Source: Podarcis melisellensis
Taxonomy: Eukaryota
Strand: one strand, 5' to 3'
Assembly (NCBI GenBank): GCA_964234715.1
Contig: OZ174280.1
Length of the DNA: 64,000 bases
Part shown: positions 1 through 64,000 of the stretch, piece after piece
Position numbering within the stretch: the first letter of the stretch is position 1
Layout of the letters: the number at the start of each line of letters is the position of its first letter
Notes under the pieces: model-generated
What the model was told of the DNA's origin: nothing
The model's input: the letters and a program-made list of their open reading frames with translations, nothing else
Databases searched by the model: none
Translations under genes and position numbers: made by a program

Positions 1-100
1 GGGAGGCCTCATTAGGAAAAGCGCGCCTCAGTTTAAGAACAGTTTCGGTTTAAGAATGGACTTCCGGAACGGATTAAGTTCGTAAACCGAGGTACCACTG
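1..100. mobile_element. End of a Tc1/mariner(pogo/Tigger)-type MITE
   Basis: Ends ...AAACCGAGGTACCACTG followed by TA, the same TIR core as the complete element at 41919-42182. Confidence 0.7.
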
Positions 101-1385
101 TACTTGGAGCTACACTGGATACAACTCAAAAGTAGCACACAATTAACAAAATGACCACGAGCACATTTAAACTAATGAAACTTACAAGTATTTTGTTTTT
201 ACTTACTCCCAAGTCTAATTTGTGTTGTGTAGATGGAAACTAAGCTTCATTAAAAGTTTCTGTGGATGTTTCCCTCCAAACTTACATAATGATGATACAG
301 TAGATATTTTCAAAATCAGCCTGAACATAAACCACCATAAGCTCCCTGTCTAGCAAAGAATTGTCTGTTCCCAACTTGGGCTCTTTTACAATGGTAGCAG
401 TCACGGACTGTTCTGGAAAGGAGTTACATCATTAGGCAGGGTGTTATTGGTGCTGTGGGGTTTCGAGCGCGTTTCACGCCGGCTGCATAAACAAGTAAAC
501 TTCCTCTGAGGTTAATTATGTTGCAGAACACTGGCTGAAGGTTTGCATGTCACCTTAGAGACAGGACCCCGAAGAGGAGAAGGAACAAGCAATGTACAGC
601 TTGCCTGCCTGGAAGAGAGCTAGTTTGTGTCCTCAGTGCGCACAACACCCCCACCCAAGTTGCAGCTGCAAAGTCCTCTCTGCCCATAAGCAACGCAGAG
701 AGATGGAATTCTGCATTCACCACTTGAAACAAAGACCCTGTTCATTCATGGTCATCGCACACACAAAAAGCCCTCTTTCCCCCCCTTGTTACTAGGTGCT
801 AAGCCATGTTGTGAGGCTGCTGCTGTCACCTCCACCACCACCATGCTCAGAGGGAGCTCTCTTATTACTCAGAGCAAAATGGAGGCGAAAGAGCAGCTGC
901 CACATAGGAGGCAGAACTAAGCAGGCGGATCCCTGGCTAACTCCTTGAAGTGTCTTTTGCATGGTCTAAACCAGAGGTGGAAAACGGGTGCCCTTGAAGC
1001 AATTTCCTTTGACCCTGGAGGATTTACCAAGGATGCTCCTGCCCCAGCCATCGCATCGTGAAGGGGTGAGGACATGTTGACAAGCAGGTGGGACGAAGTT
1101 CCAATGCCAGCCATCATCATCATTTTATTTGTATGCCGCCTTTCCACAGTTTAAAGAGTGCTCAAGGCGGCTTACAATAGGAAACAATTTACATAATAAC
1201 AAACATAGCAAGGTAGTAATAAAACGCATAAAAAACCCTACATAACCAAACTGAACAATTTCCACATAAAAATAAAGATACAAAAAAATCAGTATCAGTA
1301 ACAGCAGCAAAAACTCCCAACAAAATTTCCCCCCAAATACCCCAGTCCTCCTGGGCAGCAGCAGCAGCAGCAATCCTTAAGAGCC

Positions 1386-1927
1386 TGTCAGGCCGCGCCT
1401 TAGGCCAGGTGGAGAGAGACAGAGCAGGGCCCTCAGGCTCTCGGCAGGTCAGCCAGATGGCTACAGGTGTTCAAATCCAATTGGAGGAGGCCGTCAAAAA
1501 GTTACCAAGCAGCTTGGTGCATGCACAGACACCCTATCCCTTGGCACATGGCAGGATGAGCTGGTCATTCAGGACCATGTAGGAATTCCACCCTCCAATC
1601 AGCATTGACCTTGGAGTGTTGTTGTTGTTTTTATCTTGCCTATCCTGTACTGTCCAATGAGTGGTACCTTATGAGATGGTGGGTGGCCACAAATGGGTTC
1701 CTTTGGTTCCAAGAGAAAGTAGTCACCCCTGAAAATGAAGGAGTGGGGTTCCCTCAGAGCACTCTGCCATGGGTATCAAGCTTCAGGGGGCAGGAACTCT
1801 CTTGGGGACGTGCCTAGCTCACCCCCCTAGAGCTGGCTAGTTCAAGAGCATGTATGAGTCAGGCAAAGGATCCGTCAATGCACTATGAGTGGTGTAGGGA
1901 TGGTGATGCAGAGGCAGTACCCTGACA
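1386..1927. mobile_element. LTR-like interspersed element (TGTCAGG...CCTGACA termini)
   Basis: 7-bp inverted termini with TG...CA; internal 1606-1840 is similar to 2850-3130. No clean TSD seen. Confidence 0.45.
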
Positions 1928-3562
1928 GCTTCTGGTTCAGAGCCAGGATAGAGCTTAGTCGGAACAGGTCGTCCCTTAATGGAAATCCCAACACTGTAAA
2001 TTAGCTAGCAAAGTTGTTGCTCCCTGCAGATCCTGTTCAACAGTTGATAAAGTTGTAGACCTTGCTACCTCCCAAAGGTTGCCTCTTGCTTCTTCATTCA
2101 CTTCTGTGCCCACAAATGTCTGAGCCTGGAGCTTTTCTACAAAGCCGGCTGCTTTCTTTATCTCAATAAGCTATGATGCCTTGAGGCAGGATGCCAGACC
2201 CTGGCCACTCCACAGCGCCCTAATTGCTGGGCAATTTGCCCTCGCTTCAGTGGTTTTTAGTGCTTCACTTTTGTGTGACTCACTCGGCTGAACTGTCATC
2301 TTTGAGCAAAGCTTCCCTTTTAAGGCATGTTAAGGGAAAGCACCTCTAACCTTACTCACTGAATAGACTCCCTTGCGGAAGAGAATGTGTTGCCTGCCCT
2401 TTGAAGGGCTTTCCTGGACAAGGGTGAAAAATGAAAAAAACTTCTCACATTTCTCTTTAAGAGGGCTTGGCCTTTGCCTTGCAAAGATCTAGCAGAGCCT
2501 GGTACATCCCCACCCCATGCTGACCAGCTGGAAAATATGAATGAGAGAGATTTAAAAGCCCTCATTGACATACGTATGCACTCAACATTACTCAAGCAAG
2601 ATAAGGTCATCTCGGTTCACGGCTGGTTTTATAATTCATAGTGTATTAGGCCATGGATGGCCAACTCCAGCATTTTCCCTCTAGACAACGTCCCAAGGGC
2701 TAGGCCAGGACTGGGGAATTTTTTTTTAGCATGGGGGCCATGTTTCCTTCTGGGCAGGCATCTGAGGGCCACATGCCTGTGTTGGGCAGGGGCTAGAAGT
2801 GAAAGTGGTCAGAGCATCAGTGTCAGTTTTACTTTTGTACATTCAGCACTGACCTTGGCATGGTTTTGTCCTCCTGCCTATTCTGTACTGAGCAGGCAGA
2901 GAGTGGTACCTTATGGGATGGTGGCCACCAATGGATTCGTTTTGGTCACTACAAGAAGGGACATTGTGGGCAAAAGAGAGAGCAGGCAAGATGATCAAAC
3001 ACCCTGGGAATCAAGTATCAAACTTGAGAAGAGAGGGACAGGAGCACTCTTGGGTACATGCACTATTCACCTACCCAGAGGTAGCTGACTCAGGGGTTGG
3101 TGTAACTCAGGCATGGCATCCCTCAGCAGGGGCTAGTTTCTGCACAACCTCAAACCCTCTTTGCATTCTCCATTCAGCTAAGCAAGAAGCATATCAGAGT
3201 TCAAGGATACATTCCAATCAAACAAAAAGATTCGGAGGGTGAAGCAGTGGGGTTTGCAGCTTGGGGAGCAAGGGGGTGACTTGAGGAAAGTCCTAAGGCC
3301 CAGACAGAGAGGCTTGGAGGGCCACATTTAACCCCATGAATGAAGTACTCATGAATCAACCATTAGAATTAGCCTCCCTCTTTCAAAATTATTATTATTA
3401 TTTCATTTATTTCACACACTTCACCAGCAGGTTCCAAGGTGGGTTACTACAATTTAGAATTGAACAAATTACAGTTAAAACTTACAGTCACAGAAACAGG
3501 GCCCAATACAAGTACAATGCATGTAATAAGTGGGTTTATTGAGTTTGTGGTGGTCACAATGG

Positions 3563-4100
3563 TTTTGTTGTTGTTGTTTAGTTGTGTCCGCCTCTTCGTG
3601 ACCCCGTGGACCAGAGCATGCCGGGCACTCCTGTCTTCCACTGCCTCCCGCAGTTTGGTCAAACTCATGTTAGTAGCTTTGAGAACACTGTCCAACCATC
3701 TTGTCCTCTGTCGTCCCCTTCTCCTTGTGCCCTCAATCTTTCCCAACATCAGGGTCTTTTCCAGCGAGTCTTCTCTTCTCACGAGGTGGCCAAAGTCTTG
3801 GAGCCTTAGCTTCAGGATCTGTCCTTCCAGTGAGCACTCAGGGCTGATTTCCTTTAGAATGGATAGGTCTGATCTTCTCACAGTCCATGGGACTCTCAAG
3901 AGTCTCCTCCAGCACCATAATTCAAAAGCATCAATTCTTCAGCGATCAACCTTCTTTATGGTCCAGCTCTCACTTCCATACACTACTGGGAAAACCATAG
4001 CTTTAACTATACGGACCTTTGTCGGCAAGGCTGGTGTCTCTGCTTTTTAAGATGCTGTCTAGGTTTGTCATTGCTTTCCTCCCAAGAAGCAGGTGTCTTT
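3563..4100 (-). mobile_element. RTE-BovB LINE 3' fragment
   Basis: Minus ORF 3447-3899 encodes the BovB C-terminus (ILKEISPECSLEGQILKLRLQDFGHLVRREDSLEKTLMLGKIEGTRRRGRQRTRWLDSV) ending in a (CAA)n tail. Confidence 0.88.
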
Positions 4101-5292
4101 TAGGGTGTTGTTTTATGAAACCATCGCTCTGGCACTTATACTACCGAAGAAGGGAGCACATCCTTCCTCCCTGGCATTTACCTGGATGGGGATAGGGCAG
4201 GGTAATAGGACAATGAGCCTGGGGGCCAGGCCTGTGTGGGTGCACCAGTGGTGGCAATCCAGTGCTCACACTGGTGTGTCTGCACAATCATGACCTCACT
4301 GCCACCCTGCCCCATCCCCATCCAGGCAACCTGCAGTGATGCCAATGACTGCCCCACCACAGGTGCACTTCTGAAAATATGTTGCACATTTGCACAGGGT
4401 GGCACTACGTCTAATACTGACATAGAAGTGGTATTAGGAGAGAAAAGGCATCCAATATCTGTGGAGAGGGAGAAAAGAGGTGACTAGCCCAAATCATGTG
4501 AATGTGATGATCCTGCAGAAATCACATTCCTGGAACGGTTTGGAAACTGCAGTGTTCTCAGAAAAGCATCTTTCTTGGTGCTAGAGAGTATATCTTGAAG
4601 GTTCAGGTTCAAGCAACTTCTTTGCTTGGGGAAACTTTTGTCTAAAATTTCAAAAAGCAGCTGAAATTTCAAAAAACAGGGTACATAGTATACATCAGGT
4701 CCCAGGTATATACTGTACATGCTTCTGGAGAAACAGAAAACATGGTGTGCTTTATTTCTAAAACAACCTTTTGGGGTTTTTAACTAAAGAAACATAAAAC
4801 ATTTTTGTATCAAAAGCTTCAAATAGTGCCTTAATGGGCAACATCAAGTGAAGCCTAATGGATACTCCTGCTGCCCTCTGGTGGAACATCTTTGGCTTTG
4901 CATCTCAGCACTCGGAAGGTTTTGTCTGTGCAGCCATACACTTCTCAGAGGGTGAATATCAGTTGTGGAGCTACAACCTTTACCTGACCTGATCCAGGGA
5001 CATAGCATGAATCCACCCAATGGCTTCATACTGAGCCATATTTTGCAGGGAGGGTGGCAGAGAAGAGCATTATTACACTTCTGGAATTGAAAGTGAACAA
5101 TGCTGGCAAACAATAGCACCTGTTCCTAGGTGATCTGAATGGCATGGTGGTGAGTGGCAGAACACACTGTCATCTTCCAAGTTCCTCCCTGTCCTACCTC
5201 ATTTGTTGGAGATAACAGCTGATGCTTCTCTTGACTATGGGCATAGAGTTCCAGTTGCTCATCTACAGGAAAAGTTCTATCCTAAATAGAGG

Positions 5293-5460
5293 CAGTGGTG
5301 TAGCGTGGGGGTGCAGCGGGGGCCGGCCGCACCGGGCGCAACATCTTGGGGTTAGGTTTAGGGGGCGCAAATCCATGGGTTAGAGGGCGCAAATCCACGG
5401 GTTAGGGGGCGCAAATTACTTGCCTTGCCCCGGGTGCTGACAATCCACGCTACGCCACTG
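5293..5460. mobile_element. hAT-type MITE
   Basis: TIRs CAGTGGTGTAGCGTGG / CCACGCTACGCCACTG; 8-bp TSD AATAGAGG (5285-5292, 5461-5468); internal tandem GGTTAGGGGGCGCAAAT-like repeats. Confidence 0.85.
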
Positions 5461-6934
5461 AATAGAGGTATTTCTCAAACCTCCATAGACTTCTCAGAAC
5501 TTAGATTGCAACTCTCAGCAGTCCTAGCCAATGAAGTGTACTGCTGGGGCTGCTTCGAGAGCACCAGGTTGAAGAATGCTGACTTTTAAGGAAATTGGAC
5601 TGTTTCAAGGCCTTCTTTGCAAAAGGACCATAGCAACTCTCCCTATCTGTGACACCTGGAGAAGCTTCATTGATACCTTGTATGGAATCCTTAAACTAGC
5701 AAACCCAAACTTCCCTGTAGATGCCCTTCTTCCCTGTAAGATGCCCTTTCAGAGTCCATATTCAAGGCAAGATTCTGGAATTCCACAGCAAAGCTCCTCA
5801 ATTCTTTAATAAGAAGAATAATGCAAATAAGCTAATGTGTATACAGTGGGTTAATTTGCATTACTGTTATGAAGCAGCCACCATATAGAATGAGGCTCAA
5901 GTGCACACAGATATGTTATGATTGTGATGCAGGAAATGATAGAGGAAGAAAACGCAACAGATGCTAGGAAGAACTTTATTGTTAAGAGCTGTTGCCTTCA
6001 TGTTCTGTTTGTCTTTCTGTTCTGAACACCTTTATCTTGTACCCCACCCAGATATCTGTATTGACAAAGGGCGAGTTATAAATATTCATAATAAAATAAT
6101 TAACTGTCCTGATTGTATGTTTCCCATAAGCATTTGGCTGCCACTGTGGGAACAAAATGCTAGACAGGATGGACCTATACACCCAGTTCAAACACAACAA
6201 AAAATATTTGTTTATTATCACATGTCAGAGCATTGGGCTCATGTGCAACTGCTGCTTCTCTCTTCTCCAGCATAGCTCCAAAGAGGTGATTGAAATTTCC
6301 AGTTCCACTTTTTATTAACCACGGTTTAATGTTGCATCCAATTCCTAAACTGTGGCTAATTTTAACTATTTTTTTAAATAAAAAACAACAACAAACAACA
6401 AACAAAAAAAACAATCCGGCTTCATAAGCTAAGGTTTGGAGTTAACTTGTTTCAATGATTAAAGTTGAGACTAATCACAATGTGTCAGGGTTTCAGACTG
6501 CAGTTAGTCTAAAGCAGAAGTGAAACTTCTGAGCTCATCCTTAGGCCAAGGAGTGGGCCTATCTATTGTATTTTAAGAGAACCTGCCTTTCATCACAGAG
6601 CCCCAGAACAGGTGATAATCATATAATCATGCAGTATTGAAATCCAATTAAACAATTTAAATCAAACTAATAGAGGTCTTACAATTATCAAAGGCTAGGA
6701 TAAAGAAGTGTGTCTTCAGCAAACAACAGAAACCATATAATGAAGATGCTTGATGCAGCTCTAGTAACCCAGGACATCATTGGCCTACTTGGTGCCAAAA
6801 ATTGATTGCATGGAACAGTCCCATTTGGGGAGGGAGGGGAGGCAGACAAGAACCATCCCTAGTGCATAGGTAGGAAATGACATGGGGGAGATGTTCCTTG
6901 TATTCTTTCTCTGATGATTCTGTCTTCCCCGTAG

Positions 6935-9900
6935 GACTCTATGTGCTAATAGGAGCAGGCGTGCTGATGATGACTGTGGGGTTTTTTGGGTGCTGTGGAG
7001 CTGCGCGAGAATCTCAGTGCCTGCTTGGAGCAGTAAGTAATGAACTTATGCACAACTTGGGTGTGAAATTAGGGCTTTTCAGACACAATATGTTGTTACC
7101 CCTTTCACCTTGTGGCAGAACCAAAACACCTAGTAAGCGTAAGGTCCTTTCTTCTCCACTTCCCTTCACACTCCAGCTTTGACACTTCCATCGTAGATTT
7201 CTTAAAACCCGAGTTCCGTGTTACATCTGAAAAGGGAGGATCTATAATAATGTCAGTTTGCTAGCTAGAATCTTAAACCAAGATCAAACTATGATTTAAG
7301 ATCCTCCATAATTGTCAGATGGCAGTGTTGGTTGCTCATGAGTAACCTGTCAGGACTTCGACCTGTCTTTTACAGGTTTTATTTTGGTGCAAAACTATTT
7401 ACAGTGCAGAACCACAAGTTCATGTCTGCCTCAATTGCTAGCAGAATCCGGGAGTGGTCATTTTCAAGTCCTCCCCCAACATAAGAGCTTAGTCACCCCC
7501 AGCCATTTCCTTCCTTCTTTGTGTTTTACACCTCTGCGCAAGGTGGGCGATGGAAGAGGCGTGCTTCCCTCCTGGCCGGCTTGGCCAGGAGTGGTGCTGA
7601 GGCTCCCAGCAGCATCCTCTAGCCCTTTCCCCTCCTTTACCCGGGAGGTGTGGCTTTTCACACCCTCAGACTGACGAAGGGCGGCGCTGGGGCTCCCTAC
7701 AGCATCCTCTGGTAGCTTCCCCTCTTCCCCACTGGAGGTGTGGCTTTCCCCACCACAGGAAGGGGAACTGCTTCTCCAGATTTTCAGAGGTTCCCTGTAT
7801 CCCAAACTGCCTCTCTGCCTCCCTTCCCTGTACCGATGGCAGCCCCCTGACAATAATAAACCAACATTAAACAGGATTTCCCTGTTTTGGACATACATGG
7901 GTTGCTATCTTATACTGAGTCAGACCATTGGTCCTTAATGCACAGTATTTTCTACACTAACAATGGCTGTCCTTCCCAGCCCTCCCTGGAGATGATGGGA
8001 ACTGAACGCACGCAAAGCAGATGTCACAGCCCTTCCCCTTTACCCTGTGGCCTGCATAATATATTTACTGCAGATCGTCAGGGGAAGGTTGTAAAACCTA
8101 AGCCTGTAATCCTGTCTCCATCCTTTTGCAGTTCTTTACCTGTTTGCTGGTGATTTTTGCTGCTGAAGTCACTGCAGGAGTTTTTGCTTTTCTTGGCAAG
8201 AAAGCGGTGAGTTCAATGTTTGCTGTGCACCACCCCATCCCCAGAGTCTCATGCTAACGAGTAGTTTATAAATGCATAAAACAAACAAAAGGTAAATGTG
8301 TCTTTGATGATAAACAGAGGAGGTTAGAACCAGATGAACATGTTATGATATAAGGAGCTGTCATGGGTGTAGAAGTCCCACTGATTCCAGCGCATTTGAA
8401 GGTTTACACCTAAAAACGTTAAAGTGTGAATTAAACAAACACATGCAGACTTTTCAGGGAGCCACTCAGTGGCAAATTCAAGTTTGCTGCTGGTGGAAAC
8501 ATTTCTTTCTTGCATAATGCATACTAAGTAGTTTATTACCCTAAATATAAAACTACAGTGCCCTGGCAGATTTCACCTATTGGCTTCACTTAACACGTTT
8601 GGTTGTGAATGTGGTGGTCTTCCATATGAGATAGCTCAGTTGGTAGAGCATGAGACTCTTAATCTCAGAGTTGTGGGTTTGAGCCTCACATTGGACAAAA
8701 GATTCCTGCATTGCAGAGGGTTGGACAAGATGACCCTTGTGGTCCCTTCCAACTTTACAGTTCTATGGTTCTAGGAAATCTGCCAACCCAAAAGGTGGTC
8801 AAACTGCTGCCTAGCCTTTCTCCTTTGGTACCTTCTTAGCCAAGTCCAGCCCCCAGGTCATGCTGTGCCTCTGGGTTTTCCTTTCTTTAAAGCTATGCAG
8901 TAAAGTCAGATTTCTTCCCTTCTGCTTGTCTTTTTTTCACTCGTCTCTCCTTCCTGCCAAGTAGTAGAGGGACCAAGAGCCTAGAGGGAAGCCAAGAAAC
9001 TGCAGAATAGTCCCTCCAATTGTCACCATCATGATCTCATTGAGGTTGTCTGTCTGGTTTACTGCAGGCTGTTGAAGAGGTCCAGCACATCTATGAGGAA
9101 GCTTACGAAGAGTTTGTGAATAACGTGGGGACAAGCAACAAAACCCTTATCCAGTACCATGAAGCAGTGAGTAACTTCTGAATTCATATCTTTTGCTTAT
9201 CAAGGCTGCCTTTATGAAGTTTCAAAAGAAGGCTTTAAGTCAGGCATACAGGAATGGAGGTTAAGGCTTGCTTCATCTTCACTGCTCTGACCTGGTGGGT
9301 GCTCCTTACTTAAAGTACCTGAATTTCCCATTCCACAGGAAGTGGGCAAGATTCCCTATGGCATATGGCTTAAATACCTTTAACAATAAAGACCTTCGGT
9401 CTATTTATTTACATTTATTTATTACGCTGTTATCCTGCCCTTTTTTCCAACTAGTTCAGGGTGGGGTGCGTAATTTCCTTTTTTAAAAAATCCTCACAAT
9501 AACCCTCTGAGTTAGGTTAGGATCTGCCATAAGCCAGTGCTGAAAGCTAGATAAAAATGGCCTAATCAAGCAGATATTTCTATTTGCATACAGATTGGAA
9601 TAGTATGTGAACCCTGACTTCAATAAGTCCTTTAGTTTGCATGGTTGTGCTTGAATTCATTTGGCTTAATTGACTTTGCTGAAAATTGAGCTTAATGAAA
9701 TACATTCAAATTGTCAGGTTCAGCAGATTTTCAGCACTTCTCCCCCCCCCCTATCGGCCCCCCGGCAATACTGTTTAAAAAAAATTTTTAACAAGAATAT
9801 GCTAAGCATATCTGCTTAGAAGTCCAATTAATTTCCTAGTTAAGGAGCCTGTTGGAGTCACTACCTTTGGCCTAACCTCTGTTACTGCTGTACCAACTAA

Positions 9901-12900
9901 GGATGTTGTTAGGAACTAATATTGCCTGCATTTTGAGTGCTACAGTAGCCAGTGAGGAAACATCGCAGGGAGATATGGACACATCAGGCCAGTTTCAAAT
10001 CTCTTTAAACTATCATCATGTCCAGCCTACAGCTGTGCTCGGATGAAGGTTTCCCCACTGTTGGTTGCACTAAACCAAGAGTTCAGGGGGTTGTACTCCA
10101 TCAAAGAGATGCACAATGAACAGGGGGAAAACAGTAGTAGAAGGGTAGACTGTGGGCAATATTATTGGTGCAAGTATATTTTGGAGCGTATGAAACTTCA
10201 GCCTGGAACAAGAGTTTAATGTGAATTTACAGGTTGATGAAAGAACACTGTTATGGACTGACTCATAAATATAATAAAGAAATTTATTATTTACGAGGGG
10301 GGTTTCTTTATTTAAAAAATCTGTCTGGTGTTTGGTGGTTTTCTTTTAACATGTTATCTCTGTCTTTCCAGCTTCAGTGCTGTGGGAGAGGAGGAAATGA
10401 TGCTGCAGTGAAGCCCACCTGTCCAAAAGACATTGAACAGCCCAGAGTAAGTGGCTCTGATGGACATGTTGCAAAAAATAGCCCTGGGATGTGATAAGAC
10501 GTGTAAGTCAGCAAAGCTGGTGGGAAGCCAGATGAAATGCTCTGGACGAGGGCTATTTGGCACTGGTCTTTTTTCTTTCCATTAGTCATTTGAGATGCTA
10601 CTGAGGAGTATGCCAGCAGGACTGACTTTCCAGCAGCTGTCAACCCTGCTAACTCTGGGCACCTTTATAGATCTGAACAATACCACTGCAAAGCACAAGC
10701 AATACTTAATGAAGGGAGAGCAAATCATTGGCAGCCTGCTTGCTTCCCTTATCCTTGATATTTGCTTGCTGATTCACATGTATTCCTGCTCATGTCACAC
10801 CGAGAAACAAGGCCAAATTAGGCAACACATGAAATACATTTATCTGTATTTATCTGCGCTTCTTCCCAGGGCAAATGGCAGCTTTATGGGAGAGGGGACT
10901 TTCCCTAGGACCATGGCATTGCAAGAAAGGGTAAGCCCATGCAGTGCAGTCCTTAAAGGTCTCTTGACAAACAAGAGGCCTAGCAGAATCTGATGGAACC
11001 TGGCTGAATTAAATAAAGGTGCCCAAACTTTCATAGCAGGTTCTACCTAGGTAAGAGGTCTTAATTCTGTATTGGGTGAAATTAAGCAGCATACTTTATT
11101 CGTAGCATTTGCCGTTGTGGTGTAGATTCAGATTATGCAATTTGTGGCACACCAACACCCTTCCTCTGCACTGTTCCTCTCTCTGCTTCAATTCTTGATG
11201 CACAAATGCCACAAAACTTTGTGAGAAAACCAAACAGGAAACAACTAGGAGAAGCTGCAATAAGGAAATGAGAGAACAAAAGTACCTGGTATGCCCAAGA
11301 TTGCTTCTTGTATGCTTGTACCTGTCAGAAGGAAGCAGCAGCAAATTAATCCTTGTTTACAGGTTTCACCAAGCAAATTATAAGAAGAGCAACATCAAAA
11401 TCACAGCAAAACTTTATGGGTGCTATTCAATGCTATTTCTACTCAAAGTTGACCTATTGAAGTTGATGGACATTGCTAACTTAGGCTCATTACTTTCAGT
11501 GGGTCTACTCTGAGTAGGCCTTGATTGAATATGTGTACGATCTTAAATGAATAGTTTTAATAAATGTCATCAGGGCCCAGGGCTCGGGCATGCTAGAGTG
11601 GTGATGTGAGGTCCAGTTAGGCTTATAACAGGCACAAATATCAAACATTTAGGAGATTATGATGGTTCAAGCCAGTGCTTCTGTAGTGGTGTGCTGGGTT
11701 GCCTCAAAAACCAGAATCCCAACCACAGCAAAGGCAAGGAAGGCAAGATGGAGCAGAGAGACAAAGCTGGTGAGGTATGGGTGGGTGAGAACTGCTGCTG
11801 CTGTCAGGAAGCTCCTCAAGCCACTCTTCTCAAAGGTAGCTCAGAGGAAGCAAACATGGGAAGGCAATTCCTACATCAAACAGGACAGTCAGGGGCAGAA
11901 GTTGTGAAGAGGAAAGGGGTTTACTAAGGTAGATTTTCCCCATGGTTGCCACCAAGAATGTGTCAACTGGTCCTTAGTAGAAACCGGAAGGGCTCTTCAA
12001 GACTGCTTTGATGTTTAAAGCATTGTCAACACCTTCATGTCTCTAACAGAGTTGTCTGACTGAAATCGAGACTCTCATTGACACAAATCTTCGTTTAGTT
12101 GGCATTGTTGGGATTGGAATTGCTGGGATCACAGTGAGTAATTATCTGATGACAATACTGGTACTGCTGCTTCTGTTGTTGCTATCTATGTGTTTGTGAA
12201 TCCCCCAGGTCCTTCCAAGCCAGTGGAAATCAGGTTGCTGAGGAGTTCAGAGTATGAATGTAGATGTCCCATGTGTGGAACTTAGGGCTCATCCTCACTT
12301 CTGCTTGTCCTGTGCCTTGAAAGTATGGGTCCAAGCACTTTTGCCTTTGCGCTGCTTCTTTCTTCCAGAAAACACGCTCTTTGGAGTTAAATTGGAGCAA
12401 ATGGCAGTCCACGGAAAACATGACAGAGGCAGCCCTGATTATTCACATGTCTGCACCAACCCCTTCATACTCTTCTGCTTCAGACACCTTTCTCCCCTGG
12501 TCAGCTCTGATATTGGAAGTAACTCCTATTAAAATTAGATCCCCAAGCCACTTGTACACACCCCATTTTGCACATGAGTGGGGCAGACGTATGAACAACA
12601 AAATGGATGCCCTGTTCATGTCTAGTTGGGCCTGACTCAATGCATTCTGCTGAGAACATTGTTTTCCCTGCTCTGATGCTGGCTACTCAGCAAGTTGTAC
12701 CATGTAGCCTCTAGGTGTCAGCATTATATCAGTTTGAATGGATTTTATGTCTGTACTGTTGTTTTGAACTCTTTCTTTCTCTCTGTGTGTGTACATATTT
12801 GAAAATTGCTTCAGGATGCCTCATAGAAAGCAATTCATAAATGAAATAAGTGATAATAATTATACACAAGACTGACTGTTGTAGCCGATCCTCAGGGCCA

Positions 12901-13601
12901 GAATAAATGTGGCCTTAATTGCATAAAAGGAAGCAATGTGCGTGATTTTTTTTCAAATGTAAAAAGGCAATGCAGGGAGACCCTGAGTAGGACTGAGACA
13001 TGGCAGATGGAAAAGTGTGGTTTAACCCCTCCCCCTACACCACAATTTATATGAATAGTCCTCTTCCCCAAAGCTGCTGCCATGCCTCAGAGGGAAGCCA
13101 ACAGAGGTTTCCCTCACAGGACTAATAGCAGCTCAATGAATGGGATAATTTCATCAGGATTGTGATATAAATGACAATATTAAGACCCCACCTACCTAGC
13201 ATGATTTAACCCCCACCACTCAGCAGCTATTTGCATTCTTTAAACGTGCATCTTAAATGCTTTCATGCAACTAGCATCGTATTTTAGTTTGGCTCTAAGT
13301 CACCAAATGGACAGAAACACACATCAAATGAACAGAAATTTGGATATGTGAGGATTGCTCCAAACGATATCAGCCATGCCCTGCTTCACATTAAGGATTA
13401 TGCTTCTCTCTGATGACTCGACTCTCCACATCTGCCTGAGAGCAATCACTAACGTTCTCTGAGCTGCCAGACATAGTGACAAAAATCTCCCCGTGTTTCC
13501 TGGGCATCCTTTAAAATATGTTCCTTGTGTTCCAGATCTTTGGCATGGTCTTCAGCATGGTCCTCTGCTGCGCAATCCGGAACACAAGAGACATGCTCTA
13601 G
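6935..13601 (+). CDS. TSPAN2: Tetraspanin-2, 3' part (six coding exons; 5' exons not found in the window)
   Basis: Exons with AG/GT boundaries and consistent phase: 6935-7032 ([33 protein letters not shown]), 8132-8206 ([25 protein letters not shown]), 9068-9166 ([33 protein letters not shown]), 10372-10446 ([25 protein letters not shown], tetraspanin CCG motif), 12050-12133 ([28 protein letters not shown]), 13536-13601 ([21 protein letters not shown]). CD9/CD81/TSPAN2-type sequence; adjacency to TSHB and SYCP1 identifies TSPAN2. Confidence 0.95.
7348..7852. mobile_element. LTR-like element in a TSPAN2 intron
   Basis: TGTCAGG...CCTGACA termini, about 505 bp, with an internal imperfect duplication (about 7595-7745). 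No clear TSD. Confidence 0.4.
8628..8773 (+). mobile_element. tRNA-Lys-derived SINE with CR1-like 3' tail
   Basis: Head TAGCTCAGTTGGTAGAGCATGAGACTCTTAATCTCAG (A box, CTT anticodon loop), degenerate B box, and tail GGTCCCTTCCAACTTTACAGTTCTATGGTTCTA typical of CR1 3' ends. Confidence 0.8.
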
Positions 13602-16600
13602 AACTCTTGCTTCGTAGCATTATCTTCACCCTAGGGACCAGAGACCGGAGGACTTCTGGATGAATCTGCAAGTGCACTTGTCCGCTCAGCTTAACAACTG
13701 TAACCATTTTAATTAGTGGCGTTAACCAACTGACAGAGAGAGAGAGAATGAGAGATAGATGTTTGGGGAGCGTGAGAGTTTTACATTGTTTGCATTTAAA
13801 TTAAGACAAGGAAATCTGAAGCAAACAAATAGGATGGGCGTAACAATGTCTTCTTCAATGCAGTGACAGCATTAGAAACTAAAATTTATTTGAAACATGA
13901 CTTTGCACATGTGTGCAGGTGATCAGTGCCTATATCTCCATGTTCAAGTACATGTGTGTTTGTTTGTAGGCACACAGATGCATGTGGTCCAGCTGCACAG
14001 ATATCTGTATATATGGTACTCCATATGATTGTATGTATGTTTTGTGGGTGTCTGTATTTTTGCATGCACGTTCCTGCAGTATATATACACTTGGGTGCAT
14101 ACCCAGGCTAAAGCCCTTTCCAAGTGGCCTCCTCATTGCTGATAAGCCATCTCATTTTTATCCAACAGTGTCCAAAGGTGACTACATTTAACCAATTGGA
14201 TTGGAAGTAAATGATACACGATTGGCTCTGTTCCTGGACATCTCACCTTGGAGAGTTTCGGTAGCTTTCTTTGTCACATGCAGAATTATCTTTAATCCCT
14301 GAAGGCTCCATGGGGAACACAGTGACCTGCACAAAAGAAAGTAGAGGCTTTTCTTAAAAGATGGCAGCATCCAGTCAAATCAATTAATAAGTGTAAAATG
14401 GAATTAACTGGGAACATGGGAACTTTTTGTGAGACCTGTGCAGCAATGTTTTTGAAAAGGACCTCTCTCTTTTTTCCTTTTCCAAAACTCAGGTTGTCCT
14501 TGATGAGGAGCTTAACCGTGTTCTATATACACTGGGCTTCCTGATTGTTGCTGTTTTCTCTAATAAACACCACTTTGTGCCTTTTGATTTAATTATTTTT
14601 AATATCCGCAAAAGGAAAGGTCCCTTCTGCACAATTGAAAAGCTGTGCTTCCAACTACATTGGGTACCTTAGCATCATAATCACACAAGTTTCTTTAATG
14701 TTTATATCACACCTTCCAACTTTTGGCTATATAAACTGTGCCTTTCACAACTGTGCACTAATATTTCCATATTCTGTCGCACCCATGCCACACAGTCCTA
14801 AACACATTTATTCAGACATTATGTGTCTCTCTGTTCAATATGACTGCAGCCTTCATGAATAAGGATCATAGATTTGCTGCAGGGTATAATCATGCTGCTG
14901 TTCACAACTTTTCATTTGCTGCATGAGCATTTCTGCACTGGCTTAGCACAGAAACAGTTAAAAAAACAGCAGTAGACAAGCACTGAAAGAGCACTGCAGT
15001 ACTGTAGTAGCACAGCTGATGAGGACACTGAACAGTTTTTAAAATTACATTTAAAATAAATGTTCCCGATATTTTGCAGACATGGAGTGGAGCAGGTGGG
15101 CACTGGGTCCTACTTGGCATTAATGAGATTTCAGACAACAATCAGTTGGTTCCATGAAGCAGTTATGCTGAGAAGCTACAGGGAAGTTGTTTGAACTCTG
15201 TACAACAAACTGATAATAACTGTGGCAAAAGGATTCTCGCTTGCACAATGGGACTTCCCCCTTCCCGCCCCATGTGTGTCCCATGTCCTCCCCAAATCTG
15301 CTCCAGTTGGGCAGTTGGGGAACCCCCAGAACAGCCTTAAGGGTAGGAGGGAAGAGGAAGGGGGGGAGTCCCATTGTGAGAATCCTTGTGTTGACAGGAT
15401 ATTACTTAGCATTCCAGTGAATCCAAGCCTGGACATTTATTTTGCTAAAAAATTGATTGTTTGGAAAGGACTAGAGACAAAAATGAGAAACTCTGGGTGG
15501 TTAAAGCACAGCATGCTGTGAGCATCCTTCCATGTCATCTGTAGCACAGTAAGATGTAGCTGCCAAACTAGCCTTTAGAGATTAGTTTTTAAAGTAAATG
15601 TCAAATGGTCTGTCTTTGCCTTATCCCTGTTTTAGGAATGAAGGTAGTTGACTCAGACTTATTGCTTGAACAGAGGCTGCTCAGTCTCCTGGGACTATGT
15701 GTGCATAGGATCCACTTTATAAAGGTGATGCCAGTGAAAAAGCTAGCTTCTCTGGCTAACATGCACTGACCTTTCTGGAAATCCTGTCCCTGGGGTACCT
15801 GCAAACCGAGTGGGAGGGTCAAGATTTTGGAATGAGAGAAGTAGCAATACAACACCGATTATTTCCACCAATTCTTTCTGAGAATCTGAGGCTGGCTTCC
15901 AGCAGGGCATTTCAGTTAGGTCCTTGTCCTACGTGTGACCAAGTCATGCTATTATTGTCCAAGATGCATTGTGGGTGAAAAAGAACACTGTATGATTGAA
16001 ATACCTCAGGAGTTAGTTTACTGTTTGCCTCTGTGTTTTACATTATTTCTATTTATTTCTACTAAAAATGTTTCATGGAGAAAAATAATCTGATGGAATT
16101 AAACCAGCCAGGCGGTGGGAAATATTTTATGGTGCAGTCTTGATTCATCACAATCACTGGGGCCTTGAGCTGCATCCTTGGAATATTTATATATATGGAG
16201 CCCATTTCTGGCAAGCTGCCATTATAGGAGTCAGAACTCTGTTATTTTGTCCTGTTTAATATTCAGTTCTTTTGTTTTGTTTCATGTTAAAAGAACAGGT
16301 TAGTGAAAGACCACGTGTTTTCTAAAATGCTATGTACCTCATGAGCCTTTGTTCCATCAAAATTTCTTCAAAGGTTTGAGAACTTAGGGAATGTGTAGTG
16401 TGCACCCAAGTGTGTATGTGTGCATATGTGTTAGAGAGAGAGAAACACCAAGTTGTGCGTAACCTTTTCTTCCCATTTCCCCAAACATATGTTCATGTGC
16501 ACCCCATTTTCCCTAGATTTCAGTTAAACCACTTTATCAGTCTCTACTGCTTGGCCCAGTTCAGATATTTGGACACCTTCCACATGCTGGGGGCTAGGCA

Positions 16601-19600
16601 TAGTCTCAGGAATCCGTGCATCATGTGCACAATTTGCCCCACTCACACAAGAGGTCATTTGCTGCAGGCCGCACATGCTCCTAGCACCCAAGCCCAGCTC
16701 CCAGTTTATGAAAGACACTTCCAAGACCCTGAGAGGCTCAACAAGGTCCCTGTTTTGTCAGAGAAGCAGAATTGTCTGCATCACACATCATTTTTATCTG
16801 AGATTTTCAGGTGGGGGGGTCAGAAATAGCTGTATATACCATAGTCTGTGTGTGGAGAGGGTGTGCATCGTTGCTCCAAAATTGTCATCTAGATGAAAAT
16901 ATTTTAAAATGAAGACTTCAGGAATTTCTGCCAATTTTCCATAAGATTTTGGCAGGGAGAGTAAAGCCCACTGTAGCTGCGAGTGGTATATGTGTCCTTT
17001 TATTTATTTCTAAGCATTTCTACTTTGCTCTTCTATTTGAATAATTAGTATTTCCCTTAGGAGTCAGGTCATCTTCTCCATTAAAATGCCCACAAATTCT
17101 CAAATGAGGCCAAATGCGGAACAGTCACTAGAGAACAAGAACTTCTGGGCCTTTCCATAGACTACCCTATCCTTCCATCTGTGAGCTCTGCTTTTGTCCT
17201 TGCCTCCTCCATTTTCCAATCCTGATCTTTCTTTTGACCCTGACAACTCAGGGACAACTTGTACATTTGGATCCCATTTCAGGAACTAGGAGTGTTGTCC
17301 CAGACCCTGTAATACAACTTTCTACAGTGTTTTCACAGTTGTGCTGGTCCTTGTCAGCTACCATCCACTCTGGGAAATGCCTTGCCCTCCCAGTTTTATG
17401 CTTCAGGATCAACCCAGGAAGCCCCATTTAGCTGAGCCCTATTTGCATACCTGCCTTATACTTATGAGACAAGTGAGCCATTAACCTAAATGCAGCTTGA
17501 AGGAAGAGTTCTACTCTGCTTCATTCTGACTGTCGCATTCCTTATTGGCAGATAGAACTATACCTACTCCCTCTGCTAAATGGAAACTATGAATACCAGA
17601 GCAAAGTCATGGGATGGCACCAGTTCAGAAAAGACTCCAAGCTGGCAACTTCTCCACTTTTGTCATTTCTGTGGAATGGCTCTGTCCTGTGCAGACCTCA
17701 CCCTTGTCTGCTGAATAGTGCTGATAACTGAGCCATGGGTTGCAAGCCAAGGGTGGGGATGTGGTATCCACACAGACAGATTGGGCAGCGCTGTGAAAGT
17801 AGAGCAGCAGGGATATACACATGCACACACACACCATTATTTTGAATTAATGGGCACTGCTTGTTCAGCCTCAGAGCAACAATGACATTCTGGCTTTTGT
17901 CTCTTTCATCACCGACTTCATCAGAGTTGCCAAGCTTGGAGAAATCAGTCTTGCTTCCCAAATACCATCTGTTGTTGCTTGGTTGCTTTTTTTTTTTTTT
18001 TAACCTCTAAGTGCCTTCTTGGAAACAGGGCTGGGAGCCAGTTCTGCAAGTAGACCTGTCTTTTTCTTTCTTTTTAATCAAAGTCAGACTTGAACTCTAC
18101 TGCTTTCTGGTGAATTTTCACTTCCCTGCATGTCTTTCTATGCATGAAATTGTTATACCAATCCTCAGCTGCTTTCCAAAAATAAAAAATGATTAGTTTG
18201 GAATTTTAGATCAGAAGAAATGTAGTGGCACCTGGTGCCTATTTTTCTGGATATATTTTTTGTGTGTCCCAGAAAGCATCATATATTAAGTCTATTGGTG
18301 CCTTTAAAAAGTTCACAGCTGTAGCCTTCCCACCTCACTATGTCATAAATTATTTACAATTGCATACTGAAGGATATATCGGCAAATACTGGTGGATTAT
18401 TATTTAGTTCTATCACTTTCTTAACCTTTGTACTTTTCTAAGGTGTTTACTAATGGTATGCAATCAGGGAGCATGCTGTCAGTCTGTTTTTGGAAACACG
18501 GGTTCCAAACGATTGCCCAGGCTTCAGACATTTGTTTCAGCCAAGTTGGCAACTTGGCACACTCAGATGACCATACCAGGCCTTGATGAGAGTAGCACAA
18601 AGAATCATGAGACGGCTTCTCCCTCACATTTAGTAGACGTACAATAATGTTTACAATAAACGAGAGCTGTGCCTATTGGTGGTCGATGCTGTGGCAGGCA
18701 GGTGCCACCTTGGGTTCCTGTGGGGAATTTCCCCGTTTCAGTGTGCTGCTACTTCTTTGCCTGAAGCATGATAATATTCCCTTTCTATTTCCAAGCTCTG
18801 ATAAGGAGTGCAGTGTCTTTCCTAAGAGGGATTAGTGTGAGAAATGTAGGGATCCAGCAGGAACACCAGACAGCAGATAGAGAACACCTTGGAGCTAGTG
18901 TGGTCAGATTCTCCCAAACCTCTTCAGGATATCACCGCTGCTGAGCAAGCAATGCTCCCCAAGCTACCAAACACAGCACATGTGGTCTACCTCAGCAGTA
19001 GGACTCTGCAAGACTCACCAAGCGACGCCGTGCTGCTTTAAGCAAGGGAGGGTGAAAGAACAATTTGAGAGCCCTTTAAAAAATACATTGAATAAGCCCT
19101 TACTTGGAGGGGAAGCTTTTCTAACCTTTGTCCCTTGTGGAGCCATGGGTACATTATGCATCTAATAGATGCTCTGTCCTCCTGCCTAATGTAAATATGG
19201 GCATTCTCACTAGCCATGGGAATGACTGTTTACACTGAGTTCGGACCTTTTGGTAAGTGGTGTGTCGAAGTGTCTATTGAAAAGTAGCACCTGGCCACTC
19301 CTGGGAACTTGCAGGGATCAAAGCAAGGCCTGAAAACACAGAGCTGCAAAATAGCCGTGCCTCCTGTGCTGATACCCCCACTGGAAACACGTGCCCAGTT
19401 TCTAGTGAAATGGATGTGCAAAACTGTTTTTATTTCCACCTTTTAAAGCCTATGTGTTAAAGTTTGTATAAGAGACTTCATTAACTCTTCAAATGTTAGT
19501 AGAAATATAAATAAACATAGTCCTCCTTCACAGCATGGTTGATATCTGACAGCATCAGTGCATCAAGTTCCTATCATGGGAAAGCAAATTTGTTCACCAT

Positions 19601-19934
19601 CTAGCCATACCCTCTGGCTGTAAATGTTATTAGCCCTTGTTCTGTTAATGAAACGTGTTCTAGTTTGGCCTGCTTTCTGAATGCATTTTTTATCAGCCTT
19701 TCTCTACTGAAGTTGATGCAGAAATCTAATAAAAATAATAATCTGAAATGAAAGTAGTGGTTGTCTCTTTTTGCTGACCAACATTTTAATGCACATTACA
19801 TGTATTAGCTTCCTTTCTCAGATATATCTCGGATGGTATGTTGTGTGTGGAACAGACTGGTTTGGGATGTGGAGGGGGAAAGTCTATGGCTCCAAAGAAC
19901 ATTTGCACTAACAATGCAATGAATGTGTGCTAGG

Positions 19935-20081
19935 CAGTGCTTTTTTTCCTTTAAAAAAATGTTTAGGGGTACTCTCATTTTCCTACTCATATTGAAATAC
20001 TGCCCCTCAAGAGGCCAAACTTAGATTTGCAAAACGTTTAGGGGTATGCGTACCCCTGCATACCCCCAGAAAAAAGCACTG
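19935..20081. mobile_element. hAT-type MITE
   Basis: TIRs CAGTGCTTTTTT / AAAAAAGCACTG; 8-bp TSD GTGCTAGG (19927-19934, 20082-20089). Confidence 0.85.
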
Positions 20082-20999
20082 GTGCTAGGATATATACTAG
20101 TAGCATGTTGAGCCATGTGAATGATGGGCATGGCATGTTTTGATCCTGTGCATTGCACCTCATTCAAGTTGTAGTTCTATATACAAGCCCCAATGAACTT
20201 AATAGCATATCCAAGTAGACGTGCATAGGAATGTGCTTTTACTCTCATTTTGCCATTTCAATATTTGGTTGCTCTCCTGCAAATCCAAAATACATAGACA
20301 ACCTGTGGCTCTTCCTTGTAATGCAGTATTGGCTGTGGTGGAGGGTTACTGCTTTTATCTTTGTGCTGCAGACTTAAATGACTGTGTAGTTTTGCTTCAC
20401 TGACTACCCATTTTCTTAGTATCAATTAGGGAAGGTTTTCCCAAAAAAAACACATATCATGGAACGAGTTCTTCAGGAAGCCAAGCTAGGTGCCTCTTGT
20501 TTCTTACAAAGTCCTTTTTCAGATGACTGGTATGTTGTGGTATGTGATATTACAAATATACCATGGAAAGGACACTTGCAAAGCAATGAAAATGTAAGGA
20601 AAACAATTTGAGAGAGCTGTGATACATATTTATATAGGTGTCAAAATGGCTGCTGGTGGTTTTTTGCCTGTTTAATATTGCAGTCTTATATATGTTTATT
20701 CATAAGTTAGTCCCATTGAGTGAAGTGGAACCTACTCTCATGTAAGTGGGTATAGGGATTGCAGCCTAAAGTGCTCCATGTTCGTTGGACGACCATGCCA
20801 GCCTCCACTGGTGGAGAAGGAGAGGATGGGCTGGACTGGAAGCACTAGACAGAACAGGTAGGTAGAGGATCCCACCTGAATTAATAGTATGTATGTGTGT
20901 TCCTTACCCGTGAATTAAGAGGCTTGGCTGTGAGAGATGTAGTTCAAAACTGCATCAAATCAGCTAGGATGAGCCTCAAGAACACAGATATCAAGAGGT

Positions 21000-21474
21000 G
21001 CCTGTTTCCCCAAAAGTAAGACATCCCCCCAAAATAAAACCTACTTCCAGTTTTGCCTCTCGCCATAATATAAGGCATCCCCCCAAAATAAGACCTCCCG
21101 TATAATACGGCCTCCCCCCGAACATAAGGCCTCCCCAGAATATAAGGCCCCTGAAGCTACCATGAGGCGTCTGACTCCTCTGGACCATAGCGGCGGGCGC
21201 CGCCGCGCAGCTCACTGATTGGCCGCAGCACAGCCAGAACTCTTCAGGCAGTGCAAGGTCTCTATAAATCAGAGAGCCCACGCCGCTGCCACGACAAGCT
21301 GCCACCTGCTGCTCGCTCTGCCCTGACGGAGTCTGGCTGACTCACAATTAGACAATAAATGTGGACTGCATTCTTCTTCATGGAAAAGTAAGTCATCCCC
21401 TGAAAATAAGACCTAGGGCATCTTTGGGAGCAAAAATTAATATAAGACACTGCGTTATTTTCGGGAAAACAGGG
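21000..21474. mobile_element. Non-autonomous Tc1/mariner-superfamily (Tc2/pogo-like) element
   Basis: Imperfect TIRs CCTGTTTCCCCAAAAGTAAG / TTATTTTCGGGAAAACAGGG followed by TA; repeated subterminal AAAATAAGAC-like motifs. Confidence 0.6.
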
Positions 21475-22835
21475 TATTTCCAAGCTCATACAGTGTTTAA
21501 ATCAGGTGTGAGGAACCTCGCTAAACAACTCCGATCAGCTCCAGCAAGCTGCAAAAGAAGAAGGCATAAACAAAGGGTGAGGAATCTCAATTTGGCCCTC
21601 TGAACTCTTCCCCTTGTAACCTGCTTCTCAACAGCACCCTCTCTCCCCCCAGCCACACCTTTCACTAACCTTACCTGTCCCGGAATGGCTGGAATATATT
21701 GCTGAACACTGATAATGCCTCTTGCTTACCTGGATGGAAGATGGAGCAGATATGTGTGTTTAAAACTGAATTACTGTACAAAGGTAGCATTTACCTTTGT
21801 TGCGCCACCCACTTTTACCTGGGGCCCTGCCCACCACTGGAACGTGGCCCCTGAAAGGTTGCCCAAAAGGGAATGTGGCCTTTGGTCTGAAAAGCTTTCC
21901 CCACATGGTCTGAAAAGCTTTCCCCACATCTGGTGCAAACTATGGATTTTATTATGCATGCTTTTTCTCTCATTGACCTCAGCGACATTCAAGGCTTATG
22001 CACCAGTGTACCGAACTGCAGCCAGTAAGAGTAATTGAGCAGTAGGAATAAACTTGCACACAACCACAGCAAGTTTTCAAGGGGGTGGGGGGAGAACACT
22101 TTCGACACAATTTTATTGATAGACAATCTTTCTGTACATATTATGCTCAAATTGGCTCGCATTCTCTTTAATAACAGTGACAAAACAAATAGATTCAAAT
22201 GGTCCAGTACAACCTACAATATAAAAAAACAAAATATTTTGGCATGAGGCAAATTGTTTTAGGATTTCTGTTGTTGTGGAGCATTAACTTATCCCGTGCT
22301 GAACATAGTCCATCTTGCACCTTTCACTCTCTCACCTCTGCAGATTTTCCTGGAATAGAGGCATACATAGTAATTGAAAACAATGTGCCTTTTTGCACTG
22401 CTGCTTCATTAGCAGCCCCAATAGGGGCTGGGGAAAGGGGAGAAAGCCAGGGAAAAACGGAACATTATATGTAAGCCATCCCTTTCTCATTTCTCCCTCA
22501 GGCAGTACAGAGTATCAAATAACGCTGAACTGAAGTTGGTCTTGCACTGAGGTATCTGGGCTTGTGCTGAGATGAGCAACTGCCTGCCCCACAAACCAAG
22601 TTCCTGAGAAGTTTCACATTACTTCTCTTGGAGAGCCCTATAGCTTTCTCTGCTGCCAAGATACAGCAGGAAGGCATCGGTGGTTCTAAAGCAGGTTTGA
22701 GGAACCTTGACTCTCCACCTCTCATCAGTCCCAACAAGCATGGCCAAGGGCCGAGGGTGACGGGAGGTGTAGTTCAGCAAAACCAGGAAGGCCAAAAGTT
22801 CCCCTCACATGTTCTAAACAGAGATGTAACATAAC

Positions 22836-22925
22836 CATAGCTGTCAACTTTTCCCTTTTCTTGTGAGTAATCCTATTAGTAATAAGGGAATTTCCCTTTA
22901 AAAAAGGGAAACGTTGACAGCTATG
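22836..22925. mobile_element. 90-bp hAT-type mini-MITE
   Basis: Perfect 13-bp TIRs CATAGCTGTCAAC / GTTGACAGCTATG; 8-bp TSD AACATAAC (22828-22835, 22926-22933). Confidence 0.85.
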
Positions 22926-23356
22926 AACATAACTATTTATCTGAAAAGTAGCCCTTTTCTTTTATCCTAGATGTAGGCTGACAAGGTAAAAAAAAAGCAG
23001 GGCTCCACCGACCCCCAAGAGACACACACATAGATAAGCTCCATCCATGAAACATTTATTCATTTATTTATGAATTGAATTTATATACCACCCTATACCC
23101 GATATATAAATTCTTGCCTGCATCGTTGCACCGGCTCAAGTGGGTGCCTTCTCATCTTACATCTTCAACCCAGCCAATGCACCTTCAGCAGAAACTATTC
23201 CCAAAATATTGGCAGGTACATTGCAGCAACATTGGACAAAGGAGTGCACAAGAAAGCAGGAATACATGTGGACTTATAGCAGCCCGTTCAAACGGCTCTG
23301 CTGGTTCTGAGATCATGGCAGCTAGCCTTGTTGCCAGCCACCTGCAGAATGAAGCC

Positions 23357-23391
23357 ATTGATTGACTGATTGATTGATTGATTGATTGATT
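23357..23391. repeat. (GATT)n microsatellite
   Basis: Directly visible. Confidence 0.9.
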
Positions 23392-23559
23392 GCTCACCAA
23401 TCAAAACACACACAAGCCGCGCCTTTAAAATATGCTCCAGGCTGAGGACCTGGAAGAGCGGAGCTGCGAGTGCAGAAGGAAGTTAGGAAGGAGTGGGGAG
23501 CTGAAAGGAAGGAGATTAACGGTGAACGGGCTGCCAATGTGACCCATAGTGTATTTTGA

Positions 23560-23760
23560 GCAGCGCGCCTTTACTGCCGGCGACTCAGGGGGCGGGGGGA
23601 AGCGTGCGAGCCCAGCCTCTTCCTACCATTGGGTGGGTTGCGGCAGCTCTGGCCAATCGCAGCGCGCCTTCTGTAGAGGCGGGAGACGCACAGCCGGCTG
23701 AGCGGCGGCGGCGGCCGTTCTTTCCTACCTGCCTGCCAATGGAGCGGCGGCTGGGTGAGT
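23560..23760 (+). promoter_or_regulatory. CpG-rich promoter and probable first exon of the SLC25 carrier gene
   Basis: Local CpG-rich island with a GC box (GGGGGCGGGGGG near 23588), CCAAT boxes (ATTGG 23628, CCAAT 23653) and a strong donor CTGG|GTGAGT at 23754/23755. The next plausible acceptor (TTTATAG|) at 27800/27801 opens the ATG-containing exon. Confidence 0.7.
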
Positions 23761-23962
23761 AAATGCGTAGAATTTGAAACCGAGAGCCGTTGGCCGTCAG
23801 TTGACCCGAGGGGAGGGACAGCTCGTGTTGCCTGGTGACCGCTCCGTTGCCATTTGATTTCAAATACCTACCCCCTCCTTGGCATGGCATATAAGGGCTA
23901 ATAATATTCATGGCCAAGGGTGGCTCCTTGAGATAAATGGTACTGAGGGGCAGGGATATGGG

Positions 23963-24454
23963 CAGGGCCGGATTTAGGTTTGATGAGGCCCTAAGCTTTT
24001 GGAGGTAATGGGGCCCTTTATATGTCCAGCTGTCCTTTGTCAACAACAACTTGTCTCTGTTTTTTGTGTTGAATATGTGCTATACGGTATGGTAATTTAT
24101 GGACCTAATGGGTATCTAAAGCCATTTGCACATAACAAAATATATATATTATCAAAGTAATTGTTGAACTGAAATACAATTAAGAAGTATATTAATAGTG
24201 AAATACAGTTAAGTATATTAATAGTGAAATTATTAAGCTCTAACTTAAATTGATTTTTATTCATAACAAACGTAATAATGCAAACACATTGGCATTTGGA
24301 AATAACAAAAATGCCTTTAGAAACAATTTACAAAGACTCATCTATTTTAGTTGTTTTTTATCTTATATTTTGGAAATGTACATCCAGGTTTTGTTTTTTT
24401 CTTTAATTTTTTTTGGGGGGGGGCTAAGCTATAGCTTGTTTTGCTTATGCACTG
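23963..24454. mobile_element. hAT-type non-autonomous element with damaged right TIR
   Basis: Starts CAGGGCCGGATTTAGG, ends GCACTG; flanked by an 8-bp TSD GATATGGG (23955-23962, 24455-24462). Confidence 0.75.
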
Positions 24455-27108
24455 GATATGGGTACAAGTATTTGTGTTAAAATGCCCTTTTCTAGAGCTC
24501 CTGTGTCTCACTGAACTGCTGGCTGACAGGCAGAAAAACAGATGTTCCTAATGCTGCATTGATAAAGCTGCACTTAACTCAATTTTTATGTCTTCTGTGA
24601 AGCTGTGAAGAGTGGCGGGGGGGGGGGAATATAGCACCCTTTCTTTGAAGCCTCTTATCTGTTTGTCAGCGAGAGGGTGATAAACCCCCACATAATTTCC
24701 AAGAGAAGGGGTGGCACCTTAAAACCACCCCATTTATTATGGCTAAATTTTTGTGGGGTATAGTCCATCAGAGGCATGGTGTTTGTGAAATGGCACTCTT
24801 CCCCATCCACCACCAGGGGATGAGAAAAGGGGGAGAAGCAACATAACCACTAGCCCCACCCCACCCCATGTACATTCTGTGCAGACCTCTCCCCACTCAA
24901 CCTCACCTTCTCTGCTTGGGAAAATAAGAGGAATCAACCACAAAAGGGTAGTGGGGCTGGTACCGTTTTTGTTTGGTTTTTTTGTAAACAGTATTAAAGT
25001 TGACAACACAAACCCCCTGCCATTGCTTTCCCCTGCATGCCTTTAGTTATTTGAGCCCTTAGTTATTTGAGGTTCCCAGAATGGCTTGCATAAAACCAGG
25101 TGGATTAGTAAAACAATAAAAGCAGAACAGTTAAGCGCAATTAAGACCCTACTGTGGGACTTACTCCAAAGTAAGTGAGTATATGACTGCAATTTAAATG
25201 CAGCTTTAAAAAGCATGGAAAAGCCTGGAGGATGTAGAAAGTATCAACTTTTGCCGAAAAGAAAAGGACACAGAAATGTGACAAATGCAGCCTGTCATGA
25301 CGGTTTAGTGATGGAGAGTGCTTTATGTGTATAACTGTTGCCAGGGCATGGAGCTGTTAAAAGGCCCAGGAGACCTGCCAGAAAAAGGCTGTAATCTTAG
25401 AACAGTATGCAGAGTATATGGATTAGAATTACTGGGAGCATTTTGTAAGATGCAGGTTGAGAGAGCCAGTACTTGTATGTAGACCATCGTTGGGTGAATT
25501 TGAAGGAAGCAGCCATGGACGAGGTTGGAATAAGCTATCATTGCTGGGCTCATTGCTTGCAACCCTGTACATAGCATCCTCTGTTGTACTCCCAGCAGAA
25601 AGTCTGCTGGCAAAATGCTTCAGAAAAAAATAATTGACTAGAAAGTGCTAACCAATTCTGAACCAACTACTTTTCTAACTACAGTGCTTCCTACTTCTGC
25701 CTCCTGCTGATGGAAGGAGTGAAATTTCATGCATATAAGTGTTAGTGTGTCTCTCCCTGCCCAAAATGGTAATGGCCCAGAACTGAGCCTTGGAACCAGC
25801 TCAGAACACCCTGGGCTTGCCTTGCATTCTAGAAGTTGAGCCCCATATCCATTTCTCATTAGTATTCACTTCTGTTCTGATGAAAAGTGGCTTCAGAGCA
25901 CAACAGCATCTCATCACTTTCCTGCTTCTTCTACAGTCAGTAGCTTCTCCAAGTTTTGTGTATTGTACCTGTTCTGGGGTGTATGTGTTAGGGGAGGTAC
26001 TTCTGGTGGGGGACAGGTCCTACTGCTTCTGGGGTAGTTTGTCCACCTTTGATCTCCACCCTGCACTCAGCTCTCACCTGTGGCTCCTAGAAGCTGTCAG
26101 AATGCAACAACGGCCACACCCCAGGAACAGCTTCAACTGGCCAGCTAAATCAGGTGAAGATAGCCAATGGGTCTCAAACCCTCCATCCATCCAGAGAAGC
26201 AAGAGTCTTTATTGGAGTTCAAGGACATATTCCAGCCAGGCAACAGCGCTCCAGGGGAGATGCAGGGCCACTGAGGGGTGTGGCCAAGGGAGAATTTTAG
26301 GGGCTAGGTAAAGAAGCCTGGGGGGCTGCATTCAGCCCCTGTGCCTAAGATTCCCCACCCTGCTCATGTGGTATGTTGTTTCTTCTTTCACCCTCCAACC
26401 AGTACTATTTTGCAACTGGCTCCAGTTGGTGGACTTCAGGATTTTATTTTTATTTTTAAAAAGGTTGTGCAACCCTGAAGGTTCCCACCCCTGAGCTAAA
26501 GCACACTGCGCAGACAGAGAGAGTGAATTTCATATCTTACCTCCCTTGGAAGTTGAGAAAGAGTTTCAGGAGCAGTGGAATGTGATTCAGCGGATTTCAG
26601 GATCTCACATATCCAAATAATTGCATTTTAAATAATATTTTGCTATGAGCTTTATTATTTAATTATTTGTGGTGCATGTGTTTTTAGTATTGCTTTGCTA
26701 AATTGCACCATTGTGGGAATTTGGTACAAGAAGAATTGACAAAAGAAATATGGGATGAGCAAAGCAGAGATCACTTTTCATTGTTTTTCTTAGGCAAGAG
26801 TAATTATATAATTACAACTACCTTGAGCAGTCACAGGAAAGGATAAATCAAAACTGTCGCTCTATTTCTTTGCTGTTGTACAAAATTAAAGAGCCTTTTT
26901 GAAACTGGAGACACCTTAATGCCGCAACTGAAATTTCCCTGTGAGCTTTACAGACTATGCGTATCAGATGATCGGATAGTAGGCTAATAATATCTCACTT
27001 TTTGTGCAACGTACTCTTCTCTGATGTTAGTAATGGGAACTCTACCTCCAGGCTCGTCACTGCTTCTTGGTCATTTGCTCTTTATTGCATGACACCCCCG
27101 GTGGGCAC

Positions 27109-27291
27109 TGGGAATCCCAATTACTAACTTGGCTGCCCATGTGATAGTGGCATTGCTCTGACACATTTTAGCATGGTCTTCCCTGGAAGCACTGGTGTGT
27201 TGTCTCATCATGGGAATGGGGAACCCCAACTACTAACCTGGCTGCCCATGTGATAATGGCATTGCTCTGACACATTTCAGCATGGCCTTCC
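27109..27291. repeat. Local direct duplication (about 75 bp, two copies)
   Basis: ...ACTAACTTGGCTGCCCATGTGATAGTGGCATTGCTCTGACACATTTTAGCATGG... recurs about 109 bp downstream with few mismatches. Confidence 0.85.
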
Positions 27292-27951
27292 AGGGGTACT
27301 TTCCATAATTGCCCTAGGAAATATTAGTATTTTCTTCCTCTTCACAGATATGCCCATTCCTTGAAGTCATGCAATGCAATCCTGTGTATGTTTATACAAA
27401 ATTTGCTTTACTCCCATTGAGTTTAGTAGCACTTCCTCCCTAGTAAGTGTTTTTGGATTGCAGCCTAAGTTACTATTTTTTCATTTGTGCTAATAGTACA
27501 TTATGATTTTAAATTGTTTTCTGCATGACTTCTCACCCTCAACCCTATGTCACTAAAGATACCATCTTCCCTATAATGTCACAGTTCCTCAGTCATTCCT
27601 ACATCAATATAATATATTTCAGTTGCATCTCTTACGGTATAAATTAATCACCTAGGTATTAATAACGGATGATGACACTTGGTGTAACAGTAGTGGTTAG
27701 AGGGTATTCTGATTTGTCATACTGAATTTGAGATGCTGTGAGCTGTTTGAAATGCCTGTATGTTGAAACAGCCAATGAGATAACTTTGGATTATTTATAG
27801 GACCACTGATGGATTTTAAAGCTTCAATTCACTCTGCAGATATTAGACAGAATTGTCTCCTTGAGGAACCAACTTCTCACCATCGGCAGCTTGTATTACT
27901 TACTGACCAAAAAGATCTTGGAGCACTTTTTCCTTTGTAATCCCAAAGAAG

Positions 27952-30900
27952 ATGGCTGAGAAACAGATTAGGTATGTGTCCTTCCCAAGTTTTAGAAATA
28001 TAGTGAGCCTCAAAGCAGGCATTGGAGAAACAGTGCAATTGATTTACAGAATGAACATGACAACAAATGCTGCAAAATGAAGTATGTAAAATGTTTGGTT
28101 TTTTATTTTATTTAACTTGAGGATGGCCATTTGTCCAGTCTAATTTTAATTTTATTTGAATTAATTTTGGGATGCATTTTAATCGATTGTTTATGTATAT
28201 TGTGTTTTATATGATGTTATCCGCTCGGAGCCCAGCTCCAGCGGGGGGGGGGGGGGATACAAATAACTTTCTTTCTTTCTTTGATCAATAGTTTTATAAC
28301 AAATTTCAAAGACCTGTGTTTAAAAATATTTGAGATTAAATTACAACAAAGATGTATTTAAGAGCAGTTATAATGGCTATTCTTACATACCTCATAATAG
28401 CTAGAAGTATATATACTCCTGAAGAATAACTTCATGTGGTCTGAAATGTAGCAGGGCAGCTCTCTTCATTCCATAAATAGTCTCTCTTGTCTCTCTAGAC
28501 AAGGTGGAATGAGAGACCCAAAGGAACCAGTCTGATTTGACATGGAATAGAGTAAGGGAGACAAGAAAAGAGAGATTATTGTGGCATAGAGTCATAAATG
28601 TAATGCAAGGCTGTGCATATGATGCAGCCCTAACATGCAAGAGTCTCGGTATGATGTGCTTATACTGAGCACATAAGAAGCTCTTTGAGGGATGTACATA
28701 CATTAAACACATACTTAGAAACACTGCATGTTATGGACTGTATCCAACACTGCACTTCTGTTTGTACAACTGGACTTCTCCCTGTACAGTCCAAAAAATA
28801 CATTGTAAAAGGTCCCCAAGACTCTGGAATAGATTTTGAGGGTGAGGGGACTGCAGGGGAAAGGAGAAGAGAAGGAAGTTCCATTGTGTGAGTGGAACAG
28901 CAGCCTTGGCTACAATCCTGTGTTTTTTCATGTATGTCACAGATGTGTACCATTGTTGCATATGAAGTGTTATAAAAGCTTTATTGTAGCAATGCTGAAA
29001 GCAACACATAGTCTGTGGCCAGTCTCAAAGAAGCCAGAATTTGGTCCATCACAGAGCTGAATTTGATATAAATGAAATAAATATACAGCATAACTCTTCT
29101 CCAGCCCCTAGTTCTGGAAATTCTTGATTCAATTGCATACAATGGAATTCTGTTTTGTCTTGTTCAGTTTGCCCGCTAAACTTATTAATGGAGGAGCTGC
29201 AGGGATCATTGGCGTTACTTGTATATTTCCAATTGACCTGGTTAAAACCAGGCTACAGAACCAGAGAAGTGGACAGCAAGTCTACAAAAGCATGTAAGTG
29301 ATCACTGGAAATGTATTGCATCTAGATTGACTTAATATTTGAGCAGCTCTTTCACCATTTGCAAGTACCTACAGATAGATGTAGGTGTTGGGAAAGTAGA
29401 AATCCACAGTTATTAATGGAATGATTCCATCAAGTAAGGGTCTTTATTTGCATGTATAAAATAAAGAATAATGTACCGGTGAGTGAAATAAGGTAAATAG
29501 AAAATGAAAAAATTACGGTAGCCTCATTTTGGATACTAGGGAACAATAAAGGTTATAAATAAGCAATTATAAGTTGTATTTAAATAGCTATAATGAGGTT
29601 ATTTTATTTTTCTTCATAAAACACATATTATTAAGGCTTGATATGATATATTTTTTGTAGTATATATGACAAGAGTGTCTTAGCAACAGGTAATCTCTTG
29701 TGTCTTGATCAGGTTGGATTGTCTAATGAAAACACTGCGTTCAGAAGGCTATTTTGGAATGTACAGAGGTAAGTCTTTTCCTTGTACATGTAACTGGCTG
29801 TAACTAACACAGTTATACTACTTCATGATAACTGGGGACTTATTCATTTGGGTCTCAACCATTATGATTAGGGACTCATCTTGAAAGGTCAGAGCTGGAG
29901 ATCTCAATGTATTTACTAGTGAGTTAGCTGCATTGTTTCTGGAGCTTACTTTTAAGTAAACATGCATAGAGCTGGCTGTTCAAAGCTCAGACATTTGAAA
30001 CAAAGATGTGCAAAATGAGATGCAGTCTGCTCACACAACAGGATTTCCATTTGTTCTCCTTCTGCCACAATCTGCTATTGCTTTTAAGATTAGAGTTTTG
30101 TAAATGACTGTATAACTCCAGTAGTAGTTTCTGGGCTATTTCCAATAACTTTGAAAACTGGAATCTGAGTCCCTGTCACAATAAATGATGTGGGATACCT
30201 ATAATCAAAATATATTTTAAAACAAAGAAAATCTCCTAATTTCAATTAAGCTTAAGTATGTATTTATTTTTAGGTGCAGCAGTGAATCTGACCCTTGTAA
30301 CACCCGAGAAGGCTATCAAACTGGCTGCTAATGACTATTTTAGGCACCTTCTTGCCAAGGATGGGTATGTTAACTTGAGATACTAGAGCTGTCTCATTTG
30401 TACCATACATAAGTTAAGTCTGTGTTCATTGCGGATTCCATTACGTGAATGTGACAAATTGTGCAAAGCTCATTAAATAGTTTTTTGATCACCTTTGAGA
30501 GCAGAATGAACAATAATATGTTTATAGCAAGGCATGAAATATTATGAATCTTCTGAATAAGCAGAAGACAAGTAATTATTGAAAACAGAAAGCAAAACTT
30601 ACTGTGCGCTGGATAAATTACTTTGAAGGGCCAATGGGCTGGAAGAACAGTTTATCTTTGTGATGTAGCTCATTCTCATGACTTCTGTAATGCACAATTA
30701 TTTATGCATTTCTATCCCAAGCTACTCCATCATTTTCTTGATCATTGCTACTTCCCAAGTTCTTTTGCTGAACTTTGTCAAAATCCAGATATTGCAAGGA
30801 GGATAATATGTATGTATTAAGCACATCTTTGAAAAACTTCATAGCTTGCTGCAGGATGGGCAGGGAAAGGGAGGGAAGATCTAACACAGAGCATTGACAA

Positions 30901-32011
30901 TCCAATATGCAACTCTATATGGACTGACAAAATCTTGTGACTTTGATTGTAAACATAAATAATATAATCCTGTGTCCTGATGGGATATTGACTGCAAGAA
31001 GCTATTGTGTCATTTTTCAATGGTTTTGATTCTCAAATCCCCTTGCTAGTCTGAACATAAACTATGTATTTCCTTTATACAGCCTTTTCCTTTTCTTGGA
31101 TATTTCATGCTTGTATACTTTAGTGTTTAAAATAATAATAACTATAATAATAACAACTCTTTTTATTACAGGGTAGCCCTTTCTTTATCTAAGGAGATGA
31201 TGGCCGGTTGTGGTGCTGGAACCTGCCAAGTTATTATCACCACTCCAATGGAGATGCTGAAGATCCAACTTCAAGATGCAGGACGACTAGGTAACAGTTC
31301 TTGCCTATCATCTCTGAGAACAGGTTCTTGGATGTTCACACAAAGCTAAAGTAATGGACCCCTGGATGGTTAAGTCCAGTCAGATTTGACTATGGGGTGC
31401 AGTGCTCATCTCCACTTTCAGGCTGAGGAAGCTGGTGTTTGTCATCAGACAGCTTTCTGAGTCATGTGGCCAGCATGACTAAACGCTTCTAGCACAACGG
31501 GACACCATGCCAAGTGCCAGAGTGCACGGAAATGCCATTTCATACAATAGTCCAGTTCACACATAACACTAAGCCAAACTATCAACATGTGAGTGTGCAA
31601 GTACTCATGGTAACAATCATGGCCACTTCACTCTTCCCCAAGTCCTACTACTGCTAGGCTACCTGAGGCTAAGCTATGGTTTGGCTTAGCATTACTTGTG
31701 AACCTGGACTTGTAGTCTGTAACAGGAGACAAACTGCAACTCCATGTTGAGACATAACACTAAGCCAAACTAAGCAGGACCCAGGGGAGGAGTTAAGTAG
31801 CTGCAGTTTTTGCTGCAAGTACTGAGCACATATGCACACACCATGATTTGGCTTGGTGTTATGTACAAACTAACATGAACTGTAGAACAAGAGATGTTCA
31901 GTTTGGCATAGGTTTCAATTATCATTAGTTTTGGCTGTCATAAGCGAGGTCAGTAGTAACTTGGTGGCTTGTAAAACAAGAACAGGGATTGGTAATAATA
32001 TTGTCCCTACC

Positions 32012-32042
<31 letters not shown>

Positions 32043-34860
32043 ATAAATGTCTGGTATTTTATCTCATCCTGCTATGGATGGTGGCTGCAGAAAGTTATCT
32101 ACCATAAGGGATCATTTGAATGTATTGCCTAATTGACAAGAAATGGTAATCTAAGGCACAACAGTGCTTTAATCAGTTCCAGAACTCAGTAATGCTTCTA
32201 AGTTATTGAGCCAGATAAGTGAAAAAATAAGTATCTGTACTGCGTTATCTGTATAGGAGCAAAGTCTTATGGAGGCAATTTATGACCCAGAAATATGGAA
32301 CACTGTTAAAGAGCAAGGCAAGACACCAGAAGTCAGCACATAAGCTAGAGCTCCCTGCTGTGAAATCAGGATTTCAGATTGCAGGGGGAACCTATGTGCA
32401 TATAACAGACTCCCTTCTTCAGACCTTCCCTCAGCTCATAGATGGCAAGGCCAATAGGCATGGCCTGTTCCATGTGGTTGTATCAACACTTATCTTTTGC
32501 CCCATGCTTTCCAGGCACAGGTCTGCACTTTAAAGCTCTGTGCCCAAGTGCTTCCCCCCACCCCTGAACTTTTCCGCAAAAAAACCCACACTATTTAAAG
32601 CTGAAGCACAATGAATGGCAATTTAAGTTCTCAACAGATTGTTGTTAGCTCCTATTCAGCAGTAAAGAGCAGGTTTTTACAGTGAAGGCTCCAGAGCAGA
32701 AAAGAGAGTACACTCAAACTTTCAAATCTTGGCTACCAAACGCCTCCGTTTTGGAACGTTTCGGCTCCCGAAAGCTGAAAACCCGAAAGTAAATGCTCAG
32801 GTTTTCCAACATTTTTCGGAAACCGAACATCCGACACAGCTTCCGCTTGATTGCAGGGAGCTCCTGCAACCAATCAGAAGCCGCACCTCAGTTGTCAAAC
32901 ATTTTGGAAGCCGAACGGGCTTCCAGAACGGATTACGTTGAAGAACCAAGGTTTGACTATACTTGGATACAGAGCTTTAAACCACAAGCCACACCTGGAA
33001 AGTGTGGAGGAAAGGTAAGGGTGGATAAGCCCTTAGAATGTCCAAATAGTGTTTATGTTTCACTATCACAGAGCTGCTTATAGATTCTGATACAGGAGTT
33101 GAAGGGATTTCCAGGGATCAGACCTTCAGGTAATCAGATTTAGAATGCATCTCAGACTTGTATATATTCAGGGTGAAATCATAAATTTCAGGTGACCAAT
33201 GAGGCTGACATATTTTTAATTGTGCTTTCAGCATCTCAGCAGCTTGTGAGCAGAGTTCCTTGTTCATCTCCTGGGTGCAAGCTTCTAGCTGTCAGCCCTG
33301 TTCTAGCCAGAGCATACAATGTAGGACCAATTGCCTTTCCAAGGAGGATATCTGCCACCCAGATAGCAGTCGAGCTTCTGCATACCCAGGGCATTAAAGG
33401 ACTCTACAAGGGTCTTGGAGCCACCTTGCTGAGGTAAGGATGGAACATCTTGTCCTTCCCATTCCCAGCCCAGTTTTTACAGTATGTGGCTTTATAAAAA
33501 TGCAATAACTCTTGTGTTCTAGGGATGTCCCATTCTCGGTCATCTATTTCCCACTGTTTGCCCATCTGAACAGAGCAGGACACGATTCCCTGGAAGAGAA
33601 AGCCCCTTTCTTTCGTTCTTTTCTTGCTGGTTGCATGGCTGGTTCAGTGGCAGCTGTGTCTGTCAATCCCTGTGATGGTAAGAGAAGATTTATATCTCAT
33701 CTCTTTTGTGTTTCTGTGTTTCATGTATTTCATGCTTCTCCATACAGTAGTTATAGGGAAATACTGGGAAAAGTGGATTTCCTTGTGAATCTCTGGAAGC
33801 TACCCTTCCATCTGTTAGGGCTTTCTGTATAGGGAAGCTTTTTGTCTTCAGAATAACACAGTGCTTTAATAAATTTAGAAAAGAACGAATTTTAATATGC
33901 TGTAGTCATAATGTTCTCAGGCTTGCCTGCATTAGTCTTCTAACCTGGCAAACAATATTTTTATTTTGCAGTAATAAAAACTCGTCTTCAGTCAATGGGC
34001 AAGGGAAGAAACGAAGAGAGTTATAATGGAATTATTGATTGTGCACGGTAAGTAATAAAAGCACTGTGAATAACTGACTGTTCAGCCAGAGTGTAAGCAA
34101 ATGTTTATAATGTTAAACAGTATGTCAAATGTGGAGGAGGTTTCCTGTTTGAGAAGACATGAAAAGTACTTACGTGCATTCACACTAGGCCTTTTAAGCT
34201 GATCTTCAGACATATGAAGGCAGTTTCCCCTAATTTGCCACTATAACCTCTGCAGTCAGAAGGCAGCTGTGAATCTGATAAAAGTAGGAGTAACTCATTG
34301 ACCCTAAGCACATGGCTATAGCATTTGAAAGCTACTTCCAACATGCTTTATCCTGGAATATGTGCTGAAGAACCAGCTGTCAAATATCACAACCATTGCT
34401 TGAAGTATAACCATACAGAAATGGTTTTCAGCAGCTTCCATATGGAAGCTATACCCTTTGAATTGGCCATAAACTTGTAGGAATCATGCCAATTTCTGGT
34501 GTGTTCCTTTCTCTTTTAAGACTTCTTTTTATAGGGTGAGAGATGAATACAGCCGCAGGAGGGAGTCAGGTCTTCAAGCTTTTGGAAGGAGAATGCATAG
34601 AGTTTTCTGGGTGAATGTTCAGATCTGGACACAGGAGTTGTGAAATGATAGATGCAGAATTTAGTAGTCAATATATCTGGTATTGTTTTCTCTCTTTCAG
34701 GAAACTTTGGATGAAGGAGGGTCCCTTAGCCTTCCTTAAAGGGGCTGGTTGCCGAGCCCTGGTCATTGCACCTCTTTTTGGTATAGCTCAAGGTATTTAC
34801 TTTATTGGTGTTGGAGAATTTCTTATTGAGCTATACCAGTATGGAAGACTTTCTCCCTAG
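27952..34860 (+). CDS. Mitochondrial glutamate carrier-like protein (SLC25A22/SLC25A18 family paralog, possibly the slc25a55 lineage), 334 aa, 9 coding exons
   Basis: Coding exons 27952-27971, 29168-29293, 29713-29768, 30274-30364, 31172-31290, 33232-33433, 33523-33677, 33972-34047, 34701-34860 total 1005 nt (334 aa + stop), all GT-AG and in frame. Starts [39 protein letters not shown]. Three carrier signature motifs ([30 protein letters not shown]) and the GC1/GC2-type segment [21 protein letters not shown]. Confidence 0.93.
31345..31540 (-). mobile_element. Sauria-type SINE 3' fragment
   Basis: Reverse-strand similarity to the body and tail of the SINE at 41696-42227 (GACAGCTTTCTGAGTCATGTGGCCAG; GTGCTCATCTC). 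Confidence 0.65.
32012..32039. repeat. (GT)n microsatellite
   Basis: Directly visible. Confidence 0.95.
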
Positions 34861-35915
34861 ACTTCCCCCTTGTTCTTTGGACTTACTGGAATGAATCCAC
34901 AAGAATCACCAGACAAGACACCAAGAAAACAGAGAAATTTCAGATTGAATTATCAGTGTTTCTTCTGTCAAAACTTAGACTCAAAGCCAAGTCCACCTGA
35001 GCTCATTAAATGTTATCAGGTTTTGGAGCCAGACTGACTAGGCACATAGTTCTCTAATGGTGATGTGTCTCTTTTTCTTATGAAGTAAAAAGCCAAGAGT
35101 TGTGACACAGTAGGACAGTCATCTGAATATGTAGAATGCAGGATGCATTCTGGGAGTTAGAAGATTGAAGCCTCTGGTAATGGAATGGCAATGGCTACTT
35201 TTTATTAAGCCTGGCTATGGGAGGATATGTCAGAAAACCTTTTTTTATGAGTGGAACAGGAAAAGAAACTTTAAACAAAATTATTGGGGGAGGGCACTTG
35301 CAATCGTTCCAAGCATGTTAGCAAAGATTTAAAAAATGGGAACAAATTTTGTGAATTTTTTATATATCTGTCTTTTATAACTTATAACTTTACATAGAGT
35401 AAAGAATTTGGTTCCTGTGGTGACTGCTAAATACAGAGCAATGTAATACAATACAAGGGTTAACAGGTGAAGGAAGCAAGGTAGGCTATCAACCTAAAGG
35501 TTTTCAGAAATGCTCTCTGGAACCTAGTTATAGGGACTAGCGATCTCTGTAAGCTACATGTTGTGCAGATAAACTGCTAAGCAGTTTTTCTTGGGCTGTT
35601 GCAGCTATGTTTTTGTAAAGCTATATTGTAGGTTTTACTGTTCATAATTAACTACAAAATTTCTCTATCAAAGGTGTGTGTTTTTCTAATGAATTATAAG
35701 ATGGTCTCTAGACATACCATGAATAATGTGTTGGCAGCGCAAGAATGATCATTTTTCTTTGCTCTTATCCTGGCACAATAAAATGGTTCAGACCAGTTCT
35801 GTGTGTGTTGTCTTTCCTGTGACTTTGCTAAGTACCCTTTGCTATTTACATGTGTTATTGACAACTTGGGTGAAACTCTCTATTTTTCTTAAATCGCTTA
35901 TTCTTCTATCGTCAC

Positions 35916-36940
35916 ACATTGTTGCTGAACAGCTTGGTAGGTTTCTGGAGGAAACATCGGCATTAGATCCATTTCAGTCCAGTTTCCATCCTGGTTTAGG
36001 GACGGAGACGCCTCTGGTTGCCCTAACAGATGATCTCCGTAGACAACTGGATCGAGGCAGGTCAGGACTGCTGATCCTTTTAGATTTGTCAGCAGCCTTT
36101 GACATGGTCGATCATGATCTTCTGGACCACCGCCTCGCATACGTGGGGATACAGGGCATAGCCTGTAACTGGTTGTGCTCTTTTATCTCTGGTTGGGGAC
36201 AGAGGGTGGCACTAGGGAGGGAAATGTCGTCGCGCCACTCCTTGGTGTGTGGAGTGCCACAGGGCGCAATTCTCTCCCCGATGCTATTTAACATCTTTAT
36301 GCGCCCCCTTGCCCAGATTATCCAGAGCTTTGGGCTGGGCTGCCACCAATATGCTGATGACACTCAGCCCCAAGCATACTGACCAGATGCTTGGAAGCTG
36401 TGGCTGGATGGTTTCGTGGGAGCCGATTGAAACTAAATCCTTCGAAGACAGAGGTCCTATGGCTAGGTCGGGATGGCATGGGGATGAGGGACCAACTCCC
36501 TTCTCTTGCGGGGGCCCAATTAGTGCCATTGCCTTCCGTTAAGAGTTTAGGTGTAATCCTTGACGCCTCCCTTTCCATGGAGGCACAAGTTACAGCAACA
36601 GCCAAGGCGACATTTTTCCACCTTCGCCGTGAGTGCCGTGAGACCAGGGCCCTGCAGGATCTGATTTCTTTCCGCAGGGCCTGTAAGACAGAGTTGTTCC
36701 GCCTGGCCTTTGGCTTGGAGCCAATTTGATTCCCTCCCTCTCTTTTTTCTTTTCCTTCTCCTGCGATGAGGCTACATTTTAATATTTTAATCTTCAATTA
36801 TTTTAATGTTTTTTATTTTAGTTTTTAAGTTGTAATCATTCATCTTGTTTTTATTATTGCTTGTAAGCTGCTCTGAGCCCGGCCTTGGCTGGGGAGGGTG
36901 GGGTATAAATAAAAAAATATTATTATTATTATTTATTATG
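35916..36940 (+). mobile_element. L2-clade LINE fragment (reverse transcriptase and 3' end), frameshifted and internally deleted
   Basis: RT motifs DPFQS..F, LDLSAAFDMVDH, GVPQGAILSPMLFNI and YADDTQ; frameshift after YADD; (TATT)n-type tail near 36905-36940. Confidence 0.88.
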
Positions 36941-37863
36941 AATACATTTGTGTAAGCCTTGCCAATTTTCTAAATGAATTGAAATGACCCTAGTCTTCTG
37001 AAAGATGTGCTTTATCCATATAGCTCACTAGGCAACCACCTGTCACTATGTCTACTCAGCAGAAGTAGCTTTTGCTATGCTCTGGGTGATGGTTCAGTTT
37101 CTAGCTATACCCTGCCTGCCCCCCCCCCCCCCGCAGTTGTCTACCTTCATTATACACATGATTATTTTATATGGCTAGTTAACAATGTTGTAATGAACAC
37201 AACTAGCACTCTAGTCCAAAGAAAACCAAGAGTCCTGTGGTACCTAATTTATTATGGCATGAAATTTCTCAGAATCATAGAGTTGGAAGGGACCCAAGGG
37301 TCATCTAGTCCAACCCCCTGCAATGCAGGAATCCCAGCTAAAGCATCCATGACAGATGCTGTCTACAATTATTTGCGATATAGTAATATAGTCTTTGGAG
37401 TGCCACAGGGGTCTTGATCTCCAATGGCAAAGACTGACAAGCAAATCACAGGAGCTAATGAAATATTGGTGTAGCTGTCAGTGCTGAGAACAGCATAGCA
37501 ATTCTGGCCGAACATACAACTTCCCTTCTCTATCAAAGCATGAATGGAAGGGGCTGGCTTGTTTTGCTTTTCCTCAGGAAGGAGAATGAATCCAACAAAG
37601 GAATGTGGATTCCTTGTGTCTGTACAACCACACGGTCAGAGGCACCTTTGTAACACTGCTGAAAATTATTTTTGTTTCTGTGAGTCCTGGATAAAATGGA
37701 AAACAGCAGCTGATTGTGTTTTTTTTAAAAAATGTCTAAATAATTTTACATAACAAGTGTTGGATATGCTAACCATTCTATTTATTCTTGGATGCCCAAA
37801 ACTTGCCATGTGACAGGAGGGATAGTGTGTCTTTGTGCGCAAGAGAGAGAAAAAGAAGGGGCC

Positions 37864-39510
37864 TTATAGGTTATGTAGCTTCTGAGGTATAGTGCAATAA
37901 TCAGTGCTGCTTGCCTCATGCACACAGTCGCTATAGTCAGTGTTGCATTTCCCACACTTGCAGCTCACGGCCACAGGATAGGAATAGTAGGAGACGACAT
38001 GGTGTTGACAGCCAGGGATCATCACAGTCTTGTACACCATGTCCTTGTATGTGCACACTTCCTGGGACAGGGCGCTCTGGGGCAGCAGCTTCTTACCATT
38101 ACTGTCCTGTAAGAGAATGGCAGTGGTTATTGCTTTTTGCTTAATCCTACCCGCATAATTTATGTTGTGCTCAGATAGAAATCTCTCCATCTCATCCCTC
38201 CCCAACGGTCACATTTTTGTAACCGTGCTGCTGAAGCAAGAAAGGCCATTTCATCCTTGTGAGGGGTTTTCAAGCTATGACATATGCATAGTCCCACCAT
38301 AATGTTGAATTTGTGGTACAAGCTTGGTTCCTTGTGTGGTTCCTTGGCATGATTATTTGGGGGAGGGTTGCTGAGCAGGATCAAATTCCTAAATATCCAC
38401 AGATTGGTTGTGACCTCTTGGCCCTCTTCTTTTGGTTTGTCCCATTCAGTTAATCTGAAATTATATATTTTGGTTTTTTCACTTTCTGAATTGGCCCTCC
38501 ACTTTTCTAGTGGCCATTTGCTTCCTGAACATCTGCTCATTCTTTCAACATTTACCTTCATTAAACTGCTGGAACTTTGCTAACCCTGCTTTTCAACCTG
38601 TTGCTCAGGTACCCTTTTGAGTGCAATCTTTCACCATGACCTTAAATTTTTCAGATCCAATTTGTTGCCAATACATACTGCTCTTAGTTCCCACCCATCA
38701 GTTATTGATGGTCATCATAATAATTGCAATTCCCCCCCCCCCGGCCACATTCTTCTCACCTACAGCCCTTCATCGCTGTTCTTTTGTTTTGGTTGATATT
38801 TATGAGGGTCATATTGATTCCACCTCTCTCTACCCACACTCCTGGCACTCCATTACTGAAGACCATGAGGAAGAGCTAGTACAACACCAACCCTAAACCA
38901 GCATCATGTAATGGGTGAGGGCCTGCTGTGTGCTGGTGGGGTGAAGTCACATTCTCCACTTCCTTTAGTGCCCTATAATCCACATGGCTAACCCAAATTT
39001 CATGAGAATAAAAAAAGCAAAAAATAATTATTGAATGTGCTCAAGGAAAATCATTTCCTCAAAAATTAAGAAAATGTCATAGTAGAAGCAACAGATAACT
39101 GTCCTTGATCACTTCCATGTCTCTGAAAAGTCCATTGATTCAAAGCCTCGACTACCCCAGTGTCTCCCATTTCACCTTCGCATTCAGTATAATGCCTCAA
39201 ACCGTTATATCACCTCATTCGTCTTCCCTGTTGTCTAATAATCCTTTCCTATTTACTCCATAGGTCCTAAGCTACTTATTAAACACTCTCTTTTTTCCTA
39301 ACCAACCAAGAAGGGACTCAATAGTGTGTTGTAAGAACATACCCGTGTCATGCAGTATCCTTCACAGATGGTGGTGTTGATGGCCAGACAGAAGGCACAT
39401 TCTCTCTTCTCCACGTGGATGATGTACTCAACGGGGACACAAAGGGACATGCTCTGCCCCAAAGTCAGGGCAAAGACTAGGAAGAGAGAGGTGAAAGGGG
39501 CAGGATTCAT
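37864..39510 (-). CDS. TSHB: Thyrotropin (TSH) beta subunit precursor, 136 aa, 2 coding exons
   Basis: Exon 39343-39510 ([56 protein letters not shown]) and exon 37864-38106 ([22 protein letters not shown]...[33 protein letters not shown]). All 12 cystine-knot Cys, the NTT glycosylation site and the TSH-type CNTDYSDC loop are present. Minus-strand AATAAA at 37781-37786. Confidence 0.97.
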
Positions 39511-41075
39511 GCTGCATGCAAAAACAAAGCAAGGCAAAGTCACATTAGACATTGTGAAGTCAGGAGTAGCTTATTAACAGAATATAAGGGACTTTCCCAG
39601 TCTCCGTTGCCAAACTCTCTGATCTTTTCTTTCTGTGCAATCAGGTACATGGGTTCTCTGTGTACATAAACATAAAGAATAACTAGTAAGCTATTTGTGC
39701 CCTAGCTAGACTGATGGAGGGCAGGTCCAAGTGGGAAATTCCTAGTTAAACTATAATATGTACATCTGCAAAGACAAGGAGTATCTTGAAGAAAGACAGT
39801 TGTCCTGACACACAGAATCTCTGCATCAAGGCTACCTTGCCCTTCTCTTCCTTCTGTCATTCCCATGCACTTGCATATCTAAGGATCAGCAATGCTTAAA
39901 AAGTACCCTTGAGCTTCAGGGTGCATGCATATATAACTTGGACAATAATGATTATGTTCTGCCAATCATACAGTAGCAAGCATTCTTAAATGTTGGAATA
40001 AAGAAGCAATGGAAGGTTTTCTCTAGGCTGAGCAGAGAAACACATAACAATTCAGTACATGGTTGCCTCAGTCTAAAACCTCTGTGCAAACTAAGAACAG
40101 CCCCAGTAAAACCAAAGTTAATGATACTGTAAAAAGAGGTCAAACATAATGCTCAGGATTTGTAAGCCATAAGCTAGTAATATAGTATCGCTTGGGAAAA
40201 TAGAGCTCCTTCTGCTAAGAGTGTCAGGTTGAATGAACAAAGCGATGACAGAATGGCAAGCCTCTGGCTGATGCCACAGAATGCTCCCTAGGAAAAGTCC
40301 TTTTTCTGAGGGCTTCTCCAGATTCATTGAACATTCATTCGAATTTGCTTGCAGAAAGCTTACACAGAGGTTAGACACTGGGCAGTATCAATTTTCCTCA
40401 TCCTGTCAGTGCAATGATAACTGCTTGTGCGACAGGATTTTTCTCTTACAGATAGGTAGCGTGTTGGTCTGCCATAGTCAAAACAAAAAAATTCCTTCCA
40501 GTAGCACCTTAAAGACCAACTAAGTTAGTTCTTGGTATGAGCTTTCGTGTGCATGCACACTTCTTCAGGATTTTTCTCTGTTTTCTCCCTGCATGCATAC
40601 TCTGCAGCCTCACCAAATCTGCTTTGAAAAGTTGGGAGAACTGCCAGAACAGATTTAGCGGGGCACAAGGGAGGAGAAAGGTGAATTCTATTGTGCAAGC
40701 AGAAATCCTTGCATTGTGCAGACATTTACTTAATGCTATAATGGATACAAGCCCATGTCTGGTCTTTAATGATCATCCATCCTGATTTGCTTGTGCAGTG
40801 TCCATACATCTTCCTGCAACTCATTAATTCATGCCATGCTTTTCAGTACATTTCCTGTGACTTAACTTACTGCAAACAGCCTGTCTTTAAAAAGGTAGAT
40901 TTGTTGTACTAGGGTGAGCAAGCAATTTAATTGCACACGTCTAAATTTATGATATACACTTAAATCCCTCCTGCAAAATAGTGACAGTGTGGATTCTGGA
41001 GGCACCCTGACAGTAGGGCACAAGTTGCCAACATCTACAAATATGCATTCATTCCTGAATTCCCCACATACTTAC

Positions 41076-41330
41076 ATAGAACACTGGCCAGACACCCACC
41101 TATCAGCCGTGAAGTGATGCCAAACTGGAAAGACCGTCAGCCGGCTCTTTCCTTCACACAAGAACCAGATTCTTCATTGATTCTGCTTCAGACGCAATAA
41201 GTCCAGCACAAACTCTGAGTGCATTTTATACTCCTCTGGTTAATTCCTGGCTGATCTACCTGTTTATGTAATTGCATTAATTGCTACTTCTAATCTCTGT
41301 AATATCTACTGAAGATTCATACTTGTCCAT
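41076..41330 (-). promoter_or_regulatory. TSHB: TSHB non-coding exon 1 and proximal promoter (TATA, D-box, Pit-1/GATA-like composite element)
   Basis: Minus-strand donor GTAAG at 41071-41075; TATAAAA at 41224-41230; TTATGTAA (D-box) at 41264-41271; minus-strand AAGTATGAATCTTCAGTAGATATTACAGAGATTAGAAG at about 41287-41324, resembling the mammalian Pit-1/GATA2 element as I recall it. Confidence 0.8.
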
Positions 41331-41695
41331 TCAGGAAATGTAATTGAGATATGGAGAACTATAACATCTCCGCCTAGCAGCTGGATGGCACAACTAATTA
41401 ATTTAATATTCATTCTTCACTTACCACAACATGAAAATACATATATATGGATTTAGGAAAGCCTTTGTTGACATTGGCAATTGCCGGGAAAGAACTGCCA
41501 TGGGAGAGAAGCAAGCCCAGTTTGCAGATCAGGGGGTCTTAGGATAGATTTGAATGGTGATGGAAGAACATAGAGGTCTATATATGAAATTCTCAGCAAC
41601 CCTTAACAAACTACAGAGGCCAGAATTATTTGAGAGAAAGAATGTGCTTTGAATGTGCCTTAAAGGTATAGGTAAAGGTGGGGACATGGGACATA

Positions 41696-42227
41696 GGACA
41701 TGGGTGGCGCTGTGGTGTAAACCACTGAGCCTCTTGGCTTGCCAATTAGAAGGTCAGCGGTGAGATCCTGTTGCTCTATCCCAGCTCCTGCCAACTGTTT
41801 CCATGTGCTCTGGTTTCCGCCACGGTGTTCTATTCTGGCCACATGACTCGGAAAGCTGTCTGTGGACAAACACCGGATCCCTCGGCCTGAAAGCGAGATG
41901 AGCACTGCAACCCCAATACAGTGGTACCTCGCAAGACGAAATTAATTCGTTCCGCGAGTCTTTTCGTCTTGCGAGTCTTTTCGTCTTGCGAAGCACGGTC
42001 AAGTCGCAACTGCACCTCTTCAAGCGGTTTTAAGAAAAAGGAAACAAACTCGCAAGACGTTTTCGTTTTGCGAAGCAAGCCCATAGGGAAATTCATCTTG
42101 CGAAGCAACTCAAAAAACGAAAAACTCTTTCGTCTTGCGAGTTTTTCGTCTTCCGAGGCATTCGTCTTGCGAGGTACCACTGTAGTTGCCTTTGACTCAA
42201 CCGTCCAGGGATCCTTTACCTTTACCT
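41696..42227 (+). mobile_element. Sauria SINE interrupted by a MITE
   Basis: Head GGGTGGCGCTGTGGTGTAAACCACTGAGCCTCTTGGCTTGCC...AGAAGGTCAGCGGT and tail (ACCTTT)n at about 42213-42230. Confidence 0.8.
41919..42182. mobile_element. Tc1/mariner(pogo/Tigger)-type MITE, intact
   Basis: Perfect 22-bp TIRs CAGTGGTACCTCGCAAGACGAA / TTCGTCTTGCGAGGTACCACTG flanked by a TA TSD. Confidence 0.9.
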
Positions 42228-42807
42228 TTTTTTAAAAGGTATAGCATGTATGTGGCCTCAGCTGAATGCATCCCTGTAGTTCAGGACTGTGCCTAGAAAT
42301 GGTAAGTGTGGATCATGCGACTGGCTGCATAGGGCTGGTGACTAGTTTATTTGACCGGAAAGCCAGAAGTCATTTTCATTATTCAGTCTGTGGGACATTT
42401 TTCTTTCTCCTCTCTTCTCAAGGTCTCTAAAAATAGATCTACATCATGGCAAAAGGGGCTTAAGTGTCCAAAAGCAACACTAATTAATTTGACTTTCTAT
42501 AATAAATCTCTTAAACCTATGCTATGATGAGTCAAGTTCTTTATTACGGTCATAGACCAGCATTAGCAAAACATCTAAATAAGTAGCATAACAGTATGAA
42601 TCTAAGTGAATAATTATTAAATAAATAAGAGCAAGAACCAAACATATACATAGAATACTTAATTAGGCATAGATAATGGGTGAGTAAAAATTTATAAGAA
42701 AAATTAAAAGATCGGTTAACACAGCGATATGGGGTGGGCTTCAGAAGTGCAGATCTAACAATATGGGCCTTCAGGATTGAATTGCGTGGCTATACCCCCC
42801 CCCCAGG

Positions 42808-43535
42808 TGGAATAAATAAAGACACCGGACACAAGTATTTTGGTTAATGGGCGAAAAATGGCCACAACTTTATTGATTACAGGTAAGAGAGGTATTGACT
42901 TTAGGCATTGGCCCCTAACCGACTATCTGGTCTAACCGGGAAGGGTTAAACACCAACAGGGGGAGCTACCCAAGATGCATATCCCTAGGCGCTCCCCGAG
43001 GGGTTACCGATCGGGGGCGCGCTTTAGGCCCTAGCCTCCGTAGGTTTCGGACGAGGCGTCGCCCCTCGGAGTCCTTGAACGAACTACCCTTCAAGCATTG
43101 GGGGAGGTGATGGCGTTCCTCCCCCCCGACCTCATTTGCATAACAATACACCGGCCAATGCCTACCGCCAAAACCGAGGGAGTTGTGACGATTTGCTACG
43201 AGGTAGGCGAAAAAACCAAGTGGCTTCAAAACCAGCCAATTAGCCAAATGGAAAAACTCCTACCAGGCCCCTTGCGGCGACCAGCCGAAGCCCATAGCAA
43301 AGTCGATGGCAAAACCTAAAGGGTGGGTGGGTGGGTGGGTGGGAAACCTAGTTAGCTGCGAAGGAGAAAAGGGGCGAGCCAAGGGCTGCCCCGACCTTAA
43401 GTGGCCTCTGGAAGGCCCGCCCCCGTCGCCAGCCTATTGGCTGGCGCTGCGGGGGAATGTAAATTAAGGGAATCCCTGCTTCCCGCGAGGCTGACGCCAG
43501 CCCCGCGGGAGTGTGGGCAGGGTCGGGAGCCCGCA
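42808..43535 (-). mobile_element. CpG-rich solo-LTR-like element
   Basis: Abrupt GC/CpG-rich block. On the minus strand, in order: CCAAT (43436-43440), GC box (about 43416-43424), AATAAA (42869-42874) and terminal TTATTCCA. Boundaries approximate; no unambiguous TSD. Confidence 0.5.
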
Positions 43536-44444
43536 ACCCCCCCTCCTCCTGAAGTTCGGTAGTGGCATTGTAGCATAGACCATTCTCCGTTGAATATCTA
43601 TCATGGCAGCGCAAAATCTGGTGAATGAATATGTAACTTCTGGGGTCTCGTCATGTAGTAATAGGGAAATGTTGTGTTGTTCTGAATGCCCAGGAAACTT
43701 ATATAAGATGGATTGGATAAACCTAGTTTAAATGTCTATATAATATTGGCAATAAAGAAGGGCATGCTCCGTTGTTTCCTGCTGGCCAAAGCCACATGGA
43801 CATGAGTTTGTTATTATCTCATTGTTATATAATCTTTCCCAGGTGGCCCTAATTCAGAAATGGGGGCCCTCAGCAGATGGGTGGACCCTGGATTTCTGCA
43901 GGAAATAAATTGTGTGAGAGTGAGGAACTAAGCAGGGGTACATTCAGAGAATGACTGTCAGGTGCTCCGTCTGAGAATCAAGGGGAGTCTTCACATATGA
44001 TATCTTTGGAACATTGCCAGATCTAAATGTAAGTACAGCATCAGTACAACGGTCCTATTAATTTTAGCAAGATAATGGTGCATTGGATTGAGTGCAGCAA
44101 TCATCACCATGGGTTTACATGAGCGGGTTCTATTTCTTCTTTTGTTCAGCTTTGAAACACTGGTGGGACATTATTTTATTTATTTAAAACATTTTTATTG
44201 CACCCTTCAGCAAAATTTATTCCAAGAAAGGAAGGAAGAAGTGACTAGTATGGAACAGAAAAAGCAGCAATATTTAGAAGTAGGTAAAATGTACTTTTAA
44301 AGCCAGTAGATGAACCTTCTAAAAGTTGTTGGACTCCAACTCCTATCGGCTTCAGTTAGCATGGCCGGTAATCAAAGATGATGGGAGTTGTAGCACAGCA
44401 ACATCACCTTTTTCTCCAAGATTCTCTCTCTCTGCCCCCCTCAG

Positions 44445-44592
44445 TTCTCACAACAACCTTTGAGGCAGGTTAGACTGAGAGATAGTGGCTGGCCCAATAG
44501 ACCCACAGTGAGCTTCTTGGCCGGGTAGGGATTTGAACCCTGCTCTGCCAGACCCTAGTCCAACACTCTAACCACTACACTACATTGGCTCT
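44445..44592 (-). mobile_element. tRNA-derived SINE (MIR/Squam-like)
   Basis: Reverse strand reads AGCCAATGTAGTGTAGTGGTTAGAGTGTTGGACTAGGG...GGGTTCAAATCCCC (A and B boxes). Confidence 0.7.
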
Positions 44593-46292
44593 AGACATAC
44601 TCAGTGTCTAGTTTGCCCTACATCAGATCAAGGTCCACTTAACATGCCAGGAATATGCATAGCTCTTTAAGTTGTTCCAATAAAGACAAAATCTCATTTA
44701 TTTATTTTTAAGAGCCTTTGTTTATATCTTTGGTGGAAAGGGAGTGGATGAGGGAGTCTGAAAAAATGGGGAGAGGATGTGTAACAATACAAGGCAGGGC
44801 TTGTAAGCAGGCAAACATCAGAGGTAGATGTTTTGGGCCATTATTGCATTGCCTAGGTAGGGAAGGGGTGTGAACTGGGGTGTGGAATCTCCTCTTGGGC
44901 ATCTATCAGATGTGTTTAGCTAAAGAGGAAACAGATATCATCATGGGGTGAGGCTGATGCTTGAAATGTGCCTATCCTATGCTTGAGCAAATGCATATTT
45001 GGTCTAATGAAATTTGTGAAACGGCTGGCAGGGTTTGTGCAGGCCATCATGTAAATATTTTAATATAAAAATATTATTATTTATTATTTATGTTAGAATA
45101 AATTACGTATTTAGGTGTCTTAAATACCAGACCAGCTTCACAGCTCCTCAGCTGAAGATTCTGAGGTTTCATCTAGGAGACAAATTCTCACTCCAAGACA
45201 ATGAAGCAAGAGACTCCATATAGTAAAAGTCCCTTGCACTAGGTTGTAGTTATGCCTTTTTCTGAATACACTCCTCTGTCATGTACCAGATCTTTCCACA
45301 ATTCCCCTCATTAAGAGACCTCTTCAGAATCTACTATACCGTGGTAGTCCAGCTCCATTTCTGATTTATCTAAGGCACACTTGCTTCCCAGCTGGTTACA
45401 TGACTTGTCCATGTGCCGCTTAAACTCTAGGATCTCCATCCAATGACAGCCAGTTTAGGTATTAATCATTCATCTCTAACCTTTCTCCTAAGCAAAACAT
45501 CCTTCTCACTGACATCAACGAGTTGCACTTTCATGAAACAGAAGATAGCGCTGCCGTGTTGCCGTCAGATGAGTAATCCCAGGAACCCAAATATCAGGGC
45601 ACTGGATGTGCCTCAATGATAAGCAATGCTACAGAAAATGCAAAAGATGACTATTTAAAAGCAGGCAAGACGATGATGTCACATTTGTTGTAAAAATGTG
45701 CCAGTATTCTGAAAAGATTGTTAAGGGATGCAGACCTAATTATTCTGCTGCAGCACACAACGGAGGGACAACAAAACAAAACAAAGCCTGGAAGATTTGT
45801 GGGATGAAAAGTTCGGATTTCAGAAGGAAGTCACAATGGAAAATGAAACAATATGTCTGCCCTGAAACTTTTGAAGGCAGAAACACTATTGAAATTGGGA
45901 TTGCATAGAAGCAGCCAACCACCTTGAGCACAAATCATCAGGAGTGTACAGTTAAAAACCCCCACATCTGGATAGTCCCTAAGTTGTCAGAAAACTGAAT
46001 CTAGGGTCCCTTCAAGTGTCCTTACTGTGAATTCATAATGAGCTCTCATCAATAATTGCAATCACCCCCATCTCCAGCATTAGCTGCCACATTATATTGT
46101 CCAAGTAGGAACAGATAAATGTTGTCTCCTGCTTTCAAAGTCTAGAAGCTGCAATGGCTTACAAAGTTTCAAAGTACAAATTGTGTTCTTTGGTTATTGT
46201 GCTTTTTATTATAAAATTATAAACTAAATCTAATTAAGTAGAATAAAATAAATCTAAATACCTATTCCTGCATTTCAGGGAGTTGGACTAGA

Positions 46293-46439
46293 CAGGCATG
46301 TCCAACTCCCAAGAGACTGTGATCTACTCCCACTATAAAAAAACTGGCAGTGATTTCTTTATTTTTTGCCAGGCCAGGATCACACGATCAACCAGGATCG
46401 ACCAGGGACACCCCACAATAGACTGGTTGGACATGCCTG
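46293..46439. mobile_element. hAT-type MITE nested in a CR1-tail SINE remnant
   Basis: TIRs CAGGCATGTCCAAC / GTTGGACATGCCTG; duplicated flank ACTAGA; the host TTCCTGCATTTCAGGGAGTTGGACTAGA|TGATCCTCAGGGTC... resumes after the insertion. Confidence 0.75.
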
Positions 46440-49400
46440 AACTAGATGATCCTCAGGGTCGCTCCCAGCTCTACAATTCTAAGATTCTAGGAATGAATCA
46501 GAATAAGCATAGCATGGGTTGGGGAGGAAAAATGGGCAGCGAGGAAGCAACAGCAGTTTGTGCTTCTGAAGTGAGCATGCAGATTATACACAATATTTTG
46601 AATGTCCAATTAGGGAGAATTTGTTCCTGAACTAGAACAGGGATTTGCCAGATGTTGGTAGGTTTTGATTCTAGATTGACACTTCCATATGTGGTATGCT
46701 GATGTAGGAGCATTCACTTCCATTATCACCATGGACCAGTATCCACTCCTGGAAAAGTACACTCTTGCCATTAGCATCTGAATGCATCCAATGCAGAGCC
46801 AAAACTCAAGCATGTCTTAGACTGGATTAGAAGATCAACACATGGTAAGTGAGGTGTCCTAGAACTGGGCTGCTGTTATCCGTGCTTTGCTTTTGGGTTT
46901 GAGACTGAGTTATTGTTTTTCTGTGACCTTTTGTATGAAAAAGATGGATTGATTTAATCCTTGCCAGCACTAGTCACAGGTTAATCATTCACTTGCAGTA
47001 TGAATCATTAAACTGTTTTTGCAGGCCTAATTGGTTAACAATTTGAGTACATTTACTTCCTGCTTGTATGTAAGGTAAAGTATTGTTCCCAGAATCTTGG
47101 AGCAGATGTGGCTGGTTTCTGAAGGATGAGCACAAGAAAATATTAATGGTGCAGCTTTGGACTTGTGGCAGTGACTTCAGAACTATAAGTATGGTTGTTA
47201 CTTTTCTTCATATGTGAAAGATTGGCTTAGTTTCTAGTCTGAGGAAAATAACCAGCAAACATAAGAGCAGCTTGGTTTGTCAAACAAGATTCATTTTTCA
47301 AGACTTTGCTTCTGTTTCCTCATGAATTAGTCTTCTATTTCTGCTGTGGCAAATCTGGGAAGGGTCACCTAGAACGTTCTTGTCATATCTCTGCAGCCCA
47401 AGGTAAACCAGACTACAGTAGATTGTTGGTTAATTACTACATCTTTCCTAAACTATTTCTGTACTCATCAGAAAACAAACTGGTGAGAAATTCCGGAAGG
47501 GTGTCTGTGTCCCCTAAAACAGCCTCTGTTAATGGGCGGCTCTCCAAATGTGGTTGGAGTACAACTCACATCATCTCTCGCTACTGGCTGGGACTGAGGG
47601 GAATTGCAGTTCAACAGGCTCTGGAGTGCCACCCATTAACCACCCATGTGCTAGTTATTTGCACTGAGTTCTTTTCACCTTCTTGTTTGTAGCCCTCTTT
47701 CTATGCAGATCATGTATCCAACTTTGTTCTGATTTGGAATGTCTCTATGATGCAACTATCATGTGACCATCTCTCTTGTTTCTGAAAAATAAGTAGGGCT
47801 ATGATCAAAAGCACAGTGGCTTTAATACTCTTCTTATTCTTGAGAAGGAAATTGTTAAAGTCTTCCTTTTAAGAATTGGGAAAGATCATTCCATGGGGAT
47901 AGTTGTAGAAACTGTTTTGTTGATACACCTGTCAATTCATGTTGTGCTGAAACACAATCTTATGGTACATACATATCATTTCTTGTTAAGTTTCTCAGCT
48001 ATATTCAAATGACAGGCCAGGCCAGCCCAGCCCAGCCAATAATTGTTCTGCATGACTAACCTTAGAATTCTTTTATAGTTTTCCGTTACCATAGAGATCT
48101 CTATGGGCTTTGCCCAGCCCTGCAGTGAACATATCCCAAGTAATTAAACAAACAGAAACACGCTAAGGCTAAGTATCTGTTACTCGGGCCGTTGCTGCCG
48201 TCATCATCTTTGGTGAGTTTCAAGAGATTTGGAGAGTGTGTGTGTGTTAGGGGAGTGTATTGCTTTGGATGAATCACAGATCTCAAGCTGAAGAAGAGTG
48301 CTTTGGGGGGATTCTGGGCCTGTCTGAGAAGCAGGAGTTACATAAGTATGGGTTTGTCTACACTTCTGCTTGTCTCACCACTTTCCCCCAGGAAAACCCA
48401 CTCCGTACTGATGAATCAGAGCAAATGTCAATCGAGTCTTCCATGGATTTGTGATTCAGCAGTAGAGAGCAGGTTTTCCTAGAAAAAGCTGTGGGACAAA
48501 CAGAAAACCACTCAGACCCGTGCCCAGAAAGCACAGGAGAAGTGGAAAACCCCTTGGGCCCGAGCTTTCTAGGCATGGGACAAGAGAAAGTGTAGAGCAG
48601 CACGTAAATCATGTAAATAAAAAATCTACTTGCTGCAGCTTCTTGTCAGTTTGCCAGGTTGCGAGCTTGGAATTGCCTTCTAAACTTGAATTATGCTGAT
48701 GAACTGGAGGAGTAGGCAGACGTGCCTTCTGTTGTCCCTCCCTATTCCAGCCTTTGATTTGGCCTGTGCCTCAGGCGGCAGGATCCACTGAAGCAGCGGG
48801 TCCCAATGTTGATCTCTCCCCCCATCCCCACCCCTGTTCCTGATGTATAACTTTCCTCACCTTTTCTTTCCTGGGGGGGAGGAGAGAGCCATTTTGGGGT
48901 CCACCTCAGGTGCCGAAATGTCTTGGGCTGGCCCTGATGCATATCTTTAGATTCATAATTCAAGTCCTGTTCTTTCCAGCAAACAGGAGATGGAGAATAA
49001 GATGTTTCCTTGTCTCCTGATTCAGCAGTAGATTCAAAGATAAAGGTCAACTACAAGTTAACAACCTGTTAACCAAATATTATTTGCATATGGAATCCAC
49101 TATGGCCATGATTTTCAGTTACCATTGTATTTCATGAATCTGTCTGTCTCTATTGTCGATTATTCACCAAAGCCAGACTAAATGTATTTCCATCAGAAGT
49201 ACTAAATGGCAGACTGTCTGGCATACCCTATCAGAATAGGCTCTCCTTATGTTCTCAGGGTTTTGACTCTATGAAGAATATCCTACTACAATGTCAGCAG
49301 TTCAAACAAGCCAGAGATCAATTAATTAAACCCTTATTGGTAAACTTAACTGGAAAATCTGAAGCCTTCTACCTTTAAGTACCTCCTTGGAGATATGTCA

Positions 49401-50371
49401 AACAATACTACCCTGACCGTGGCTAAATTCCTCTTAGAAGTAATAAGAAATAGAAACTTACATGCTCTGGATAAAACATATTGGCTGCCTTGGAATCCTT
49501 TCCCTATATTTCTGTTTTATTTTGCTTTTGAAAATTCTTCTGTGGGTCTTTGGACCAAAATAAAGAATGTTATCTTATCTTATAACTTACCAGCGTAGTT
49601 GTTTTGAATATCTGGTTCTGGTAGTGCTATGAAAACTGTTAAGCCCTTCACATTAACACAGGGTATTCATACCCTAGCAGAGTACAGTCTTGATAAGCCC
49701 CAACGGAGGCAAAGGTTACAAGTTTTCAGTATGCCAAAGGCCAATTATTATTGTTCCACATTCACAGCTCATGATTACAAACTGCATCAATCATCTTCAT
49801 CCTATTTGCCCTGTGAGGTCTGACACTACCTTTCACATGTTACTGATAGGAATCTAAGACTCAGTAAATTAATTGCTCAGGGCTAAATCTAGCATATATC
49901 AAAGTTAACCCAAGTCCAAGGAAAACATGCTATCACAGTTGTGACACGTTAAGACTCCATTTATGTATTTCTGCTGAGGTACATGCCTTCAATAAGCCAC
50001 GGAATTGACAATGAAGCATTGAAATACTTGGTTTGGCGGTAAAGGCTTCTGCTGGCTCTACTCAGAGCATCCATGTTTGTCTCTTACCTCTCAAGGGGCA
50101 GAATCAATTGGTAATAACAGGGGATGTGTGTTTCTAACCCTACTTGTCTCTCTCAGTGTCTCTCTCAGAGAGGTGTATGCCTTATATGAAAGAACTATTA
50201 ATTGAGAAGATAAAGTTTAATGCCTTCTGCTCTTTTACACCTCTAAATGCTTTTGCAGAGAACCTAGCAGAAGCAATTTTAATTTATACCCATAACTCTG
50301 TTATTGTTGTTTTAAATATGTTTCCACAGAAGAAAAAGCTAACATAATTGACGAGGAAAAAACAGAAAGCT

Positions 50372-53119
50372 ATGATGGACAAAAGAACATATATTTGCCT
50401 TGTAGTCTCCATCATACTGAAGACAGTTTCACTTCAGACTACAAACTACATCCCAGCAATGAATACCACATCTAGGACTGAAGGGCTGACCGTTTCCAGT
50501 ACAGAAGCAGGCAACATCACTATATTGCAGAATGGAAGTGCCAGCTTGAGTACATTCGCAACAACAGTGAATATTACCAACTTTCCTACGCTTCTACAAA
50601 GCACCCATTCTCCTCATACAGAAACATCAGCTATGACTGCTGAAGCCAAAACTGAGATGACATTTCCAACAGAGTCATTCTCTACTAATTCTACACATCA
50701 AGCCACAGTTGAAGATTTCAATGTCACAACTTCAGCTACCACATTAAAACCGACAGTCCAGCCTTCTAGTACCGCACCACCTATCACCAGCAAGGGCTAC
50801 CTTTCAGTTTCAGCAATTCAGTTTCCAGGTAGGTCTGATGGACAAAATATAAAGTTACAGGCAAACACATGTAAACTGAGACCTGATGCTGTGATGTTGT
50901 TTTATAGTGAAAAGCTATGTTAAGAGTAGAGAAGTGGCAGGAGGAGGAGTGCCTCCTGTTTATCTGCTCCAAATCACCCTTCCCACACCTAGCTTTTCCC
51001 CTATTGCTTCCAAATAGCATGTTTGTTCTTAGGAAAAGGTATCCCATCAGACTACAAGGACATATTGGAACAATGTTTACCTTCCTTTGTATGCACATTC
51101 GAAGAGTCACTCTTAAATTGTTTGATATTGAAAATGACACATGATGAAAGCATCTGTAGCAATAACTAGACTATATTAGTAGTAACCCCCAAGACCCTAA
51201 ATATACTTATCGAGAAGTCCCATTATCATTGACTGGACAAATGTCTGAATAAACATCCACACTGATTTGCAGTCAGCAGAACACTAAGCTATTTCAAACT
51301 AATATTAATATTAATAATAATAATAATAATTTATTTATTTATTTATTTATTTATATCCCGCCCATCTGGCTGAGTTTCCCCAGCCACTCTAGGTAGCTCC
51401 CAATCGAGTATTAAAAACAATACAGTATTAAATATTAAAAACTTCCATAAACAGGGCTGCCTTCAGGTGTCTTTTAAAAATAGGATACTGTAGTTGCTTA
51501 TTTCCTTGACATCTGACGGTAGGGCGTTCCAGAGGGCGGGCGCCACTACCTAGAAGGCCCTCTGTCTGGTTCCCTGTAACCTCTTCTCACAATGAGGGAA
51601 CCGCCAGAAGGCCCTCGGTGCTGAATCTCAGTGTCCGAGCTGAACAATGGGGGTGGAGACGCTCCTTCAGGTATACAGGACCGAGGCCATTTAGGGCTTT
51701 AAAGGTCAGAACCAACACATTTAATTGTGCTCAGAAATGTACTGGGAACCAATGCAGATCTCTTCAAAGGCAGCCCCACGAAGAGCACATTGCAGTAGTC
51801 CAAGCGGGAGATAACTAGAGCATGCACGACTCTGGCGAGACAGTCCGCGGGCAGGTAGGTCTAAGTTTTACTGAGCTTTTTAAACTAAGTATTAGTAGGC
51901 TTTCTTTATTATTTCATTGCAGCAGAAGGAGCTGGTTTGAGCAATTCAGATACCATCCTAACCATATTTTTTGCCATTGTTCTCGCACTGACAATTCTCG
52001 GATTCATTATATATTTTTTCAATAAATATCGAAAACGAAGAGACCAATTTTCCCATCATCCACTTTATGATGCCTCTTTTGAAACAGGTTAGTATATTTT
52101 AAATCAAATACCAATATCATGTACAAGACTAATGAGTAATTATGGGAAGGGGCAATACTCAGCTTTTTATATTCATTCATAGTAGCTGTCTTCCCTTAGT
52201 CACTTACCAACCACTACATGCTAAGTAATGGAATGGCACAGCAAATGGTAACAATTTAAAACAGCTCCAAGAGGTACTACTGCTGTTTCTCAGTCTAGTG
52301 GTAAAATTAGCTGTTTGTTGTGTGGAGTGTAGAGTCTGAAATGGAAGTGGAGTTTCAGCAGCAGGAAACATTGGGTTTACCAGACAATGTGACAGTTTCC
52401 TGCAGGGAAAGGATACAGCCTAGATGCATGTATGAGAAAGTTTTTGAGTATCAATGTTTAGCTTTAAAAATATTTCTGTTTTTTTGAAATATGTAAAGGA
52501 ATAATGTTTATAACCAAGGGCCTGTGGCACAGAGTACTGGGTGCACAGCTGCAAAAAACTTATTTGTGCTCATATCAAAGCCCCCTGAGGTGCTACTGCA
52601 AAAGGCAAATGACCCTTTTGACCAGTGTAAGGGGCTGCCTCTGAAAGGAAGAACTAGAACATTCACATGTGCTGCTTTGAATCCATGCCAACATATTTCT
52701 ATCCTCACTGGGTATGTTGTACATCTGAACTGGATACTGGCAATTTTCTATGAATGCTACTTAAATTGTATCATTGCACAAGAAAGATTTTAAGTCTTTA
52801 GCTTTTTGGATTGATTCAGATTTGGATTGATCAGAAAAAGCTTGGATTCCCAGTAATATTTATTTTTTAAAAACTGTTTACAGTGGATAGATATGCTACT
52901 CCAGATGACACACTTGTAATATCAGGAGGCTTATATGATGCACCAAGAATTTCTAATTCCAACATGACAGTGTATGACGATGATGAGCTTCAGATTGATC
53001 AGTTACCATTTAGTGCTCAACCTGGACAATACAGACTGGAGTTTTTGCCTGGTGAAAAAGAAGTGGACTTTTCTTCAACTTATGAGGGAACATTTCAAAT
53101 ACCACCAGGAGGCATATAA
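50372..53119 (+). CDS. Uncharacterized type I transmembrane mucin-like glycoprotein (MUC15-like architecture), 285 aa, 3 coding exons
   Basis: Exons 50372-50828 (acceptor at 50329/50330; in-frame TAA at 50345-50347 upstream of the ATG), 51923-52087 and 52884-53119 total 858 nt, phases 1-1, GT-AG. Hydrophobic N-terminus, Ser/Thr-rich ectodomain with 6 N-glycosylation sequons, TM helix ILTIFFAIVLALTILGFIIYFF, basic stop-transfer KYRKRR, and a tail with FSHHPLYD and TLVISGGLYDAP. AATAAA at 53155. Confidence 0.85.
51310..51860 (-). mobile_element. L2-like LINE 3' fragment in an intron of the mucin-like gene
   Basis: (AAT)n(ATTT)n tail followed by TTTATATCCCGCCCATCTGGCTG..., then GC-richer L2-like ORF remnant on the reverse strand. 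Confidence 0.65.
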
Positions 53120-53154
53120 TTGTTGGAGCACAGGAACTCTTTTAAAGTGGCTTC

Positions 53155-53222
53155 AATAAATATTTGAACTTCTATCCAGCTCAATAAAAATAAGAAAATA
53201 AAATTAATAAAGTATATTTATT
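53155..53222. terminator. Clustered bidirectional polyadenylation signals between the mucin-like gene and SYCP1
   Basis: AATAAA on + at 53155, 53183, 53197 and 53206; TTTATT (minus-strand AATAAA) at 53217-53222. Confidence 0.6.
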
Positions 53223-53854
53223 TGAAAACAAGGAACACTTCCAGCAGTGGAATACAGTTATCTGCTACTCAGTGACAACGAATGACTTTCAATTTCATTG
53301 GTAATATTGTGCTTAATTAAATAACATGAGCCTTTTCTGATTCGTTCTTTCACTAACCTTACATTTCTAATCTGTTTATGTTAACCTATACATGCAAATG
53401 AGCATGCAGGAGAGGATTGGCAGAGGACTTAGTGGAGCACTATTTCATTCTTCTGTCCCCTGCTGGTCCTTAGCTGATCATAGAATGCTATGCATTGGTC
53501 ATTACTTACAACCCTGATCAAGCCTACCATGTATGCATCCAGATAACCTTTTCTCCTGATGGCCCTGTGCAAAAGTACTCTAGATCCAGCAAGGGAGGGA
53601 TGGGAAGAAAGAGGACTCTACTGAGCCCTACATTGATTCTTTTCCACACATGCACCTGTACCTACAGGAGATAGAACATAAGTTCTTGGGGAAGCTTATA
53701 ATATTTAAATTATTCCAACACTTCCTGCCCTTTTAACAGACTCAGGACACCCTATCTTTTTTTAAAAAAAGTTACTGGAACAAAAATGTAATGAAGGCAG
53801 AGTATTCAAATATGATAAACTAAACAATTAGTTCAACATTACAGTAAGTTTCAC

Positions 53855-55494
53855 TTATGCAAAAAGTTTTCCAGCTTCTTTCATTTTTTTCTTTCTATCC
53901 ACTTTGGAGATTGCAGTCCATCCAGCATCTCGCATCTTTCTTAAAGCTGCAACCTTAACAGAAGATCCAGGAGTTTTCAAAGTTGGTGGCATGTGAACCT
54001 GTACACAAAATTGAAAACTTCACTTAATTTTATTAACATGGCTATTGTGATATATGTTTTGGCTTTTAGTAAAATTGTGAAGATACCTTTTTTGGTGTCA
54101 TGACACATAGGCAAGAAGTTTGTGGATAATCTTTATACAGCTTTTTAAACATTTCTTCCTCTGAAACGATGCTCTTGAAAAGAAATTGTTTTTTTAAAAA
54201 TAAATGCATAATAACATCTAGAGTCTTTCTTTTCCTTTTTCAATATACAACATGGAAAAATTATTTCATTACACACATCCAGTTTATGAATAAGGGAAAA
54301 CATCCTATGACTTTTTAAACTTCACAGATCTTTGTGTTCACAGATCTTTGTGTGCAGCATTATGCTAGGTACATATCAATAGTACTGTGCTAGATGGATT
54401 ATGGGTCTAACCTGATGTAAGGCAGCTCCTTATGCTTTATGTTATCACTATGTATGTTGGTCCAGAACCAAGAAGGAAACAAAATGTGGTATTCAACTGA
54501 GCTTCAGTCAAAGTAGACCTATTGAAATAAGTAGACCTAACTTAGCCATGTTTACTAATTTCATTTGGTCTACTCTGATTAAAACTTAGCTGGACACCAC
54601 CCAAAGAGAAGGGCACTGAGAGGGCTTAGCTGGGAATAGCTAAGAACTGAAGTGCAACCACAAGGCTGGGGCTGTATAAGCTGTTTTCTGGGAACTAAAG
54701 CAGGCCGAGTGGCAGCGCTGTCTGCTTTTAGGAGACTGCTTGCTTTTTGTATGTATATAGGAGAAAAACAAAGAAACAATTATTACAAGAATCTCTAGCT
54801 CTCTCATTAAGGAAATGAAACCCTATAGCACTGCTTCTAGACCAGCTCTAGACCATCTCACTGTTCAGAGAACTGGGGAACACATAACAATATTATGCAA
54901 TCTAAAAACAGTGTTATGTTTCATATAAGTATGTAATGGAAACTACAGAAGACTGGATAGACATGACTTTCATTACACACCAAGAAATAATTTGCTTAGT
55001 TATATTACTCTATGACATTTCAAATTAGGAAGAATTTCCGATAACAATTAGAAAGATCTTTGGAAAGCTCTAAATCAGGGACATGTAATCCTTCAGATGT
55101 TGTTGGACTTCAGCTCTCATAACACCCAGACAGCATGACCAACAGTCAGTAATGATAGGAGTCCAGCATCTGTGGGGGGGGGGTCCAATCCAAGGGGGGT
55201 ATCAAAAGAAATTTACCAAACATAATATATGCCTCTATCTAAGGTTTTTTGTTTTGTTTTTTTGTTCAGACCTATGTGAACCTTGAGGGGAAAATGATCT
55301 GGCTAGGTTAGTTGTTACTTCATAGGTTCCAAGGGCTCCTTGGATCAGGGAGTAGTAATCATCTGTTCTGGTGAGATAATCCCCCCCAAATAATAAATGA
55401 GATAATCATTTATATGGCTAGGAGGGGGGGCATATTTTTATGTTGTAAAGCAAAAGAAATGGCATGTGATAACAAAAAACACTTCAAATGCCTC

Positions 55495-55540
<46 letters not shown>

Positions 55541-58500
55541 TTCTTATTTTCAAACTAATACCAGGAGGTCGTTCTCAGAGGTATCTGACTGAGTATCCAG
55601 TTCTAAAAGAACTTTTCTTTTTTTCTTTGTTACTTCTTCTGAAAGTAGGCTGGTGCTTTCTCTTAGTAATTTAGATTTTGGAGGTGTTTTCACAGTGTAA
55701 GTCTATATGGAATAAAAGAAATATATTTTTTAAAATCCATGATGCTAACTTTAACCTTTTTTTAAAAAAGACTCTTTTAAACCTAGAAGCCCTTGTTCAC
55801 AGATCCTTTTCTTTAGAATTATGCTGTGTACAGATAGTACTGTCAGGCAGCTCCTTATGCCCTGTAATTTCTGGGCATGTGAGACCTGTCCCAATATAAG
55901 CAACCATGAATGCAGCCCCAAAATATGGAGATTCAACTACATATGTAACTTTTTTGTGTGTTCACAGAAGACTTGATTTGTAAGGAAATTTGTAGGTCTT
56001 GATTGGTTAAGGTGAAAAACATTTAGATTAATGAGAAAGGAAAATATTAATCCCAAAAAGATATATGTAGATTGTAAAGGAGTGGTCCCTACAAACTTTC
56101 TTAGGCTTTCCCAAAATAAAAATTTGTTGTGAAATAAATGCATGTGGTTGAAGTGGATTCCAACCTTTTTTCTCAGCTAGCGCTGCATAAGTATAAGCAA
56201 CTTGCCTAGTGAATGGAAATGCAAAGCTAGCTTTCCAGCCTGCACTGTACTCCCTCTGAGTAAGTGGCAGTGCTGCTGCTGGCAAGGTAGCATTGCAGCT
56301 CTGGACCACTGAGTGAGCCACTTCTGTGTATGGGTTACAGATACCTCTTGGCTGGTTGCAATGATGAGTGTTCTTTCTCTGTGTGTGTATGTTGCCTTAA
56401 GACATATATGTGGAAGGCAATTATGAAGTAACAACAAGAGTGGCAAGTGATCTTCCCCAGTACGTAACTCTGCAACCCAGCTATCTTATCGGTATTAAAT
56501 GATGGGGGCTATTTTCGCTAGTACTCTACCATCTGGGTGCTTAGTGAAGCTTTGATAGATGACAAACCTACACATTAAACCTACAGCCTAAACAAGTTAA
56601 TGTCAGTGGCTGGAGCTTCTGATCTATATTGCTTACTTACAGCATTTAAAAGTGACAAGCTACATTACTGGTTAGCTGAGGATAGAGAAGCCATCAAAAC
56701 ACAATAAAGTGAAGGAATATTGCATCACTCAGTAACTACCGTACATAAAGTGGTAAATACACAACACAAAAAATAAAATAATCAGAAATCTGGAAATAAA
56801 GGTAACACAAGACAACAAAGACATGGATCTAGAAGCAGCCAGTGCAGTGGGGCAATGCCATGCCACTGCCCTCCTGACAGTGACACTGTTGCCACTTACC
56901 AGATGGGACAGGGCAGCAGTGAAATTTGGAGAATAGAAACTTTAAACTAAATATTACTTTCTAAATAGTGATTTTTTAAAAAGAAAAAGAAAATTACTTT
57001 TTCATACAAAATTTAGAAATGAGAATCTTAAATCAAACCCTGAACAAATATAGATAAACAAGTAGATAACAAACAAGTACATAAAACTGAAACGTAATAT
57101 ATTAAGAAACAAACCCTGGCAGGTGTCCAAGAAGACTTTTCTTTGTATTCCAACTTGTTCACGTTAGCAGGTGTAAATTTTTGGGACATTTTCTTTTTGG
57201 AATGAAGAGATGGAGAATCTAGGCTATTGGTTTTAGGTGTTTCGATGAAGGATGTTTGTGTTTTCTACAATTAATTACAGAAAGCATAAAAATATGGAGT
57301 AAGTATGAGAAGAACAGAACTACCATAACAACAAATATTACTAGAAAATTTTACTACTTCACAATGCATGTATCAGGTAGCTTATGCAATAAAAGTTGAA
57401 TGCTATATTGTAGCAAAGCATAATAATTTTGAAAAACAGAAGTAATGGTCACCTGATGCCTTTTTTCTTTTTTAGAAATGTCACCTTTATTTGCTTCTCT
57501 TGCTAGCTTTTCCTAGACAGAGGGAAATAGTGCAACTTAAGAAAAACTTTTGAAGTTTTCTATTTAAATATACTTTTTTATTAGCACAAGACAATAAGGG
57601 AGCAGTTAAGTGCGAAGCTCAGAAAACCATTATCAGCTCTACCACAGTTGTTTTTTAAAAGTTAAAATCAGCTATGAAGGACCCCCTACACCCCAAGTGG
57701 ATTAGGTTCATGTACTGTGGAAAGAATGTGCTTACCCCACCACCAAAGCTGTTGTACATTCCATGAGGCAAAAACAAAACAAAACAAAACACAGGTTCCA
57801 AAGTGTAGGGTTTCAGATTTCACACATTTGTCTATTTTCATATAGGGAGTCATCTTCCATTTATTAGGGAATGATCTTAGAAGATCAGAAATCTGATTCG
57901 CTGCATGTGGAATAGCAGAAAATAGAATGGTGGTTTCAAACTGTTCTTGAGGTCTAATACTCCAATTCCTCAAAAGACAGACAAAATGGATTTAAGCTAA
58001 TGGCTCCTACAATAACCTGTTGCTCTCCTGACAGGAGCAGCCAATGCGAAAATTGAGTGGGGGGGAGCAACTGCATGACCTGGCCTCCTGGCAGCAGTGT
58101 TGCTGCAGTTTATCAGGAGGGAAAGAGGAATAGGCAAGGTGGTGGGGAGGTTGGCATTCAGCAAACACACCAGCAGGACAGGTGGACTGGCTCCACCAGT
58201 ACATTTCATAGCACCAAACTCCCTGCCATCTTGCCGCTTCCTCTCTCCCTCCCTCCCAGTGATTTACCAATACCATGAGGCCAGGTCTGCACCATTGCCC
58301 CTTTCTGATGGCCATCCTAGCCTCCAAATGTTGTTGTACTCCAACTCCCACCAGTCCCAGGCAGCATGGCTAACGGTCAAGGTTCAAGGAGATTATACTC
58401 CTAAAATGACTAAAGACATGGGCTAGATACCTCTAGTATAGGGGAATCCTGTGGCCAATTAAAATTATCCTTTATCTTTGGTGAAGCATTACCTAGATGA

Positions 58501-61500
58501 GAACTCCATAGTCAAGCTAGATCAAATAATTTTTAAGGTCCAAATATATATTTCTTTTAATCTTGCCCTGACCTCACTGAGTATATGCTACCTAGCACAA
58601 AAGTATCACTGCAAATCTGCGGGAAACTAATGAACTAAGTACTTAGTTTTTGTTTCTGCAATTTCTATGTAAGGATTTCCAGGGTAATTCTCTTTACTGT
58701 GCCAGAAGTGGCTTTCTTGGTGGGATAGCTGCAATGCTAGCTTCTTGACAGCCAGGTTGCTACTGTTTGACAGGTAGGGTGCTGGAATGCTGGATTGGCT
58801 CAACTGGTGCACCTAAACCATGCCAGTTTCCCCATCACCTCAGCCTCCCCCCACTTTCTCATCATAAGCACCAGTGATCCCAAAGCCAAGACTTACAGCT
58901 CTACTGCCCCCCAGGCATCCTCATGAACTTGGTAAAAATTGCTTCTAGTGATTTATTTGATTGGACTATCACTTGGGTGCTTAATACAAATTGACAAGTC
59001 TGAATTCCATTTCAATCTGAATGTGATTTGCTCAGCTTGCATCACCACCACTTTTACAGAGCAGGTCTCTACGTAGCACAGATTAGCCAGTGCATGGCTA
59101 ATCATGTTATATATATCATAAATGCATTGCTGCACATCACTCCAATCTCTGAGGAGTGCAAGATTCCAGGGGTTCCAGGTGCTTACCCAGGGTTTGTATT
59201 TCCATTGGAATAAGGGACAGCGGAGACTGTGGTGTCTTTGTGATACATGGTTTATTTACACACATATATAACCAGGGCCTATAATGGAGGGGTTCACAGC
59301 ATTAACAACCCAAGAGGGTCTTGCTTCTCCCATAGCAGCAGCTATGTAACCCAGATTATTTTCACAGAATTGTGTGCATAAAATTAAAAAACCAGAAGAT
59401 ATACCTTCTCTTCCATTTCTATTTTAAGTTGCTCCTGAAGGGAGGAGAGTTCCTTTTTCTTATTGGAAAGTTCACTTTTCTGAGAATGATAATTAGATAA
59501 AAACTTAGTAGCTCAGACTCTATTTAAAAACTCGTTCACATGCTCAACTTTTTCAGAAAAAATACATTAAATTAAATTAAATACAATTCAAAAAATTTTT
59601 TAACTCAACCTTTCTTTGCTAAAGGATTGCAAAATAAAGTGCCTCTCTCTGCATGGCAGATAGTGATCTGACAGCAACAGTAAAAGCCACATTATTGAAT
59701 TCAATTCACCATTAATATATATCTTCATCAGTACTCCTTGTCTCGTTTATTTTCATTTCAGTTTGTCCCTCATGTTTCCTATAGATGTACAGGAGTACTA
59801 TAAATAGTTATAACATTTGTCTACATTTAAGAAAGTTGTCGGTTTCATTTTGACTCAAAATTGGACAGTGACTTCTAGTTCCCACACAAAAATTCCTCCA
59901 TTGGATTAAAGAAACTACAGTGAATCATAATAAAATATAGAAATAGGTACTGATGGGACAGTAATGGATAACCTGTAGCCACACCATGGCTGAAATAGGA
60001 GATATTCTTACCAAAGATCCTATTGTTGATGATACCTCTTGTTCTTTTGTCTTATAGCATTCTAATATTGCATCTTTTTCTTCAACTGTCTTATCATATT
60101 GATGCTGCATAGAGGAGATGGTCATATGTTAATTCACATATAATATTTAACTGCTTATTCTGCCTGCTTGCAGCAGAGGAAGGTGGTAAGCAGCACAAGT
60201 CTATTAGCTTTGCTGAAAGACCAGCTCCAGTTGCTTTCCCTCTCCCTGAACTGTTTTCATTTCAGCTGATAATTAGCAGCATAATATCTGTTTATGCACA
60301 AATCCTAATGGAATTCAATCAGGTTTATTCTGAGGTAAGTGAGTATATAATCCTACCCTAAAAGAATGGGTGCTTCCAGATGGGTGTAGATTTTGTCTGA
60401 TTCCTCCCCTCTACTTTAGTATACATGTATATTTATTTATATGAATATAAGCACTAATTTCACATTGGGAAAAAGATATAAAAAAACAAAACAAAATATT
60501 AAGTATACAAGTGAACGCAAGTGGAGGAAATATTTGAATGAATGCAACCAAACACTGGTAAGGACTCATTATCAAGCCTACCCAGTGGCAGTGAAGGCAG
60601 CAAAGAAGGCATACTTTGCTGCCTCCATTGCATCTTCATCATGTAGTCCAGCAGAGCTTTTCTGGGTTGTATGAGGCCTTTTACAGGCTGGCTCAAAGGA
60701 GGTGATAGAACCAATGGTAGCTCACTGTGACTTGTTTTGCAAAGCATTTTGAGGATAAAATTGCTTGCATCCACCAAGACCTTGACTCTGCTGTTATAGC
60801 AGATGAATCTCATGGAGTGTCCAGAGCACAGTCTAGTCCTGTTGTGTTGGATGAGTTTCAGTTGGACAAGATCCTCGGATCAGTCAGGGTGACCACTTCC
60901 TCTCTAGACCCTTGTACTTCTTGGCTGATAAAATCCAGCAGGGAGGGAACAGCTGGCTATGCCAAGGAGGTGATCAATGCCTCTTTACGAGAGGTGGTAG
61001 TCGCTGCCTGTTTGAAGAAGGCAGTGGTAAAACCACTCCTTAAAAAAAACCTTCCCTGGATTCAGAAAACCTAACAAACTACTGGACAGGGGCTATTCTC
61101 CCTTTCTTGGGCAAGGTTCTGGAGCAAGTGATCGCTTGCGGGTTTTTTAATTGAGTTGTTGTTTTATTTTTATTTTATGCATTTGATATTTTTTGTAAAC
61201 TGCCCTGAGACCTTCAGGTAGAGGGTGGTATAGAAATGAAATAAATAAATAAATACATGTTGAAAGATTAACGGCACATATATCAAGGTAATTTTAATCT
61301 ACTTTAGTATTTTAACTTGGATATGTTTTTAAGTATGGTTGTATTTTTTTATTTTAATGTTTTACCTTTTGATAGGTTGTATTTTACAATCATGCAGTGT
61401 ACAAATTTAATGAAATAAATAAATCAATATAACACCTACACCCCCATCAGATAATACACACAACCAAGATTTCAGTCCCCAGTTTGTGGGTGTGGTTTTT

Positions 61501-63512
61501 TTTGTTATAAATAAATAAATCACTGACACACCAAAGTAGGTGGGAATTAAATACCATATTTTTCGCACCATAGGGTGCACCGGACCATAGGGCGCACACA
61601 GTTTTTAGGGGGGGGGGAATCAAGAAAAAAAATATTTCCCTCCCCCAGCCCCAAAGAGCAGCGTACAGGCTGCGCACAACCTCTCCCTGCCGGAGGGGTT
61701 GCGCACGGCTATGGCACAAGCCAAGGCAGCGAGCAGGATGGACCCCGCCCACTGTTTTAGCTTCCTCTTTAGCCCTGCGCAACCTCTCCTTGCCGGGAGA
61801 GGCTGCGTGGGGCTAAAGAAGCCATAGCCCTGTGCAGCCTCTCCTTGCCGGAAGGGTTGCGCGCAGCTATGGAGCAAGCCAAGGCAGGGAACAGGATGGA
61901 TCCCGCTCGCTGTTTTGGCTTCCCCTTTAGCCCCGTGCAGCCTCTCCTTGCCGGGAGAGGCTGCGTGGGGTTAAAGAAGCCATAGCCCCGTGCAGCCTCT
62001 CCTTGCTGGAGGGGTTGCGCGCAGCTATGGAGCAAGCCAAGGCAGCGAACGGAATGGATCCCGCTCGCTGTTTTGGCTTCCCCTTTAGCCCCGTGCAGCC
62101 TCTCCTTGCCGGGAGAGGCTGCGTGGAGCTAAAGAAGCCATAGCCCTGTTCAGCCTCTCCCTGCCGGAGGGGTTGTGCGCGGCTATGGCACAAGCCTGCA
62201 TTCGCTCCATAGGACGCACACACATTTCCCCTCAATTTTTGGAGAGGAAAAACTGCGTCCAATAGAGCAAAAAATACAGTACCTCATGAAAATGCAAATG
62301 TTTAAATTGCTACATCTGGAGCTACACTTACTTTTTTGCTGCAGCAGATCTCACTATTTAAATGTACCTTTTAATATATATAATATAAATAATAGTTCGT
62401 ATGTTGGAAAATGAGAACCAATGCAGCAAATATAGCAATCCTCAGCTCCATCCCACATGGCCCTTCTCTTGATTCTAGCTTGTATGTATAAAAATAAGTT
62501 GTGTTTACCTTATGCTTTTCCATAAGTGCTACCATTTCAGTTATTTTGTGCTGACATTGAATGTCGATTTCTTTCTGCTTTGCTACTGCTTCATCAGCTA
62601 CGAATTTCATTCTCTCTGCCTATTAATATCATATGTGAATGAAATAGTTTAATGAAATAATATTGATATTCAATAATTATATGTGGAACCTATGAGTTAA
62701 ATTCAGTGGCTGCACAAATGGAACAGACCATCTGAACCAATATGGATAAAAATAAATCATTTTTTAAAGTAACAATTAAAGACTAAATTTTAACAAAACA
62801 AAAAAATCTGTTTCTTTTATTATAAAAAGTTGTAGATTCTAAGAGAGTAATTAATCCAACCACCCTAGTTCTAGTTAGTGGATCAAACAACAGGCTTTGA
62901 ATGAACAGTGATGCTACACTGGCAAGTGAAATACCTGAGTCATACCAAAGTTCCTGATCATGGTATAATACTACTGTGCCTTTAATACAGTCTAGGAGGG
63001 TAGCACTTATTCTATGGATTTAGCCTTAGTATCTTTTATACTTGTGAAAGGAACTCCCAGTTTCATTTCTCTCATCTCAGAAATCAAACACCCACAGCTC
63101 AAGATTGTAGGATAAACCTTTCCTTTGGCTGACCAAGGCACAGAGCTTAAAGCTCTTTTTCCATCAGGTTTTCCCAGTGTGAAAGTTTTTAAGCTCTCTA
63201 CCTGAAAGAAAAACCTGCATTTGAAGCTTCCTGTCCTCATCCCGAACCATAACATGTGGGGTACATTATGAGTAAGACAGAGTATGATAAACAGAGACTG
63301 CTAGGAACTGATAAGCAGATTGATAAATCCCAATCATGTAAATAAAAACGAGTTTATGCAAGTTTACAAAATGTAAAAAAAACTTGAACTCTTACCTCTT
63401 TGAAAAGTTTTTCTTCTGCTTCTCTAGCCTTCTCTATTTCATTTTTATAGTTGTCAGTTGTTTCTTTATGCAATTTCTTTATATTTTCCAACTCTAATTG
63501 TAATTTATTCAC
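53855..63512 (-). CDS. SYCP1: Synaptonemal complex protein 1, C-terminal nine coding exons (gene continues beyond the window)
   Basis: Phase-0 exons: 63396-63512 (VNKLQLELENIKK...), 62509-62619 (...EIDIQCQHKITEMVALMEKHK), 60012-60104 (HQYDKTVEEKD...), 59405-59479, 57453-57512, 57115-57264 (KTQTSFIETPK...), 55562-55702 (TYTVKTPPK...KKKRK), 54087-54173 (SIVSEEEMFKKLY...TPKK), 53855-53998 (...RKMRDAGWTAISKVDRKKKMKEAGKLFA*). Hallmark SYCP1 motifs CQHKIxEMVALMEKHK/HQYDK and the C-terminus. Confidence 0.95.
55498..55538. repeat. (CA)n microsatellite
   Basis: Directly visible, about 25 bp from a SYCP1 splice donor. Confidence 0.95.
60505..61255 (+). mobile_element. L2 LINE fragment in a SYCP1 intron
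   Basis: Degenerate ORF2 peptides AVKAAKKAYFAASIASS...PAELF and TTSSLDPCTSWLIK...LKKAVVKPLLKK; (AAAT)n tail near 61240-61255. Confidence 0.75.
61554..62279. mobile_element. Tc2/pogo-like non-autonomous DNA transposon carrying a 158-bp GC-rich tandem array
   Basis: TA-flanked imperfect TIRs CCATATTTTTCGCACCATAG / CAATAGAGCAAAAAATACAG; about 3.3 copies of a 158-bp unit at about 61665-62195 (the ORF track shows repeated peptides offset by 158 nt). Confidence 0.75.
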
Positions 63513-63595
63513 CTGTAATTTAAAATGTATGACTCAATCACAAAAGTCAAAAGACTGGCCTATGCAATCTCTAATCTGCTGGATATATTTTAGCA

Positions 63596-63731
63596 CAGGC
63601 ATCCACAACCTGTGGCCCTCCAGATGTTTTGGCCTACAACTCCCATGATCCCTAGCTAACAAGACCAGTGGTCAGGGATGATGGGAATTGTAGTCCAAAA
63701 CATCTGGAGGAGCGAAGGTTGGGGATGCCTG
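63596..63731. mobile_element. hAT-type MITE
   Basis: TIRs CAGGCATCC / GGATGCCTG; 8-bp TSD TTTTAGCA (63588-63595, 63732-63739). Confidence 0.85.
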
Positions 63732-64000
63732 TTTTAGCATACTGTGAACACCCCTGTCATTTTTGGGTTTTCCCTTGCAGTGATCCAAAGGAGATAAAAA
63801 GTATTCCCAAATGGACTTTTGAAGTAACTGCAATTGAAGCAGCAGTAAGGAGACAGCAACCAGTGAAGCCTTCAAAAGGGAAAGTAGCTCTTATTCTGTT
63901 ATTAGATGAAGTACTGTATGTTATATTCACAGAGCTCTTTTTCTGTACTCAAAGCATATATCAGCAGAGTTTTAGAGAATTAGTAGCAGTGAACTCATAT

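What the first reader, a model, noticed from the sequence alone, without database searches (positions are those of the whole stretch)
50372..53119. Unnamed membrane-mucin gene between TSHB and SYCP1: candidate MUC15 ohnolog absent from the human locus
Seen: an intact 3-exon, 285-aa ORF (signal-like N-terminus, Ser/Thr-rich ectodomain without tandem repeats or SEA domain, 6 N-glycosylation sequons, one TM helix, about 100-aa tail). The ORF track shows only fragments and misses the TM exon. Established knowledge: human SYCP1 and TSHB are neighbours with no such gene that I know of. MUC15 has the same layout (one ectodomain exon, a TM exon, a tail exon), a juxtamembrane FSHRRLYD motif (here FSHHPLYD), and lies on 11p14 near FSHB and BDNF, the paralogon of TSHB/NGF. 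Inference: this gene is a whole-genome-duplication paralog of MUC15, kept in reptiles and lost in at least some mammals.
Basis: partly seen in the sequence, partly recalled or inferred. Interest (0 to 1): 0.85.

Follow-up and report, generated by a model that had tools for sequence, protein, structure and literature searches.

The report
Conserved membrane glycoprotein gene beside TSHB
This is a real, intact gene for a small sugar-coated cell-surface protein that sits between TSHB and SYCP1 in jawed vertebrates from sharks to lizards and was found in no mammal; databases already predict it but nobody has studied it, and its suspected kinship with mammalian MUC15 fits its chromosomal position but is not shown by sequence.

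Summary
Exons at 50372-50828, 51923-52087 and 52884-53119 (+) have GT/AG borders and give 285 codons: signal-like start, Ser/Thr-rich ectodomain with 6 N-glycosylation sequons and no tandem repeats, one TM helix, and a tail of about 98 aa.

NCBI already predicts this protein in Lacerta agilis (LOC117048781, 285 aa, same junction residues). Relatives occur in squamates, turtles, crocodilians, kiwi, amphibians, lungfish, coelacanth, sturgeon, teleosts and cartilaginous fishes. No mammal or neognath bird appeared in any search. UniRef labels two fish members si:ch211-105j21.9, the symbol of an uncharacterised zebrafish gene.

The position next to SYCP1 is kept in lizard, kiwi and grouper. The ectodomain evolves fast (19% mean identity). 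TM plus tail is conserved (50%), with an invariant DDTLVISGGLYD-type motif. Tail dN/dS against Lacerta is about 0.05.

The MUC15 link is only partly supported. Pfam Mucin15 is the commonest weak hit (13 of 40 members, best E 0.0014) but stays below threshold, vanishes without the TM helix, and TMEM154 scores about as well. Position favours paralogy: in grouper the gene lies just downstream of an SLC5A-type transporter gene, taken to be slc5a8l, much as MUC15 lies near SLC5A12.

Verdict: an ordinary, uncharacterised gene lost in mammals, and a plausible but unproven MUC15 ohnolog.

The parts
50372..50828 (+). Coding exon 1: start codon, signal-like N-terminus, Ser/Thr-rich N-glycosylated ectodomain (152 codons plus 1 base, phase 1)
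   Evidence: 94.7% identical to Lacerta agilis L003:10001-10457 with no gaps. dN/dS 0.63.
50829..51922 (+). Intron 1 (GT...AG), holding a lineage-specific repeat insertion of about 558 bp at 51303-51860, with (TAA)n and (ATTT)n runs at its 5' edge
   Evidence: (the insertion is absent from Lacerta agilis).
51923..52087 (+). Coding exon 2 (165 nt, phase 1 to 1): juxtamembrane S-x-ILT, TM helix, basic stop-transfer NKYRKRR, and the QFSHHPLYD motif. It is a frame-preserving cassette
   Evidence: 98.2% identity to Lacerta. AlphaFold2 on the Lacerta ortholog's TM+tail gives one helix at pLDDT 94-96. Isoforms lacking exactly this exon are annotated in five other species.
52088..52883 (+). Intron 2 (GT...AG)
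   Evidence: About 94% identical to Lacerta.
52884..53119 (+). Coding exon 3: cytoplasmic tail with the invariant DDTLVISGGLYD core and the QYRLEFLPGE block, then stop TAA
   Evidence: dN/dS 0.05 against Lacerta. 58 hits at E<=0.001 in the exhaustive search.
53155..53211 (+). Cluster of four AATAAA polyadenylation signals 36-92 nt after the stop codon
50300..50329 (+). Candidate splice acceptor (pyrimidine-rich tract ending ...TTTCCACAG) 42 nt upstream of the ATG, suggesting a non-coding first exon further upstream (inferred)
   Evidence: By analogy, the grouper mRNA contig L002 has a separate 5'UTR exon spliced just upstream of the ATG exon.
37864..39552 (-). Flanking gene TSHB (two Cys_knot coding exons)
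62371..62610 (-). Exon of flanking gene SYCP1 (SCP-1 profile positions 681-715). The gene's 3' end lies closer to the glycoprotein gene; in Lacerta it starts 739 bp after the stop

Best explanation
The interval holds a functional gene with three coding exons for a 285-aa type I membrane glycoprotein.

What is shown:
- The protein has a signal peptide, a fast-evolving Ser/Thr-rich ectodomain with N-glycosylation sequons, one TM helix, and a disordered cytoplasmic tail of about 98 aa.
- The tail carries short motifs that are almost invariant from sharks to lizards (QYSHHPLY, PDDTLVISGGLYD, GQFRLEFLPGE).
- It belongs to an unnamed family found across jawed vertebrates. Two fish members carry the UniRef name Si:ch211-105j21.9, a zebrafish gene symbol. 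The family sits next to SYCP1.
- No mammal or neognath bird was found.

What is inferred about how it works:
- The ectodomain acts as a glycocalyx spacer or anti-adhesive coat, as small mucin-like proteins do.
- The conserved tail docks a conserved cytosolic partner. The invariant Tyr in GGLYD makes a phosphotyrosine adaptor or a trafficking adaptor the likeliest candidate.
- The 165-nt, phase 1-1 TM exon can be skipped to give a TM-less soluble isoform.

What is inferred about its origin (about even odds): it is the 2R paralog (ohnolog) of mammalian MUC15. The pair slc5a8l plus this gene at TSHB-SYCP1 would mirror SLC5A12 plus MUC15 at 11p14, followed by reciprocal losses.
For: Gene model and orthology:
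- Splice sites and reading frame hold.
- The Lacerta agilis ortholog is the same length with the same junctions.
- The three-coding-exon layout is kept in Lacerta, chimaera and Xenopus.
- A grouper RNA-derived contig is the spliced form of the genomic gene.

Range:
- 70 to 117 relatives in squamates, turtles, crocodilians, kiwi, amphibians, lungfish, coelacanth, sturgeon, teleosts and chondrichthyans, with no mammal.

Synteny:
- TSHB(-), gene(+), SYCP1(-) in Lacerta and kiwi.
- SSF transporter(+), gene(+), SYCP1(-) in grouper.
- A tetraspanin gene is the neighbour in Xenopus.

Constraint:
- Mean pairwise identity is 19% in the ectodomain against 50% in TM plus tail.
- 11 columns are invariant.
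- Tail dN/dS is 0.05 against 0.63 in the ectodomain.
- The tail is predicted to be disordered, so the motifs behave as linear motifs.

TM-less isoforms:
- Annotated in two geckos, a sea turtle, kiwi and a caecilian.

MUC15 link:
- Mucin15 is the Pfam family hit by most members (13 of 40), always in the same register.
- PMC7720500 reports 'MGC-24 and Mucin15' domains for zebrafish si:ch211-105j21.9 and no human or mouse ortholog.
- UniRef names the Silurus member 'Mucin-15'.
- PMC9309457 puts slc5a8l between tshba and sycp1, and puts the SLC5A8L and SLC5A12 regions on the same proto-vertebrate chromosome.
- PMC8523896 and PMC2151771 place MUC15 with SLC5A12 and ANO3 at 11p14.
- PMC2151771 reports MUC15 only in mammals, which is the complement of this family's range.
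Against: - No Mucin15 hit reaches Pfam's cut-off of 27 bits.
- Ten teleost, sturgeon and paddlefish full-length members give no Mucin15 hit at E<=1.
- Tail-only pieces give none at E<=10, so the weak signal leans on the TM helix and stop-transfer region.
- TMEM154 scores about as well (9 of 40 members, best E 0.0098 on TM-plus-tail pieces; E 0.0013 on full-length P0098).
- The language-model search ranks TMEM154 and opalin above MUC15, all under 0.9.
- A profile search at E<=10 found no PF15672 protein.
- No transcript evidence from this lizard itself was available.
- No experiment bears on the proposed tail or ectodomain functions.
- In mammalian MUC15, deleting the tail had no effect in the assays of PMC12752613, so a tail-centred mechanism cannot simply be borrowed from MUC15.
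Confidence: 0.55

Rival explanations
1. It is a real, conserved vertebrate gene, but an independent family of small type I mucin-like membrane proteins with no common ancestry with MUC15. The shared architecture (signal peptide, Ser/Thr-rich ectodomain, TM helix, short tail) and the weak profile hits would reflect convergent composition and generic features of TM helices plus stop-transfer regions.
For: - All Mucin15 hits are sub-threshold, and TMEM154 matches equally well.
- The hits vanish without the TM helix and are absent in teleost members.
- Unrelated TM families (FixQ, BatA, COX2_TM) give similar scores.
- The language-model neighbours are a mix of small single-pass proteins, all under 0.9.
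Against: - The gene sits in the region paralogous to the MUC15 region, directly downstream of an SLC5A8/12-clade transporter gene, as MUC15 sits by SLC5A12 (PMC9309457; PMC8523896).
- The two families have complementary ranges: MUC15 reported only in mammals (PMC2151771), this family found in no mammal.
- Mucin15 is still the most frequent Pfam hit, and always in one register.
Confidence: 0.3
2. It is the direct ortholog of mammalian MUC15 rather than a paralog. There would be one ancestral gene, which moved from the TSHB-SYCP1 interval into an ANO3 intron in the mammalian stem lineage and then diverged quickly.
For: - The ranges are complementary: no mammal, and MUC15 is reported as mammal-specific in PMC2151771.
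- The architecture is similar.
Against: - A move that landed exactly in the paralogous block beside SLC5A12 would be a coincidence.
- PMC2151771 reports protein-level traces of MUC15 exons at the ANO3 locus in chicken and Xenopus. That implies a MUC15-like gene was already there in early tetrapods, alongside this gene.
- That paper dates from 2007, and later annotations may list MUC15 in non-mammals. I could not check this.
Confidence: 0.1
3. It is a chance ORF combination or a decaying pseudogene in this species.
For: No transcript data from this species could be examined.
Against: - The 285-codon frame is intact with consensus splice sites.
- The exons are collinear and gap-free with the annotated Lacerta gene.
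- The tail exon has dN/dS 0.05.
- The tail is conserved as far as sharks.
Confidence: 0.03

Closest known systems
Zebrafish si:ch211-105j21.9 (ENSDARG00000097845) and the NCBI 'uncharacterized protein LOC...' orthologs (e.g. Lacerta agilis LOC117048781)
   Same: Same family. The Lacerta protein is 285 aa, 89% identical over exon 1 and about 98% over TM plus tail, with the same exon junctions and the same TSHB and SYCP1 neighbours. UniRef gives carp and Paramormyrops members the zebrafish gene symbol. The zebrafish protein is listed as 294 aa, from a 2.4-kb gene on chromosome 6 (PMC7720500).
   Different: Nothing essential. The window's copy differs by a lineage-specific 558-bp repeat insertion in intron 1. 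I did not see the zebrafish sequence itself; the link rests on UniRef names given to two other fish members.
MUC15 (Pfam PF15672 Mucin15), mammalian cell-surface mucin at 11p14 nested in ANO3 beside SLC5A12
   Same: - Both are small type I glycoproteins (334 against 285 aa) with a Ser/Thr-rich, N-glycosylated ectodomain lacking SEA or VWD domains, one TM helix and a tail of 74 to 98 aa (PMC12752613).
- Mucin15 is the commonest weak Pfam hit, in a constant register over the TM helix and juxtamembrane region.
- Each lies near an SLC5A8/12-clade transporter gene in regions traced to one proto-vertebrate chromosome (PMC9309457; PMC8523896).
- From my own memory, unchecked: MUC15 also has a secreted splice form, and MUC15 and SLC5A12 lie on the same strand.
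   Different: - Scores stay below Pfam's cut-off.
- The tail alone shows no detectable similarity.
- This family has about 35 extra C-terminal residues (GQFRLEFLPGE...).
- The genomic site differs (TSHB-SYCP1, not ANO3).
- The range differs (non-mammals against mammals).
- Here the tail is the most constrained part, whereas MUC15's tail was dispensable in the assays of PMC12752613.
TMEM154 (Pfam PF15102)
   Same: It is a small single-pass type I protein. It gives weak hits in a constant register over the TM helix and about 40 tail residues in 9 of 40 members (best E 0.0098 on TM-plus-tail pieces; E 0.0013 for full-length P0098). It is also the top language-model neighbour at 0.88.
   Different: All hits are below the 30.3-bit cut-off and are lost when the TM helix is removed. 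From my own knowledge, TMEM154 has a short ectodomain and lies at 4q31, outside the 1p13/11p14 paralogon.
CD164 / MGC-24 sialomucin (Pfam PF05283), the source of NCBI's automatic name 'sialomucin core protein 24-like' for fish and shark members
   Same: Type I sialomucin-like layout.
   Different: There is only one marginal hit (E 0.8, 10.5 bits, cut-off 28.5) among the members scanned. The automatic name is not supported.

Membership tests
Unnamed gnathostome family (Lacerta agilis LOC117048781; fish members labelled si:ch211-105j21.9) | Conserved TM plus tail with QYSHHPLY, PDDTLVISGGLYD and GQFRLEFLPGE motifs | tested here: met
   The window's exon 2 and 3 translations carry all three motifs. 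Exon 3 alone finds family members at E down to 7e-30. Alignments A1-A3 give the motifs.
Unnamed gnathostome family (Lacerta agilis LOC117048781; fish members labelled si:ch211-105j21.9) | Position next to SYCP1, convergent with it, in the NGF-TSPAN2-TSHB-SYCP1 block | tested here: met
   Window: TSHB 37.9-39.6 kb (-), gene (+), SYCP1 exon at 62.4 kb (-). Same order in Lacerta, kiwi and grouper.
Unnamed gnathostome family (Lacerta agilis LOC117048781; fish members labelled si:ch211-105j21.9) | Three coding exons: ectodomain, TM cassette of about 55 codons, tail | tested here: met
MUC15 (Pfam PF15672 Mucin15) | Score at or above Pfam's gathering threshold (27 bits) | tested here: not met
   Scores listed were 13.6-14.8 bits for lizard TM-plus-tail pieces. 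Best E among 40 members was 0.0014. No hit for single window exons or for ten teleost, sturgeon and paddlefish proteins.
MUC15 (Pfam PF15672 Mucin15) | Similarity of the cytoplasmic tail itself (beyond the TM helix) | tested here: not met
   40 tail-only pieces gave no Mucin15 hit at E<=10. Only P0003 gave an alignment that ran on to profile position 305.
MUC15 (Pfam PF15672 Mucin15) | Type I topology, Ser/Thr-rich N-glycosylated ectodomain without SEA, VWD or tandem repeats, single TM helix, short tail | tested here: met
MUC15 (Pfam PF15672 Mucin15) | Genomic position inside ANO3 next to SLC5A12 | tested here: not met
   The gene lies between TSHB and SYCP1. This fits a paralog, not an ortholog. 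In grouper it lies next to the slc5a8l-type transporter gene.
MUC15 (Pfam PF15672 Mucin15) | Juxtamembrane FSHRRLYD-type motif and matching exon layout in MUC15 itself | not testable with these tools
   No search returned a MUC15 sequence. The motif string was not found in the paper library.
TMEM154 (Pfam PF15102) | Score at or above the gathering threshold (30.3 bits) | tested here: not met
   Best score 19 bits. 9 of 40 members matched at E<=1. No hit without the TM helix.
Mucins in the strict sense (PTS tandem-repeat domain) | Tandemly repeated Pro/Thr/Ser-rich units | tested here: not met
   No tandem repeats in the coding exons. Exon 1 is 34% Ser+Thr with only 9 Pro.

The most novel reading that the evidence does not exclude
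The gene is the ancient twin of MUC15. A two-gene block (an SLC5A8/12-type transporter followed by a small membrane mucin) would have been duplicated in the vertebrate whole-genome duplications. Mammals then kept MUC15 and SLC5A12 and lost this gene and SLC5A8L, while most other jawed vertebrates kept this gene. Its invariant cytoplasmic DDTLVISGGLYD motif would mark an undescribed docking site for a conserved signalling or trafficking partner. Its TM cassette exon would switch the protein between membrane-bound and secreted forms. Strong enrichment of the zebrafish gene in microglia and macrophages of regenerating retina (PMC7720500) would tie it to an immune or regenerative function absent from mammals.
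Probability: 0.3. Interest if true: 0.55.

Novelty: new member of a known kind. Interest (0 to 1): 0.4.

Why it matters
It adds one more well-conserved vertebrate gene that mammals have lost, and therefore one that mammal-centred biology has never studied. The cytoplasmic tail has stayed nearly unchanged for about 450 million years, which implies a specific and still unknown binding partner. If the MUC15 link holds, it would explain the apparent 'mammal-only' origin of MUC15 (PMC2151771) as reciprocal loss of whole-genome-duplication twins. It would also give MUC15 research a comparative partner in zebrafish. For annotation, the family deserves a name and a profile; the automatic labels 'sialomucin core protein 24-like', 'mucin-4-like' and 'osteocalcin 2-like' are not supported. 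None of this is very surprising to a specialist: small mucin-like type I proteins are common, and the gene is already predicted in public genomes.

Tried and rejected
- Single window exons against Pfam gave no Mucin15 hit, only chance TM families and a spurious Kelch_3 match to the ISGGLYD stretch.
- Getting MUC15 sequences for a profile-profile comparison failed. hhalign against MUC15 or TMEM154 was therefore not run.
- I did not build the joined spliced protein of the window. Exon pieces were searched by reference, and the NCBI Lacerta ortholog P0001 stood in for the full length.
- The language-model atlas search gave only leads below 0.9 (TMEM154, opalin, MUC15, EVI2B).
- AlphaFold2 of TM plus tail gave only the TM helix, with no fold to search, so I ran no fold search.
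- The MGC-24/CD164 naming was rejected.
- Look-ups of P0166 and P0002 by exact sequence found nothing.
- tblastn with the fused Stegastes model found no slc5a8l relic in the window.
- Earlier scan notes held nothing on this window or on MUC15.
- A paper search for the string SHRRLYD found nothing.
- I met no contig that I took for human, and handled no human sequence.
Full report
**1. The observation**

There is an ATG at 50372 and a donor CAG|GTAGGT after 50828. An acceptor ...CATTGCAG| lies before 51923 and a donor ACAG|GTTAGT after 52087. An acceptor TTTACAG| lies before 52884, and the TAA ends at 53119. The exon lengths 457+165+236 nt give 285 codons plus the stop. The split codons read GCA (Ala) and GTG (Val).

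The three in-frame pieces translate without stops:
- Exon 1 (152 aa) starts MMDKRTYICLVVSIILKTVSLQ. It is 34% Ser+Thr and holds six N-X-S/T sequons.
- Exon 2 holds ILTIFFAIVLALTILGFIIYFF followed by NKYRKRRDQFSHHPLYD.
- Exon 3 is a 77-aa tail.

The coding exons contain no tandem repeats and no Pfam domain. Four AATAAA signals follow the stop codon. The TM exon appears only as a 51-aa ORF.

Exons were searched by reference, and an NCBI ortholog returned by a tool served as the full-length proxy.

**2. It is a real, already predicted gene**

The exon-1 ORF found 'uncharacterized protein LOC117048781' of Lacerta agilis (P0001, 285 aa, 89% identity), plus Zootoca and Rhineura proteins. P0001 reads ...QFP-A-EGAG... 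and ...FET-V-DRY..., which is exactly the predicted splice product.

The Lacerta locus (L003) is collinear with the window apart from a 558-bp insertion at 51303-51860 in the window. The three exons align without gaps at 94.7, 98.2 and 97.5% identity. The introns are about 94% identical, and the GT/AG borders are kept. Nei-Gojobori counts, summed exon by exon, give dN/dS of 0.63 (ectodomain), 0.59 (TM exon, only 3 changes) and 0.05 (tail; 5 synonymous changes against 1 non-synonymous).

**3. Family and range**

I ran three searches:
- TM plus tail of P0001;
- an exhaustive phmmer of the window's exon 3 against 1.84 billion representatives (58 hits at E<=0.001);
- a 79-sequence profile (117 hits).

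Together they recover members in squamates, turtles, crocodilians, kiwi (Apteryx), frogs, salamanders, caecilians, lungfish, coelacanth, sturgeon and paddlefish. They also recover many teleosts, and sharks, rays and a chimaera (names). No mammal and no neognath bird appeared.

The few long multi-stretch hits (seven proteins of 715-3346 aa, with 3 to 22 matched stretches) were not examined. They are probably repeat proteins matching the GG-containing stretch, like the spurious Kelch_3 Pfam hit.

UniRef labels the carp and Paramormyrops members 'Si:ch211-105j21.9', a zebrafish gene symbol. Other automatic names (sialomucin core protein 24-like, mucin-4-like, osteocalcin 2-like and so on) are artefacts of composition.

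Across 40 diverse members, mean pairwise identity is 19% in the ectodomain and 50% in TM plus tail. The invariant columns are H197, L200 and D216-x-L-x-ISGGLYD. The consensus is ...SE.ILT-TM-K.R.RR.QYSHHPLY..S.ET.DRY..PDDTLVISGGLYDAPR.YNPNMTVLED...PF.SRPGQFRLEFLPGE.E....

**4. Synteny and gene structure**

- In the window, TSPAN2-like (about 6.9 kb, +), mitochondrial-carrier exons (33.2-34.9 kb, +), TSHB (37.9-39.6 kb, -) and an SYCP1 exon (62.4 kb, -) flank the gene.
- Lacerta and kiwi show Cys_knot(-), gene(+), SCP-1(-).
- Grouper shows an SSF transporter(+), then the gene(+) 1.3 kb downstream, then SCP-1(-).
- In Xenopus a tetraspanin gene follows.
- In the chimaera the neighbour is a 1125-aa gene with no Pfam record.

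The three-coding-exon layout is kept in Lacerta, chimaera and Xenopus. A 1.4-kb Logan contig (L002) is the spliced grouper mRNA. It has a 5'UTR exon plus the three coding exons, and the whole 254-aa ORF is contiguous. This is direct transcript evidence for the family, though not for this lizard.

A pyrimidine tract ending in CAG at 50329, 42 nt before the ATG, suggests the lizard gene also has an upstream non-coding exon. This is inferred.

**5. Alternative TM-less isoform**

Exon 2 is 165 nt with phase 1 on both sides, so skipping it keeps the frame. Isoforms that lack exactly this 55-residue exon are annotated in Sphaerodactylus, Paroedura, Lepidochelys, Apteryx mantelli and Rhinatrema. I infer a soluble form made of the ectodomain fused to the tail. 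Whether it is made in quantity is unknown.

**6. How it probably works**

AlphaFold2 on the TM-plus-tail alignment gives one confident helix (residues 3-38, pLDDT 94-96 in its core) and a disordered tail (pLDDT 44-58). The strongly conserved tail blocks are therefore linear motifs rather than a fold.

My best reading, which is inferred, has three parts:
- The ectodomain is a rapidly evolving, heavily glycosylated glycocalyx spacer. Its size was shown to be what matters for MUC15 in PMC12752613.
- The tail docks a conserved cytosolic partner through DDTLVISGGLYD and its neighbouring blocks. The invariant tyrosine makes a phosphotyrosine-dependent adaptor or a sorting adaptor the likeliest class.
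- YDAP is kept in tetrapods, but the site reads YDGP in teleosts and YDES in sharks, so a strict YxxP site is not conserved.

Expression clues come from papers only:
- Zebrafish si:ch211-105j21.9 was enriched (log2FC 7.9) in microglia and macrophages of regenerating retina, and was listed as lacking human or mouse orthologs (PMC7720500).
- A salmon gene carrying that symbol is expressed in gill well above a gill cell line (PMC10616884).

**7. The MUC15 question: sequence evidence**

- Pfam Mucin15 is hit weakly by TM-plus-tail pieces: E 0.02-0.05 and 13.6-14.8 bits against a cut-off of 27.
- It is the commonest family among 40 members (13 of 40 at E<=1, best 0.0014).
- The register is always the same, with profile positions about 218-267. 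Only once did the alignment extend to position 305.
- TMEM154 is nearly as frequent (9 of 40, best 0.0098; 0.0013 for full-length P0098).
- Ten teleost, sturgeon and paddlefish full-length proteins give no Mucin15 hit.
- Forty tail-only pieces give neither family at E<=10.

The signal therefore depends on the TM helix and stop-transfer region, which is weak ground for homology. The atlas search gave TMEM154 0.88, opalin 0.87 and MUC15 0.86, which are leads only.

I could not obtain any MUC15 sequence.

**8. The MUC15 question: positional evidence**

This evidence is better.
- PMC9309457 documents the fish order ngfb, tspan2a, slc25a55a, tshba, slc5a8l, sycp1. It also documents loss of slc5a8l in tetrapods, and assigns the SLC5A8L, SLC5A8 and SLC5A12 neighbourhoods to proto-vertebrate chromosome 11.
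- The grouper locus shows the gene directly downstream of the SSF transporter gene, taken to be slc5a8l, on the same strand.
- A Stegastes gene model even fuses the two (P0166).
- MUC15 lies nested in ANO3 (TMEM16C) at 11p14.2-3 (PMC2151771). It is listed with SLC5A12 and ANO3 as neighbouring genes in pig (PMC8523896).
- From my own memory, unchecked: MUC15 and SLC5A12 are on the same strand, with MUC15 downstream.

A duplicated two-gene block would explain this neatly. PMC2151771 (2007) also reports MUC15 only in mammals, with protein-level traces at the ANO3 locus in chicken and Xenopus. That range is complementary to this family's and fits reciprocal loss of ohnologs. I put MUC15 ohnology at about even odds.

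**9. Verdict**

The gene is not new to databases but is unnamed, uncharacterised and absent from Pfam. Its family spans jawed vertebrates generally, not just reptiles. The MUC15 relationship is a reasonable hypothesis that rests on position, not on demonstrated sequence homology. I score interest as moderate.

Noticed in passing
window 33192-34860 (+): Three exon-sized ORFs match Mito_carr weakly (E 0.001-0.005). They look like an SLC25A18/22-type glutamate carrier, lying between TSPAN2 and TSHB. This fits slc25a55a, which PMC9309457 lists in fish and coelacanth at this spot and as missing from the human locus. If so, it is a second gene at this locus kept in the lizard and lost in mammals.
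   Followed up: partly
window 51303-51860 (intron 1): A repeat insertion of about 558 bp is absent from the orthologous Lacerta agilis intron. It has (TAA)n and (ATTT)n microsatellites at its 5' edge, and its short ORFs look like a dispersed squamate repeat. I did not classify it.
   Followed up: partly
window 39600-50300: tblastn with the fused Stegastes transporter model found no relic of slc5a8l between TSHB and the glycoprotein gene. This agrees with the reported loss of slc5a8l in tetrapods (PMC9309457).
   Followed up: yes
P0062, P0066, P0067, P0068, P0070 (other species); window exon 2, 51923-52087: Isoforms that lack exactly the 55-residue TM exon are annotated in two geckos, a sea turtle, kiwi and a caecilian. 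The exon is a frame-preserving cassette (165 nt, phase 1-1), so a soluble isoform is possible in this lizard too.
   Followed up: partly
P0166 (Stegastes partitus, 596 aa): A database protein named 'sodium-coupled monocarboxylate transporter 1-like' is a gene-model fusion. An SLC5A8-like transporter (PF00474) is joined to the TM and tail of this glycoprotein family. It is an annotation error, but it reveals that the two genes are adjacent on one strand.
   Followed up: partly
window 35726-36797 (both strands): ORFs with reverse-transcriptase-like sequence (e.g. ...LLILLDLSAAFDMVDHDLL...YADDTQ...) lie between the carrier gene and TSHB. This is probably a LINE fragment.
   Followed up: no
L004:21054-23651 (Callorhinchus milii): The gene downstream of the chimaera ortholog, on the opposite strand, encodes 1125 aa with no Pfam record. 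By position it could be SYCP1, but I did not check.
   Followed up: no
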